Of a stretch of 64,000 bases of DNA, positions 1-64,000 are shown in pieces. The notes below the pieces were generated by a model. That model ran no database searches and had not been told where the DNA came from. It saw nothing but the letters and a program-made list of their open reading frames with translations. Location of the stretch: the NCBI GenBank assembly GCA_030704615.1, contig CM060731.1, positions 56,482,001 through 56,546,000 of the forward strand, written 5' to 3'. Each line of letters begins with the position of its first letter. Position 1 is the stretch's first letter. Source of the stretch: Takakia lepidozioides. Lineage: Eukaryota; Plantae; Bryophyta. The translations under genes and the position numbers were made by a program.

Positions 1-953
1 CCCTACCTTTATTCAATCCATTGGACTCACACCGATAAGGATATGCTGCTGGACCTTACCTTATAAGTCGATGAACCCTGAGCCTCCTCTTACCATCCCA
101 CTCCATCTCTGGCTCGCTAGTAACACATTTGTCTGGATTCTTGGAAGACCGCTGGCAGAGTTAGACCTGGACCCCCAGGAGTGGTCATGGAGATTTAAAA
201 CCAGCCTGACCCATTCTTCGCATACACAACTAAGAAGGCCTACAAAGTCCTCTCCTCTACTCAACCAATGAAAGCCAAATGGAAAAACAGATGAGGGTTT
301 CATGGATTCAATAACGAAAACTGGGCTGTGATATGGAGTTCTATCTGGATCAAAACTAGACCTGCTAAGATAGTTACGTTTCTCTGGCAGCTGGCCAATC
401 GTGTGCTGAAGACTGGAGAATGGCTTCAATTTCATGCTGCTATGCCTTGTGCCTACTGTTCTACTGCTGTTATAGAATCCATTGAGCAATGTTTGCTTTC
501 TTGTCAGGCCCCAGCTTGAGTTTGGCTATTGATTAAAGCTTTCTATTAGTACTGGAACCCTAGACCTCTCTCAACTACTGATCTGCTGCTAAACTATGAC
601 CCAGCTAGTCCAGATCTGTCAGTTTGTCCTGTTTTTTGAGACCTTGAGAGCTTCGACATTGTGGCATCTATGGAAAATACGTTGTAAGAATACTTTTACA
701 AGGCAGACTACAACGATATCATCCCTTCTATCTAAAGTTTTCTACGATTTGCAAACAAAGGCCAGAAAGGCGTGGACAAAAACTTGTGCAAATATTGATC
801 GAAACTCCGCAAGCGTAGAAGCCATCCATGCCTCTTTCCAAAACTCCTGGGGGCGCCAGGGTTTCATATGCTACAACCCTAGGCAGGACCGTGGCAAGAC
901 TTCTGTCTCTGGACCGAGCTCCCTCCCACAGCCTGACGAGATCACCGTGCCCT
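1..953 (+). mobile_element. L1-clade LINE ORF2 C-terminal fragment (zf-RVT region), degenerate
   Basis: Translations IWSSIWIKTRPAKIVTFLWQLANRVL...CAYCSTAVIESIEQCLLSC and LWHLWKIRC match the plant L1 zf-RVT/C-terminal pattern; stops and frameshifts present; runs off the window start. Confidence 0.85.
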
Positions 954-3900
954 CTTGACCAAAGCTCTCTTATCCGTTGAGGATGGAGTTGCACCCCCAA
1001 ATAAAATTCCTCATCAATGATTTAACTTTCTTAATAATCAGTGCTCCAGGCGACCACACCGAGGCTAGGAACCACAAGGAGGCCAGAAGGACTTGATTAA
1101 CAATCAAAGCTCTTCCAATGACAGAAAGATGTAGGGAACACCAATAAGAGAGCTTCTTTTTCAGCTTGGAGAGGACAACAGCAAACCTGATCTCATCATT
1201 CAAATCAGCGCCAACCAACTGACCCAACAGCTCATGTGATTCTCCATCCAAGAGCCGTCGCAAGCCAAGCTCAATTCCCCACGGGGCAATGTGAGAAGCT
1301 GCAATGGGATCTGACAGTTGACTCAACAAGCCGACAAACTTTCCCCAATTAATTTTAAGACCATAGGCTGCACAGAAGGATTTCAACGAACTGAGAGCAG
1401 CATTGACATTGGAAAGAGAGGAATTGTTGATAAACAATGAGGTATCATCGGCATAAAGAGAAGATTTTATGGAGGAAGTAGGGGAGATATCAAGAGAGTT
1501 ATAACCAAGCCCAACGAATTATCTTGTCTCTTATCCATCAAGTGGCCTAGACCATCCGCAGCTATCAGAAATAAAAAGGGAGCCAGTGGGCATCCATGTC
1601 TAACAGATTTGGATAGGGGGAAGGCTTTAGAGATCACACCATTAATCAAGACTCTGCTAGAGGCTGAAGATAGCAGAATACGAATCCACTTCAGGAAGTT
1701 CCCATTAATACCAGCCGCTTCCAAAGCACCCCACAAGTAGCACCAATTGATGTTATCAAAAGCTTTTTCAAAATCTAACATGAGGAGGGCCAACGGTTGG
1801 TTATCAGATCGAGCAAGATGCATCACCTCATTGGTCAAGAGTATGTTATCTAGAATCATTCTCTTTTTCAAGAAACCTGATTGTTCTGGCCTAATCAACT
1901 TGGACAACAAAGGTTGAAGACGCCTCGCTAGAGCCTTGGCTATGATTTTGTAGGTAGAGTTTAACATGGTGATCGGCCTGCAGTTAGACAACAAATCACG
2001 ATCCCCTTTTTTGAACACCGGGGTGATGACTCCATGTGATAACTGCGAGGACATTATCCCTTTGTCCAAAATATCATTGGCCATTTTCAAGGAGTCACCA
2101 ACCACCCCCCATAGGGCAATGAAAAATTCAATTGGCAAACCATCCAAACCAAGAGTCTTCATCACACTTAGGGCTTCAGCAGCCTCTAAAAGTTCCAAGT
2201 CTGAGAAAGGGGCAGACAAACCGATCTACTCAGCTGAAGAAAGAATTTTGGGAAAGGAATGAAGAACCTCAGATCTTGATTCTAAGTGAAGAGAGTCCTC
2301 AACACTTGAAGAGAAGAGCTTAGCAAAATGCATAGCGGCTGCAACGGCCATTTCCTTTGGCAATCAGTCATGACCTACAGCTAGTGTATCATGGGGGTGT
2401 TTCCTATTTGTACTCCTTCCTGGAGATGGAACAACCATTGGAATCTGTAATGGAATGGAGATGAGTAGCCTCCCTTCTTTGCTTTGCCTTCTGGAAAAAA
2501 TAACCAGTCATTTTTTCACCCTTCAATGATCAGTTCACCCCGGCCCTTATGCGCAGGAATTTTTCTTTTTCAGCATCAACCTCAGCCAGGTTCCTTTTGG
2601 CAACAAGATATGACTCCATTGTCACCACACCATGACTCCCTTCTTCAATCCTCCTTTGACAGTGAGCCAAGCATTTAGTGAGAGCTTTATGCCGTTGAGC
2701 TCTTTCAAGAGCAATAGAGCGAGAGAGGGATTGCGCCAACCTCATAGTGGCCTGAAGCTTATGAAGGAAAGATATAGATGGGGACTGGAATCCAGAGCCA
2801 GCAGCGGTCCATTCGCTTTTCAACTGCTGCAAACATTCCACCCCTTCAAAATGCCAGGGTTTAGTTTGGAATAGCCTCGGCCTCAGGAGGTCTGAATTCA
2901 GCAGATACCACTGCATGGTCAAAGTCTGCAAGGATGGGGGTCCAAGACATACCTCTAGCCCAAGACAGAGGGGAATGAGAACAGTAAACCCGGTCCAGAC
3001 GGGCCATACACAAATTTGGTAGAGCTCTCAGATTGGACCATGTGAATCTCAATCCTTGAGAGGATTCTGAGTAAATGTCCACCAAACCCACTGAAAAGCA
3101 AAGCATGTCCCATGTCACTTGTTCCACATCAGATAATGATTGAGAGGCATGCACCAACCTATCATTGAAATTATCAACCATATTGAAATCGCCAACAAGT
3201 GTCCAATTCAAGATATCAGGGAAACTTGTGATCTTATCTTTGATTATGTCCCAAAGAGCAGCCTGATCTAGGGATAGGTTGGGTGCGTAGACGTTGATAA
3301 AGGTTGCCTGGCCAAAAGGGGAGGAGGGTTCCGTGAAGAGGCATTGGACACGGCCCTGGACCCAGGTCTGCACACTTTTTATTGAAGTAGCCAACGATGG
3401 GGATGCCAAAATCGTTGTCCCCCCCCCCACGGGAGGAGGAGATAGTGGGGTTCCACCAGGACACCTGTGGTGGCCAGAAGCTATTTCCAATAGATCTTAT
3501 TTTGTTGTCATCTAACTTAGTCTCTTGCAGAAATATGATCGTTGAGGAGGAAAGAAAGGAAGAAGCCCAAAGTTTGACACGTCTTCTTTTAGGCATGGTG
3601 GTATTTGAACCTATACCACGAATGTTCCAAGAGTGAGGTGACCAAGTCATGTGGGAAATAGCATACAGCCCGTAGAGAAGGCTCCACGATTTGATGGCTG
3701 AAGGAGCATAACAACAAATAAATGAAGATGGAGGAAGGGAAGCTGGAGGTTTGGACTAGACAGCCAATTACATAAACTGAACTTGCCATCCTCCCAGCAG
3801 CAGGTACAAGTCTCAGACTTATGTCGTATCAACTACCATTTAGCAGAAAAGGCCTTACCAATGAAAGAGAGATCACATCCTCTGTCATATCCCAAAGACT

Positions 3901-4108
3901 GCCAGTCCATGACACTAATGATCCTTATACACACCAAGTGATCCTCAACAAGGAGATTGAGAACAGAGGAGAAGAGAAGGAGAGGGGCTTGAGAGCAGGA
4001 GTGAGGGATTGAGCTCACCGGAGGCGTGGAAGTGATAGCAAGGTCCATCAACGTGAAAAACTTGTCTGTTGATGGGGGATCATCCTCGGAGGCATGTTCC
4101 GTTGTAGC
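954..4108 (-). mobile_element. L1-clade LINE, inverted 5' segment (ORF1 C-terminus, APE endonuclease, RT), degenerate
   Basis: SWNIRG, FLQETK, INVYAPN, GDFN, RLDRVY and DH endonuclease motifs (2861-3650); RPITMLNSTYKIIAK, LDFEKAFD, GCPLAPFLF and YADD (~1444-1455) RT motifs. Confidence 0.92.
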
Positions 4109-5190
4109 TGGGAACAACTTTGTCAGAGTAAGAAGAATGGGGGGCTGGGGGTGCTTGATCCTCAATCGCAGATTACTGCGTTGCTTGCTAAGTGGGTTCC
4201 CCGTTCGCTGACCCACCTATCCAGCCCTTGGAGCAGGCTGGTTAGGCAACATCTTTTGGCAGCGACACCAAGTACTAGTGACAAGTGGTCTCACTCGTTA
4301 AGATGGATTGTGCGAGGTGGCAAGCTCAATGCAAATCCAAGGTTGGGATCCCGAGCCTGGCAATCAATTTGGATGGCGTGGTGTAAGATGCGTCCATTCC
4401 TGGTTCAACTAAGCCCCTCTTCCTTCAGTGAGGTGTTGAGGCAACCCCTCTTTGGGAACTACAACCAAGATTCTGAATTGCTAGTTACTTGTACTAAGAG
4501 ATGGGCAGAGTGGGAAGCTGCTGGTTTGGCTCATGTCCTGCATTATTGGGATGCTACCTCGGATTAACGGCAAATTCTGCTGCTCAACAGCTCTCTGTTA
4601 GGAGGGTTAACCTTGGGTGGGAATCGGTGATAGAGGATCTACCTGCCCGTTGGACTAGCCTGTTGAGTGAGCCACACCTTTTAAAAGTGCCTGGCTGGTT
4701 AGGGTATTTCCATGATAAGCAGGCTAGAGCTTTGTATGTTGTTTCAAAAGACAAAGATACATTGTTCGGCACTGGTTTCTTCGTCAGCAAGGAGGGCACC
4801 CTTTATTCCCCGGTGTCTGTGAATATTTCTTCCTCCGTGGAATGCTTCGACATTAGAGTATTCTGTTTGTTCACTGGTAACCCAAATCCAATCCCTCCTA
4901 TGCAGTTGAACCAGTATATGGATTCCTTCTGCTGGTTTTTATCTGCCCCTTTGAAGCTGCTACAGTTTGACCCTGACGAATGGGTGTGGATGAATAAAAA
5001 ACATGACCTTTTTCTCAATTACTCGGTCAAGATGGGGTATAAGTTGTTGGTGCCTAAGAGAGGCTTTGATCGAAACTGGTTTGAAAAATGACAGCATTTA
5101 CCCGGTCGCCCAGTTTCTTGGAAGGCGGTCTGGGCTGATGTCTGGAAGAAGCATAGAGCAACCAAAGTGATGGCTTTTCTATGGAAGGTT
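4109..5190 (+). mobile_element. L1-clade LINE ORF2 post-RT segment, continuation of the inverted 954-4108 segment, 3'-truncated
   Basis: WEQLCQSKKNGGLG...YSVKMGY...WKAVW...KVMAFLWK; begins where the minus-strand segment stops (KRALVK|WEQLC). Confidence 0.85.
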
Positions 5191-6254
5191 GTAAAATTTA
5201 TTTCGTTTTTGTCTTTATGTTCTCCCATTCAGCCTCCACCTTCGGCAGCCAAAGGTGGCGTGTCAGTACAATCCCCTGTCATTTTTCATTATTGTTTCTC
5301 ACAAATCCAAGCATACAATTACGGTAGCTGATAGACGATAGAGACTCAGTTAACTGCATATGTTGGCTACGATATAGCCATCATGACATTATATGTGATG
5401 ACTACAATATATATGTTATAATATCAATATTGATAATAATATGATATAATATATTTAAATACAATATTCCACACCCAACACCCTATAGATATCATATATA
5501 TCTACATATAGCCAACAGTCATCTATAACTGGTGGACCTTTGCTAGATAGCTGATAGAATAGCAAATCCCGATAAGATCGTTATAGCCTTTGTTTGTTGA
5601 GCTTAAAATAATGAATAAATAAAAATATTACCTAATGTAATAAATAAATAAATATTTATTATCACAATAGTCCGATCTTATTTACTGGAACCTATTTTCA
5701 TGTTTGGATTTTCTTCTTCTTTTCAGTGTAGTATGATGCATGTGGGGCTTCAAGCATGCATACATACCCGTAGACATACCACCCCAGTACATGAATTCAG
5801 TTTCAGACCTACTCCTACTTGGAATTTGGGTATGTCCCACATGACAATATTCATACCGGCCACCTACCCTATCAACGCCATTGTGGATATACATTGGGCC
5901 CTACCAGCTTGGGTTTAGAGGTCCATTAGGCATATCAGAACCAATCGGATATGTCGAAATGGACAAACCACTACAACACATCGTAGTAACCCTGAGAACG
6001 GTGCAAGCCCATTAAGCAACCAAAGTAGGGGGAAATACTATAACCAAAAGGAATTTCCACTTAGCCACATTGTCGAGGGTCGAGTGGGGGAGCAAGGGGG
6101 ACCGTTATATCTTGGCGAGCAGTCGAAGCTCTGAGTTGGCCCAACGGCCAGTTTGGGAGTTAGGCAGACGCATCAAAACGAATAACTATGACTTAAAGAA
6201 GAGTTTACTGAAGTGAGGTGCGCGATATTATATATAAGGTCTTCTAGGTTTATT

Positions 6255-7070
6255 ATATACACATAAATGATCTATATAATAATAGGAGGTACATATAAAA
6301 AAAAAAATTCAATTGTTAAGTCTTATATACCATAATTTAATATGATTTATCACATCCCTCCGATTTCCAAATGAAAATATTGTATTGCAAATCTAATAAT
6401 ACAAAACATTCTAAGCTTTACAAATACAATATTTCAAACATTTGTAAATGGCATATTGTCATTCGAAATGAATTTTTTCGTGATGTTCATTGTCCGTATA
6501 AAGAGATAGATTACTTACAGATGTGCACATCATTTACGAATCCAAAAACCTATGTTAATATCATGTTAGAAAGATATCAAGATATTTATATAATCTTCTT
6601 GGTTTTTGGAGATACACCTAAATGATCTATATAATAATAGGAGGTACAAAAATAAATATTGAATTATGAAATCTTGTCTGCATTTAAAGATGATGTTATA
6701 CAATTAATTTGATCTGTCACATCCTTTTTTTTTTTTCTTTTTTTCCCAAGAACATGGGGATTGTAGCCCTGTAAATTTATTAAAAAGGGGTAAGGAAAAA
6801 ATAACCTTACAGGTAGCCATAAGGCAGATTACTGAGGTACCACTCCGAGCCAAAAGTCCAGATGATCGAGAAAGAAGAGAACAAAGCTAAGTTGAGGAGC
6901 CATCAAGATCGCTTCCTAACCAAGCTTATGGGGAACCGAGTAAGGAGAAAGAGATAGAGTTGTGCGCTTCGAACCATCTGAAAAGAAGTTCATCATTGTG
7001 ATTTTCAATTAATTTTTTTTTATTGCATCTGATAATACAAAAATTCTAAGTATTACAGATAAACTAAAAA
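6255..7070. repeat. AT-rich tandem duplication (~355-bp unit), second unit interrupted by a LINE tail
   Basis: taaatgatctatataataataggaggtaca at ~6264 and ~6619; tattgc..atct.ataatacaaaa.attctaag at ~6383 and ~7021. Confidence 0.55.
6725..6995 (-). mobile_element. 5'-truncated LINE 3'UTR plus poly(A)
   Basis: Poly(T) at 6725-6744; 6750-6850 is the reverse complement of the LINE 3'UTR at ~17385-17488 (gagtggtacctc.gtaatctgccttatggct..ctgtaaggttattttttccttacc). Confidence 0.75.
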
Positions 7071-9059
7071 ATCATAGATTATACGACTATACATGTTATT
7101 AAATCCAATTATTCTTTAAATATCATTACACTATCACGTTATAATCTAACATTCTCAAAGACAATGTCTCATCGTGTTTGAGTTATTCAAATGACTTACG
7201 TACATGTATGTATGTGTACATATGTACATGTTTTTGTTTGAAAAATAACTAGGTTGTGAACTAAGTGGCGCCAACAAGGTCCGTGTCGCCAACAAGATAG
7301 GCACCACCAGGATTGGTGGTGTGTACAAGTAGGTTGATTTATTTAGGGGACGTGGTCATACGGCATTCCTTTGTGTACCAAATGCCAAGAATTTCCTCTA
7401 CGTCATGCTCCTTGACTCCTTCCGCTGGACCAACCATGTCATCATCATTTGGTTTGAAATGGCTCGTTTAAATCAACCTGGGCCTCAAAATGAACAAAGT
7501 CCAAGGCATCCATGGTCGAAGCCTCGATGTCATGAAGGACCGAAAGCTAAATAAACTGTTGCAAAAGTCCATCAATCTCATCCAACATAATGACATATAA
7601 CAACTAAAGAGGGTCCTCACAGAGAGTAGGATTTTCCTAACACTTTAACATATAATACTTTCACTCTTTTCTAGTATAAATTTTTTCAAAGTACAAAATA
7701 CATAACCATAAAAGAGACAACACATATGGAGGTAACACTTAGAGAAGGTCCACTATATCTGACAGCCCCCAAGGTTCCAGGACTACCGGCAAGGTTGTCA
7801 AGCTTGCACTATCTTTGGATAAGCATAGTAATCTCCGGATAAACTGAATGCAGAACAAGGGTTAGATAGTTCATTCCTCTTTGGGTAAATTTACAGGCCA
7901 ATATTGGTGCACCCAGCCTAAAATGCTCTATCACATTCCAAAAATCAGTGCACCATAGGGGCACATTGGTGCACCACAATTGGTGAATGCACCATGATCA
8001 GTGCTTCTACCCTAATAAACTGGTGGTATGACAATTAGTAAGGGCATTTTTCTTGTACTCAAACTGTTTGAAGGAATTGAACTAGCTCTACACCGTTTGT
8101 ACATACTCAATTTTGCTTCCCAGGGCTCGACTATCACAAAGCCCATAAGCACAAAATAGCACAATCAAGGCAGTAGTCCTCCGCAACTCCTCACACTAGG
8201 GCTTCCCCAGGGAGCCCAACCCTTAGCATCCTCCTATCATCTTATTGACCACCACCTTCTCTCTCCTCTGTAAGATCTGGGTTCCAATGAGTGAATCAAC
8301 ACCCCATCGAAAAAAGCCAGTTAACACATAGATGACTGTTTCATGAAGAGTAAATGAACAAACAAGACTACGGTCTTATTTCACAGTCTCAACTCTGTAA
8401 CAAATCATGCTTCAGCCACTGATCCGAAGGGCTTTGTCTAAAGGCAAAGCTCTGTACATTCCATTTCTGTCAAGCCTCAATAGTGCGAGTGATGCTCTCT
8501 ACCCCTCCCATGCATTGCTCTAGCTTGTAAACTGGTTTCTGCTGTAATGTCAATGCCAGCCTTAAAGACAACACCCAATACCTGATAACTAAATTTGAAT
8601 TAATGACAAGAGTGCCGCAGCTAGGTTCCAACCTGCTCCAGAAGAATAATTATCCTGTGGATAACTAAGGCCTTGAGTATGTGAAAGTCAACATTCACAG
8701 GGAACAGTCCATAATCATGTGTACATCCACGAACTGTCTTTGAAACCTGAAGCCTACCAACTTTTTCTTTCTGACGTTCTTGCCTGACATCATGTAAGAT
8801 GGCACTGCATACATCAACTATGCACACAAAACTGGGGGCACCCAGGAAGATTGGGTACCATTGCAAAGCATTCCAACTTCCACTTCCAGGCATAACCCAA
8901 GAGGAGCAGCCAACCATTCCCTTACTTCGCTGTAGAGGTCCCCTTGGCTATCCATCAGATCTACTTCCATATGACTATCTGACATTCAGCAATCTCAACT
9001 CTATAGAGAAGCTTTGAGGAGTAACACTTGTTTATGCCAGCTCCCCATGTCTCTCTCCA

Positions 9060-9245
9060 CCCTAACTGGGTGTGAGGTGGTCTATAACCACGAGGCTACG
9101 GCCGGTAGAGTCTAATGGGCCTCTTTCTACCTCTCTCTCTCCTCACAATAGTGTCTATTCCCGCTCGTTCTGCCCAAACTGGGCGTGGGGTCTACGGCCA
9201 GAAGGCTACAGAAAACTACGTCTTAAGAGTACATTCTCTCTCCCC
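9060..9245 (+). repeat. Dispersed ~70-bp motif, two adjacent copies; also at ~13250-13325 and ~14215-14258
   Basis: aactgggyg..ggtcta..gcca..aggctac....aaac...tctta.gagt.c..tctctct recurs downstream of DRG1 and in DRG1 intron 3. Confidence 0.55.
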
Positions 9246-9548
9246 CGACATGGGGCAGTGCAAGAAGTGCACCACTCTGTACTTGAGTTATGGCAGCAGC
9301 CACTCCATTCGTTCAATGTCACAATGGTTCAAATTCCAGAGACTTGGCCTCAATCAGGGACCTCTCCACAGAGGTCAAACAAGCTTGGAGTCATTTGACT
9401 GATGATTACGGACTTCCTGGGGTAGGTCTTTGGCAGTCAAGCACCACAAGTGCAGTGGTTGAAGTATTATGCATTGCAGTACCTTGGTTTAAAGGAACAG
9501 ACCGTGCCACACTTCAAAAAAGTGTCAAGCTGCTTCACGAGGCAACCA

Positions 9549-12500
9549 TCACACCTTCTTTATGATTTGTACCACATCTTCATCCTCCAACTCGTGTTCC
9601 TGGAGTCCCCATCCCCACACCTTAGTCCCTACCTTTATCTTCCCTTGCATAAATAGATATGCATGCAAGCCTACGTGTGCTTTTATGATGTTGACTGGGT
9701 GTCTGCATCTCCTGTTCAGCTCTTTCCTCTGCCTATAGCACCTATTTGCTATGCATGCATACCAGAACTTAACCATCAGACAGAACAAAACAGGGCCTAT
9801 TGAGAATACAGAGGGGGGCTTCATCAAAGAAAGGGAGCTCACCTTGCCCACCCTCTGTGGCTTATGCTTTGCACTTGAACCCCAGACTAAGGCACTGTGA
9901 ATCCAGACAAACACACCACATATTCTTCTCAGAATCTTTTACATCAAGCTCGCAAGCACTGCTTCATCTCAAATCTCAAGAACTCAACTTTAGTTTCCAG
10001 GAAATGCACCTAGAAACTATCCTCCAAGTTCCAAAACTGTGAGAATGAGGGTTAAGGGGCTTACTACTTGAACTGCTTGACCATGTCTTTGTGAATCCGT
10101 TGACAGAAGTCGTCGACAGAACATTTCTTGGCAGAGAGAATAACAGGATCTTCATAGTCTGGGCTCATACCCCGAGGCTTTGTGTAGACACGTATTAAGT
10201 CCAGATACTCCCAAATCTTCTCCAACAGGCCATCCAAGTTCCACTCCAGATGTGCACTACAGAGCCACAGTGCAAGAATATATCAGAGTCCCAGCCAACT
10301 TAAGCCTATGCAGTCAGTCCTACTGTGCCCAGGCCAGGTTGTTTTATTCATCCGAGCAAATAGAGATTCATTACCCTCTAGGCCTTCACCTCACACCTTC
10401 TCCATATTCATCCATCCTACCTTCGGTACCAACTAATGCCTTCTTGTTTCAGTTCCTCTCGTCTACCTTAGTCCTCTCAAAGTGCAGGCCATACAACTTG
10501 GAGAAGGTCAGATGTAAAAAGTTGCCAACCCCCCAATATAAAATTAGGCACAGGCAACACGCCAAGGGTTTCTGGTCCAGTCCACAGCTTTGTAATGCGT
10601 ACCTAACAGGACAGTAGTGGGGCAGCTTGTCGAGGACATGAAGCTCCTCGATGGTGATTTGGTCGATTTTGTTGATGACATAAATGCCTGGCATGTAGAT
10701 TCGGTTGCCCTCTATAACATCGATCAGGTCATCAGCAGTGGCATCAAATCGCAACGAAATGTCTGCATTATGGATTTTGTACTCTCCACATATTGCCTTT
10801 ACAGTCTCTAGATCCAAATGTGTGTTAGCAACTGTTGACGTGAAATTGATCCCCCCTTTGTCCTTCCTCCTGAAGGACATGTTTGGTGGCTCCTTGTTTA
10901 ACCTGCACACACAGCGATGTTTCCCCTCCTGTTAGTTAGGTCAAATTCAATAGAGAGAGTTTCTGAATCCATTATGTAAATTAGGTGCTGAAGACTGGGT
11001 CAGAACTCCAGGAGTCAAACTCTCACAAAACTGCATTTTAAACTACCAGACAGTACTCAGATAATTGCTGAGGTCTTTGTTGAATCTGGTTAGTTACTGG
11101 GACAGAGTCGCCAGAGTGCAGATGCATAACCCACTACAAAAGGCAGGAAATAGCCAACACATTCACAAAGCAGTTGTCACCTGATGCCAAAACCTTCAAG
11201 CTCTTTTTCAATAAGTCGCTTGTGTGTGATGGGCTTTATGGCATCCAGCACGATCAAAATGCAGTTACAGGTCCGTGCAGTACTGATCACCTGCTCAAGT
11301 CCTCCCATATCTCCACATTTGTCAAAAGGCCAACTCTCCCTCCATGTCAGCTTGTGTACTTTTAAGTGTCACCAGCATGGTGATATTTACTCTAATTACA
11401 CAAGGTAGTTTATGTTAGTGAGACTATAGAGTGCCTATCAGTGTCCTTCAATATCACAACTCATTTCCAGCCAGTGGTTCCAGTTGCAAATCAATCACAG
11501 TTTTCTATCCCTGCCATCAAGTGCACGCCATAGGAAAGGTTCACAGCTTCATAAGTACACATTTGTCCTTCGTTTTTAATCTTTATTGGTAATTGAACTT
11601 CCCAGAACTTCCCAGAACTTCCCTCTCTCTCCCTGCACACACCACCCAAAATTCTTCTACCACATAACCAATGGTGGAGTTCAGGAAACCCACCTGCCGA
11701 CCTCGACCTTTCCCATCTTTTGCTCCTTCAATGATACCAGGAAGATCCAGCAGCTGCCATGTGCATGTCATCACTCTGGTCAGTACCAACTAGTCACCTC
11801 ATAGACAGGCAATACCTCTACGTGTGTTTTGTCCAATGGCAGCAGGGTTCAGCCTTGTGCCTTTCCAACTAATCAACAGCCAACCAACTACCAATACTTT
11901 CACATGCACCTCAGCCTCTGCTATTTTAATAGAATTATCAGTGCTTAAAACTGCTTGGCCCAGTCCCCACCAGGCAATCCAGCCCAACAGGTGATGTAGA
12001 GAGAACCAAAATGCAGAACAAAGGGACTTGCAGCTAAACTCACATTTTCTGCATTACTTCGGAACCCAAAAGCATGGTTCAAATAGTATGTAGAGAGAAC
12101 TAGTAAACAAAGACTACAAAACCAGAGCGGCCATCCAATACAGTACTTACTTGGATTTTGGATCCTCGATAGCGGATGACACCAGGCACACATGTCAATG
12201 TTGTGAACTCATACGATGCCACCTGTATCCCAACAGGAGACATGCGCCATGACTACATCCAGGACTGCCTAGCAAAAAATGCACCAACCACTGACAGGCA
12301 CAATGCAAATTTCAATCCAACAGCACAAACACCACTTAAAGCACCACTTAAAGATGTATTCTTTGACACCCAAGAACCTCAGCCTCCATCTCTCTCATAC
12401 ACATGCCCATAGCACAAACACAAGCTCTCTAAATTCCTCTCTCTCATTATAAAGTTCCAAATGTTATGAACGGTCGTTTCATTTCTGTTTCTTTCATTGG

Positions 12501-15500
12501 GTGTCTGGCCGACATAATATAACTCTTTCGATGTAGTCATGCTTTTCAATTTCCCCCAGGTTCCAAGTATACAAGATTTCACAAGTCCAGCACGTTGCAA
12601 CATGTCAGGCATTGCATGAATTGACAAGTCCAGAGCGTTGCATGTGCATTCTTGCATTAACTGACTTCTTTCTCTACTAGCTGACAGGAAGCTTTGTTCA
12701 ATGTAGAAGCCCGGATCTTGATCTTCTTGAACTGCAGGGGCTCTGCGTTTTCCGCCATCGTTCACCTTGCAAGCTGCAAGCTCTCAACGAATTGAGGAAA
12801 TCCATGCTGAGGTAGATTGTCTTGGCAGATGAAGGATCAAGCATAGAAATGTCTTAATGTGGCTTTCGACATTGTTTTGTCTGAAAAGACGACTGAAATA
12901 AATGCCATTTTTGGGTGAAGGGACTGTCCTTGGTTGACTGCTCAGCCAGTGAGGGTTGTAAATGTAATCACGTCTTATCTAACTAGGATGTGACAGTTTG
13001 TATGTCTGTGCACATTAAGTGATCTGGAAAGTGGCTATCTTTGCTTCTACTACTATATTTGCTTTGGCTCTAGGGTTCCAACTATGAGTGCCTCTAGCCA
13101 AATAGACACTGACTTCTTTGAAAGATGCTTGTGTGAGGGCTTTCTAGAGGATATCTGGAAAGCCCAATCTAATTGTTTATACCAAGGTAAGTCATACTAC
13201 TGGAGTGAGCCCCTCACAAAGTAGTTCCTATACCCTTATGTTTCCATCCAAACTGGGTGCGGGTCTATAGCCACAAGGCTACGGCAAACAAACTCTTATG
13301 AGTTCTCCCTCTCTCTCTCTCTCTCAAATCCTGTGCACTGCCTTTTGACTCATACCTCTTCCGTTAATCGGATTAACACAGGCATAACATTCCATTATGC
13401 ATATCCTTTGGAATTAGGGTTCTGGATATTAGGAATGGGTGTGACACCTGTCATGGTCAGCTAGAGACCATGAGCTCTCTAGAAGATATCACTACCTCTT
13501 ATCTAGTTTTGTAAGGTCCTAGGTTGTATGAGCATGGCCTCTTTTCCCTGCCCACTCCACACTCCAAGAGTATACATAAGGAGAGAAGCAGCTCAGTCTG
13601 TACATCTCAAAGAGGGAAGGCTCAAGTGGGACAGAGAAGATTGATGACAATGGCCTCTTCGAGCCAACAGGTTTTCCTTAATTTCTGGTTTGCAATAATC
13701 TTTTTGTTGTAATGCTGCACTGCTATGCTTGTCATCTAGACATAGGTCCAATCTCCTTTGTCTCTCATGGTGGACATGGATAACAACTAGGTGAGGCCAT
13801 ATACCTGGGGTTCCACAGGAATCACTAACCTGTTAGTTTGTTGGTTGGCTGTCATGGATCCAGGTAAGGCTTCACCTTTGCCTTGATAGCTAGGAGTGGC
13901 TGATGTCTGATGACTGTCTTCGTCCACACCTTCTGAATAAGGGTTGGCTTCTCAGCATAAATGTTTGGAAAACTCTTCGAAAATTATCAGTAGGCTATGG
14001 CTTGACATGCTTTCATGAATTGACTCAATTCTAAGGTGTGAGCAGCCAGTTCCTTTGGCCTTTGTAAGAATGTAATCCGGCTTGATAATCCTGTCCATCA
14101 AGAACTTGACTATCATGATGGCTGATTTACCTTTCTGAAACTTAGAAAATAGCTACTTAGTTTCTGTTTTCCCTACCGGAACAGAGATAAAGCTGATCCT
14201 AAAAGAGGGACAGGCCACAGGACTAGGGCAAACAACTTCTTATGAGTACATTCTCTCTATGTGACAGGCACAGCATCACAACATCACAGGTCAGATCTTC
14301 ATGCAGTAGTGGTATACACACTGAGGTTTAGTATAAAGTTGACGCACTGTAAATCAACATGCTAAAATCTTCCATTGATGGGCTTGAGCACTATTAACAC
14401 AACTAAAATGAGTTTCATGCCCTGATGGGTGAAAAGTAGACAAATGCTCTAGAGCGGTTAGTATTCGGCAGGGGCCATGCCCTCAAAAGTGTATCACACC
14501 CACAATTCACACGGGAGATCAATACCTATCTCCCTCTCTTACTCTCGTTGACTACAACATATACTAGTGGCAGCTGTGAACCTACTTCCAGCTGAGCTGC
14601 TTCAAGATAGAATTCAGATAAGATATTAGAAGAAAACAGACCTCGGAGAAGGTGCCTGTGAGTTTGTTAAGCAGGGTGGACTTGCCAACTGAGGGGAAAC
14701 CAACCAGTCCGACTCGTGAGTCCCCACTTTTGGTGACATCGAATCCCTCTCCAGCCCCCCCCCCCTTCGAAGATGGTGGAGCCAAAATTTCCCTCCGCAA
14801 TTTTGCCAATTTTGCCTGTCCAAGAGAAGAATTAGATGTCTGCCTCACCAAAGTGTTTCAAAATAAAACTATATTAGCGAACTTCGAAGGAAAAATGAGT
14901 CTTAACTCATACTGCGATCACATCACACCACTTTCACCTTCGAGTGCACCCAAATCACTACGCTCACTACGTAGTGAAATCAATCAGTAATATGTGATGT
15001 TGTAGTTCCTTTGCATTTACAGCAAATTATCGTGTGGAGTAGATGAGATGTAGGATTTAGAATCCAGATCAAGCCCATGTGTGGGATGAAAGGCAGCATT
15101 GCACCTGAATCAGGTAGGTTCAGCTCATGTAGGTTCAAAACGAGAATACCTATAACAAATATTTGAACCTGCCTAAAACCTCCCAAACATTCCTAGAACT
15201 TATACCATTGCACATATACCAGTGGTTATAGAAAAAAAGTAACAAAGGAAGTACATGACATTTAACTGAAGCGATGTTTTCCCTGGAGCCTTCAGCAGCC
15301 CTTTCTGGTTTTACGTTTTGAAGTGAAGAATAAGGCACGAGTCAGACAAACTAGGATTTTACTTCGTCCAACAATCTGGAAAAATTGCAGTTGCCAAGGA
15401 GACCCATTACGGAGTGTCAACCCTTTGGTTGATGAGATCCATTTTGTCTTAGCAGGCAGTGCTAGACCTTGCAGAATACGGTTGTCAGTTCAGAGTTCAC

Positions 15501-16640
15501 TCTTTTTAACAATTCCGCTCTTGCACTTGTGGAGTGGGAAGTGCTCTGATAGGAGATAAAGGGCAACCAGCAAATGTACACCCTACTTTCCTAATCATTG
15601 TATGCAAGATGATCTCAAAGGAGCAGAGACACCAACCCTGCCTGGAATTCTCCACAAGGATCCATAAAGGACTAACACTGCATTTTGTTAAGTACAACAG
15701 TCTCAGCAACCGGACCTAGTATCCAAACCTGGAACCCTAGCAACGTCAAAAGCAGCCTGAAAATCCAAGTCTGCATGTGTCCTGATGGTACCATAACCTG
15801 GTGATAAGATGTTTATTTAAAATGCAGAAAGATTAGGTGATAGTGGCTGCTGGAGGAAACTGAAGCTACTCCAAAGATAGATATAAAAGTGATCCATCTT
15901 TCCAAAGACCGGTCAGACAATACCTTTAGCAACCCCAAATGATGAGCTGTTGCCTTGTTCTTCTGAGTCCTTGCCATCTGCATACACCCACTTTGCTCTT
16001 AATACCAGCCTTGGAAAATGGGAGATACACCTCCCATCCTTTCTGGACACCCTTTTTGACTCCTCCCTTGCCACTTATAAAACAGCCTTGGTGAACGCTA
16101 AAAATCCAGAAACCCGCCTAAATCTCTTCTGGTCACCCTTCCCACCTCCCCCTTCCTCGTCTAAACAGACTCCATGATGTTAGCAAGCAATAAAGGAGTG
16201 GCTCAAGACTCAAACAAAAAATTGGACATCAAGGAGGAGAAACAATCTTCCAGACAGGCTTCCCAATCAGAAAAATCAATGCCAGAATCTAAAGCTACAG
16301 GCTTCCCAACTCAGAAAATTCATGCTGGTTCCACGCAAGACGGATAAGTTCTCCCGCTATGAAAGCTCTACCACAAAGTGCTGCAAGCATATAGCCCGAC
16401 CGAAGAAGCCTAACACGATTAGAACACCACCTAAAGCCATGTGACAAGCAAACAGAGAGAAAAGAATCCAGACGTAAGTGAAGCATTTCTCATCATGTGG
16501 CACTGTTTCTTCAAGAGATTGGTGTGTAATGAGTTTAGGCTGAGCGGGGGATCACAGCTCTCATTGGGAAATATAATTTTAAGAAACCACGGACATACCT
16601 CATCTTCGATATCCTTGATTTTCTGCATCACAGTCGCCAT
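9549..16640 (-). CDS. DRG1: Developmentally regulated GTP-binding protein, DRG1 type (OBG family with TGS domain), 368 aa, 10 exons
   Basis: GT-AG exons 16599-16640, 15924-15977, 14642-14815, 12151-12222, 11694-11753, 11181-11290, 10603-10902, 10065-10256, 9843-9894 and 9549-9599 sum to 1107 nt in frame. Motifs: [32 protein letters not shown] (G1), YEFTT (G2), DLPG (G3), NKID (G4), C-terminal [15 protein letters not shown]. Confidence 0.97.
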
Positions 16641-16909
16641 GCTGCCACAGATGATTCCAGAACAGGCGAGTGCACTCTGATCGGCTCTTCAAAACTTGCA
16701 AGGCAGAAGCGAAGTAGCAGGTCTAAACTCAAACTCAGTTTTGAGCGAGATCCTTCACCCATACCATGGAGGCGACCCACGCCCGTCTCTACGACTGTCA
16801 TCCAGCAGCTGGTGTTCATCCACTGTTTCATTCATTGCGTTTCAGGGTTTTTTTTTTTTTTTTGGCCAGAACAGTGGTTATAAGTTATAACCCTGGAAAT
16901 ATATTAATA

Positions 16910-17510
16910 GCGAAAAGGAGCTGTTTCCAAGTGCAGCTCCTTCCAAGTATCACAGCAATCGAAGACCCCAAGCTCTTTGCCAAGTTCGACGAATCTTGGG
17001 GGAAGGACTTTGTTTTCTGCAGGAGAATTGAAGACACAAGAATTGTGGGAAGACTCCCGCTGCCTGTTGGAAGCTCAACTAGGACGAAACAGACTCCGCT
17101 GGAGAACGAAGACACGGAAATAAATTGGAGACACAAACGTAGTGGCTCTAGGAAAGCAAAAGCAAAGGCACAGCTTACTTATGAGGTCCTAAGAGGAAAC
17201 GAGGCAGTATGTAGGATGTTTTCTGGCAGACTAGGTCCTGCTCTCCTTCTTCTTGCTGGACAGGTTCATCTCTGTAGAGTGGACAATTCAGCGCTATCCT
17301 TCTCCTCACTTCTCCCTGTTTTCGACTATGTAAGGAATTAATCCCTACTTAGTCTAGATTCATCTTCCTTGATTTCTGTAATATTGGTTCTGAGTGGTAC
17401 CTCTGTAATCTGCCTTATGGCTCTCTGTAAGGTTATTTTTTCCTTACCTCTTCTTCAATAAATTTGTCAAGGCTACAATCCCCATGTTAAAAAAATTTAA
17501 AAATAAAAAA
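16910..17510 (+). mobile_element. 5'-truncated LINE (ORF2 C-terminus, 3'UTR, A-rich tail) inserted antisense into the 3'UTR of the full-length LINE
   Basis: FDESWGKDFVFC...DTEINWRHKR resembles DAKVNWRHRK in the host LINE; A-tail at 17489-17510; removing it restores ggaaatatattaatacaagaggaaaaaataacc, with AATA duplicated at 16906-16909 and 17511-17514. Confidence 0.8.
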
Positions 17511-17986
17511 AATACAAGAGGAAAAAATAACCTCTGGGCCGTGAAGGTGTGAGACACAAGGGGAACATCCCGGAGACTACCAAATAGAGAGTTATGGTTG
17601 GAACAAGCTAAGATAGGCGACGCAGCACCGAAGCTGAAGCTCTAGATGGATAAGGGAATCAAACAGAGCCGAGACGAGAAACTAACTGCCGGAATAGACC
17701 AAAAGGGATTGGCAAAGTGCGAGAGCTTACACAGAGAGCCAAGCAACCTGCAAAAGCAACCTGCAACAAACTACCAATCTAGCCCAGAGGTCTTCAAACA
17801 CTACCAATCAAACTGCTACGATTGGTCAAACCACCACTGGAGTCCTTTTTCTGGGACTCCAAAGTGGACGAGCTCGAAAGAAACTTGAGATGTAAGGGCC
17901 TGCCTCACCAGTAAACAGAACCCATAGCACGGATTTATAAGTGCATTTTCTGAGATTAATGGGACATCTCGCAAGGATAAGAGCAA

Positions 17987-20900
17987 CTAGCAGGCATCCG
18001 CAATGAAATCCAATGACGTCTTAGCTCTAGGAATTCTGAGCTTACGGTGCCTCCAGTTTACTTTCGCATCTTCAGAGCCCACCGGGGATTTGCCATTGGT
18101 CGGGGAGGACGTAGTGCCAGGTAATGGACGATTCTGAAGTCCTTGTGCAGAGGATGTGATCCTTCCCCCAGGAGAGATCAAAGGAAGCGAAGAGCTCTTG
18201 CCGCCTCCTCTCACTGCACCTGTCACAAGCTGCAAGCAAAGACCCCCCCACGCCTTGTACCCCTCAGTCATCAGATCTGCAAATATTTTATGCAGCAACG
18301 ATCTGATGCTGGGGCAGCACCCCTCAAACAAAAAAGAACATCTGGACTTCCAGAGAGCCCACAACGTATGAGCCCGCAGGCAGGACTAGACCGGGCAAGA
18401 GTCCCAAAGATTACCCCGGGCCCAGTTTAGTGAGCAACAGCAAAGGGGATTGAAAAGAAGCAGCCCTCCATTTAGAGTAGAAAGTAGACACCACTCTCCA
18501 CACCTTTGCAGCCAGAGGGTAAGTGGTAAGGCAATGCTCTATGGATTCCTCTTCATTAGCAGGGCATAAAAGATAGACTGGGTTACCATCAAACGAATGC
18601 GCTGCTACAGGCATGATTATGTTAGCAATTTTCTACAAAAAGGTTGAGATCTTGGAGGCTCTGTCTTTGCGCCATATATCCTTCCAGATAAGCTTCCACT
18701 AAATTCCAGCATTTGGGATGTGTTGCCACTTTCTCTCCCATTTGAGAGTGAAATTGGCTGATCCCAGCAGCAGTCTATATCCTATCTTTGCAGAGTACCC
18801 AAAGAATGGTGACCTCTTAGCATTAAATCAGGCCCACTCCCCTGGATCAAACTGCAGGCCCGCCAGAGGAATGGAAAGAAACTAGTGGAGTCTTAAGTGC
18901 GAAGCCCACTGGGCCTCCATTCCCGGCGGAGGGAGAGGAGTGGCTGCTCCTGAAACCGTATCAATTACCCTTATAGGGAACAGCTCATGCCTTTTAGCTA
19001 TCCCTGGAGCTAACACTGTCAAATTCCCAAGGGGAGAGGCCAGAAACCCCAAACCTGCAATGCCATCAGGGGCATATGAGATTGCCAGAAGCAAATTAAA
19101 CGGCAAACCTGAAGCACAGCCCAACCAAATTGGCATCGGCCAGGGATCATTCTCAGATAGCAATGTCGAGAGATAGGACGCTCCCTGACATGACATTCCA
19201 ACTACTGTTGACAACCCGCCTTGGAAGGGCAGCGCAAAGCAAATCTTGAGACACAAATTGACTTTGCTCCCAGATATTCGCCACATGACTGAACCCCGCA
19301 TTTTCCCAAGAGGCCCACTTCCTGGACAGATTAATAAGCGGAGCTGAGTCTAGATTGTAGTTATCGAACAGGGGCTGCCTGATGGCCTCTGCAAAAGAGG
19401 TAGCTCTCCGCTGAAAAAGGTAGGGTCTTAGCTTAAGCCAGGCACACCAAATTGAGTTCCAAGCCAGAGAACCTACCTGGTGTGTGTGCTTGGTGCCATG
19501 AACGAGCCATTTCAAAGAGGGGGGCCATAAACCAGAGGTCCTAGGTGCTGCGCGAACGAGATGTTCACGGATGAGCTTGCACCAAGGGCTATTGGCCAGC
19601 CAAAAGGAGCGGGGGATCCATCTTGCCAGAAAAGCAGTGATCTACCTCTCTGGGTCCAGAATCTCCAATCCACCTTCCAATTTGGGACGACAAAGCTGGG
19701 CCCAAGAAATCAAGGCTCTTCTTTTAAGAGCCGCTGCCGTGCCCCCCCAAAGGAAATTCCACAACAACACCTTAATTGATTGGACCACTGGTAAACCCGG
19801 ACTCCAAACCGAAGCAAAAAACCAAATTGCAGCGCCCAACAATATTTGGTTGAGAACCAGAGCTCTGCTGCCAGCGAGAGCTAGGTCGAGCTCCAGTATG
19901 CAATGTTCATGCGGAGCTTCTGTAGCACTTGCTCAAAGAGCTGCTCTTCCGAGATGTCATGCCCGAATTGAAACGTGTATGAACCTGGCCATCTTCCAAC
20001 CATCTTAACCCCAGGTCAGCACCCCACGGGGGCAATGCATGGCTGCAGCAGAGTCAGGCTGTTTTGAGAGGAGACCAACCGACTTTGACCAGTTCACCTT
20101 GAGACCCAAGGCCAGGCAAAAGGTGTCCAAGGCGGAGCATGCCCTATCCACATTCTGAGTAAAGCTATTGTCAATCAACATTACAGTATCATCTACATAC
20201 ATAGAAGTCTTCACTGGAGGGAAGAGGCCATGACGGGGGGTTTAAACCAATGAGGTCTTCTTTTCCATCCAGGAAATGCCCAAGGCAGTCCGCTACCAGC
20301 AAAAACAAATAAGGGGCAAGGGGACAGCCCTGTCTCACAGACCTGTGCAAGGAAAAGGAGGTAGGGATGAGACCATTAACCACCACTTTACTGGAAGCAG
20401 ATTTGTGGGAGGGGGTGAAGCCCGACCACATTATGTTTGTTTGCGTTTGCAATGCATTTGCGAGCCTGCTGGAGAAGGGAAAAGAGGTCCATGGTTGCAT
20501 CGTCAATGCTGGACAAGGTCGAGGACAATGTGGTGAGGGCACCTTCTTCTTCGACCTATTTCAGCCTGTTTTGCTTTAGGGTTCAGCCTCGGCCCTGAAT
20601 TTGCAGCACGAAGCTCTGGCATGAGTTTTACAGATCCTTCACGATGGTGGGACAACCGCAATCACAAGGTGCGGCGTTTTCTTAATGTACGTGGTGAAGA
20701 AGTTTGTCCATCCCGCAAATGTGGGCTCTTGGCTCCTGATAGTACCATGATTTGGTATTCTAGGTCATGTTTATAAGGTTCTTGGGAGAGTCAGCTTGGT
20801 CTTACTGGCCGTGTTTCAATCTCTACCCGCTCAGCTGCACCGTGGTAGTTCTCATGGACCTATTTCAGCCAACCTGACTATAGACACAAGGAGCACACAC

Positions 20901-22720
20901 AAGAGGTCTTCTTGGGTTCATGGTCAATCTAATCCTCCATGGGTCCCACCCCAAGCTCATTCAGCCTAAGAACGCTCATTTTGTATCGTTGTGTATCACA
21001 CCTGCAGCAGCTTTAATCGAGAATGTTAACCCATCTCAAGAAGGGCCCTTCTAAACCAGCTTGATCAGAACTCTGTTAAGAAAATCCCAGCTGATATTAT
21101 CAAATGCCTTTTCAAAATCTAGCATGAGAAGAGCCAGTGGCTGGGCATTCTTTTGAGCCAAGTGCAAAGCCTCTTTAGCAAAGAGAATGTTGTCCAAAAT
21201 CATTCTGCTTCTAACAAACCCAGTCTGCTCTAGTCTAATGATGGCTGGGAGCAGGGGTTGGATCCTAAGGGCAAGGGCCTTTGCAATTACCTTATAGATG
21301 GAGTTCAACAACGTGATCGACGGCCGGTAGTTTGAAACTACGGATCTCTCTTTTTGAAGATGAGGGTGATCAACCCTTGGGACGTCTGCGAGGGCATGAT
21401 ACCTTTCTCCAAGATATCATTAGTCATGGCAAGAAAATCATCCCCCATCGTGCCCCAAAGCCCTTTAATAAATTCAACAGGAAGGCCATCCAATCCTGGT
21501 GCCTTACCTGGGCTAAGGGAGGCCAAAGCCTCATTCAGTTCCGTTAGCGTGAAGGGGGCTCCCAGCAAAGCCTTTTCTCTATCAGGAAGGAATTGAATGC
21601 AAAACATAATTAGAGGCAAGACTAGATTCTGGTGAGTGCTGATGCCCAGCAAAGAGCTTGGCAAAATAATCCGCTGCCAGGCTTGCCATGTTCTTGGCAG
21701 AAGACTGCAGCCCACCATGAGAATCCACCAGGGACACAATAGAATTAGCCATCGATCTCTATTTAGCCTTCATGAAAAAATACTTGTTCATTTTTTCACC
21801 TTTCAATGACCAATTAACTCCTGCTTTTCTCCTCATAGAGTCCTCCCTAGATTTCCTCAGCTCCTGCAGGTTTGACTTAGCACGGTTGTAAGCTAACAGG
21901 GTGTACGGGCCCTCGTTTTTTCCCTCAATGAGTTCCTGACACACCTCCAAGCATTTTAACAGACACTTTTCTTTGAGCTCTTTCCAAGGCAAATTTCCTA
22001 GAGAGCTCCTGACTTGCCTTGCGGGTGGCCTGTAGCTTTTCTAAAAACCTCAGGGTAGGAGAGAGGAGATGGTTACCAGAGGACTTCCAGATGAGGGACA
22101 AAGACTCCATAACTTCTTGGTTTTTTAGGAAAGAGGGATTGAGCTTGAAGTACCCCCTTCCTTTGGGACGCACCCCAGGGGCCATGAAGGCCAATTTAAT
22201 CTCAGCATGGTCAAAACCAGGCAGGATAGGCCCCAACGGGAATATGGAGGTCCAAGAGAGAATAGTTGGGGAGCATTAAATCCTGTCCAACTTATATTTA
22301 AGCACAACAAATCCCAGAATTCAATCCTCTCCTGAACCAGATTAGGGGCATACACATTTATAATCCCAATCTTATACTGCTCCCTAGGGGATGCGAAAAC
22401 ACCAAATTGCGCCCTACACTGAATCCACACCTCATGACAACCAAAAGAGGGAAGCAATGAGGGCGAAATAAGAATTGCAGTACCCCCTCTGGCATCAGCC
22501 ACTAAACGGTTCCACCAGGCTGCCTGAAGCGGCCAGATCGAATTACCTAGGTTTGCGATATTAAAGTGATATTAACATCACCGAGTTAGTGTTCTTGCAA
22601 AAAACCCACAGAGCTAGACGAGATAAGAGGGGCAGCCTAGTTCCTAATCCTTGACCGCTTTGGAGCTGACACGTTCGACCCTAATCCCCTAATGTTCCAA
22701 GATCTGAGCGTGAAATTCAT
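17987..22720 (-). pseudogene. LINE ORF2 (APE endonuclease, RT, zf-RVT), frameshifted
   Basis: RSWNIRG, INVYAPN, DHA, KAPGLDGLPVEF, LDFEKAFD, RQGCPLAPYLF, YVDD, ISWAQLCRPKLEGGL, CPANEEESIEHCL, WALWKSRC. Confidence 0.9.
20401..21005 (+). other. 605-bp insertion in the LINE RT carrying a PPR (PLS-type) gene fragment
   Basis: AGCAG duplicated at 20396-20400 and 21006-21010; RT reads RWVNIL..|..ASSKVVVNG across it; ~20409-20515 encodes EGVKPDHIMFVCVCNAFASLLEKGKEVHGCIVNAG. Confidence 0.7.
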
Positions 22721-25200
22721 GTGAAGGGGAGGGAGAGGCCCGAGAGCAAGTCCCGAAATGATGCAGGCCCATAAGCAGAGAAGTGAAACAGGGTGCGGTT
22801 GTCTGCCGGAGGGAGAACAGAGAGCCACCGGGGGTGGAGACAGGAAGTGCGTCAGCCTGAAGACCGCGACTAGGATGGAGCCCCTGGTTTTTTGCTTAGA
22901 CCCAAGGTCTTCACCTAGCGGTTCTTCTTCAACATAATGCGATAATATAGGAGTGAACCCATGAATCCGAGGAACGTTGCCACCTCCTGCAGCTTCTGGC
23001 CCATGACCTCCGGAGCCAGGCTGTCAAAGAACCAAACCGGCAAAACCCGAAGGAAGGCGTGATCCCTGACAAGCACCAGACATCTTTTGCAAGAAACTGG
23101 GTCCGCACAACAGATGAAGAGGGGCGTGGCTGAGTAAGGCATGCTTACCACGGACACCGGGGCCTCATCTGATCTAGCGGAGGGAGACCGCCCGTAAGGG
23201 CTGACAATCAAGGACGATTTGGCCGCGTTTGCCCTGTAGCCTGCAGATTTTCATCTCCAGTAGTGGGTACCTGGACCGATGTGTTATGACCCCCCCCTAG
23301 AATGGCATCGACGATTGCAAAACCTGCTCTGAGTATCTCCTTGCTTTTAATCACCCCCACGTCAAGAGGATGTGTGTCTTTGAGGGTGCGTTTGTGAATC
23401 CAAGCACTGTGAGGCACTTCCGAATGCAAGCGCAACACCTCATCGACTGCTAGAACGAGCAAGACATGGACTGTCGAGAAATCGTGGTCCGGGGAGTTCT
23501 CCACAAAACCCCCGAAGTGTGCCACTGCCTTTTGCGATAGCTGGAATTGGAAGCACCTAGTGGCAAAAATTTCCCTTGTCACCCATAGCACCATATCAAC
23601 CTCTTGACGTGCATGGAACATCGCCGCCACTTTTGTGGAGACCCAAGAGCCCACTATCCCTTTATCTCCACCCGAAAGACATATCGCAGGGGAGCCATCC
23701 TTGTGCCTATAGATGATCCCGGGGAGATATGGATTGCAGCAGTACTTTTAACCACAACGTTCTTAGGAGACCATTGTCCCAAAGAAAGTCCTGCAAAAAA
23801 TCTTAGAGCCAGACAGTTCGTGGCCAAATTGTCAATGGGGGCATCCATTGCAAGTAATCATAGAAAGGGAACGTAGCCGGGTGGGGGGGGCTTCTGACAT
23901 GACGAGAGAGCAACACCGGCTTGGGACGCCCGGCAGGAGAAGTCACCCCAGAGGAGCAAAGACGCTTGCGCTTGTGCGTTCTGCCCGTCGAGGAGGGTGA
24001 TGCTGAAGCTGCTAAGTTGCATTGATCCCGAGAGGGGCGTGGAGAGTGGGTAGCCCTCACCAGGACCGCCTCATTTGCCAACTTTTCCTCCGGCTGAGAA
24101 GAGTCCATTGTCTCCGATCTGCGGGGAGCTTTGCCCGTCCTAGCAAGCGGGCACTCCGACTTGACATGTCCTTCTTCGTTACATGCAAAACAAATAACAC
24201 TTAGCACTTCTTCTTTGATAAGAACAGAGATGTAAGATCCGTCCAAAGTAGGGAGCTTTATGCTTTTACCACCCTCGGGCATCATCACAACCACCTTGGG
24301 GATACCTCCCTCCCTGGTAGACTCAGCAACATTATCTTTGATCACACTTAAAGGACCTCCTTCACCAGGGATAGAGACATTCAGTGATCCAATGTAAGAA
24401 CCAAAATGTGCTCCAATCTCTGGGAGGGAGGCTAGATAGTTGTCAGGCAAAAAAGGCAGACTAGCAATGACTGTAATTTGTAAATGACACCATTCTTGTG
24501 ACCCCATTCTTGGAACCAAGGAAACAGGTTGACCTTAAACCTGGACATAATCTTTGACACCAGAGCTTTTCCCGCCTCCTCTTTGGTGCTAAACATGACT
24601 CTGTAGAATCCCTTTCCCATGGACTAACAGAAATGATGAGTAAGACCCCCTTCAGTCCCAAAGTGCTATAAAAGCCATTTGCAAACCCATTTCCTCTCAT
24701 GCACTCTTCCATAAAAAAGTGAGCCAGAATTCCAAACTGAGTCATCTTTTTAGACTAGGACTTGACACAGTCCATGTTGAGCTGGAGGATCTGCTGACCT
24801 TCTTCCCCTGAGAAACCAGACTCAGACCATGGGACAATATCGAGACTTTGGTTGCCTGTCTAGGATTCGGAACCTCTACCCAGAAGCGAACCCAACAACT
24901 GCACCCCTTTCCCCTTTCCAGGCATTGGCCCTCTATTTCTCTGACCAGAATTACCCTGTTTCCTGCGCTGCGAGCTACCTCTCATTGCCATCAAAATAGA
25001 TCATACAGAGGGAGCAAAGAACAGACCCGCGAGCTGAGGGGCAAGGTGAGAAAGCACGACCTGAACACCAAAATATGGCAGCGGGAGTCAGTCTTCACCG
25101 GGGGTGCGGTGACTGGTCGTCAAGCAATAACTGCAGATCCCTGTGAGCTCGTTCATTGGCGGATTCACAAGGGAAGGGGGATGCGTATCATACCACTACC
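22717..25200 (-). pseudogene. LINE ORF1 (DUF4283-like region, CCHC knuckle, long C-terminal extension), frameshifted
   Basis: MGKGFYRVMFSTKEEAGKAL...FPW and CFACNEEGHVKSEC; broken ORFs 23654-23848, 23208-23654 and 22915-23211 continue to a stop that overlaps the ORF2 ATG. 5' boundary approximate. Confidence 0.75.
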
Positions 25201-25749
25201 CAGGCTCAGCCGGAATTGCCATCACTGAGGTTAATGTCAGCCGAAGCTGCAATTAAGAGAGGCTATCGTCCACCATGTATGAACCCCTCACTCAACTAGG
25301 AGCGGCGACCTAATGAGATGATAGAAGCTTCCAACTAAAAGACAAATGGTTGATTTTGAGAGAGAGACGGGTCTCATCCAAGTGTTGGAGACACCCACTG
25401 AAGGGGAGGAAAGGCGGCTCATGAACAGACTGCAGCTTCAAGGAGTACATTACAGCCGAAAGCATAAGGCAGTCCTACGTGGAAAGAGGCTCGAGGAGGA
25501 TGGGATTGGTGTGGGTCATGAAGCTCACACGTGGCCTGATAGAGACACTTCAGCCCGTCCAAACCCAGGCTTGAAAAAATTCTAAGTCCTGGGGACTCCA
25601 CTCACTGCGAAATGCGGAGCGGAGCAACATCAGAGCTCTCCATACTGAAAGTGACACCGTTTCAGGGTCACTAGTTACTACATACTATAGTTATTACTGC
25701 GAGAAAATAGATTAGCACACCTATTTTTGGAGTCCTTGGGAGGTTTGGC

Positions 25750-27848
25750 AAACATGCTGCCTCGGTTATGGCCATTTAGAAGGTGTCCCTTCCATACGGA
25801 AAGCAGCAACCCTTTAGGTGAAGTAATACTGTAAGTTACACTTGCTTTGGCCAGAGTTTTATTTTTTTCAATTGTCGTACTATAAAATGCCATTTTGTTT
25901 TGGCGTATAAGGAGCAATAAGCTGGTGTATAAATCCAAGCTTCGGTCTCAAGAAATGCTTGAATTCATCTCCAATATATTCTTCTCGTCTGTTACTACGA
26001 AGTAGATGGATATGAGGGCATATCTCTCTCTTGAACTGAAGTAGGATCTTTTTGAAGCAACTGAATGCATATGACTTGAACTTGACATAGTACATCATTT
26101 TGTACATTGTGTGATCATCCTTCAACAGGATAATGGAGCGAGCTCCTCCTCGATGTTGTCCACTCTCATTTGTCCGCACAAATATGTGTGAACAATCCTT
26201 CCTAGTTTGCTAGCTTTATCTCATACTTCATGGATATGGAACTGTCGATAGTTCCGTAAGCACAACCCTCGCAAAAACTCTCATTTGCCTATTGACAGTC
26301 AATCTTTAGACCTTAAACTATTTCATTGGATGCCATTTTCTTTATCATTAATGCAATATTCAAATGGCCTAGGAAGATGATGCCAAATGGTAAGACTACA
26401 CGCTATAGATTGTATTTATTGTAGGGAAGGTTGTTGTTCTTAATGTTCGACTCTTAGAATGATCTTCTTCGCCTCGCATTCTCTTTCCTAGTGACCAAAT
26501 TCTCCATAGAAGTTGCATCTTGTCCACTTCTTTAGTTCATTGATCCGCTCTATGTATTGTTGTTGTTGTTTATATGTAAGTGATGGTTTGTTCACCCTTG
26601 GTCTGCTCACAAATGGAACTTTGATCCTCTTTGATTGCGAATATAGCTGGAAGCCGCAGAGACCTGTCATTATGCATAATTAGTACGCGAGTCCCTGAAT
26701 ATTCAAACCCTTTACCTCACGTGCATTCACAGCAAAATATGAGATAACACCCGGATGCTGGAACGTCACTGCCAAACACTCGTCGTTATGTTGTCTCAAC
26801 GCATTTTCTGGATTTTTGGACTTGGGTTTTTTTCCCGCTAGCTCCCAACGCTCCGGTATTCTAGAATCGCCAACAATCCTACAGTGACGGACCTTAGCAT
26901 ACCCTCATTCTTACCACCTTCGCACTAGAGTTCAGGTGATAAAGACCAGTTGTGCCTCCCCCGCCCGATGACCCCGCCTTCCAAGGGACAACCCTAGTCC
27001 GGCGATGTGAATTCTAACTTGCCGAGCAAGCCCAATACTCAACACGTCGCATTAACTCGGCTTCGGCGGAGGGCACTCGACCCTCGGTTGTTCTACCCTT
27101 CCATGTCTTCATTAGCTGCCTCAAATTCCACGTGGCGTCTTTCGCCCTGCTTTGGATCCACCGATTGAACTTCGGTTTGTCCCTGTCTGCCGTCCACTTA
27201 GCCCCCGCCAAAGCGTTTGTCATTTTCCTCTCCATATTTTGCTGGAAAATCTAAAACACCTCCCATCCATGCCTAACATAAGCACTCTCCAGCCTCATCA
27301 TGTCCCTACCCTTGAAATAATCCACTACCACTTCTTTCACCCTATCCAAGGCATCCGGTCCCAGGTAGTCTGGCTTGTTGACCTGGCTATCCCGCTCGTG
27401 GGCACGTTTTCTCTTCCTCCGCCCCCCTGCTGGTTCACGTGGTCTGCTTCACAAGGTCTGTTTTCAAATGCTTTCACTATTTCTATATCCTTTGTATATT
27501 GTTGAGATAAAAAACTTTGTTAATTGATTCATTTGTGCAGCAACTTTTGTCTTCATCATTGATTCCTCCTTAAGAATTCATTTTTTAAAAGTTCTAAAGT
27601 ATATATTCCGCCTCTTGATGAATATTATCCCATGCCGTTAGCAAATGACGATATAACTACATACTACATACCTCGGTAGCTCTATCTATTGTCTTCTTGT
27701 GAATGTTTGTTCAACTAATGGGCCATTGATTCTATGTCGCTCATGTGTATTGCAATATCATTTCCCTGCTTCATTTTGCAGTAAAAAAACCTTTGATGTA
27801 GGACATATATGTTCTCACTTGTTCTTTGCTCGTGAGTAGTTATCAATC
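25750..27848 (-). mobile_element. Ty1/copia relic: gag C-terminus, zinc knuckle, GAG-pre-integrase and integrase core
   Basis: HEQRTSENIYVLHQRFFYCKMKQGNDIAIHMSDIESMA (gag), KKWTRCNFYGEFGH, FCEGCAYG, RGGARSIILLKDDHT...LRSNRREEY...APYTPKQNG (integrase); heavily decayed. Confidence 0.8.
26900..27470 (-). mobile_element. Unrelated insert in the copia relic, possibly a CACTA TnpA-like fragment
   Basis: Near-open frame DALDRVKEVVVDYF...KFNRWIQSRAKDATWNLRQLM...RVPSAEAELMRRVEYW; family assignment is by loose resemblance only. Confidence 0.3.
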
Positions 27849-29221
27849 GCTTCTCATTGAAGGATAATAGCGTCTTCAATGCCCGCGCGTGTGGTGGCGG
27901 GCCCACATGTAACGGAGGGGGTCGCGAAGGGTGGTCGGAGGGTCTGTTGCGACTCAGTCTGCTCAGTTTGTTGTTGTCTGCCGGGCAAGCCTGTCTGCTG
28001 GAGCCCGACTCACTGTTAAGATCATGAAACTTTAGATTGCATCCTTATCTCGCAACTTATTGAGATTCATGTTTCATTCTTATGTATGTCAAATTTTGTC
28101 ACTGCATAAATTGAGTTGTGCATGCCAAATTGTATAACGGGGGGCTTTTCAAACCCTACTCCCCCGCCAAAATTTGGACCAATAAAAAATGCCCAAAAAA
28201 AAAGTGTTCTCTTTAATCTAGTCAGGTCGGTCACTTTCCACCACTTCACGTATGCACACTGAGACCACATTGCAAAACAAGTAGGACTGTATGTACTAGG
28301 TAGCGCACTGTTGCATGGCCGTTGTGGGCCTCTAATTGCTCCATCACACCAAACACTTGTAGAGGCTTTCCATTCCCCCCCTAAAATCCCACAAACATAA
28401 GATCTTTAGTAACAAAAGGTGGCTGAATCTTACTTAGAAAGAAGATAGTGTTTGTACTTGCACTTTGTTCCTACGCATACCTTCTACTCTGTCACTGTCA
28501 ATATGGCCAAGTAGGTTCGACTCACATGCCCTCATGACAATGTGACTTTAAAAGTGGAGGCCAGGGAAGGCTCACTTCAAATCACGGACAAGCTTCTTCG
28601 ATCTTGGTTTGGATTGCAGCTTGCAAGGGTTGTTTTTTAAGTCGAGGAGGTTGTGGAAGGTTGCGTTGTGGCAACTCGAATTGTCAGCCCTAAACGAGAT
28701 GATGTTGCAAATGCGTACGTCATACCATACGATACGGAGCGTGGCTACAGAGTCTTTGGGCTTCAAGCGACATCCTCGAATATGTCGGCATCTCTTACTC
28801 CACCGATTGCCGCATCCATTTTTGGCCCACGTATTGCGAAGATGGAGAGTATTCAAATTTCAAGTGACGATGATGAAGAATGTATGTGGTGCTGCAATGA
28901 AAGAGCTATAAAACCTCCACCATAGATTTTGGAGCTTCAACTGCGGCTTCAGTCGGGGACGATCTGGCATGCACTTCAACTAAATCGTCGTCCTCCGCGG
29001 GTTGAGCACGCATACGCGGAGGTGCGGAGTATGCTCGTCTGCTGCCAGTTATTTCAAAGGTTTGTAGAAGCAACGGGTAGTGAGAGCAACGAATAATAAG
29101 CATGAGGTTTGGTGTTCAATTCATGTCAGGTGGTAATGGGCCATGATAATGTGTGTACTTAATTATCTATTTTATATAATGGTTCTTTCTGAAATTTGCC
29201 TAAGTCCTTATTCTTCTATGG

Positions 29222-29403
29222 CGGTGGACCTTCTAGCGGACTGGGGCAGGTGCTCACAGTCTGCACGTAGAGTGGACCCCCCAGCGGACTTGTAGAGGGG
29301 ACCCTCCAGCAGACTAGACTATCCAATGGACCCTCCAACGGACTTGCAGAGTGGATTAGATTGCAAAGTGGACCCTTCAGCAGACTCTCTAGAACAGACT
29401 AGA
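29222..29403 (+). repeat. Subterminal tandem motif (gtggaccc..cagcggact) of the MULE; gypsy target site, resumes at 40256-40290
   Basis: About 5 copies of ggaccc(t)ccagc(g/a)gact; the empty site cagactagactatccaatggaccc occurs intact at ~29310-29332. Confidence 0.7.
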
Positions 29404-29560
29404 TGTCGTGCGCATACATATCGCTACACAACTACATCGTTGTCCAAAACCACACAACACATGTGCACGCCATACACTATTAGTCCAACCACTATGCTAC
29501 AACTAGTCAGTCACTAGGCTGCCACTATGGTGCCCACTATGGCAGTCACTAGTCCACACA
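29404..29560 (-). repeat. Repeat A, terminal copy (157 bp)
   Basis: tgtcgtgcgcatacatatcg...agtccacaca, duplicated at 29891-30078. Confidence 0.95.
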
Positions 29561-29561
29561 A

Positions 29562-29888
29562 TGATAAAGAAGAAGAATACAAGCACAAGCTCATGCGAGC
29601 TCACAAAGCTGAAGCATAAACTCATGCATATATAAACTCATCACTCAAATACAAGTCAAGCCAAGTGCACCCCACGCCATGGGGAATCCACACTACGGTG
29701 CCATAACTAGGCGCGGTGAGGCTCAACTCGAGAAAGATGAGCCTCCCGCGTTTGCCGTGAAGATAACCACTCCAGGGCCTAAATCTGCCTTGATCCCTGG
29801 ATTGACACTTGGGCCAATCCCAAATGTCAATATGTAAAAGCTAGCTATTTCCTAGCTAGTTTCACACTAGTGATAAAATAACTTGACA
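29562..29888 (-). repeat. Repeat B, internal copy (327 bp)
   Basis: tgataaagaagaag...aataacttgaca, duplicated at 39929-40255 with 8 substitutions by my count. Confidence 0.95.
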
Positions 29889-29890
29889 GC

Positions 29891-30078
29891 TGTCGTGCGC
29901 ATACATATCGCTACACAACTACATCGATGTCCAAAACCACACAACACATGTGCACGCCACACACTAGTATATCACTAGTCCACCACTAGTCCAGCCACTA
30001 GTCCAACCACTAGGCTACAACTAGTCAATCACTAGGCTGCCACTATGCTGCCCACTATGGCAGTCACTAGTCCACACA
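29891..30078 (-). repeat. Repeat A, PPT-adjacent copy (188 bp)
   Basis: Matches 29404-29560 plus 31 bp of extra ccactagt microrepeats. Confidence 0.95.
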
Positions 30079-30334
30079 ATCGCCCCCTTAGCTGGTGCTT
30101 AGGTCCCTCTAAATCTAGGTAGCCACAAAATGTGATAGTGACCATAGCCTCACTAAGTCCTCCACCACTGTCCCACACTCAAACTCGATATATCAAGAGG
30201 CCGGGTGCAAGAGTTGCCCCATCGTTAGTCGTCGTCTTGCAACCTGTGAACTTGAGCCTGGGATCTCGTGTATTGACTCCTATGATCTTGGCCTCCTATG
30301 TCTTGTTAGCTGCCTCTAGTCATATCTACTGCCA

Positions 30335-30485
30335 CTATCCCAAGCAGTGTGGACATAACCAATCTCCATCAGGAACCCTCTCAAGAGGTGGTGTCAAGCA
30401 TCCCATACCCAACCTCTTGAGCATCGATCACACACCACCATGGTGGCTGCCCCTTTGGCAGACCCACAGAGCATGCACCTCAAAC
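30335..30485 (-). pseudogene. PHD finger at the C-terminus of the gypsy integrase
   Basis: CMLCGSAKGAATMVVCDRCSRGW-[frameshift at the His position]-MGCLTPPLERVPDGDWLCPHCLG*, which fits the C4HC3 spacing. Confidence 0.9.
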
Positions 30486-31290
30486 CTGCAGGTACCACTG
30501 CCAAGTTTGGGTCAACTCTGCCATCGACATTGAGAAGGTAACATGGCGCACAATTACGCATATGGTCTTTCCAAGTCATGCCATCCCGACCCTCCAAGAT
30601 CAGGACTCCTGAGGGCAACACCTCTCGAACCCTCAGAATAACACGCCCTGCAGTGACATCCAGGGTCGTAGGAGCAGTCTGCTACAAATAAACATAGTCA
30701 CCAGGGCTAAACCTCCAAACCCCAGGACGATATCCTCCACCACGTATAGTGGCATACCTCAACGTATCACGGTGGTGTGCAATGGCAAGGTTCTCAAAAG
30801 CCATGGGCATGATTTTCTTGAACAACTCTGCACGCTGATCACATGCACATACCCACACGTCCGGATCGTCAAGGTTAAGGACTTGAGCAGTGTCCATACG
30901 AATGGCTGCAGGCAAATCCGACTCTCGGCCAAAGAGAAGGAAATATGTTGAGAAGGAGGCAAGTAATGCTTGTTTGCTGAACCTGTAGCCCATGGCTAAC
31001 AAAGGCACATGAAGATCCCAATCTCCTAGGTGTCCCTTCTGCAAGCCATACTTGCGCAAACCCATCTTCACCGTCTGAACAACTCTCTCTGCCGAGCCAT
31101 CGGCCTCAGGATGATCCCGAGAAGTGGTGCGGTGGTCTATCAAGGCTTTATCACACAAAGCCTGAAACTCCCCCAAGAACTCTTTCCCTTGCTCCGTGAG
31201 TACCTTAGCTGGAGCACCGAATTGGCTAAGCATACGATCCAAGAATGCATATGCAGCCCCCTTACTAGCCTTGTCAGGCAATGGAACCAT
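30486..31290 (-). pseudogene. Gypsy DDE integrase (core and SH3-like part); HHCC domain and first Asp deleted
   Basis: FGAPAKVLTEQGKEF...TTSRDHPEADGSAERVVQTVK...YFLLFGR...FSPGDYVYL; abrupt DYLR|MVPLPDK junction at ~31290. Confidence 0.88.
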
Positions 31291-31499
31291 GCGGAGGTAG
31301 TCCAACACAGTCGAATCCTCATGTATATCTTTGGCACCACCTGGCTCATCAATAGTCTCAGGGTCCTCAGACACTCCGTCTACAGTCATCCCTGTTGTAG
31401 GTCCAACCTGATCTCCCGATTCCAAGATACACAAAAATGCAAATGCGTGCCATCTCGACACCATCTCCTCGTCTGTCTCACCATGCCACCGAACTCCAG

Positions 31500-32900
31500 T
31501 GTCATCATGCTGGCTCGTGCATGGATTGCGACTCAATCCATCCGCATCCCGATTGACCAAACTCGGTCGATGCACAACCTGAAAGTCATATTCCTGGAGT
31601 ATGAGTACCCACCGTGCAAGCTTCCCCGTAAGCTTGTATGACTCCATCAACCACTTGAGTGGCTGGTGATCCGTGACAAGGGTGAAGAGATTGCCATATA
31701 GATAGCACCTGAAGTGTGTGCACGGCCCACACTGCAGCTAAGCACTCCCTCATATGAGCTGTACTTAGCCTCTGCAGCGTTGTTCGAACGGCTAGCATAA
31801 GCCACTACGAACTCTCTACCCTCATCATCCACCTATGTGAGCACCGCTCCAAGCCTCAGCATGCTCCAATCCGTATGCAGCTGAAAGGGACGCACCCTGA
31901 TAGGTCGTCTCAGGATAGGCGCCGAGGTCAACCTCGCTTTGAGCTCTTGAAAAGCTCGTTCCTGCTCATCTTCCCACTGCCACTCTTGGTCCACATTGGT
32001 CAGCTTGGTTAGAGCCTTTGCAATGGCACTAAATCCCTGGACAAATCGTCTATAATAGTTTGCCAATCCCATGAAAGCTCGAACTCGGCTCACATCCGTG
32101 GGGCGTGGAATTTGTGCAATGGCCTCTACCTTAGTCTGCTGTACCCCCAATCCTCCAGGATATATCATGTGACCCAGATACTCAATCTGGTTGTGGAAAA
32201 ACTTGCACTTCCCTGGATGCAACTTCAATCCGTGCGCTCTCAAACGCTCCAATACCACCTGAAGGTGTCTCTCATGCTCCTCCACCGTAGCACTAAAGAT
32301 GATGATGTCATCTATGTAGCACCGAGCAAAGTCCACCCCTGCTAGAATCCTATCCATGACTCTTTGAAACTCTGCAGGAGCATTCTTAAGCCCAAATGGT
32401 AAGAACCGCCACTGATATAGGCAATCCTTGGCATGCTCATTGATCCCCCAGAATGTCGTCTTCTACTTGTCCGCCTCCTTGATCGGCAACTGGTGATATC
32501 CGGATCGTAAATCCAAAGTGCTAAAGACCTTAGCATGCCCGATGGCATCAAAGATCTCATCTGGTGTTGGCATGACATACTTATCGGACTTGGTCTAACG
32601 ATTTACAGGCCGGTAATCACCGCACATACGTCTTTCCGTCCAATTGCCATAGATATCCTTCTTGGCTGGCATCATTATGGCTGAAGCACACTCTCCACCA
32701 GAGAGCTCCACCAAACCAACCTCCCAGAGATCTTGAGTCCTCATCTGAATCAAAGACCTCTCCATGTCACTGTATCTACAGGGTCTCCGAAAGATTGGCG
32801 TGTCAGTGGCCAACTCAATACGAATCTCTTGACCCTTCAGTGCTCCCAAGTCCTTCAAACTGAAGGCAAAGCAATTCCTGTAAGCCCTCAGGAACCGCCG
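31500..32900 (-). pseudogene. Gypsy reverse transcriptase and RNase H
   Basis: RMCGDYRPVN, TLDLRSGYHQL, PFGLKNAPAEFQR, CYIDDII, FMGLANYYRRFV, LHTDWS, VVAYASR, KLARWVLILQEYDF, DADGLSR. Confidence 0.96.
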
Positions 32901-33339
32901 TATACGTCGTCTCTCTCCTCCGGTGACGATAGGTCCAATGTCAGGCTCCCAATTGTCCTCCGTAACTGCAACCTTAAGTCCAGTGGGCTTAGAGGTAGAA
33001 GACGCGTCTAGTGGTTGCTATGTTGCAACCTCTTGAACAGTACTCCATGCCTGCTCAATCAATGATAAGGCCTCATCCTGCCCTATCATCTCATCCTCAA
33101 GGACTTCCTCAACCCAAGAAAAATCCCCAACCTCATCCATCACCGCCGCCCTGGCTGCCAACTCCCTCTGAACCTCGAGCACCTCCCACGTGTGCCATGG
33201 ATGCCTGCACCCCGTGGTCCTCTCATGCTCGCCCCCACTCACTGCTTGTACCGTCTCGGTAGGCAAATAGACCATCGAGGAAAGTGTACTCCGCACTCTG
33301 CGTTGCTCAGCCATAGCCAAGCTGATAATCCAGGTCAAG

Positions 33340-34225
33340 CAATTGAGATCCATTGCTTGCCCCAACACCTGACGATGCGATGCCTCAGAAAGAGACGACA
33401 CCGCCGTGGTACCAGTGGTAAAACCCATTGCCTGCTCACGCTCGTCAACATTAGGCTTCACTAACTGCAGTGTAGGTAATGTTGCTCGTGGTTGACCCAC
33501 CTTGTTGACCACTGCCAAAGACGAACGGTCATCGTGTTTCACACGCTGAGATTGTCTTCCTGTGTCCAAAATGCTATCCACTGTGAGGTGTGCTGGCCGC
33601 TGCATCCTATCAAATGTACGCTTGAGCAGTGTGGGTTGTATCAAGTTAGTCCACCATAGCCGTGGACGATGAGCCCGTGACCCCACTGTAGTTGCATCTA
33701 GCAATACTGCTGATCCAAGCCACGATCGGACTTGATGCACACCGGCCATCACCCTGGCCCGAGAATCGCCCATCAGTGGCACATTCTCCAAGATGTTATA
33801 CTGGAGATACAGCTTGATGAAGTTGCAAGTGGGGCAAAACGCACCCTCTCCCAAAACAGACCCCCGACCTCGACTCGTTAGTCTCGCAATCCATTGCCAT
33901 GCCCGGCTGATGAATGGCCTTGCAGGGCCAACCTGCCACTACCAGATCGATGGAGCCAAAGTCCGCTCCAAATCCTGCTCCAACAACGAAATGTCTGCTG
34001 GCAAGGCCTGCTGATATCCAATGCGAATTGCAAGACACCCGACAGCAACAACTCAGGGTACTGCTGCACCAACTGAGCAACATGGCGAAGTGAAACGTGT
34101 CGTGCAGTCTCATCCCTCTCCACATACATGTAACGCCGAACTCGTACACCTGCCTGTAACACAGCAGTCAATCCGGTGCTGATCCCGCCAAAACAAGTCC
34201 AGAAAGACAAATGCCTTCATCCGGA
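33340..34225 (-). pseudogene. Retrotransposon-encoded DNA (cytosine-5) methyltransferase, DNMT3-like, frameshifted
   Basis: Motif I FLDLFGGISTG, II YVERD, IV DLVVAGWPC(Q)GHS (PC at 33922-33927), VI ILENV, VIII AHRPRLWWTN, IX/X EREQAMGF..GTT....SEASHRQVLGQAMD, all in canonical order. Confidence 0.9.
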
Positions 34226-34599
34226 TACTGCCTCATCAATGGTGTGGTGTCCATGGAGACAACTGAGGTGGTCCTGGTGCAATCCCCCGCACTGCATCCT
34301 CTCCTGATGGTACAGAAGCCTCTACCCAGGCTGTTGCACCCGTGCAACCCGTCGATCAGCAACCTGATGCAATCATCTTTGATCGTGCCCCAATGGAGTT
34401 TGAGCAATCATGGCAGCAACTCCGTACCATGCATGTCATTATGCTCTCCCGGAGGTGACACAATCCTCTGATAGCGTTCCCTCAAGCATACTCTCCAGGC
34501 CAACTCACTGTAGCTGTGAATGCTGTTAGTGTCGGCATCTTGCTCGCTGGGCAACCGCACTCCTCCTATGAATGTTACATGGAGCTGCACACGCCGGCC

Positions 34600-35030
34600 C
34601 TCCCTGACTTCCCATCCAGGCCTATAGGAAGTTGAACTCCTCCCAAAATCCAGGATGAAGCCCGGAGGTACAACACTGCCCCACCAACCAGGACATCGTA
34701 CGAGACCGCGTTTGTCACAATGACCTGGCTCGCATCACTGAGCCATCTGTAGGGTGATCCGTCGCGTAGTCTGATAGGCCAACTCACACCGTGTCATGCC
34801 CCAAGCCTGCTCCGATCCTCCTAGAGACGTCTGTATCTGGAAATGACAAGGCTCCATATCCGCCTCTGGTGAGGCCCGAAGCCTGCAATAGCAGCTCTGC
34901 CCAGCATCAATGGCTGAGCTCCCGAGTCCCACGCCCGCAGTGGCCGTTACCGCGTTGCCTCTTGCCGGTCCACTCAAACAGAGAATGTCATCCTGGTTGT
35001 CTAACATGACAACTCCAGGTGTCACCATGG
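34600..35030 (-). pseudogene. Retropepsin aspartic protease
   Basis: WDSGAQPLMLGRAAI at ~34885-34932 and VTNAVSYDVLVGG downstream. Confidence 0.75.
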
Positions 35031-35699
35031 TCGCTCAATGGCTGCGCCTAGCTGACAGCTCCATCAACCTGGCAGCTGCAGCTTGCCATGGCGCCGCCGT
35101 GGCAGTCTTGACACATCAAATCGAGGATCCCTCCAGCACTACACAAACCTCCCACTATCTCCGTAGAAGATGAAGGAACCTCCCCACTCTCACAGAGTGT
35201 AGCTGCCAGCCTGAACACCTCAGCTGGTCCTCTATCCTCGGCGTCGCAATCATGGTAGCCGAGAACAATGGAGCCTGACACACAGATGTGGCCTGCTCGC
35301 AGCAGCACACTAGCTGCCGTAGCCTGCAACACTAGTTAGTGGTGCTGCCCGTGTAGCTCTCCCTAATGCATAATAACCTCCGCCTCGGTAACAGTCGGGC
35401 GAGAACTAGGTGCCATGGATGGCGTCGACACTGTCTCCGCCAATGTGAATGACTGAGGAAGCCTAGCCTAACGGCTTGCCCTCCCCACGCTAATGGATCC
35501 AACTCCGCCTCTCTGCACCTCGTGGCTCAGGAACTCGTGCTGCTCTCGAGTCACGGCTGGGCAACAGACTCCACCTGCACTAAGTGTAGTGCTGCTCCAC
35601 ACATGAATCCCATGCCTCCCATATCTCCTCCCTCAGGAGCAGGAGGTGGACCATCCGCTTAGAGCGGTAACCTACCCTGAGCTGTAGCCATGGCAGCGA

Positions 35700-37200
35700 G
35701 CCTCTGCTCTAGCTGCTGAAGCCGTGTTGGCCATGCCTGGTCAACACTACCTGCCTCCGCGTCCTTGGCCATGTTGAGCTTGCCCTTGCCTCACACCTCG
35801 TGGCTGGCCACCTCGTCCTCTTTGGGCTCCATCCACCTCGGCCCCGGCCCCATTGTTCCCTTGGAACTGGCCTGGGCGCAACTCAGGCTGCAAAAACATA
35901 ACACTGGGCCTCTCCATGCCCGTGCTTGCCACAATGCCCACACTGCAACTGTGCAGGCTGTACATGTGCCGGCCCTTTGGCCTCCCTCTGGGCAATCCTT
36001 CTTGACATGGGGGTCCTCCACATGTCCTGCACACCACATCCACCCGTTGTTGGCCAGCAAATGAAGGGAAATACCCCTGCATCTGAGGTCCTCTCTGCCC
36101 TCCCTGAGCTTCACCTGAGGCCCCCTTGTTGCCTTGAGCACGTTGAGGTAGTGGTTGGCTAGAGCAACCACTACCTCGTGGTGTCTCCCTAGCAAATCCC
36201 ACCATGACCACCGTCCTCCATCATGTTGACTCTATTCCATCCGCTCTGCCAGCAAAAACACATTTACTAAAGTGGGTTGGGCCGCTTGTAGGAGAGTTGC
36301 ATCCCGCACCTTCTCCTCAGCTCCTTGTCCCAATATCCCATACCAGAATTGGACTGCCTGAGCTTCCGTAACCCCTTGGGTTACATTTATCAAGCGCCTC
36401 ATGCGAGTGAAACCTCCCTCAAGCTCTCAGTAGGCTTTCCGTTGGAACTCTTGCAAGCTCCGCAACTTCTCTGTCCTCACCCCTTGGTAGTTCTCTCTCA
36501 ACTCTTCGAAGAACTCCACAACAGGGTTGAAGGCAGACACGGGTACTGGTGCTGGTGCGGTAGTGGCTTGGGTGGACGTCGTAGCTACGGTACCACACCA
36601 GTCCCACCCTGTCCACTGCTGCTTGGCTGAAGCTGCCGCGGTGCAGCGGCAGGTGTAGCCACTGCCCTCGTGGCTCTAATGCCCCTAGTGATGAGACATA
36701 GTCGGGTGACGCGGTAACATCCTCCACTCCTCAATCTCAACCTCATGCCCATGCCCCCACCTGAACTCATGGTAATCATCCCTAGGCGGCCCCTCAAGGT
36801 GCTGAAAAGCCCATTCCATGCCATGAAAGGCGTAAATAGTTTTGGATTGCGCATATTGCTACAAATCACACAACACCTATTAAACTCTTGGATAAAATCA
36901 TCCAACTCGATGGTGCCCACCGCCCCAGAGTACCTTCGTGGCCCCGTGGGAGCTCCATACATCTCCTCCATTGTGTCCCACAACAATGGCAAGGCAACAA
37001 CTTACTTACACCCGCCGTGTAAGTCCTCTGATTCACAATCCGAATCAGAACCTTCCGTAGAAGACACAGGAGGTGAAGGTGGCCTAACCGCACACCTCGT
37101 CTCGTGTACCCACTAGTATCGTTAGTGCTCGAACCGGCACTACTGTCCCCAACGACTAGTGACATCTCCGTGTTGACAAACTGTCACTCATCCGGTCATG
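35700..37200 (-). pseudogene. Gypsy gag with CCHC knuckle, frameshifted
   Basis: PRRYSGAVGTIELDDFIQEF; CRTCGGP-HVKKDCP knuckle across a frameshift at ~36010. Confidence 0.7.
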
Positions 37201-37899
37201 AATATGTCCCTACCCCCTCTCCACAAGGTAACCGGGTAGAGAACCTGTTGCGGCTTATGGTTTGGAATACTAGGTTCCTAACATAGCCTACACCTGCACC
37301 TGTATCCACCGCAAAACACTCCTCCTATGGTTGGCTGTCATCACCTTCCAACCTCACCATAGGAGAAACAATGATTGTCTGACTGGTCATCACCACCCCA
37401 GCCTCACCATCGACAGCATGCTCTAGGACTGGCCGTGATCAAATCCAGACCAATCACCTATAAAAAACAACGCCCACACAAAACTAACATGGCGCACAAT
37501 CAAGCATGCAGGTATGGAGGAGATCCCAACACAAGAAATCAGAACGACAACTCCCCCACACCACCAAAACAAACTCCACGGTGTTGCTCCTGCAAGGACA
37601 ACCCAGCCCAAACCCGGACTGACTCTTGCCTCCACCTACGGAAAGGTCTTGGCCTAATGAGAGGGTGGAAAACTACGAGGAAGAGAAGCTAAAACAATGC
37701 CTAACCCAGCATACCCTCATCCCAACACTCTTTTTCTCATCTCTTCTCTCACTTGCATGACCATGGGAATATCATGAAGATACTCCTCAAACCGCCCTCC
37801 ACGAGCTTCAAAATTCGGCCTTCAAGACCACATGCCAGTCCTTAGGTAGTCCACCAGTGCCTCCACGAGTCAGTACAGGCCATCCACAGGTCAATACGG

Positions 37900-38395
37900 G
37901 CCACCACAGACCAGCATAGGCCCACATAGATCACTGGTCACAGCCATCACAGCCATCACAAAGCCCCACACAGGCCACAGCCCATCAGCAGCCCCAAAGC
38001 CACAGGTCACATCCTCCTGTCACAGCCTACACACAGGTCACAGGATCACAGCCCTATAGGCCACAGCCCGTCATAGCCCCAAAGGCCACATGTCACAGCC
38101 CGTTGTAGCCCCAAAGGCCACAAGTCACAGCCTGTCACAGCCCATCACAACCCCAAAGGCCACAGGCACAGCCGGGCACAACCTGGCACAGCCTGTCACA
38201 GCCCTACAAAGGTCACAGGGGTCACAGCCCCAAAGGCCACAGCCCATCACAGCCCGTCACAGCCCGTCACAGCCCTTTACAAGTCACAGGGGTCACAGCC
38301 CCAAAGGCCACAGCCTGTCACAGCCCCTCATAGCCCCTCAGGCCACAGGGCACAACCTGTCACAGCCCGTCACAACCCATCACAGCCCCATCCAT
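37900..38395 (+). repeat. Minisatellite built from (t)cacagccc and ccccaaaggccaca units in the gypsy 5' leader
   Basis: Many imperfect copies are directly visible. Confidence 0.9.
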
Positions 38396-38789
38396 GGCCA
38401 CTCATGGCAGTTTAGCCATTTCTCCAAGGGGTTTAGCCACGCCAAGCTAGGGTTTGTGTCTCTTGGACTCTAGGCTTCTTTGCACCGAGCTATGACGGCT
38501 GTGAGGAAATCACAAGGTATTCTTGCTCTTTCAGCTCCCACACACCACCAATAGTAGCCCTAAGCCATGAGGAAGATGGTTGCCACAACCAAGCCTTCTT
38601 TCTCACTTAGACTCCCCAAACACGCCACTAAACTCGATGGCAAACAACCAAGCCTTGCTGGTTTCCAACCCTTGTGAGCACTCATTCAAGCGTTTTCCTT
38701 AGCCATAGCATCTATCTTAGAGCCTATTCCAGCCCCCTACAACTGCCACTTCAAGAGCCATGCTCTATCTAGGCTTGAGGTTGAAACCC

Positions 38790-39250
38790 CAACTTAGAAC
38801 ACGCTCTACAAGTGTCGGACTGTCACATAAGAGCAGATCAGCCCCTTACCTTCTCTTCTAGTTCTCTAAAGCTTGAAAACAAAAGCCCAATGGACTGAGG
38901 CATGCTCCACACATGCCCCACTCTCACCACAAGAAATTAGCCCCTTTGCTTCATTTCTTGCATCCACCAACCTGAAAATACAAGCTTCAGCGGGCTGGAA
39001 GCATGCTCCACACATGCCCTACAGGGAAACCAGCCCTTCCTTCTTTCTTTCTTGGACTCCCAACCTGAAAGTACAAGCCTTCAACAGGCTGAAAGCATGC
39101 TCCACACATGCATTGCCTTCACATAAGGGAAGTCAGCCCTTCCCTCTTCCTTGCTTGCCCTCCAAGCTTGAAGATGGAAGCTTCAATGAGCTGAATACAT
39201 GCTCCACACATGCAACCCCTTCACACAAGAGGTATCAGCCCCCTATCTTG
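38790..39250 (+). repeat. ~100-bp tandem repeats with core catgctccacacatgc in the gypsy 5' leader
   Basis: Core at ~38900, ~39001, ~39095 and ~39198; more diverged units at ~38800 and ~39505. Confidence 0.8.
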
Positions 39251-39928
39251 GCTCCTTGGCTCCTTGATGCTCTCTAAGACAAGACTAATCACTCCACAGC
39301 CTTTGCCAAGCTCCTGAAACCCTAAGGCTTACATTCCAGCCACAAAGACACTCCTCTTGTGGTACAAGAGCTCTTCTTCCAAGCTCTGAAACCCTAGGTG
39401 CACATTCCATGGCCTTGCCGCACCTCTTAGCTCCTGTTCCAGCCCTGCTCTTGCCATGATAAGAGCCCTCTCAATGCTGAAGCTCGAGATTGAAACCCAA
39501 TCTCAACATACTCCACAAAGTGCACTGATTTGCCCCAAGCCAAATCAGCCCTTTCGCTTGGTCTTGCAATCCTTCACACAATGAAAGCTCGCATTCCCAA
39601 GTCCAGTTCTCAGCTTTGCCACCAAAGCTACTCTAACCTGTTCTTGACTGGTCCTCTTCTCAATCGTGCTTGCTCATGCATATACACAATCTGAAACCAT
39701 CAAGGTGTTCTGGAATTACCTGCAGCATGGTGCTTTCATTTCTGAAGCTGAAAATCGAATGCCAAGGTCTACCACCTCGTAACCCACATCGCCTCCGCTT
39801 CTAACAACCAAGAGCTCCACGGTGCTCCTTGCATAACAACTTGGTTTCTTTCATTCTCAAGCAAAAACCACGAGTGCTACAACTGACTCGTATCTGGCAC
39901 TCACAGATACGAGCTGATATTTCTCGAG

Positions 39929-40255
39929 TGATAAAGAAGAAGAATACAAGCGCAAGCTCATGCGAGCTCACAAAGCTGAAGCATAAACTCATGCATATAT
40001 AAACTCATCACTCAAATACAAGTCAAGCCAAGTGCACCCCACGCCATGGGGAATCCACACTACGGCGCCATAGCTAGGCGTGGTGAGGCTCAACTCGAGA
40101 AAGATGAGCCTTCCGCGCTTGCCGTGAAGATAACCACTCCAGGGCCTAAATCTGCCTTGACCCCTGGATTGACACTTGGGCCAATCCCAAATGTCAATAT
40201 GTAAAAGCTAGCTATTTCCTAGCTAGTTTCACACTAGTGGTAAAATAACTTGACA
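39929..40255 (-). repeat. Repeat B, 5'-terminal copy (327 bp)
   Basis: Near-identical to 29562-29888; ends TGACA followed by TSD TAGA. Confidence 0.95.
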
Positions 40256-40390
40256 TAGACTATCCAATGGACCCCTGGGCGGACCTGGTGGATGGGCGGT
40301 GGGCTTATGAGCTAACCCCATGGGCCATACTCGCGGGGCACACAGACGCATTGAAGACGCTCTTATTGAAAAATCGTTGGCTTATCAATC

Positions 40391-40700
40391 TAGTTCACAA
40401 ATTACGTTGCAGTTTCACAATAGATTAGCTACTGCAAGTACTTTCTATCAATCGCTCTGCATAGGTATAGCATGGCAAGATTGTAATGATTCTCTCATTC
40501 TTCGGCATCAATCGTTGTATCTCTTGTCTTTTATGCCACATACATGAGTATCTTATTTAGTATTGGATTATCATCATAAAGTTGTTTAGAGCATGGTTGC
40601 AAGAAGTAGTCATATGGCAACTTGTAAGACAACTAAAATCGCAAGTCAAGCAAAAGATCATCTAGCAACGATTAGAAGTAGTGCAGGATAGACGCGGATT
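40391..40700 (-). mobile_element. Ty1/copia gag N-terminal part, continuation of 25750-27848
   Basis: AMLYLCRAIDRKYLQ*LIYCETAT...RL joins ITTHEQRTSENIY once the MULE is removed. Confidence 0.7.
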
Positions 40701-41729
40701 GTGATGTGATAATTTGCCAACGTAACATAGTTTGTAATGATTCGATAGATATATACAAATGTTTACTGATCAATGAATATACCAAAACTCCCACTCTACT
40801 GCATTCACTCCCACTTTCTTTTCCACTTCAATGGACATTGGTCATGTCAAGCCAGCTACAAGGCGATTGAACTTTTCTACCATACGAACTTTAGTCAAAA
40901 TGTCATCAATCTGGGTTTGTGTGGAGACATATTGAATATCAATGTCACCTTATTGTTTGTTGTCGTTCATCGTTGTCACGTCATCATCATCTTGTTTCTT
41001 TGAGCTGCCCAAAAAAAAAACTGACGTATGAAACTCATTTTTGCAAATATGATCTAATGTTACTTTCTTTTTTTCTTTTGTTTTTTCACATATTCAATGT
41101 AAATGTTACAACACTTCCAAACATCTAAGGTAAACATGTTTCAAATTACTAATATATTATGATAGTACATATATAAATTATAAATATGACTCAGCTAATG
41201 ACATGTTGAAACTCTTAATATTGGATTTTTTGTCTTTTGTCTATATTTTGGACAATTCAAAATATTAATTTGTTATAAGTACACATCAACACTCGCTATG
41301 AATATATTAGATGTATGTAAATATATATAGTTTTTATATTTGAATATTTTAAATTTGTATTAAGATTCTGATTTATAAAAACCTTTATGGAATCCATCAT
41401 TGAACTTGACATTGTTATTAGAAGTCGTCACTAGTAGTGCAAAGCAACGCATCACTAGTAGAATGAAAGATTCCAATTTAAAATGGTGAAACAAAAGTGG
41501 TGGGTAGCTTGATGGTTGGGTGCATCGTATGTATATATATGATGCCAACTGAAGCTAGCGTATATGATCTGAGACTTCTTCCCTTGCGGGTACTACGGCA
41601 TCAATACATACTCTGGAGGAGTGGGGTTCAAAGGTGATGGTGTGGTTCAATTCATGTATTGAATGATTTGAATAAGTTAATAAAGATTTTGTATGTCCTT
41701 AAAGCGGATCTCGGCTCCTCTATTCTTAA

Positions 41730-42010
41730 TATTTGCTCCCTTGTTCCCACATATATATCACTCCAATGTTTCCGCTCCCCTGCTCCCCTATTACTGCTTC
41801 CGCATCCTTGTGTTCATGCTCTCCCGCTCCCTTGTACGTGCTCCCTTATTACTACTCTTGCTCCCTGTATTACTGCTTTCTGTTACTGCTCCCTCGAAAG
41901 AAGGGAGCAGGGGAGTTGTAACAAGGGAGCAGTAACACATGGGAGTGATAAAGCGGGTCTGAGGGAGCAAGAGAGTGAGACCATGGAGGGGACCTTGGGA
42001 GCGCGGGACG
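41730..42010. repeat. Fold-back repeat: tgctccc array facing a gggagca array
   Basis: Centre ctgctccct-cgaaaga-agggagcag at ~41886-41910. Confidence 0.65.
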
Positions 42011-43743
42011 TGGGGAGGGGCGTGAAGCCTGGGGAAGCCCTGAACTTGATATGGTGAAGATTTGACCGCAGACCCATGAGGGGCCTCTCTAGCTAGCTCC
42101 GGCGATCGGGAAGGCTCGCACGTGTGCATTCAACTCCTATCTTATGTCTAGTGCAAACCTCCAACAAATGGCTGGTGGAGATATATGCCTAAATTTCCTC
42201 CAGCAATGATGCTAGCTTAGGCTTGACATTTGCACTCCTAGTGGAAATATAAACCAGAATAAGGGATGATCCCCCCAAAAACTCTAATCTGAGCCCACCA
42301 TTGGCTGTTCCAATGGTGCACCTATTTTTTTACATTTCATAAATTAAACATTGTCTCCCCCCTCTTTATAGGTGTCCCTCCAACCGGGCCCCCCTTTCCC
42401 CTTCTCATCTGCATGTCCTTCCCCTCCTTTTCCACCGGCCCCTCCACTTCGTCATGCCATTTTTTTTACTGGCTGAATTGTTTTGAAATGAAACTTGGGC
42501 TACATAGCTCCCACCACTTGACACCTAACTAGCGCAAATTGGCCGGAACCATCCCCTATTTAATATCATGTATCACCTTCTTGCCTTCTTTTTTTGGACC
42601 CCTTCATCTTGAAATCCCTCTACATATGCCTTATTGTGTAACCCCCCAACCCTAATTCCTAGACCACTCTAATTCCTGTACCACTCTAGACTGAACAGGG
42701 CCCACCCAAACTTGGGGGGCTTATTTGCATCAACCACCGTGTGTGTCCATTATGTGATGGAACTGCTTGCTTTGAAAGACAGCTTGGACCGGAATAGTGT
42801 GTGCTCTTCTGCATGTCTTTTTGTCTGTAGTAAGGAGCTCTGCTGTTTGGAGGAGCACAAGATATCGAAGCTTCGGCAGTCAGGTGTAGAGTCTTATGTG
42901 ATTGAAGGGTAGTTGGATGTTACGCTCAAAAGTAGTGTGGATGGAGGCTTGAAGACAACTTTGTTTTACCTAGAGAGAATGCGTAGAGGGAAGCAACCTG
43001 AGCTTCAACTCCATTCCACGACTACACAGCTCTCATCCAGCCGTTCCAAATAGATGGATGAAGAACAGGTACGTGTCGTACAAGGCGCCTACGTAGGCTA
43101 GGTATTCCGTATGGTATACGGAAAAGCAACTGCTGGTTTGCTGCCTACGCTTTTCGCTTACGCTTCGTCCACCCTGGACCCTTTCGTGCATCTCGTCGAA
43201 TTCGCGTGCGCTCTCGTAGACGTACGTCTCCGTCTCGTCTCTTCTGTTGCTTGTTCGTCGGCCGTCAACGGTCACACGCCCCGCCTGCACGTTTGGAATG
43301 CCAGCTCCCGCCCTTTCCGATACTCCTCGTCCTTTCAAGTTTGGTCTTACCGTGTAAGGATCAGTGTGCTCACATGGAAACGCTTCAGTAATCAACTCTC
43401 CAAGCAAGAGGGTAGTCGAGGAAAAGTAGGGCGTCTATGCTTTTAGTTTGACAGGCTCCCAGGATCTGATAGTCCAACCTTTGTCTCGCCTATAGTCAGC
43501 GGAACTTGAGTGTGTGAAAGCCATATTAATTGGAAGCAGCGTTTCACTCTGTCTCTGTCCTCATCACAATTTTGGGACTATGCGAGGGAGATTCCTCTGT
43601 TGAGTGGGTTCTTCTTGTTTTGCTTTGTCTCATTGGTCCCGGGTCACTTTATGTTGTTTCTTAATTTCTCTTTCTTTCTTGTGTACAGGCTCGGAATGAC
43701 ATTAGTTTCCTCCCTCTCAAGATTGTAGACCTTTCTCAGTACC

Positions 43744-46484
43744 ATGTTGAAGTCCTTCTCACTCTCTCATTATAAGGCTGACTGCCTTCAACAAGGTAGC
43801 AGCAGAGACCTGGCATGCAGGACTCTGAAGCGATCAGGTTCGGGTGTTCATTTCATCAGACTTGATTCTGAGACCTTGTCAAACGTTACCACATTAGGGC
43901 CCCAATCCAGAGGTGCTCTGCAGTGTAGACACGATGGGTTCTCCATGGATGGTCAGAAATTGCGGAGCAGTTTGATGGATGATTCAGAAGCCTCATCAGC
44001 AACATTGAAATCCAACTACCAACTGAAGAAGCTGCTGTGCCAGAGCTTTCGAGCAACAGGGTAAGTAGTTAGTCTCTCTCTTTCTTGGAATGCGAGCGGA
44101 AACCAGGTGTCTACTGGTGACTGTTGAACCTGATACCCCTCAGGTCTGGACAGTTCTTTGCATGAGAATTACCTTGGAGGATGCTTGGGAACATGTTTTG
44201 AATGCTCTAGCGTGTTCAGTTTTATGGGCCACTTGGGTAGGAAAAGTTTTTCCACGGGTGTAGACTGCCTAAGAATGTTCCACCCTGTTTTAATCAGATT
44301 GATACCAGCATTTACAGTTCGGTGAACGTTGGCTATAATCTGGTAGATCCTCTATAGACCACAGCAGGGACCAATGTAGACTGCAATCTGGGTGATAGAA
44401 GGGGTTGGTCTCAATCTGGGTGGAAAGTATAATGGTGATACCAGCTTTTCTATTGCAACCCTCCACCTTCACAGATGTGGGATTCATCTGCAACATGAGT
44501 GACAGAAACTGTTGGAGAGAGGAGTGCGATGAATCTGTTTTGGCACCTGTTGCTACACAGGGTAGTATCCACTGCTATCACACATAGTGAAATTCTAACA
44601 TTGAATGTGCCTGGCAGCTCCTGCTGGATCTATTCCTGAGATACATGCAACCCTCCCCTTAAATGCGCAGTCTTTTGCAAATTTTTTCAAAGCAGCTAAT
44701 CTAACTACCCAGATGTGGTAGAGCTTTCATTAACGAAACGTTTGGAAAAGACTGCACAGCTACTTCAACGAGGCTGTACAAACTCTATAGTCAGCAAAAG
44801 ACCAGACTTTCTAAATATCCTCTTTGGAATGTCTGTCTTGCAGATGTTCTGCGAGCATGCTCAACGAGGACATGACTCCGAACCCCATAAGCACAAAGAA
44901 GTGTGAGAGACAGATTCAGAAAAGATGGCCAACAAACATACTTGATGACGCCCATCTGCCTCCTTCCAGCTGTGCTAGCTACCTTGACTCTAGATTCAGA
45001 GGTATTTCGGGTGACATGGATGGGGGACCTGAGTCTAGTAAGGCCAGAACTGCCAATCTCTCTTCACCTCGCCAATTAGCTGATTTCTTCAAGAGACGGA
45101 CACCGCACCACAGTGAGGAAGAAGGCCAACAGACTATTTTTCTCTCCCTCAAAGTGGCGTTTTCTTCTTCGACACCAATCAGTTATGATGGTTCTCAGAG
45201 GAGATTGGTTTCTAGCGCAACAAATTTTCTTGGGTTCTTGTGGGAGAACTGGCTACAGCTGTTGGATCCTGCACAGGGTGAGTTAGTTTGAAGCAGACAG
45301 CTCATCTCTTGGATAAAGTCTTTGCAATTGGCATCTTATGTCCATCTAGCTGAAAATCAGTTTTTTGTCAAATTACTTTACAGGTGATGTTTGAGGGGGA
45401 GACCTCTGTGTTGTAGATGTGATGTTCAGAACAATCGTACAACTGTTAATATGTTAGCACTTCTACACAGTGCAAAGCAGTCACAGATAATCCTGCAAAA
45501 CTTCCTCTGATTGACCTCCATGCCTAAATAATTCTGTGGCCTGTTGTGTTGTGTCCTTTGGGCCTCCTGCGGATGTTCTTTACTTGGTTATATTCTTTTT
45601 TGCTGATGTTGTTTTCTTCTTGTTCTACTTTGTCCCATGGGGCCCCTATGGACGTTATAGATTTTCTTTCTTTCTTTCAATGTGGTGATATCTTGAGTTC
45701 TCTACAATGTATGGATGTGGCCCAACAATGTTAGCTTATATTCTGAATAGCAGATTTCAGTGCAGATGGCGGAAGCGGGAACGGGAATGGCAACTGGAAC
45801 TCAGTTCCTCGCATTTGCTATGATGGTGATGACAACAACGAGAAAAAGTCTATTTGTGGCAAGCATAAGAATACAATGTACCATTGGTGCGTGCTGTGGC
45901 TTGCTGTTGCGTGGGGTTCAGTTTGCACATTCAGGATATTCAGTGGTCTTTCCCAGCCTGCGACAATTCTCATTGGTGCATTTGTGGACTGTGTGTTATG
46001 GATTGGCCTTTTGTGGTGTATTGTTACAATACTTCTTTGGACCGCAAGAATGGTTTTCTCTATCTGTGGCTGTGCTCTAGCTTCAACAGGGTTGAGTTTG
46101 AGTCAGTTGAAACTGTTAGCTTCTGCTATGGGATTTCTGACAGACATCAAGTTGGATGAGCGAATGGCTCAGAACATAGGAGTGCTGCCTGGATTGGTTC
46201 TCTCTGCTTTTCTCGTCTCTGATCTGTTGTATTATTTGAAGCATTTGAGTCTGAACTCTTCCCTCACTGGAAGTGTTCCCAAATTCTTTGTGGAAGTAGG
46301 CAGGTGTGTCAGAATTTCTTTCAGTACATTAACAGATTGTGCAAAGCCTTTTAGTCCAAAGTGCGGGATTGTGCATGAGAAGAGACGAATAGGTGGCTCA
46401 AAACAACCCTCAGTATTCAAACAGGGGTTGCTTGGAAGAATATTTAGTCTCATCTATCAGAATTCCAGAACTCGTACTTTATAG
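43744..46484 (+). CDS. Putative multi-exon gene, unknown protein with a Gly-rich linker followed by hydrophobic helices; middle exons unresolved
   Basis: ORF 43744-44060 ends at GTAAGT; exon ~44843-45277 ends at GTGAGT and splices in frame (tgcag|AT, 45766) to DGGSGNGNGNWN...MYHWCVLWLAVAW...stop at 46484. I could not phase the 44.06-44.84 kb exons. Confidence 0.45.
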
Positions 46485-48037
46485 TGGTTACAATCTCTAT
46501 GGCACAATCTGGTACTTCCAGAAGGTACTTAATAGAAATCACATTTTGGGTGAGAGAGAATGTATGAATGTACGAACTCATGAGACATTTGCCAATAGCC
46601 TTGTGGCCATAGACCCTTTATCCAATTTCGGTGGAACAAAAACGGGAGACAGGGCAAGGGAGTGGAGGTTAGGTTATGAGAACATGGTGCAAAGTGATTT
46701 TCAGGGCTTTTGCTGTTGGGGCTGCGATTGAAAAAGACCCACAGGAAATTCCTGGAGAGATTAAACAGACTGAATCAAACAGACAATTTACATTTAAGTT
46801 GGGACATTATGGACTGCTCTGAGTGGATGAACATCTGCTGTATCTTTAGTGGGTCATGATCACATGTCAAAGACAACCGGTTCAATTCTTGGTCATCGGG
46901 AGCAGCCCTACAGCACTGATGCGCAAGGCGTAGTAGAATGCTGATCTATTCTGTACCCTGCGGCCATGTTTCACAAGGTCGGCTTACACGACAGAACCCT
47001 GCCTACAGCCAACGTGGCCCAGCGTACAACCTGCCAGGCTATAGAGCCCGTAGACTCTTCTTTTTGCTCCATCTGTAAAGAGCCATGCACTCTTCAGTCT
47101 GCTCCATTTTGAAATTCCGTGAAAGGTTGTGGGCTCTCTAAAACCGTCTGCCAGTCTTATAATCTTAGATGGGTCAGTGGTCGAGGTGGAAAGAATCTAC
47201 ATACAGGCCTCGACAGTCTAGGGACAAACCTACTTAGTCGTTGGCCTTTTCCAGTGGAGAACGATGATGATAAGCCGGAGGCAACGCCAGAACCGCGAGT
47301 CAAAGGTGAAGGCCTACCTCAACTTCAAGCCATGCGAGGTTTCCTTTGCAGGTTCTGCTTCGGTTCACTGCTGGAACTCGGCCTTCATCAAATAGAGACT
47401 TAGTTCTGGTTGCAGCTGCTGCTTTGGCAGTTAACCCCTAAAGGACGAGCTAACTTTTGGGAGTTTTCCCAAAAAGTGGGCCATACCCTCCATTGCTGAG
47501 CTTTAACTTCCTGCCCCCTTACATCCAGCTGGATGAACCGTTCCATTTCATCCCTACCTACTACATGAAGGTCCTCAGAAAATTGTAGCACTTTTGACCA
47601 TTCCATTTAGTAGATTGGCCAAGTTGAAACCATGAACCAAAAAAAGAGAGGAAAAATTGCTTTGACCATGCAAGTTTGATGATTTTACATTTTTTCTTGA
47701 AGAAATGGCCTCCATAATCCGGATAAGGGGCAACCAACAGGTCATCTCCCAGAATCTCAAACCCAAGATGCCAAAAATATGGGGCTGCTTTGTATGTGAA
47801 ATCTGGGGGATAAAAAATCTTGTTTTGGCTTCTTTCCCAAGTACACCCATGAGGTGACATTTGTTTTTCAATTCCTCTGGTAGTAACTGCATAGTAACGT
47901 TTCATGGTGCCTTGTCTACATTTTTTGGCATTATGATAAATTTTCAGCCCTAGCTGTTATCTTGAACATTGATCTGACTACCACGTTGGATTTCGTGAAA
48001 CCTTGGCACTTTGCAAAATTCTAGGGATAAGAGCTTT

Positions 48038-50700
48038 CACTACTGCAAAAAGGGGGGGTTTATGACGGCAGCCATGCCCCACGCCCCCACGCCCGCGCGG
48101 CGCGGAGCGCCGGGGCGTGGCACGGCGGCGCCCAGTGCTGCTTGTGACGCCACCGTGTGGCAACCCAACGCCCAGGTGTCGCCCCCCAGCGTCGGGATCA
48201 TCCTGCGACGCCAGGACGTGACAAGGTGGCCTCAAGGGACCATATACTCCATGCAATAGAACATAGCTTCTTGTAATGTATACCCCTCTGCCATGCTACC
48301 CTCCAGATGCGCCATTTGTCTTACAAATGCTTTCAAAGTCTATATGTAACGCTCAAGGAAGTATATCCACTGAGAATGAACGGGGCCGGCTGTCGACGAA
48401 GTTCATCCAACTTGACTAATTACAACAGACGAGCCGATAGGGACGGAACATCGCCCAACTGTTCCTCAACTGTTCCTATGGGTCATCCCTCCGTATGAAG
48501 TTCAACGAAGACGGGGTCCATGGTTTGAAGTCTCATGACTACCACAATATTTTGCAAGACATCTTGCCCATTGCAGTACGTGGGACATTGACTCCCGAGG
48601 TTCGCGAGACAATCTTCAGATTGGGAAGCTTGTTCCGGTGGATTTGCTCCAAAAAATTGGAAAAAATGGATTTTTCACGCATGAAGAAGGAGGCGGCGGA
48701 GGTAATGTGTATGTTGGAGATGAACTTTCTTCCCTCTTTCTTTGACATCCAAGTGCACTTGGTAGTGCACTTACTTATGGTGACTATCACATTATTGTAA
48801 TCTTCCTTTGTCCATTGCCAATGTGTGTGCCTATACTTTCACCGTACAACACCCTTTGGGTCCACACCATTTTATTTGGCCCATAGATAGCGCATGCGAC
48901 CCTACTCCTCAAGCTCATTTCTAACACCGAGAGAATCTTCTTTTGCAGCCACTCCCTTCTTTGCCGACGTGCCATGAAGAACCCGAAAAAAGGACAAACA
49001 AACATTCTTCTCAATATGCATGGGATCTAGAAGATAACGAATCTTCAGGTCCTACATATGTCCCCACTTTACACAAAAATTTGACGTGAAAGTGACAATG
49101 CAACGCATACCAAATGTGCAATATCACATGCATGCACATGAATATTGACGGTATTTTTGTGGAATACGTATCGCCCAATATGACAACTTGTAGAAGATTG
49201 AAAGTCGCTTTATGCCGGGTACCTCCACTTTACCGACCGTGCCCGCATGGGCCTCCTTCCATCGGTCTTCCCAAAACTGCCCAGATGGTGTCACAAGGGG
49301 GGGACGTATCTCCTCTTTGCCATCAAACAAGTATTTGTCTCTTCTTCTCCATCGATGGCTTATAGGAAGAAACTTGTGGTAGTTGGGATACACCATCTTG
49401 CGAAGATGGCGGGAGCTATGTGCATCAAGATCATCGTCACAATGCAAGCACGCATGGTACCCTATGGTGCTTAGCCCTGAGCAAACAATTAGTCATGTAC
49501 ACATCCCGCCACATTAGCCAAGTCAAGAAGGTCTCATGTGCATGGCCCATAGTGCCATCTACCCCACTACGGTGCACAAGACTGTTGCCTTGACAAGACT
49601 ATCCGACCTTGACAAGTAAATGTACGCGGGTTCTTCATGGGGAACATAATATATCTGGATAATCATGCATTGTCCAAAACAATATGCCTCTCATTTGAAA
49701 AGATTGTCCGGCCATAGGGTCAAGTGAAGCATCAAATGCCGGGACCCTCTTCCGTAACTCCTTACGTTCATCAACTAGAGGTCGCAAGTACGTGTCCATG
49801 TTTGCCACTTGTTTTTTCCCTATGAGACATTCAAATCATTGTTTCAATGCTCCACCAATATGCAAATTATACTACATAATGAATTACACGTCTTACTCCA
49901 TGAATATATCACTCATCAATTTTGCATCCGAATTGCGCCAGACAAGGCGCCTTCGTCGCTACGGGGCTCTTTCTAATGAACGGGAATGTAACATTGCTAT
50001 AATTGCACGAGATTTTAAGATGTAAAGTCCAAGGGACTATATATAAGGAGTGAGATTTAGACAACTGTCATGATCGTTGTCGATCATGTCATTTTCTCAT
50101 ACTCCATCTACAAAACTTCGTTGGTACACTTGCTTATTGGATAGGCAGTCTTTTTGATGTAGATAGCAAGACATTGTTACAATGTATGGGTAAAATGTCA
50201 TGATTGTCCACGATGCCCAAATAATAATAATAATAATTTAAAAAATGGATGAGAACGTTATGATCGTTGATGATCATGACATTTTTCTATGCAAATCATG
50301 CTTGCTGCACTTGCTTATTAGATAGACATTATTTTTGCTATAAACAACAATACACTACTATAGAGAATAGAAAAAACGATCATGACATTGCCATACCGTG
50401 TTGTAGACAACACCACACTATCATAAAAGATAGGGAAAATGTCATGATCGTTAACGATCGTGACATTTGCTTCCATCTCGAACCTATATATATAAATATA
50501 TATTTCTTCGATATGCAAATGTCACGATCGTTGACGATCATGAGATTTCCTATGCCCACTGCACGTCTAGATTGTTGCACTTTCTTATTGGATGGACGTC
50601 ATTTTGCTATAGACAACAAGACACTACCATAGAGAATACAATACACTATCATAGAGGGTAGGAAAAATGTCATGATCGTTAACGATCGTAAATGGGACAG
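48038..50700. mobile_element. CACTA (En/Spm) transposon relic with rearranged transposase
   Basis: CACTACTGCAAAAA terminus at 48038; + strand GLKSHDYHNILQDILPIAVRG...PSFFDIQVHLVVHL (DUF4218-like); - strand MDTYLRPLVDE, WTMHDYP, HRWRRRDKYLFDGKEE, KRLSIFYKLSYW (Transposase_21-like). No partner TIR found. Confidence 0.85.
50060..50692. repeat. Array of ~7 palindromic tgtcatgatcgtt.acgatcatgaca motifs
   Basis: Copies at ~50066, 50196, 50256, 50377 (half), 50438, 50518 and 50666. Confidence 0.8.
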
Positions 50701-53700
50701 TAGCCACAATGTGAAGTGACTCTTAGTTACGTCAGCCTTGGCCGGAGTTTGTTCTCTATCTATATATATATAAAAACATCAATCCACTATTTTGTTCATC
50801 ATCCTATTCCAACTTCTCGATTTATGTGTTGCATGGTCTTCACATAGTCTCTGGTAATTCATTGATTATATAGTGAGCCTCACTTGGACGACATGCTCTA
50901 TAAGTATGTTGATTCAAACTGAAGTTTGAGGAGGTCCAATGATGTTCTTTGGAGATGCTCAAGAGAAAACCATGACTTTCATATAGACTATGATGGTAGC
51001 TTAAAAAAGATGAATGACTCTGGAAAAATATTTTTTTCTCAAAAAATGGGATTGTCGAAGTCAAAGATAAGGATTTTCCTAGAGGACAGTCAAACCACGG
51101 TGGTAAAATTCAAAAAGAGGAATGACGATATTGAGGACACTGATAAAAAGCTAGAAACAGTGAAAAATTCAGACTAATAATGTAACAATTCAAAAATTTA
51201 CTCTTAAAAAATTTAGTATCAATCTCATTGCAGTCATCACATTCATCCTCACACTGCATTACAATCTCTCGCTATGTGGCCAAGTAAGACCCCTCTTGGA
51301 GTAGAATAGTGACATTGGTAAGGATTTTGAACTCTTCATCCTTCCAAAAAAAGTTCATCCTCAAAGCCTTGCAGATATGCATGAAAATAAGCACTTGGCC
51401 GATGATGCACAATATGGAATTGTCTCGAATGAGGGGTGGAAGAACATTTCGACGAATGTTACAAGAAGATTTGAACTAATCTATCGATGAAGATAGATCA
51501 ACCACCCGGCCACCGCTGAAGCTGCAAGCCTCTATCAAGGCATATGTCAGAAGCTTCATTTTGAAGCATGGATGTAGACGTTCCCACTTATATCTTCCTC
51601 AAGCTAAACAAACAATTCAAACATTTCATGGTTTAACAAAACAATTGGAGTTGTCAACATTATTTTGGACTTGTTTTGTAGTCAGTTTATAGGTCAATGT
51701 TGTTACCTTGTTGCATTCACCAGAGTTTCGGCCCTCAAAATGTTTTGTATTTGTTAGCAAATGGTTCACCGTGGTGATACATGTCTACACCACAATTGGA
51801 CAGTCTTTGTCACCATTGTTTCTATGTTGGATAGTCAGTTATGGACAAAGTTCTTCATATCTAAGCTTATGCCAATAGACCTTGAGTTCGTGGCATCAAC
51901 AAAGTGCATGCAATTGCATAAATATGACATAGATCGGTAATAGATTAATTTTCCCACGAAACAGGTCAGATTTTCGCAGTTAGAGGTCTACTTCTCGCGA
52001 TCATAGAGCCTTTTCTACTGGGCAAGCTGGGCTCACGGGCTCACGAGCTCACTTTGCCAAGCTCACAATCTAGCATTCCCCGTTGCCGACTCATCCTCAT
52101 GACGTTGTGTAGTGTCTGGCATTGATTCCACTGAGGGTGACGGAGATGGTACGGGAGTGGACTACAACACAAAAATGGCGGGGCCCTTTCATATGTTATT
52201 TTGCCTACCAATATCGGCAAGCGTAATACTTGGATAATAGGTGTCTTCGGCGAAAAATGGTGCAAAATTTCGCGGCTATAGGTCCCAACATGGTTGAAGT
52301 GTAAGCCCAAAATTTGGAAATGTGGCGCCGAATTTCGGTACATGGTGCCGAGGATTGCGCGGCAAATTCTGACTAAGTTCATTGTCAATAATCGATAATT
52401 GACTTTTACTTGTTGTGACCCGGTTACCTCTTCTGGCCTCAATCCACCAACCGCAAGGACCCACCTACATCACCTCCTTACATTAGGACCTACTGTGCAC
52501 ACAAAGTGACACACTCAATGGGATGTAGAAGCCTTGGACAACAAGGCAAACCTACTCCCACATATTTTGAACCCTAATTTACATAGAAGTGACATTTCAT
52601 TACATTGTTTGGCGATGCTTCATGGCCAAGTTTGGATAATTTGGCCGCAAGGACAATCGACACATCGAAGTTGGCACTAAAGGGCCAAGAAGTGGCCAAA
52701 TGTTAGATGCCGAGAAAAAATAATAACACCCATTGGTCACCTTAGATACATATATACGCTCGTGTTTATCTCATAAATAACCCTCTGAAATAGAGTAAAG
52801 CATTTTCTTAACCCCTAAGGGCCTGCCATTGGGCAAATTTCATCCCCCATAAAGTAACATCTAACGAGTTAACCCTTAAACGACGACGCGACCCGATTCG
52901 GGTTGCATCATTTTGCAGGGGAGGGCGTATCTCCGTCGGATGACATCCGATGGAGATGCGGCCTGAATGAATTCTGTAGGCCATCCAGTCCTCTACACGC
53001 CGCAACAAATTTTTTAGGGATTCAATATATTCCCTGCATGCTAGAATTTATGGAGTGGCTGGGTTTCGCCATTTTGTGTGGTGCAGGGGGTGGCCACGCC
53101 CGTTGACCGGGCACGGAACTCCTAGATTTGCACAGCTGGCAGGTCAAACCATTGCTTCCGGCACGTTTCTGGCACCAGAAAGCCTGCTTTGTCGTTGGCC
53201 GGAAAACCCACTCTTTTCCATCGATGTATGAACCTTCCTCCAAATCCCAAAATGTTTTTGCAGCGGCCTTTGCAGTGGAGTGCTTCATAGAATGACCGTT
53301 GAAATTTCCTGGCAAGTCCCTATTTCAGGGCATTTGGAAGCCCTCAGCTGGCCAGAGCAACTTGGAATGAATTTTATCCACCCCGCTTCACATACAAAGC
53401 ACCCCCCCTCTAATTTTGGGGGTTCAGGCCCATTTTTTGCAGGGAGTACCCCTTCATTGGCCCAAATTCAGAATCTGGAACCCATTCACTCAAGAAAAAT
53501 CTGGAAAATGCCAATTTGGCATGGTCAAACCCATTTTTATCACTTGGTTTTTTGCATTTTCACAATTTAGGCCTTTTTATTTTGTTATAATCTCCCAAAT
53601 ACAACGGTTAAAAGTCCTGTAATTTGTCCACGTCATTTATGATGTCAATAGGGATGCACGTGTACGGTTCATCCACGTGGATGTCAGTGGTTAGGTAGTT

Positions 53701-53725
53701 ACAGCGATTTTAGAGAGGGTATATA

Positions 53726-54577
53726 CGGTAGCCTCTTAAACGGTTGGGCAGAAAATAATTATTTTAAGCATTTGTCCAAAAAAAATATAAAATTCAGAAC
53801 GTAATAGTCCAATCATGCAAATTTTTTGAAAACAAATGCTGAAATTTTATAAATTTTCATCAAAAAAATGCCCAAATCTTGAAAATTATAATTAAATGTG
53901 TATTGAAATTATCTTGATTCATAGAAGTACATCATGATAGTTCTGATTACTGTCAATCTATAGGCTATGAAAAGAAATCAAAATCAACCTACTTTTTCAT
54001 AAGCTCAATCCAAAAAACTGAGAGAAAATTGAGAGAGACTCAATCATTACTTCAGAAACATCTTTTGCTAGTTCTTCTTCAACTACCACTAATTCGAATT
54101 CAGTACCACTAGACCAAGTCTCTGTAGACAAATCTGATAGAGCTATGTTGAATAAAGAAGAGGTTGCATTACGTTCAATGGCCTCATTTTGAAACTCAGT
54201 GTCAAAAGGTCTCAATAGTCCCCAGGCTGACCAGCCTTTTCTAATCGTACCCTCCATCCTCGCCACATCTTTTCCATGACTGTAATAACCAACCACAAAC
54301 CAGGTTTTTTAAGTTTTTTACAGAAAGATCAGGTCGAACGTCTTTGGGAGCAACTTCTCTTTGAAGTTGTTGTCGAACTTGAGCGGAACTCCACTTTGAA
54401 TACTGCATTTTGATTACTCACTGACTTGTTGCCCAATTAATACGTATTTGGCTCATGAGTAAACTTCATAACTGGATTGCCCAAATAAGATATATTAATG
54501 TGATATTACCCAACCGTTCAAAGAAAAAAATAAAATATATTGGGCAAATTTCTGCCCAACCGTATAAGAGGCTACGG
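53726..54577 (-). mobile_element. Tc1/mariner (pogo-like) deletion derivative
   Basis: 29-bp TIRs c(g/c)gtagcctctta(a/t)acggttgggcagaaa flanked by TA; internal DLSVKNLKNLVCGWL...IRKGWSAWGLLRPFD resembles a DDE_1 C-terminus. Confidence 0.85.
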
Positions 54578-54865
54578 TACATGTTTTGTCAAAAAGTCCA
54601 AAAAGTTAGCTCATCCTTTAGGGGTTAACTGAGGCTACACACCTACCTTAATGTTACATCCAAAATAATGAACCATACCACATTCACCTTGCCTACCACG
54701 ACATACATCAACTCAACAAATTGCGGAGTATTTCACCATAAGACGAGTTTAATGTTTTAGTAGGGGTTTTTTTGTTTTTGGATTTTGCAAAGTATGAAAT
54801 TTGAGCTTTGACCAAGCTATTTGAGTGACGGGTCAATTTTTCTTGCTTCTGCCTCCACATAGAAA

Positions 54866-55655
54866 GCCTCTCATTGTTTGATAATAGGATTTCAATGGGG
54901 GCACATGTGGTTGCGGCGGGGCCCGCATGTGGGAGAGGGGTTCACGAGGGGTGGGGCGCCCCCTACCCGGCGGGGTTACTATGCTTGGGTGAGCCGCCCC
55001 GGGGCGCGCTTCCCGCGCACATAGGTTGCTTGTAGCATCAATGCAGATGCGCTCGCAGGTCGGTGTCTTCTCCATTGCTGGCCGAGGGTGCGGGCGTCAA
55101 AGAAGGGCGGGACTGTTATGTCACGATCTTTATGTAAGTAGCGCACGTTGTCAGCGTGTTTTATGTTTTATCGTTCGATGTATTGTGATTGGGCCCACAA
55201 AACACCTGAAATATGTAGATAAATAATTAATTATTTCAAGGGTTTGTAGAAAGTCGCTTGTAGTGTGGTGGTAAAGAGCAACTTGTGATGAATGTGATCC
55301 TGGCATACGATATTGTGGCGGTAATGAGTGTTTATTATAAATATATATTTTGTTTGAGGAGGGTCTGAAGATTGGAGTTAGGCGCTCGCCAGTTGGAGTC
55401 TGAGCAAGTCTGTTGCTCAGTCTGCTTGCCGGTCAGTCCGCTCGCCAATCGCCTGTCTGCTGGTCAATCCGCTCGCCAGTTGGAGTCATGCTGGAGAAAT
55501 CAGTCTCTTGGAGGGTTGGCCAGTCCGCTAAAAGGTCCGCCGCCGTTAAAGAACTAGGACTTAGAAAAAATTCAGAATCTAGACCCGGTGAAAGGGGGGC
55601 GTATTGGCGAGGCCCATTGGAGTATTGAAGATGCTATTATCCTATAATGAGAGGC
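54866..55655. mobile_element. Non-autonomous MULE
   Basis: 9-bp TSD ACATAGAAA (54857-54865 and 55656-55664); TIR gcctctcatt...aatgagaggc; related to 27849-40381. Confidence 0.85.
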
Positions 55656-55747
55656 ACATAGAAATGTGATGTGATATCATAGCCATTACTTATTTATTTA
55701 TTATTTTAAATAAATAAAAGGGACGGAGGCCCTTTCTATCAAATTAA

Positions 55748-56693
55748 GGGCCACTTTACACTAACGACCAAGACCAAGCGAAAATGGAGCATTCTTATTG
55801 GTCGAGGGCCAAAAATTGGTCCCAAGGGCTTTACACTAGGGACAAAGCCCAAAAGACCAAAGCGGGCCAATATGCTTACATGGCACTTACTTTTGGCCCG
55901 AACTCTTAGTCCAGACCAGTGTTGGATTGGTATCGTATTTTGAGAACACCAAGCTGGTATTGGTATATAGGCCTCCGGCCAATTGTGATACCGGGGAGAT
56001 ACTGGTATTGGCAGAAATCTGAGATTTGGATACCATGGTGGTATCAATAATACAGATTGGTGTGGTGTTTTACGGGTATCAATAGCAAGAGTTTTTAGAA
56101 TTTGATACCAGGGTATTATCAATACTGGTTTGGTATAAAAAAAACTCATGATATGTTTTTATGAGGCCCACTTCTCATATAAATGTGTACAAGCAGGCTT
56201 CTGATTTGAATTTTGCTTACTGAAAGCTGCACGATATGACGACGGCATAATCATAGATCACACCCCCAAGACCTGATTTTGCTTATTGAAAGCTGCATCC
56301 ATATCGTGCATATTGCGCCGTCGATATTGATACCTAGGTTTTCCTCATAAAAATGGATCTGGTACTGGTATCAGGTACCAGATTTTCAACCACCTACCAG
56401 ACTGGTAGGGTATCGTCCACAGTATTAGGAAGCAGATACCACGCCAATACGGGTATATGCTAGGTAGAGGCCTGAGGTGATACCAGACTGGTCTGGTACT
56501 TCATACCAGGATACATACCAATATTGATACCAGTTTCTTATTGGTATACCAGTCCAACACTGGTCTAGACCAAGGAAAAGGAACCCTCCTAATAGCTGGG
56601 CCCAACTCTTGGGGTCCGGACCAAGACCAGCCCAAGAGTGGCACTTCTTGGTCACATGATTTCTTGGTCTTGGTCCCTAGTGTAAAGTGGCCC
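55748..56693. mobile_element. PIF/Harbinger (Tourist-like) MITE
   Basis: TIR gggccactttacacta..gaccaagaccaag; TAA on both sides. Confidence 0.88.
55917..56562. mobile_element. hAT MITE nested in the PIF MITE
   Basis: TIR cagtgttgga(t/c)tggtat; 8-bp TSD gtccagac/gtctagac; many tggtat/atacca subterminal motifs. Confidence 0.85.
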
Positions 56694-58586
56694 TAAGAAT
56701 TCGAGGAAAAAATAACCTCGACATAGCCATGAGGCGAATGGGGGATGTACAACTTTTGTGAAAATTTGAAGTCAAACAACTTTTGTTTTTAGGGTTCTTT
56801 GCGTGTGTTTGAGGGGGGTCAAGATGACTTCCATGGCTTGGCAATTCAAGGTGAGCCCATTCCAAAAATTAATCCATTGATAATGAGATGTTTTACTCAA
56901 TCCCTTTAATGGTGAGGGTGTGGAATGCATTACAATAGTCAGCCAGGTCAAAACAAATTCTAGGTCCAAGGATACCACCTTATTGAGCCCAACTATGGGC
57001 CAATATGTCTTTGTCTCGTAGACAGTCAACTCTACATGGCCCCTCCAGCATGCTCCAATTTCATGACCCCTGTTTTAAATTCTAAAAATTCTACAAGGCT
57101 CCCAGTGGTGGTGGAGCTGTTGTAGGCCTCAGTGTTCCATGTGAATTCTTTTCTGTAACAAGTGTCAACTGTGTTGCAGACTTGCTAAAACATGTTGGTC
57201 AGTAAATATGATAATCCTACAGAACTTAGGATATGAGACTTTGAAGCCAGAAATAAAAATCGCCAATGAGCTGAGGGTGATGTTGGGAGCACTCCCAACA
57301 TCACCCTCAGCTCATTGGCGATTTTTGTCCCCTTCTTTACAGAATGTAGGGAACGAAAAGGAAAGCTAGGAAAAGAAAAATGTGCATGTGAGCTGTAATG
57401 CTTCACAATAAGATGCCTAATGTGACAGACCCCCTGGGAAACAAGCCCACCTATGTCGTGAGAAATCTCAATATGGATGCACCATAGCTATTTTGCAACT
57501 GGGTAGCTTAGTGCAAGAATTAGCACTGCTTGTTGCTGTATGACACTAGTTCTGCCACCATGCCAATAAAACATACAGCACTGTGAGACAAGAAGGAAAC
57601 AGATGAAGAAGCACGTCCATGGGTGGTCCAGAGGTGGGAGGGAGAAAGATAGGGGTCTTCTTGTCAAGACCAGAATGGACATTGACAATACAGCCTCACT
57701 AAAATTTACCAGTTTCAATGTGAGGAGGTGGGCCATGTTGTCAGAAATGTAAATGCAGTTGGATCCATTAAAAAATATTAAAATCTACAAAAAGTACATA
57801 GAAAAATCTACTCCATCAAAGTCCTAAACAGGTCTCGTGGGCCCTTAAGGGTTAATACATAAGATGAAAGAGTTTCTCGTTGTGATCATGTGATGTTGAC
57901 TGTTGAACCGCTTTAGGGAATGTGTAAGAAATCACCACACATTCATGAGTTGCTACGTCGAAAATCACACGCAGGTCATCCTTGTATTGTACACGAGGGT
58001 GCATGAGGAGTTTTTGCGGTAGGAGAGGACAGAGAGAAGAGACTAGTAAGAGAAACATTGTAGTGGGTACTCCGTTGGGTGGACACATGGAATCGACGAT
58101 GAATGACAAGAATAATTGATGTACAAGTGTGGAAACCGGGACAGTGTCAACATTATCTCCACTATATAACGTGAGGGATTCAATACACACTTCTCGGGCA
58201 ACTTGGGCAGTCAGTCACCGGTCTCTCAAATTGCAAACTCGGATAGATCTAATCTCCTGTTCCACTTCACCTGTCACCTCGAATCTAGAAAACCCACGGT
58301 ATAAATCTGGCCACTAGATCTGTGACCAGACCGCACTTGTGGTCCGCAGGGAAAAACAGATCAGTAGCGAGGCCAAGCTCGGCTTACATGACTAGTATCG
58401 TGGTTGGGACAGATATGAATTCTGCCTAAGCAGTCTAGAGGGTTAGAAGAACGTACATCTAGTCACAAATGTGGCCTATGGTCATCTTCAATGTTTGCAT
58501 CTAGTGTACATTACAGTAATTCAAGGGGTTCCTTTTGGAGAGGTCCGGCAGATTGAATGCCAAAGGCCAGCCTCATCCATTAAAAT

Positions 58587-61500
58587 CTACGCACCCTGAG
58601 GTTTTAGCTTGCTGTAATCCGGTGACATGTAGCCTGGAGGTGCTAATTCGATCCCTGAGGAGGCAGCTCTGGGTGAGGTAACATTGGGTGAGAAGAGGGG
58701 TGAAAAAATATAGCGTGGGGATCTGAGCGGTTCTCTGAGCGGAGATTGGTGTGGTGATACCTTAGTATCTCGGCTGGGCGCGGAGCTCATTGACGTCTCT
58801 ACTCTGAGAGGAGTTCTACTCTCGGAACGCGGAAGCACCTTCGGGGATCTCAATGGTGACATCATTGGTGATGCCTTCATCTCCGCTGCAGCAGACTCTC
58901 CACCTGGAGCAGCGGAGTCGTCCACGCCGTAAGGCCTAGTGTTGATAGCCGTCTTGTACTCGTACCACCGAGTGGCGACCACGAAGACAACAAAATTGAG
59001 GAAGCTGCAGACGGCTAGAAAGGCGTAGTAATAGTTCAAGTGGTTCTTGTTCAGATTGCTATCGTGAACCCATCCATGATTGGATTTCTTGGTGATGCCA
59101 TTGATGCTAGGGACAAGGACCCCACTCTGGAAAAACCCCAGGGATATGGCCAGCAAAGAAAGACCTGCGGATAAGCCCCTCATCTCCACAGGGGACTCGG
59201 ACCAAAAGAACTCCAACAGGCCCACGTACGTAAACAAGTCTGCACTGAACAGAAGGATCCACTGTGGGAGGAGCCAGAAGATGCTCATGGGGACAGTTGC
59301 CATGGGGTTTTCAACGAGGTTGTGAGATCTAGCGACCCTGAGCCGGATAGTTTCAACGACTGATGCATAGGCCATTGCAAAGATAGACAATACCAAACCG
59401 AGGCCAATCCGCTGCAAGTGAGTGATGCCATGGCTGTGCCCAGTGTAGCGCCGCACAAAGGGCACAAACCAGCGATCGTATATAGCAATTTCAACCAGCA
59501 CGAAAGCCGCAGCTATGGCCGACAACGATGGAGGCGGGTACTGGAAATGCTTCCCAATCCTTCGCTCCATGGTGTATCCTTGCTCGACTCCCCAGGTCTG
59601 CATCTGGCCCACCACCATGTACAGAAATAGAACACCAAAGGTAACTGGCAAGCACCGAAGAAGCTTCTTGAGTTCCTCCACCTGTGTGACAGTGCACAGC
59701 CGCCATGGATCTACAGCAGTCGCAGCTCCACTCCCAGTCTCCGTCTCCTGCACTACTGCGGCTTTGTCTAGCAACCTTCAAATTCCAGGCACAGAGCAGA
59801 CACACCCCACATTGTTCAGCTTATACATCTTGATCAGTCTCCTCTACATTTATACGGTATACATTGATACGGTACTATGTGGTATGCATGTAGTGTACTG
59901 TATGATAGGAGACGACCCGGCCCTCCTTAGCTGGCCCACGGTGTCCACTGTGGATACGCAAAAAGCCTGTGCGCAGCCCGCCCACCGAGAAGGCTGCCAT
60001 GTGCTGCTCCTACTTACCCACCGCCCCTTCTCGTCTTCTTTGGCTGGCCTTGCTTGTCTTTTAGCGTTGACGGGGGTGCTATCGAGTTAGTTACTATAAG
60101 ATATCAATGAGACGCTGTGTTCTGACCGACACAAAAGTCCTCTGATGAGGAAATTATGTCGCATGGGATCTTTCCCTGGAATCATGGGTACTTTGGTACC
60201 TCGGATAATATCTGAGGTCCCACACACTGTTCCTCGAATTGTTTATCCTTCGCGAAAGTAAAAGGCAATGTAGGCTTAGTAGTATGTAGAAACTGAATCT
60301 TACTGTACATCATATACATACTCGCCTCCAGGCATTGAAGAATACATGTGCAGTGGATGTATAGGCCCCGATCGTGATTTCCTTTCAGAACTACACCGAG
60401 GAACTAGGACCTTCAGGCCATCCAAGTACGGTCTCCATCGTGTGACCTCTTTGGAATCCGTAAGACTCCTCAATTTTGTTAACATAATTCTAGGACCTGA
60501 ATTACAGGGACGGAAAAACTGAGACGTGGAACAACCAGTACTTTGGGAGAGTTTTGAGAGCTTACGTCATGCCCTTGGAGTGAGGGAGCGAGTGATATCG
60601 TTTGAGGGTTGGGGGAGCTGACTCCTCGTCACGGACCTCGAACAGCATGGTGCTGTCGGCCGGTTGTTTCGCACGCCACTTCCGACCAGCTGCAACCAGA
60701 ACTTGGGCTGCACGAGTCAGAGGGCTCCCATGAGGCCTTTGATGTCTGTAGAGAGGAGTACCAGCCAAAAAGCTGATTGTCGACAACACCATGGCAAACC
60801 CAATTGTTGCAAACCCCCAGACCCATGACACATTCTCAGCGAGGTAGATGACACCCGTGATAGACACTATGGCTCCAATACTCATGAAGAAGAACAACCA
60901 GTTGAAATATTTCCGAATGCTTCTCTTCTCCTCCGGGTCTTCCTGATCAAACTGGTCCGCCCCCAGGGTGGATAGGTTCGGTCTCACACAACCTGTTCCC
61001 AAAGCAATCATATAGAGGGCAAAGAAAAACAACGCATATCCTGTGGTGCCAGTGAAAGGTGGACATGTTTTATCGTTCGCTGGGCAGTTTGGTTTCAATC
61101 CTGGCACTGCAGCCGTAATCACCAACAAAATAATGCCCTGCATCCACCAACAGTAGTTCATGGAGTGATTAGCTATTAGGATTGAGCGCCATAATGCACT
61201 AGTTCAAATTCCGCACTTGACTTTGAAACGCATTCAAGATAGGCTCATCTACATGATTTCCTTTGTTGGCCATACATGTTTCAAACCGTGACTTTGTACG
61301 AAATTACAGAGCTCACAAGGTCCAGATGATGCCAGGAATGTAGTACAGATCGAACACTTCATAGCAGTTGTGTGTAAGAACACTTAGATTTATATCCGCA
61401 TCCTTCCTATAATTTCAATGGATCCTCGATCGATGCATCTCCAGTTCGTGATTTATTGAAGCTCAGGAACTGCTCGAGGGCCAAAATTGGAACGTACCTA

Positions 61501-62312
61501 TTTGGACCATGAATTAGGACTTTCCTGAAGACTTATACTGAGGTCGACAGATATGTGAGTGCACACTATGGGCCGCCCTTATATTGTTCGTGGCAAGATG
61601 GTTTAGTTAGATACAGTCCAGCTTCCAAAGTCAAGTTGTACGATTAGAACTGCGTTTCTGAGCTCGTACCAGAAGCTCAATGAGAGCGGCGATAATGGTG
61701 GTCCAATACCGGCCCAAATAAGCATCAGCCACATATCCTCCGATGAGAGATGTTATAAACGAAGTACCCCAGTAATTTGTCACATCGGTGGCGGCCGTCA
61801 CGGTGGGTAGATGCATAGGACCCGTCAAATACGTCATCAGGTTGAAGGCGATTCCTAGGCTCACTATTGTCTCGAACATTGCGGCCCCTGCGCACACAAG
61901 AAAGTCAGGTCCACAGTGGTCACTTGAAAGGCTTCCTGCTTAAGTTACATGCTAGAGCTACTTGTTATCAACCAAGGTCGATTGGGGAAATTGAGAGAGA
62001 GTTGAGCAAGTGATTAAAGAGTTCGATCGTTTACTAGTTAGTTACGCCGAGAGGAGCTCAAATGTCAAATGGGCCAGCTGCGTATGCTGAACGTACAGAT
62101 ACATAAATCGTGCAAGCTTGGTTAATAGACGATGAAGTGCTTGTACCATAGATGAAGGGAGCTGTTTTCCAACCGCCGGTCGTCGCCTTATCAGCAGGCC
62201 GCCCTCTCCAGTCCACAGACCCGTCTTCTGTGGTCCCCTTGACTGCCGATCTTGCATCTGGTACTTTTTTGTAATCCATATTCTCATCATCATCCAGGTC
62301 CGCCTGATGCAT
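58587..62312 (-). CDS. NPF: NRT1/PTR family (NPF) transporter, 714 aa, 4 coding exons
   Basis: Exons 62147-62312, 61670-61887, 60566-61137 and 58587-59775 sum to 2145 nt in frame. Motifs: VDWRGRPA..TTGGWK, GGYVADAYLGRYWT, LGADQFD, GSPLTR, LCTVTQVEELK, HLQRIGLG, SIFWLLPQ. Confidence 0.96.
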
Positions 62313-63165
62313 ATGCGCAGACCGAAGGGGTTAATATGATCTGCTGATGCGGACTCTAAGAAATTCGGTGATTTTCAGGGTTCCATACATTGTTTGCGAG
62401 CTCAGTTGCCAGCACATTAACAGAGCTGCCGGCCAAAGCGTGTGAGTAGTGAGTACCAGCTGTCAGATCTAATCGTAAGGAGGGAGTAGCATGGATATAG
62501 GAGCATCAAAATCGACCTTCAGAGACAAAAAAGGCTTAAAGACCTAGAGTTTTAAGAACCTGTACATAGACTAGAGTTCACTACAGATCCTCTGCCCACT
62601 TCTTAACATCTGGAACTAGCTTGAAAGTTCTCATACATACGTATATGCTTGAAGCTTGAACAAGTCTTACTACTACTAAACTAGTTAAAACTTACCTATA
62701 TAGATCTATGAGTTCATCAAGATCAGCAGAGTGGAAGACTCGGTACACACTTCAGTAGTTTAGGTCCATGGATTTGTTGTACAAATTTACATATGAGTTC
62801 AATTATAAATGCGAACTCCCCTACTTGTTCAACTGTGTCCTGTCCTCCAGCGTGGCGTAACGTGCGTCTTTGAACAAAGGAAGCTCGGTTACCACTTGAT
62901 GGCTGTATATGCACCATGTTTGTTGCTGATTTACATCCTAGTCTAAGCCCATGTATAATTCAAACGTTATAGACTTTAATAGCGGTGCAAGTGTACCGCT
63001 GGCAGCAAAGTCTAGTTAGAATAGAATACTGAAACTTGTATGTTCACGAGATGTCATGGACAATTAGATAGAGAGCGAGATACATCGTGCCCGGCTTGTC
63101 AGCATTAAGGGTAGATTGTATGTAACTGTTTTGAACATCTGGAATCTACGGAAAGGAACTCTTAC

Positions 63166-63690
63166 CGTCGTGGGTCCAACATAGGGTATGCAGCCAGCAC
63201 AAAATGCCATCTTTAACAGAAGTTCCTCAAGTCGAGCTCCTCTGCGTGTTTGTCTATCTCTCTCAGTCCAAGCGCGCCAACTTGCAAGCCTCTCTTACCG
63301 CTATCTACCTGCCTCGCTTTCAGCTCGATCTGCAACCAGATGTGCAGGAGAGCTGCCTGTACTCTCAAGTCCCAAATCGAGAGCCTTCTGAATTATCGGC
63401 CTGCCAGGACATAAATCTCCCCCAACTCTGTAATCAGCTCAGTTCAGGAGTCGCCCTGTCAATCTCTTCCTCTCACCACCTCAATCCTCGACTAAACTTA
63501 GGCTCCTGGGCAAACACTCTCAACCTCTTGCTGATTACAACCACCTTCGGGCATGGAAGTCGGCAATACTGATCGATGCTGAGACCAGTCTGCGAGGTGT
63601 GTGAGGGAGAGTAGGTGGGGTTCTGGAAGTCGAAGGTCTTATAAGGACATGAGAGCCTAGCTGCGTATGCGACCGCCGCCCTCACGTCAG
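63166..63690 (-). promoter_or_regulatory. Probable NPF promoter and non-coding first exon
   Basis: TGACGTG at ~63683-63689, TATA-like CCTTATAAG at ~63638-63646, strong donor ACG|GTAAGA at 63165; inference only. Confidence 0.4.
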
Positions 63691-64000
63691 CGTTGTCACA
63701 AGTTAGGACTCAAAGTGCACATTTTGTGTAGTCTACGCACTGCTCCAGTAAGACGATGGAAGCTCAAACTCCTCAATTGTAAATTGACTACACTGGCTCC
63801 TGGACACAATCATTGTTTTTCTTTTTCTTTTCTCTTCCTTTTTCCCCTTTCCTTCGAGGAACCTTTCCTCTCCTCTACAGTTGTCCCTTGTGGTTTTCTC
63901 TTGATAAAGCACTCGAGGGTTGTGTTCAAACACAGGGCCCACCCGAACTGACATCTTTCAGACAAATCAGAAATGACAAGAGAAGTGACACCTTGTCAGT

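Follow-up and report, generated by a model that had tools for sequence, protein, structure and literature searches.

A streptophyte Ty3/gypsy retrotransposon family with a DNMT3-type cytosine methyltransferase between protease and reverse transcriptase

Why retrotransposons carry an enzyme that silences them has been a question since 2018, and the known cases reside in algae that are hard to manipulate. The same question is raised by a 64,000-nucleotide stretch of the genome of the moss Takakia lepidozioides (hereafter the window, meaning the whole stretch analysed), in which an initial annotation, made from the letters alone, recognized the motifs of a cytosine-5 DNA methyltransferase (DNMT) within a retrotransposon. 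This report is focused on what the element is, whether the methyltransferase belongs to it, how much of the enzyme may be made, and on which DNA it may act.

The element in the window

Positions 40255-29404 (minus strand) constitute a Ty3/gypsy element of 10.85 kb, in which a cytosine methyltransferase of DNMT3 type lies between protease (PR) and reverse transcriptase (RT). Its components, from the 5′ to the 3′ end, are as follows.

40256..40259, minus: 4-bp target-site duplication TCTA, 5′ side; the same four bases follow the 3′ end
39929..40255, minus: repeat A1, 327 bp, TG...CA, element 5′ end
36972..39928, minus: non-coding leader of about 3 kb, with a hairpin just after A1
37862-38388 and 39023-39241, minus: tandem arrays of the leader
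35680..36971, minus: gag, broken, with zinc-knuckle-like remnants near 36033-35938 (tblastn to the Marchantia Gag-PR-DNMT protein P0009)
34615..35025, minus: aspartic protease, broken; DSGA from 34928
33303..34220, minus: DNMT3-type C5 cytosine methyltransferase domain, pseudogenised
33021..33302, minus: linker closing the Gag-PR-DNMT reading frame
33012..33020, minus: conserved in-frame stop in the read-through context TAG CAA CCA (UAG-CAR-YYA)
32905..33007, minus: tentative long-range RNA stem predicted downstream of the stop, with one arm at about 33007-32992 and the other at about 32923-32905
31926..32954, minus: reverse transcriptase with premature stops (PF00078, E 6.5e-25); YIDD 32318-32307
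31504..31922, minus: RNase H (RH; PF17919, PF17917), interrupted by one stop and one frameshift
30682..31299, minus: integrase (IN) remnant; about 140 codons lost, and with them the H2C2 finger and the beginning of the catalytic core (residues 575-716 of the pol of metagenome locus L077 are absent)
30344..30477, minus: C-terminal PHD finger, frameshifted (PF00628, a weak E 0.044 in the window; intact in L077, E 2.6e-10)
30080..30093, minus: G-rich site resembling a polypurine tract, immediately ahead of B1; present in 20 of the 29 loci examined
29891..30079, minus: repeat B1, ending ...GACA
29884..29897, minus: B1/A2 junction, palindromic GACA-GC-TGTC, joining copies of both element ends
29562..29888, minus: repeat A2
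29404..29561, minus: repeat B2, element 3′ end ...GACA, with a 31-bp deletion relative to B1
29400..29403, minus: 4-bp target-site duplication, 3′ side

The DNMT motifs lie in the order and at the place on the pol strand, between the protease DSGA and the RT YIDD, that the initial annotation had given: FGGISTG (34192-34172), VERDE (34123-34109), GWPC (33933-33922), ILENVP (33794-33777), AHRPRLW (33674-33654), EREQAMGF (33443-33420), and RQVLGQAMD (33374-33348), all on the minus strand. The series is not a chance occurrence. The annotation had further described the domain as broken only by small indels, and the damage is larger than that: a frameshift-aware alignment, with a natural relative as the reference and X written at the breaks, identified six frameshifts (about 34193, 34020, 33958, 33920, 33838, and 33798), the loss of 23 codons at about 33468, and an in-frame stop near 33880, and motif I itself is divided by a frameshift break between DL and FGG. 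Because the DNMT carries these lesions and half of the integrase is lost, the window element is a dead copy, no longer capable of activity. Assembly error is an unlikely origin of the frameshifts, since A1 and A2 are free of indels, a nearby transporter exon is open over 396 codons, and other copies differ from this one where it is broken.

Between A1 and A2 (97.6% identity) there are 8 differences in 327 sites, all of them transitions, and no indels. At a substitution rate near 1e-8 per site per year, the insertion would be roughly a million years old or less. The coding decay seems heavier than this age, which suggests that the copy may have been mobilised in trans from an already defective template.

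Several other features were observed in the vicinity. The leader arrays (37862-39241) consist of 10-71-bp and about 102-bp units, and the leader is approximately twice the length of that in a Sphagnum-like subfamily. The insertion site is a short host tandem repeat of 25 bp (29269-29403 and 40256-40290), of which an intact unit shows the empty site. Two decayed LINE-like elements, with RT, endonuclease, and zinc-knuckle matches, occupy 1-5100 and about 18000-24500, and nested inverted repeats at 47428-54631 are possibly DNA-transposon remnants. Host genes on the minus strand comprise an exon of a DRG-type GTP-binding protein (10449-10931; PF16897) and an NPF/PTR transporter (58587-61203; PF00854). 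A host gene assigns the host to Streptophyta, whereas its bryophyte-like affinity is drawn from the relatives of the element.

A methyltransferase shared by the family

The motif VI-X piece of the window matches 30 proteins (E 8.5e-64 to 3e-10, best 65% identity); the named ones among them are from Marchantia, Calypogeia, and Sphagnum, and the domain is intact in the Marchantia and Calypogeia proteins. The profile search proposed in the initial annotation succeeds with these relatives, as 17 of the 18 proteins scanned from the 30 pass the Pfam DNA_methylase cut-off, though the three DNMT fragments of the window alone gave no Pfam match and reached only E=0.034 against DNMT3A. A metagenome scan for the family produced 198 pattern matches; confirmation succeeded for 86, and 80 loci were retained; among viral contigs, 28 pattern matches included no relative of the family. 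The order gag-PR-DNMT-RT-RH-IN-PHD is found in the 80 metagenome loci as far as each extends.

The DNMT occupies the same position in these 80 loci, and the domain is a family trait under purifying selection and not a private insertion, two points that the initial annotation had proposed to examine. Pairwise comparison of three near-intact metagenome loci over 315 codons gave DNMT dN/dS values of 0.125, 0.124, and 0.106 (about 0.12), similar to those of PR (0.116-0.137) and higher than those of RT (0.051-0.065) or IN; between decayed copies the ratio is 0.39-0.63, and deeper pairs are near saturation. The initial annotation had also considered a loss of the catalytic Cys across the family; this residue is kept in 72 of 74 loci, as are the motif VI Glu in 70 of 75, the motif I Phe in 61 of 63, and the motif I Gly in all 63. 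Across 51 diverse sequences, there is little or no variation at Cys95, Glu138, and the motif VIII arginines.

The resemblance to DNMT3 that the motif wording had suggested extends to the family profile and the predicted fold. The profile of the 51 family sequences matches DNMT3A with E 2.8e-27, DRM with 1.3e-14, and M.HhaI with 1.5e-10, and the predicted model of the L077 domain (pLDDT 96) has its best Foldseek matches in DNMT3A/B/C (TM 0.73). Motifs I-X follow one another in order, with PC, ENV, and RxR, in the family; the arrangement is non-permuted, unlike that of DRM, as had been stated. The family domain is thus of DNMT3 type, with a fold modelled as DNMT3A/B-like. Mammalian DNMT3A/3B catalytic domains are the closest in both profile and fold at about 22% identity, and the family domain is devoid of PWWP or ADD.

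Five Marchantia gene models labelled "hypothetical protein" (Mp4g09160, MpVg00370, MpVg00540, Mp5g06330, and Mp5g06860) are intact Gag-PR-DNMT frames, two of them on chromosome V, and all six motifs checked are present in the five (P0009, P0332, P0333, P0339, and P0340). The integrase of L077 belongs to the DDE families PF00665 and PF17921, with no tyrosine recombinase detected there. Its PHD finger resembles those of CHD4, PHF21A, and KDM5, which read unmethylated H3K4; this likeness is mentioned as a lead only.

The nearest described element is KnitGypsy-Dnmt3 of the alga Klebsormidium nitens, whose DNMT3 is placed in Pol and whose repeats are DIRS-like (de Mendoza et al. 2018; PMC5890265). 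The K. nitens protein GAQ92009.1 has the order PR-DNMT-RT-RH-IN, with DNMT3 between PR and RT as in the present family, and the same placement, before RT or after PR, is found in Mesostigma and Closterium. In an RT tree of 64 element sequences (FastTree, midpoint root, no outside Ty3 lineage), one clade (support 0.976) unites the K. nitens protein with every PR-DNMT-RT element, and within it the window copy is sister to a Marchantia protein plus two loci of the Sphagnum-like subfamily (0.942); the DNMT tree, likewise of element sequences only, agrees with it. This placement, together with the relatives in Marchantia, Calypogeia, and Sphagnum, bears out the suggestion of a land-plant lineage. 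KnitGypsy-Dnmt3 and the family have in common a Gypsy element, a non-permuted intronless DNMT3, a DIRS-like repeat structure, and purifying selection (PMC5890265); they differ in that the hosts here are land plants and the DNMT ends ORF1 at a conserved stop, whereas it lies within the Pol frame there, as judged from predicted proteins. The DIRS-like repeat structure of the Gypsy-Dnmt3 lineage is present in the family, the legend in PMC5890265 giving no detail of it, and the passages of that paper on KnitGypsy-Dnmt3 make no mention of a PHD finger, stop codon, target duplication, or junction palindrome.

Other retroelements similarly carry a C5 methyltransferase, namely SymbioDIRS-Dnmt3, SymbioLINE-Dnmt, and EpiLTRs (PMC5890265; bioRxiv 10.64898/2026.05.21.726589). 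The first two belong to other element classes (tyrosine recombinase, LINE) and other hosts, and de novo CG methylation has been reported for SymbioDIRS-Dnmt3 (PMC5890265); EpiLTRs bear a DNMT4-related domain at the pol 3′ end together with DAM, also in other hosts (bioRxiv 10.64898/2026.05.21.726589). A second architecture, RT-RH-DNMT-IN-PHD, accounts for 91 of 268 classified proteins (with redundancy), including P0058, P0062, P0063, P0065, P0071, P0304, and P0311; its named members are from the chlorophytes Tetradesmus and Hariotina, and P0071, labelled as a bacterial metagenome bin, is probably eukaryotic contamination. In the literature consulted, no description was found of this sister group with DNMT3 between RNase H and integrase, nor of a land-plant Gypsy-DNMT3, its read-through, or its circle; for the land-plant case, the supplementary material of PMC12344493 and of the 2026 preprint may be relevant. 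Two later papers speak of "streptophytes", and their supplementary trees may include bryophyte sequences; the main text of a plant LTR classification contains no mention of methyltransferase or PHD (PMC6317226).

The conserved stop and the split repeats

The initial annotation had regarded the DNMT as embedded in the polyprotein between PR and RT. Its location between the two stands, but it is not part of Pol: it closes the Gag-PR product, since in the window a TAG (33020-33018) parts the DNMT frame from RT. The single continuous gag-pol frame that had been anticipated is, in the intact relative L077, one frame from 973 to 8227 whose sole stop is an in-frame TAG at 5083, directly after the DNMT linker. 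In a survey of 60 sequences spanning the DNMT end and the RT start (two others, with large insertions, were left out), the homologous site holds a stop in 55 (40 TAG, 15 TAA), is unreadable in four, and is without a stop in one (L026); many loci of the largest, Sphagnum-like subfamily are the same insertions resampled, and the stop is represented by about five independent lineages. The TAG is invariant in 10 of 10 aligned sequences with flanks that are unalignable, and ORF2 is in frame with the DNMT in 46 of the 60 loci. Consistently, of the 35 database proteins in which PR and a complete DNMT are present and RT is not, 33 end 55-185 residues past the DNMT, P0057 among them through a frameshift. 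A stop in algal members was considered and set aside, as P0057 ends in this manner; P0067, which ends within the linker, might have one. No stop interrupts the passage from DNMT to RT in the predicted proteins of K. nitens (one model), three of its close relatives, and Closterium (two models); the stop therefore looks derived.

The sequence following the stop is reminiscent of a known recoding signal. The UAG-CAR-YYA motif (PMC2754532; PMC3159437) is the tobamovirus read-through signal and is functional in plants (PMC2754532). The window, L074, L075, and L077 carry the complete hexamer after the stop, and L052 falls short of it by one C>T; of 10,396 TAG triplets in these loci, only 38 have this context. 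The largest subfamily differs: it contributes 50 of the 55 stop-bearing loci, groups with a Sphagnum protein, and has a CAA-CCC-like context, not the full motif. A 3′ stem that stimulates read-through has a precedent (PMC3159437), and here a stem is predicted in most sequences except L075; it begins about 8-11 nt past the stop that bears the hexamer and covers about 100 nt. Its arms pair with -13.5 to -24.7 kcal/mol within, versus -6.9 to -11.2 kcal/mol between, the two main sequence groups. Folding stability was rejected as proof, as the stem is no stabler than neighbouring windows (z -0.4 to -2.6, with upstream controls down to -4.2); the stem is therefore no more than suggestive as a read-through element. 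Covariation by column was left uncounted, the arms being out of register. Separately, in most lineages the 120 nt upstream of the stop (33021-33140 in the window) are more stable than shuffled versions, with z -3.3 for the window and -4.2 for L052.

The conserved in-frame stop after the DNMT assigns the enzyme to Gag-PR, and read-through is likely required for RT-IN. On this sequence evidence, pol is quite probably made by read-through of the stop, and we infer that DNMT production goes along with that of Gag and exceeds that of RT and integrase. An unlikely alternative is that pol is obtained by splicing or re-initiation and that the stop merely ends ORF1. An AUG lies 6 nt after the stop in the largest subfamily, so that its CAA-CCC context fits re-initiation as well as read-through, and the Marchantia models P0005, P0007, and P0011 join DNMT to RT by skipping the linker. 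Conversely, no such AUG is present in the window, L074, L075, L077, or L052, the frame relation between DNMT and ORF2 and the CAR context are conserved, and the joining Marchantia models are predictions.

The ends of the element are organized as A1-internal-B1-GC-A2-B2 with TG...CA termini, that is, as split direct repeats (A…B-A-B). Self-comparison of 32 sequences recovered the complete layout in the window, L009, L046/L047 (one insertion), L057, and L060, and a partial layout in five more (four B1-A2-B2 and one A1/A2). Target duplications are 4 bp long and exact in four of the five complete insertions, with one mismatch in L009, and host contigs break off at the same element boundaries. The B1/A2 palindrome recurs, with up to 3 mismatches allowed, in 12 of 29 loci (five were too short), and L074 and L077, both distant, are among the 12. 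An ordinary pair of 300-bp LTRs was rejected once B1/B2 and the duplication were found. The gag-PR-RT-RH-IN order and the DDE integrase of the family loci and L077 are those of Ty3/gypsy, whereas in place of two equal LTRs there are split repeats, and in place of a tRNA primer site after A1, of which none is evident by eye, there is a hairpin; no tRNA genes were found within the 64-kb window. Retrotransposons of the PAT/Ngaro/TOC1 type also have split direct repeats, A1-ORFs-B1-A2-B2, with an internal copy of the end junction. The family differs from them in its DDE integrase, TG...CA ends, and 4-bp duplication, with no tyrosine recombinase detected; assignment to DIRS/PAT/Ngaro, which is defined by a tyrosine recombinase and no target duplication, was rejected accordingly.

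This layout could be generated from an ordinary reverse transcript. If the true LTR is B+GC+A, starting at the G-tract and ending where A1 ends, ordinary reverse transcription would yield BA-internal-BA, and circularisation followed by cutting of one palindrome would produce exactly A-internal-B-A-B. Foamy virus integrase can cleave a palindromic 2-LTR junction (PMC1180852). Integration from circular cDNA opened by integrase at the palindromic B/A junction is proposed at even odds, the rival being a DIRS-like route in which B2 is carried in the RNA. The A2/B2 junctions, precise in eight loci and imprecise in L060, fit inheritance through RNA as well as fresh circle formation, and by either route the junction must be cut. 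In L060 (about 10837-10855), the A2/B2 junction contains filler and a remnant of pre-B1 sequence, like a repaired circle junction.

Proposed function and implications

The explanation that we favour, with a probability of roughly 55%, is that the family encodes Gag-protease-DNMT3 as far as the conserved stop and RT-RNase H-integrase-PHD by ribosomes reading through it, whereby particles would be loaded with abundant methyltransferase. The protease would presumably release the DNMT inside the particle, and the enzyme would methylate new cDNA before or at integration, so that the insertion would enter pre-methylated, already marked like host heterochromatin. For the cDNA as the substrate, the balance is likewise only slightly favourable. 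Against this explanation, L026 is without the stop, hosts with their own DNMT3 could methylate new copies unaided, and KnitGypsy-Dnmt3 gave no methylation in yeast, a result that its authors regard as inconclusive (PMC5890265).

A less probable reading retains the same anatomy and lets the abundant DNMT act in the nucleus on integrated copies or host DNA, for self-limiting silencing or chromatin remodelling. Gag-level expression exceeds the need of one cDNA per particle, and host-beneficial self-restraint is raised in the Discussion of PMC5890265, whereas fusion to Gag and PR puts the domain in the particle by default, as established in retroelement biology. Decayed copies are depleted in CG and CHG (CHG observed/expected 0.54-0.68 in three loci versus 0.79-1.01 in five others), and thus were methylated by something; host MET1, CMT, and DNMT3 account for methylation of old copies (PMC10952607; PMC6453930), and CpG depletion was dropped as a sign of self-methylation because it is not specific. 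It is improbable that the family retains the domain only for DNA binding or structure, with dispensable catalysis: the inconclusive inactivity of the Klebsormidium enzyme in yeast and a DNMT dN/dS above that of RT or IN are compatible with this, and the near-invariance of Cys95, Glu138, the motif VIII arginines, and the motif I Phe and Gly speaks against it. Private capture of a host DNMT3 fragment evolving neutrally, to which the heavily broken window copy might have pointed, is refuted by the position shared among the 80 loci and named liverwort, moss, and algal proteins, by the dN/dS of about 0.12, and by the abundance of the family, with 11,786 contigs from one run, possibly of the same source as the window, mapping to 1.6 kb of the element.

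Returning to the favoured explanation, a broader and distinctly tentative proposal is that of an old green-lineage Ty3 clade in which Gag-level DNMT3 fills the particles and methylates the cDNA, which circularises and integrates by cutting of a mid-LTR palindrome, the split-repeat provirus being a 2-LTR circle opened at an internal att site.

These findings have practical consequences for genome annotation, as Gag-PR-DNMT gene models can inflate DNMT counts in bryophytes, and elements of this kind will be cut at the wrong places by LTR finders built around a pair of equal LTRs. The conserved stop indicates the amount of enzyme made, and the split-repeat ends point to an unusual integration route. 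With the Gag-PR-DNMT models of Marchantia, the question of why a retrotransposon carries a silencing enzyme becomes testable in a model plant with existing methylation mutants, one of which, Mpmet, has de-repressed transposons (bioRxiv 10.1101/363937). If the broader proposal is true, the family would represent a eukaryotic retroelement that has a DDE integrase and necessarily passes through a circular, pre-methylated intermediate, and its intact Gag-PR-DNMT frames are at hand in Marchantia.
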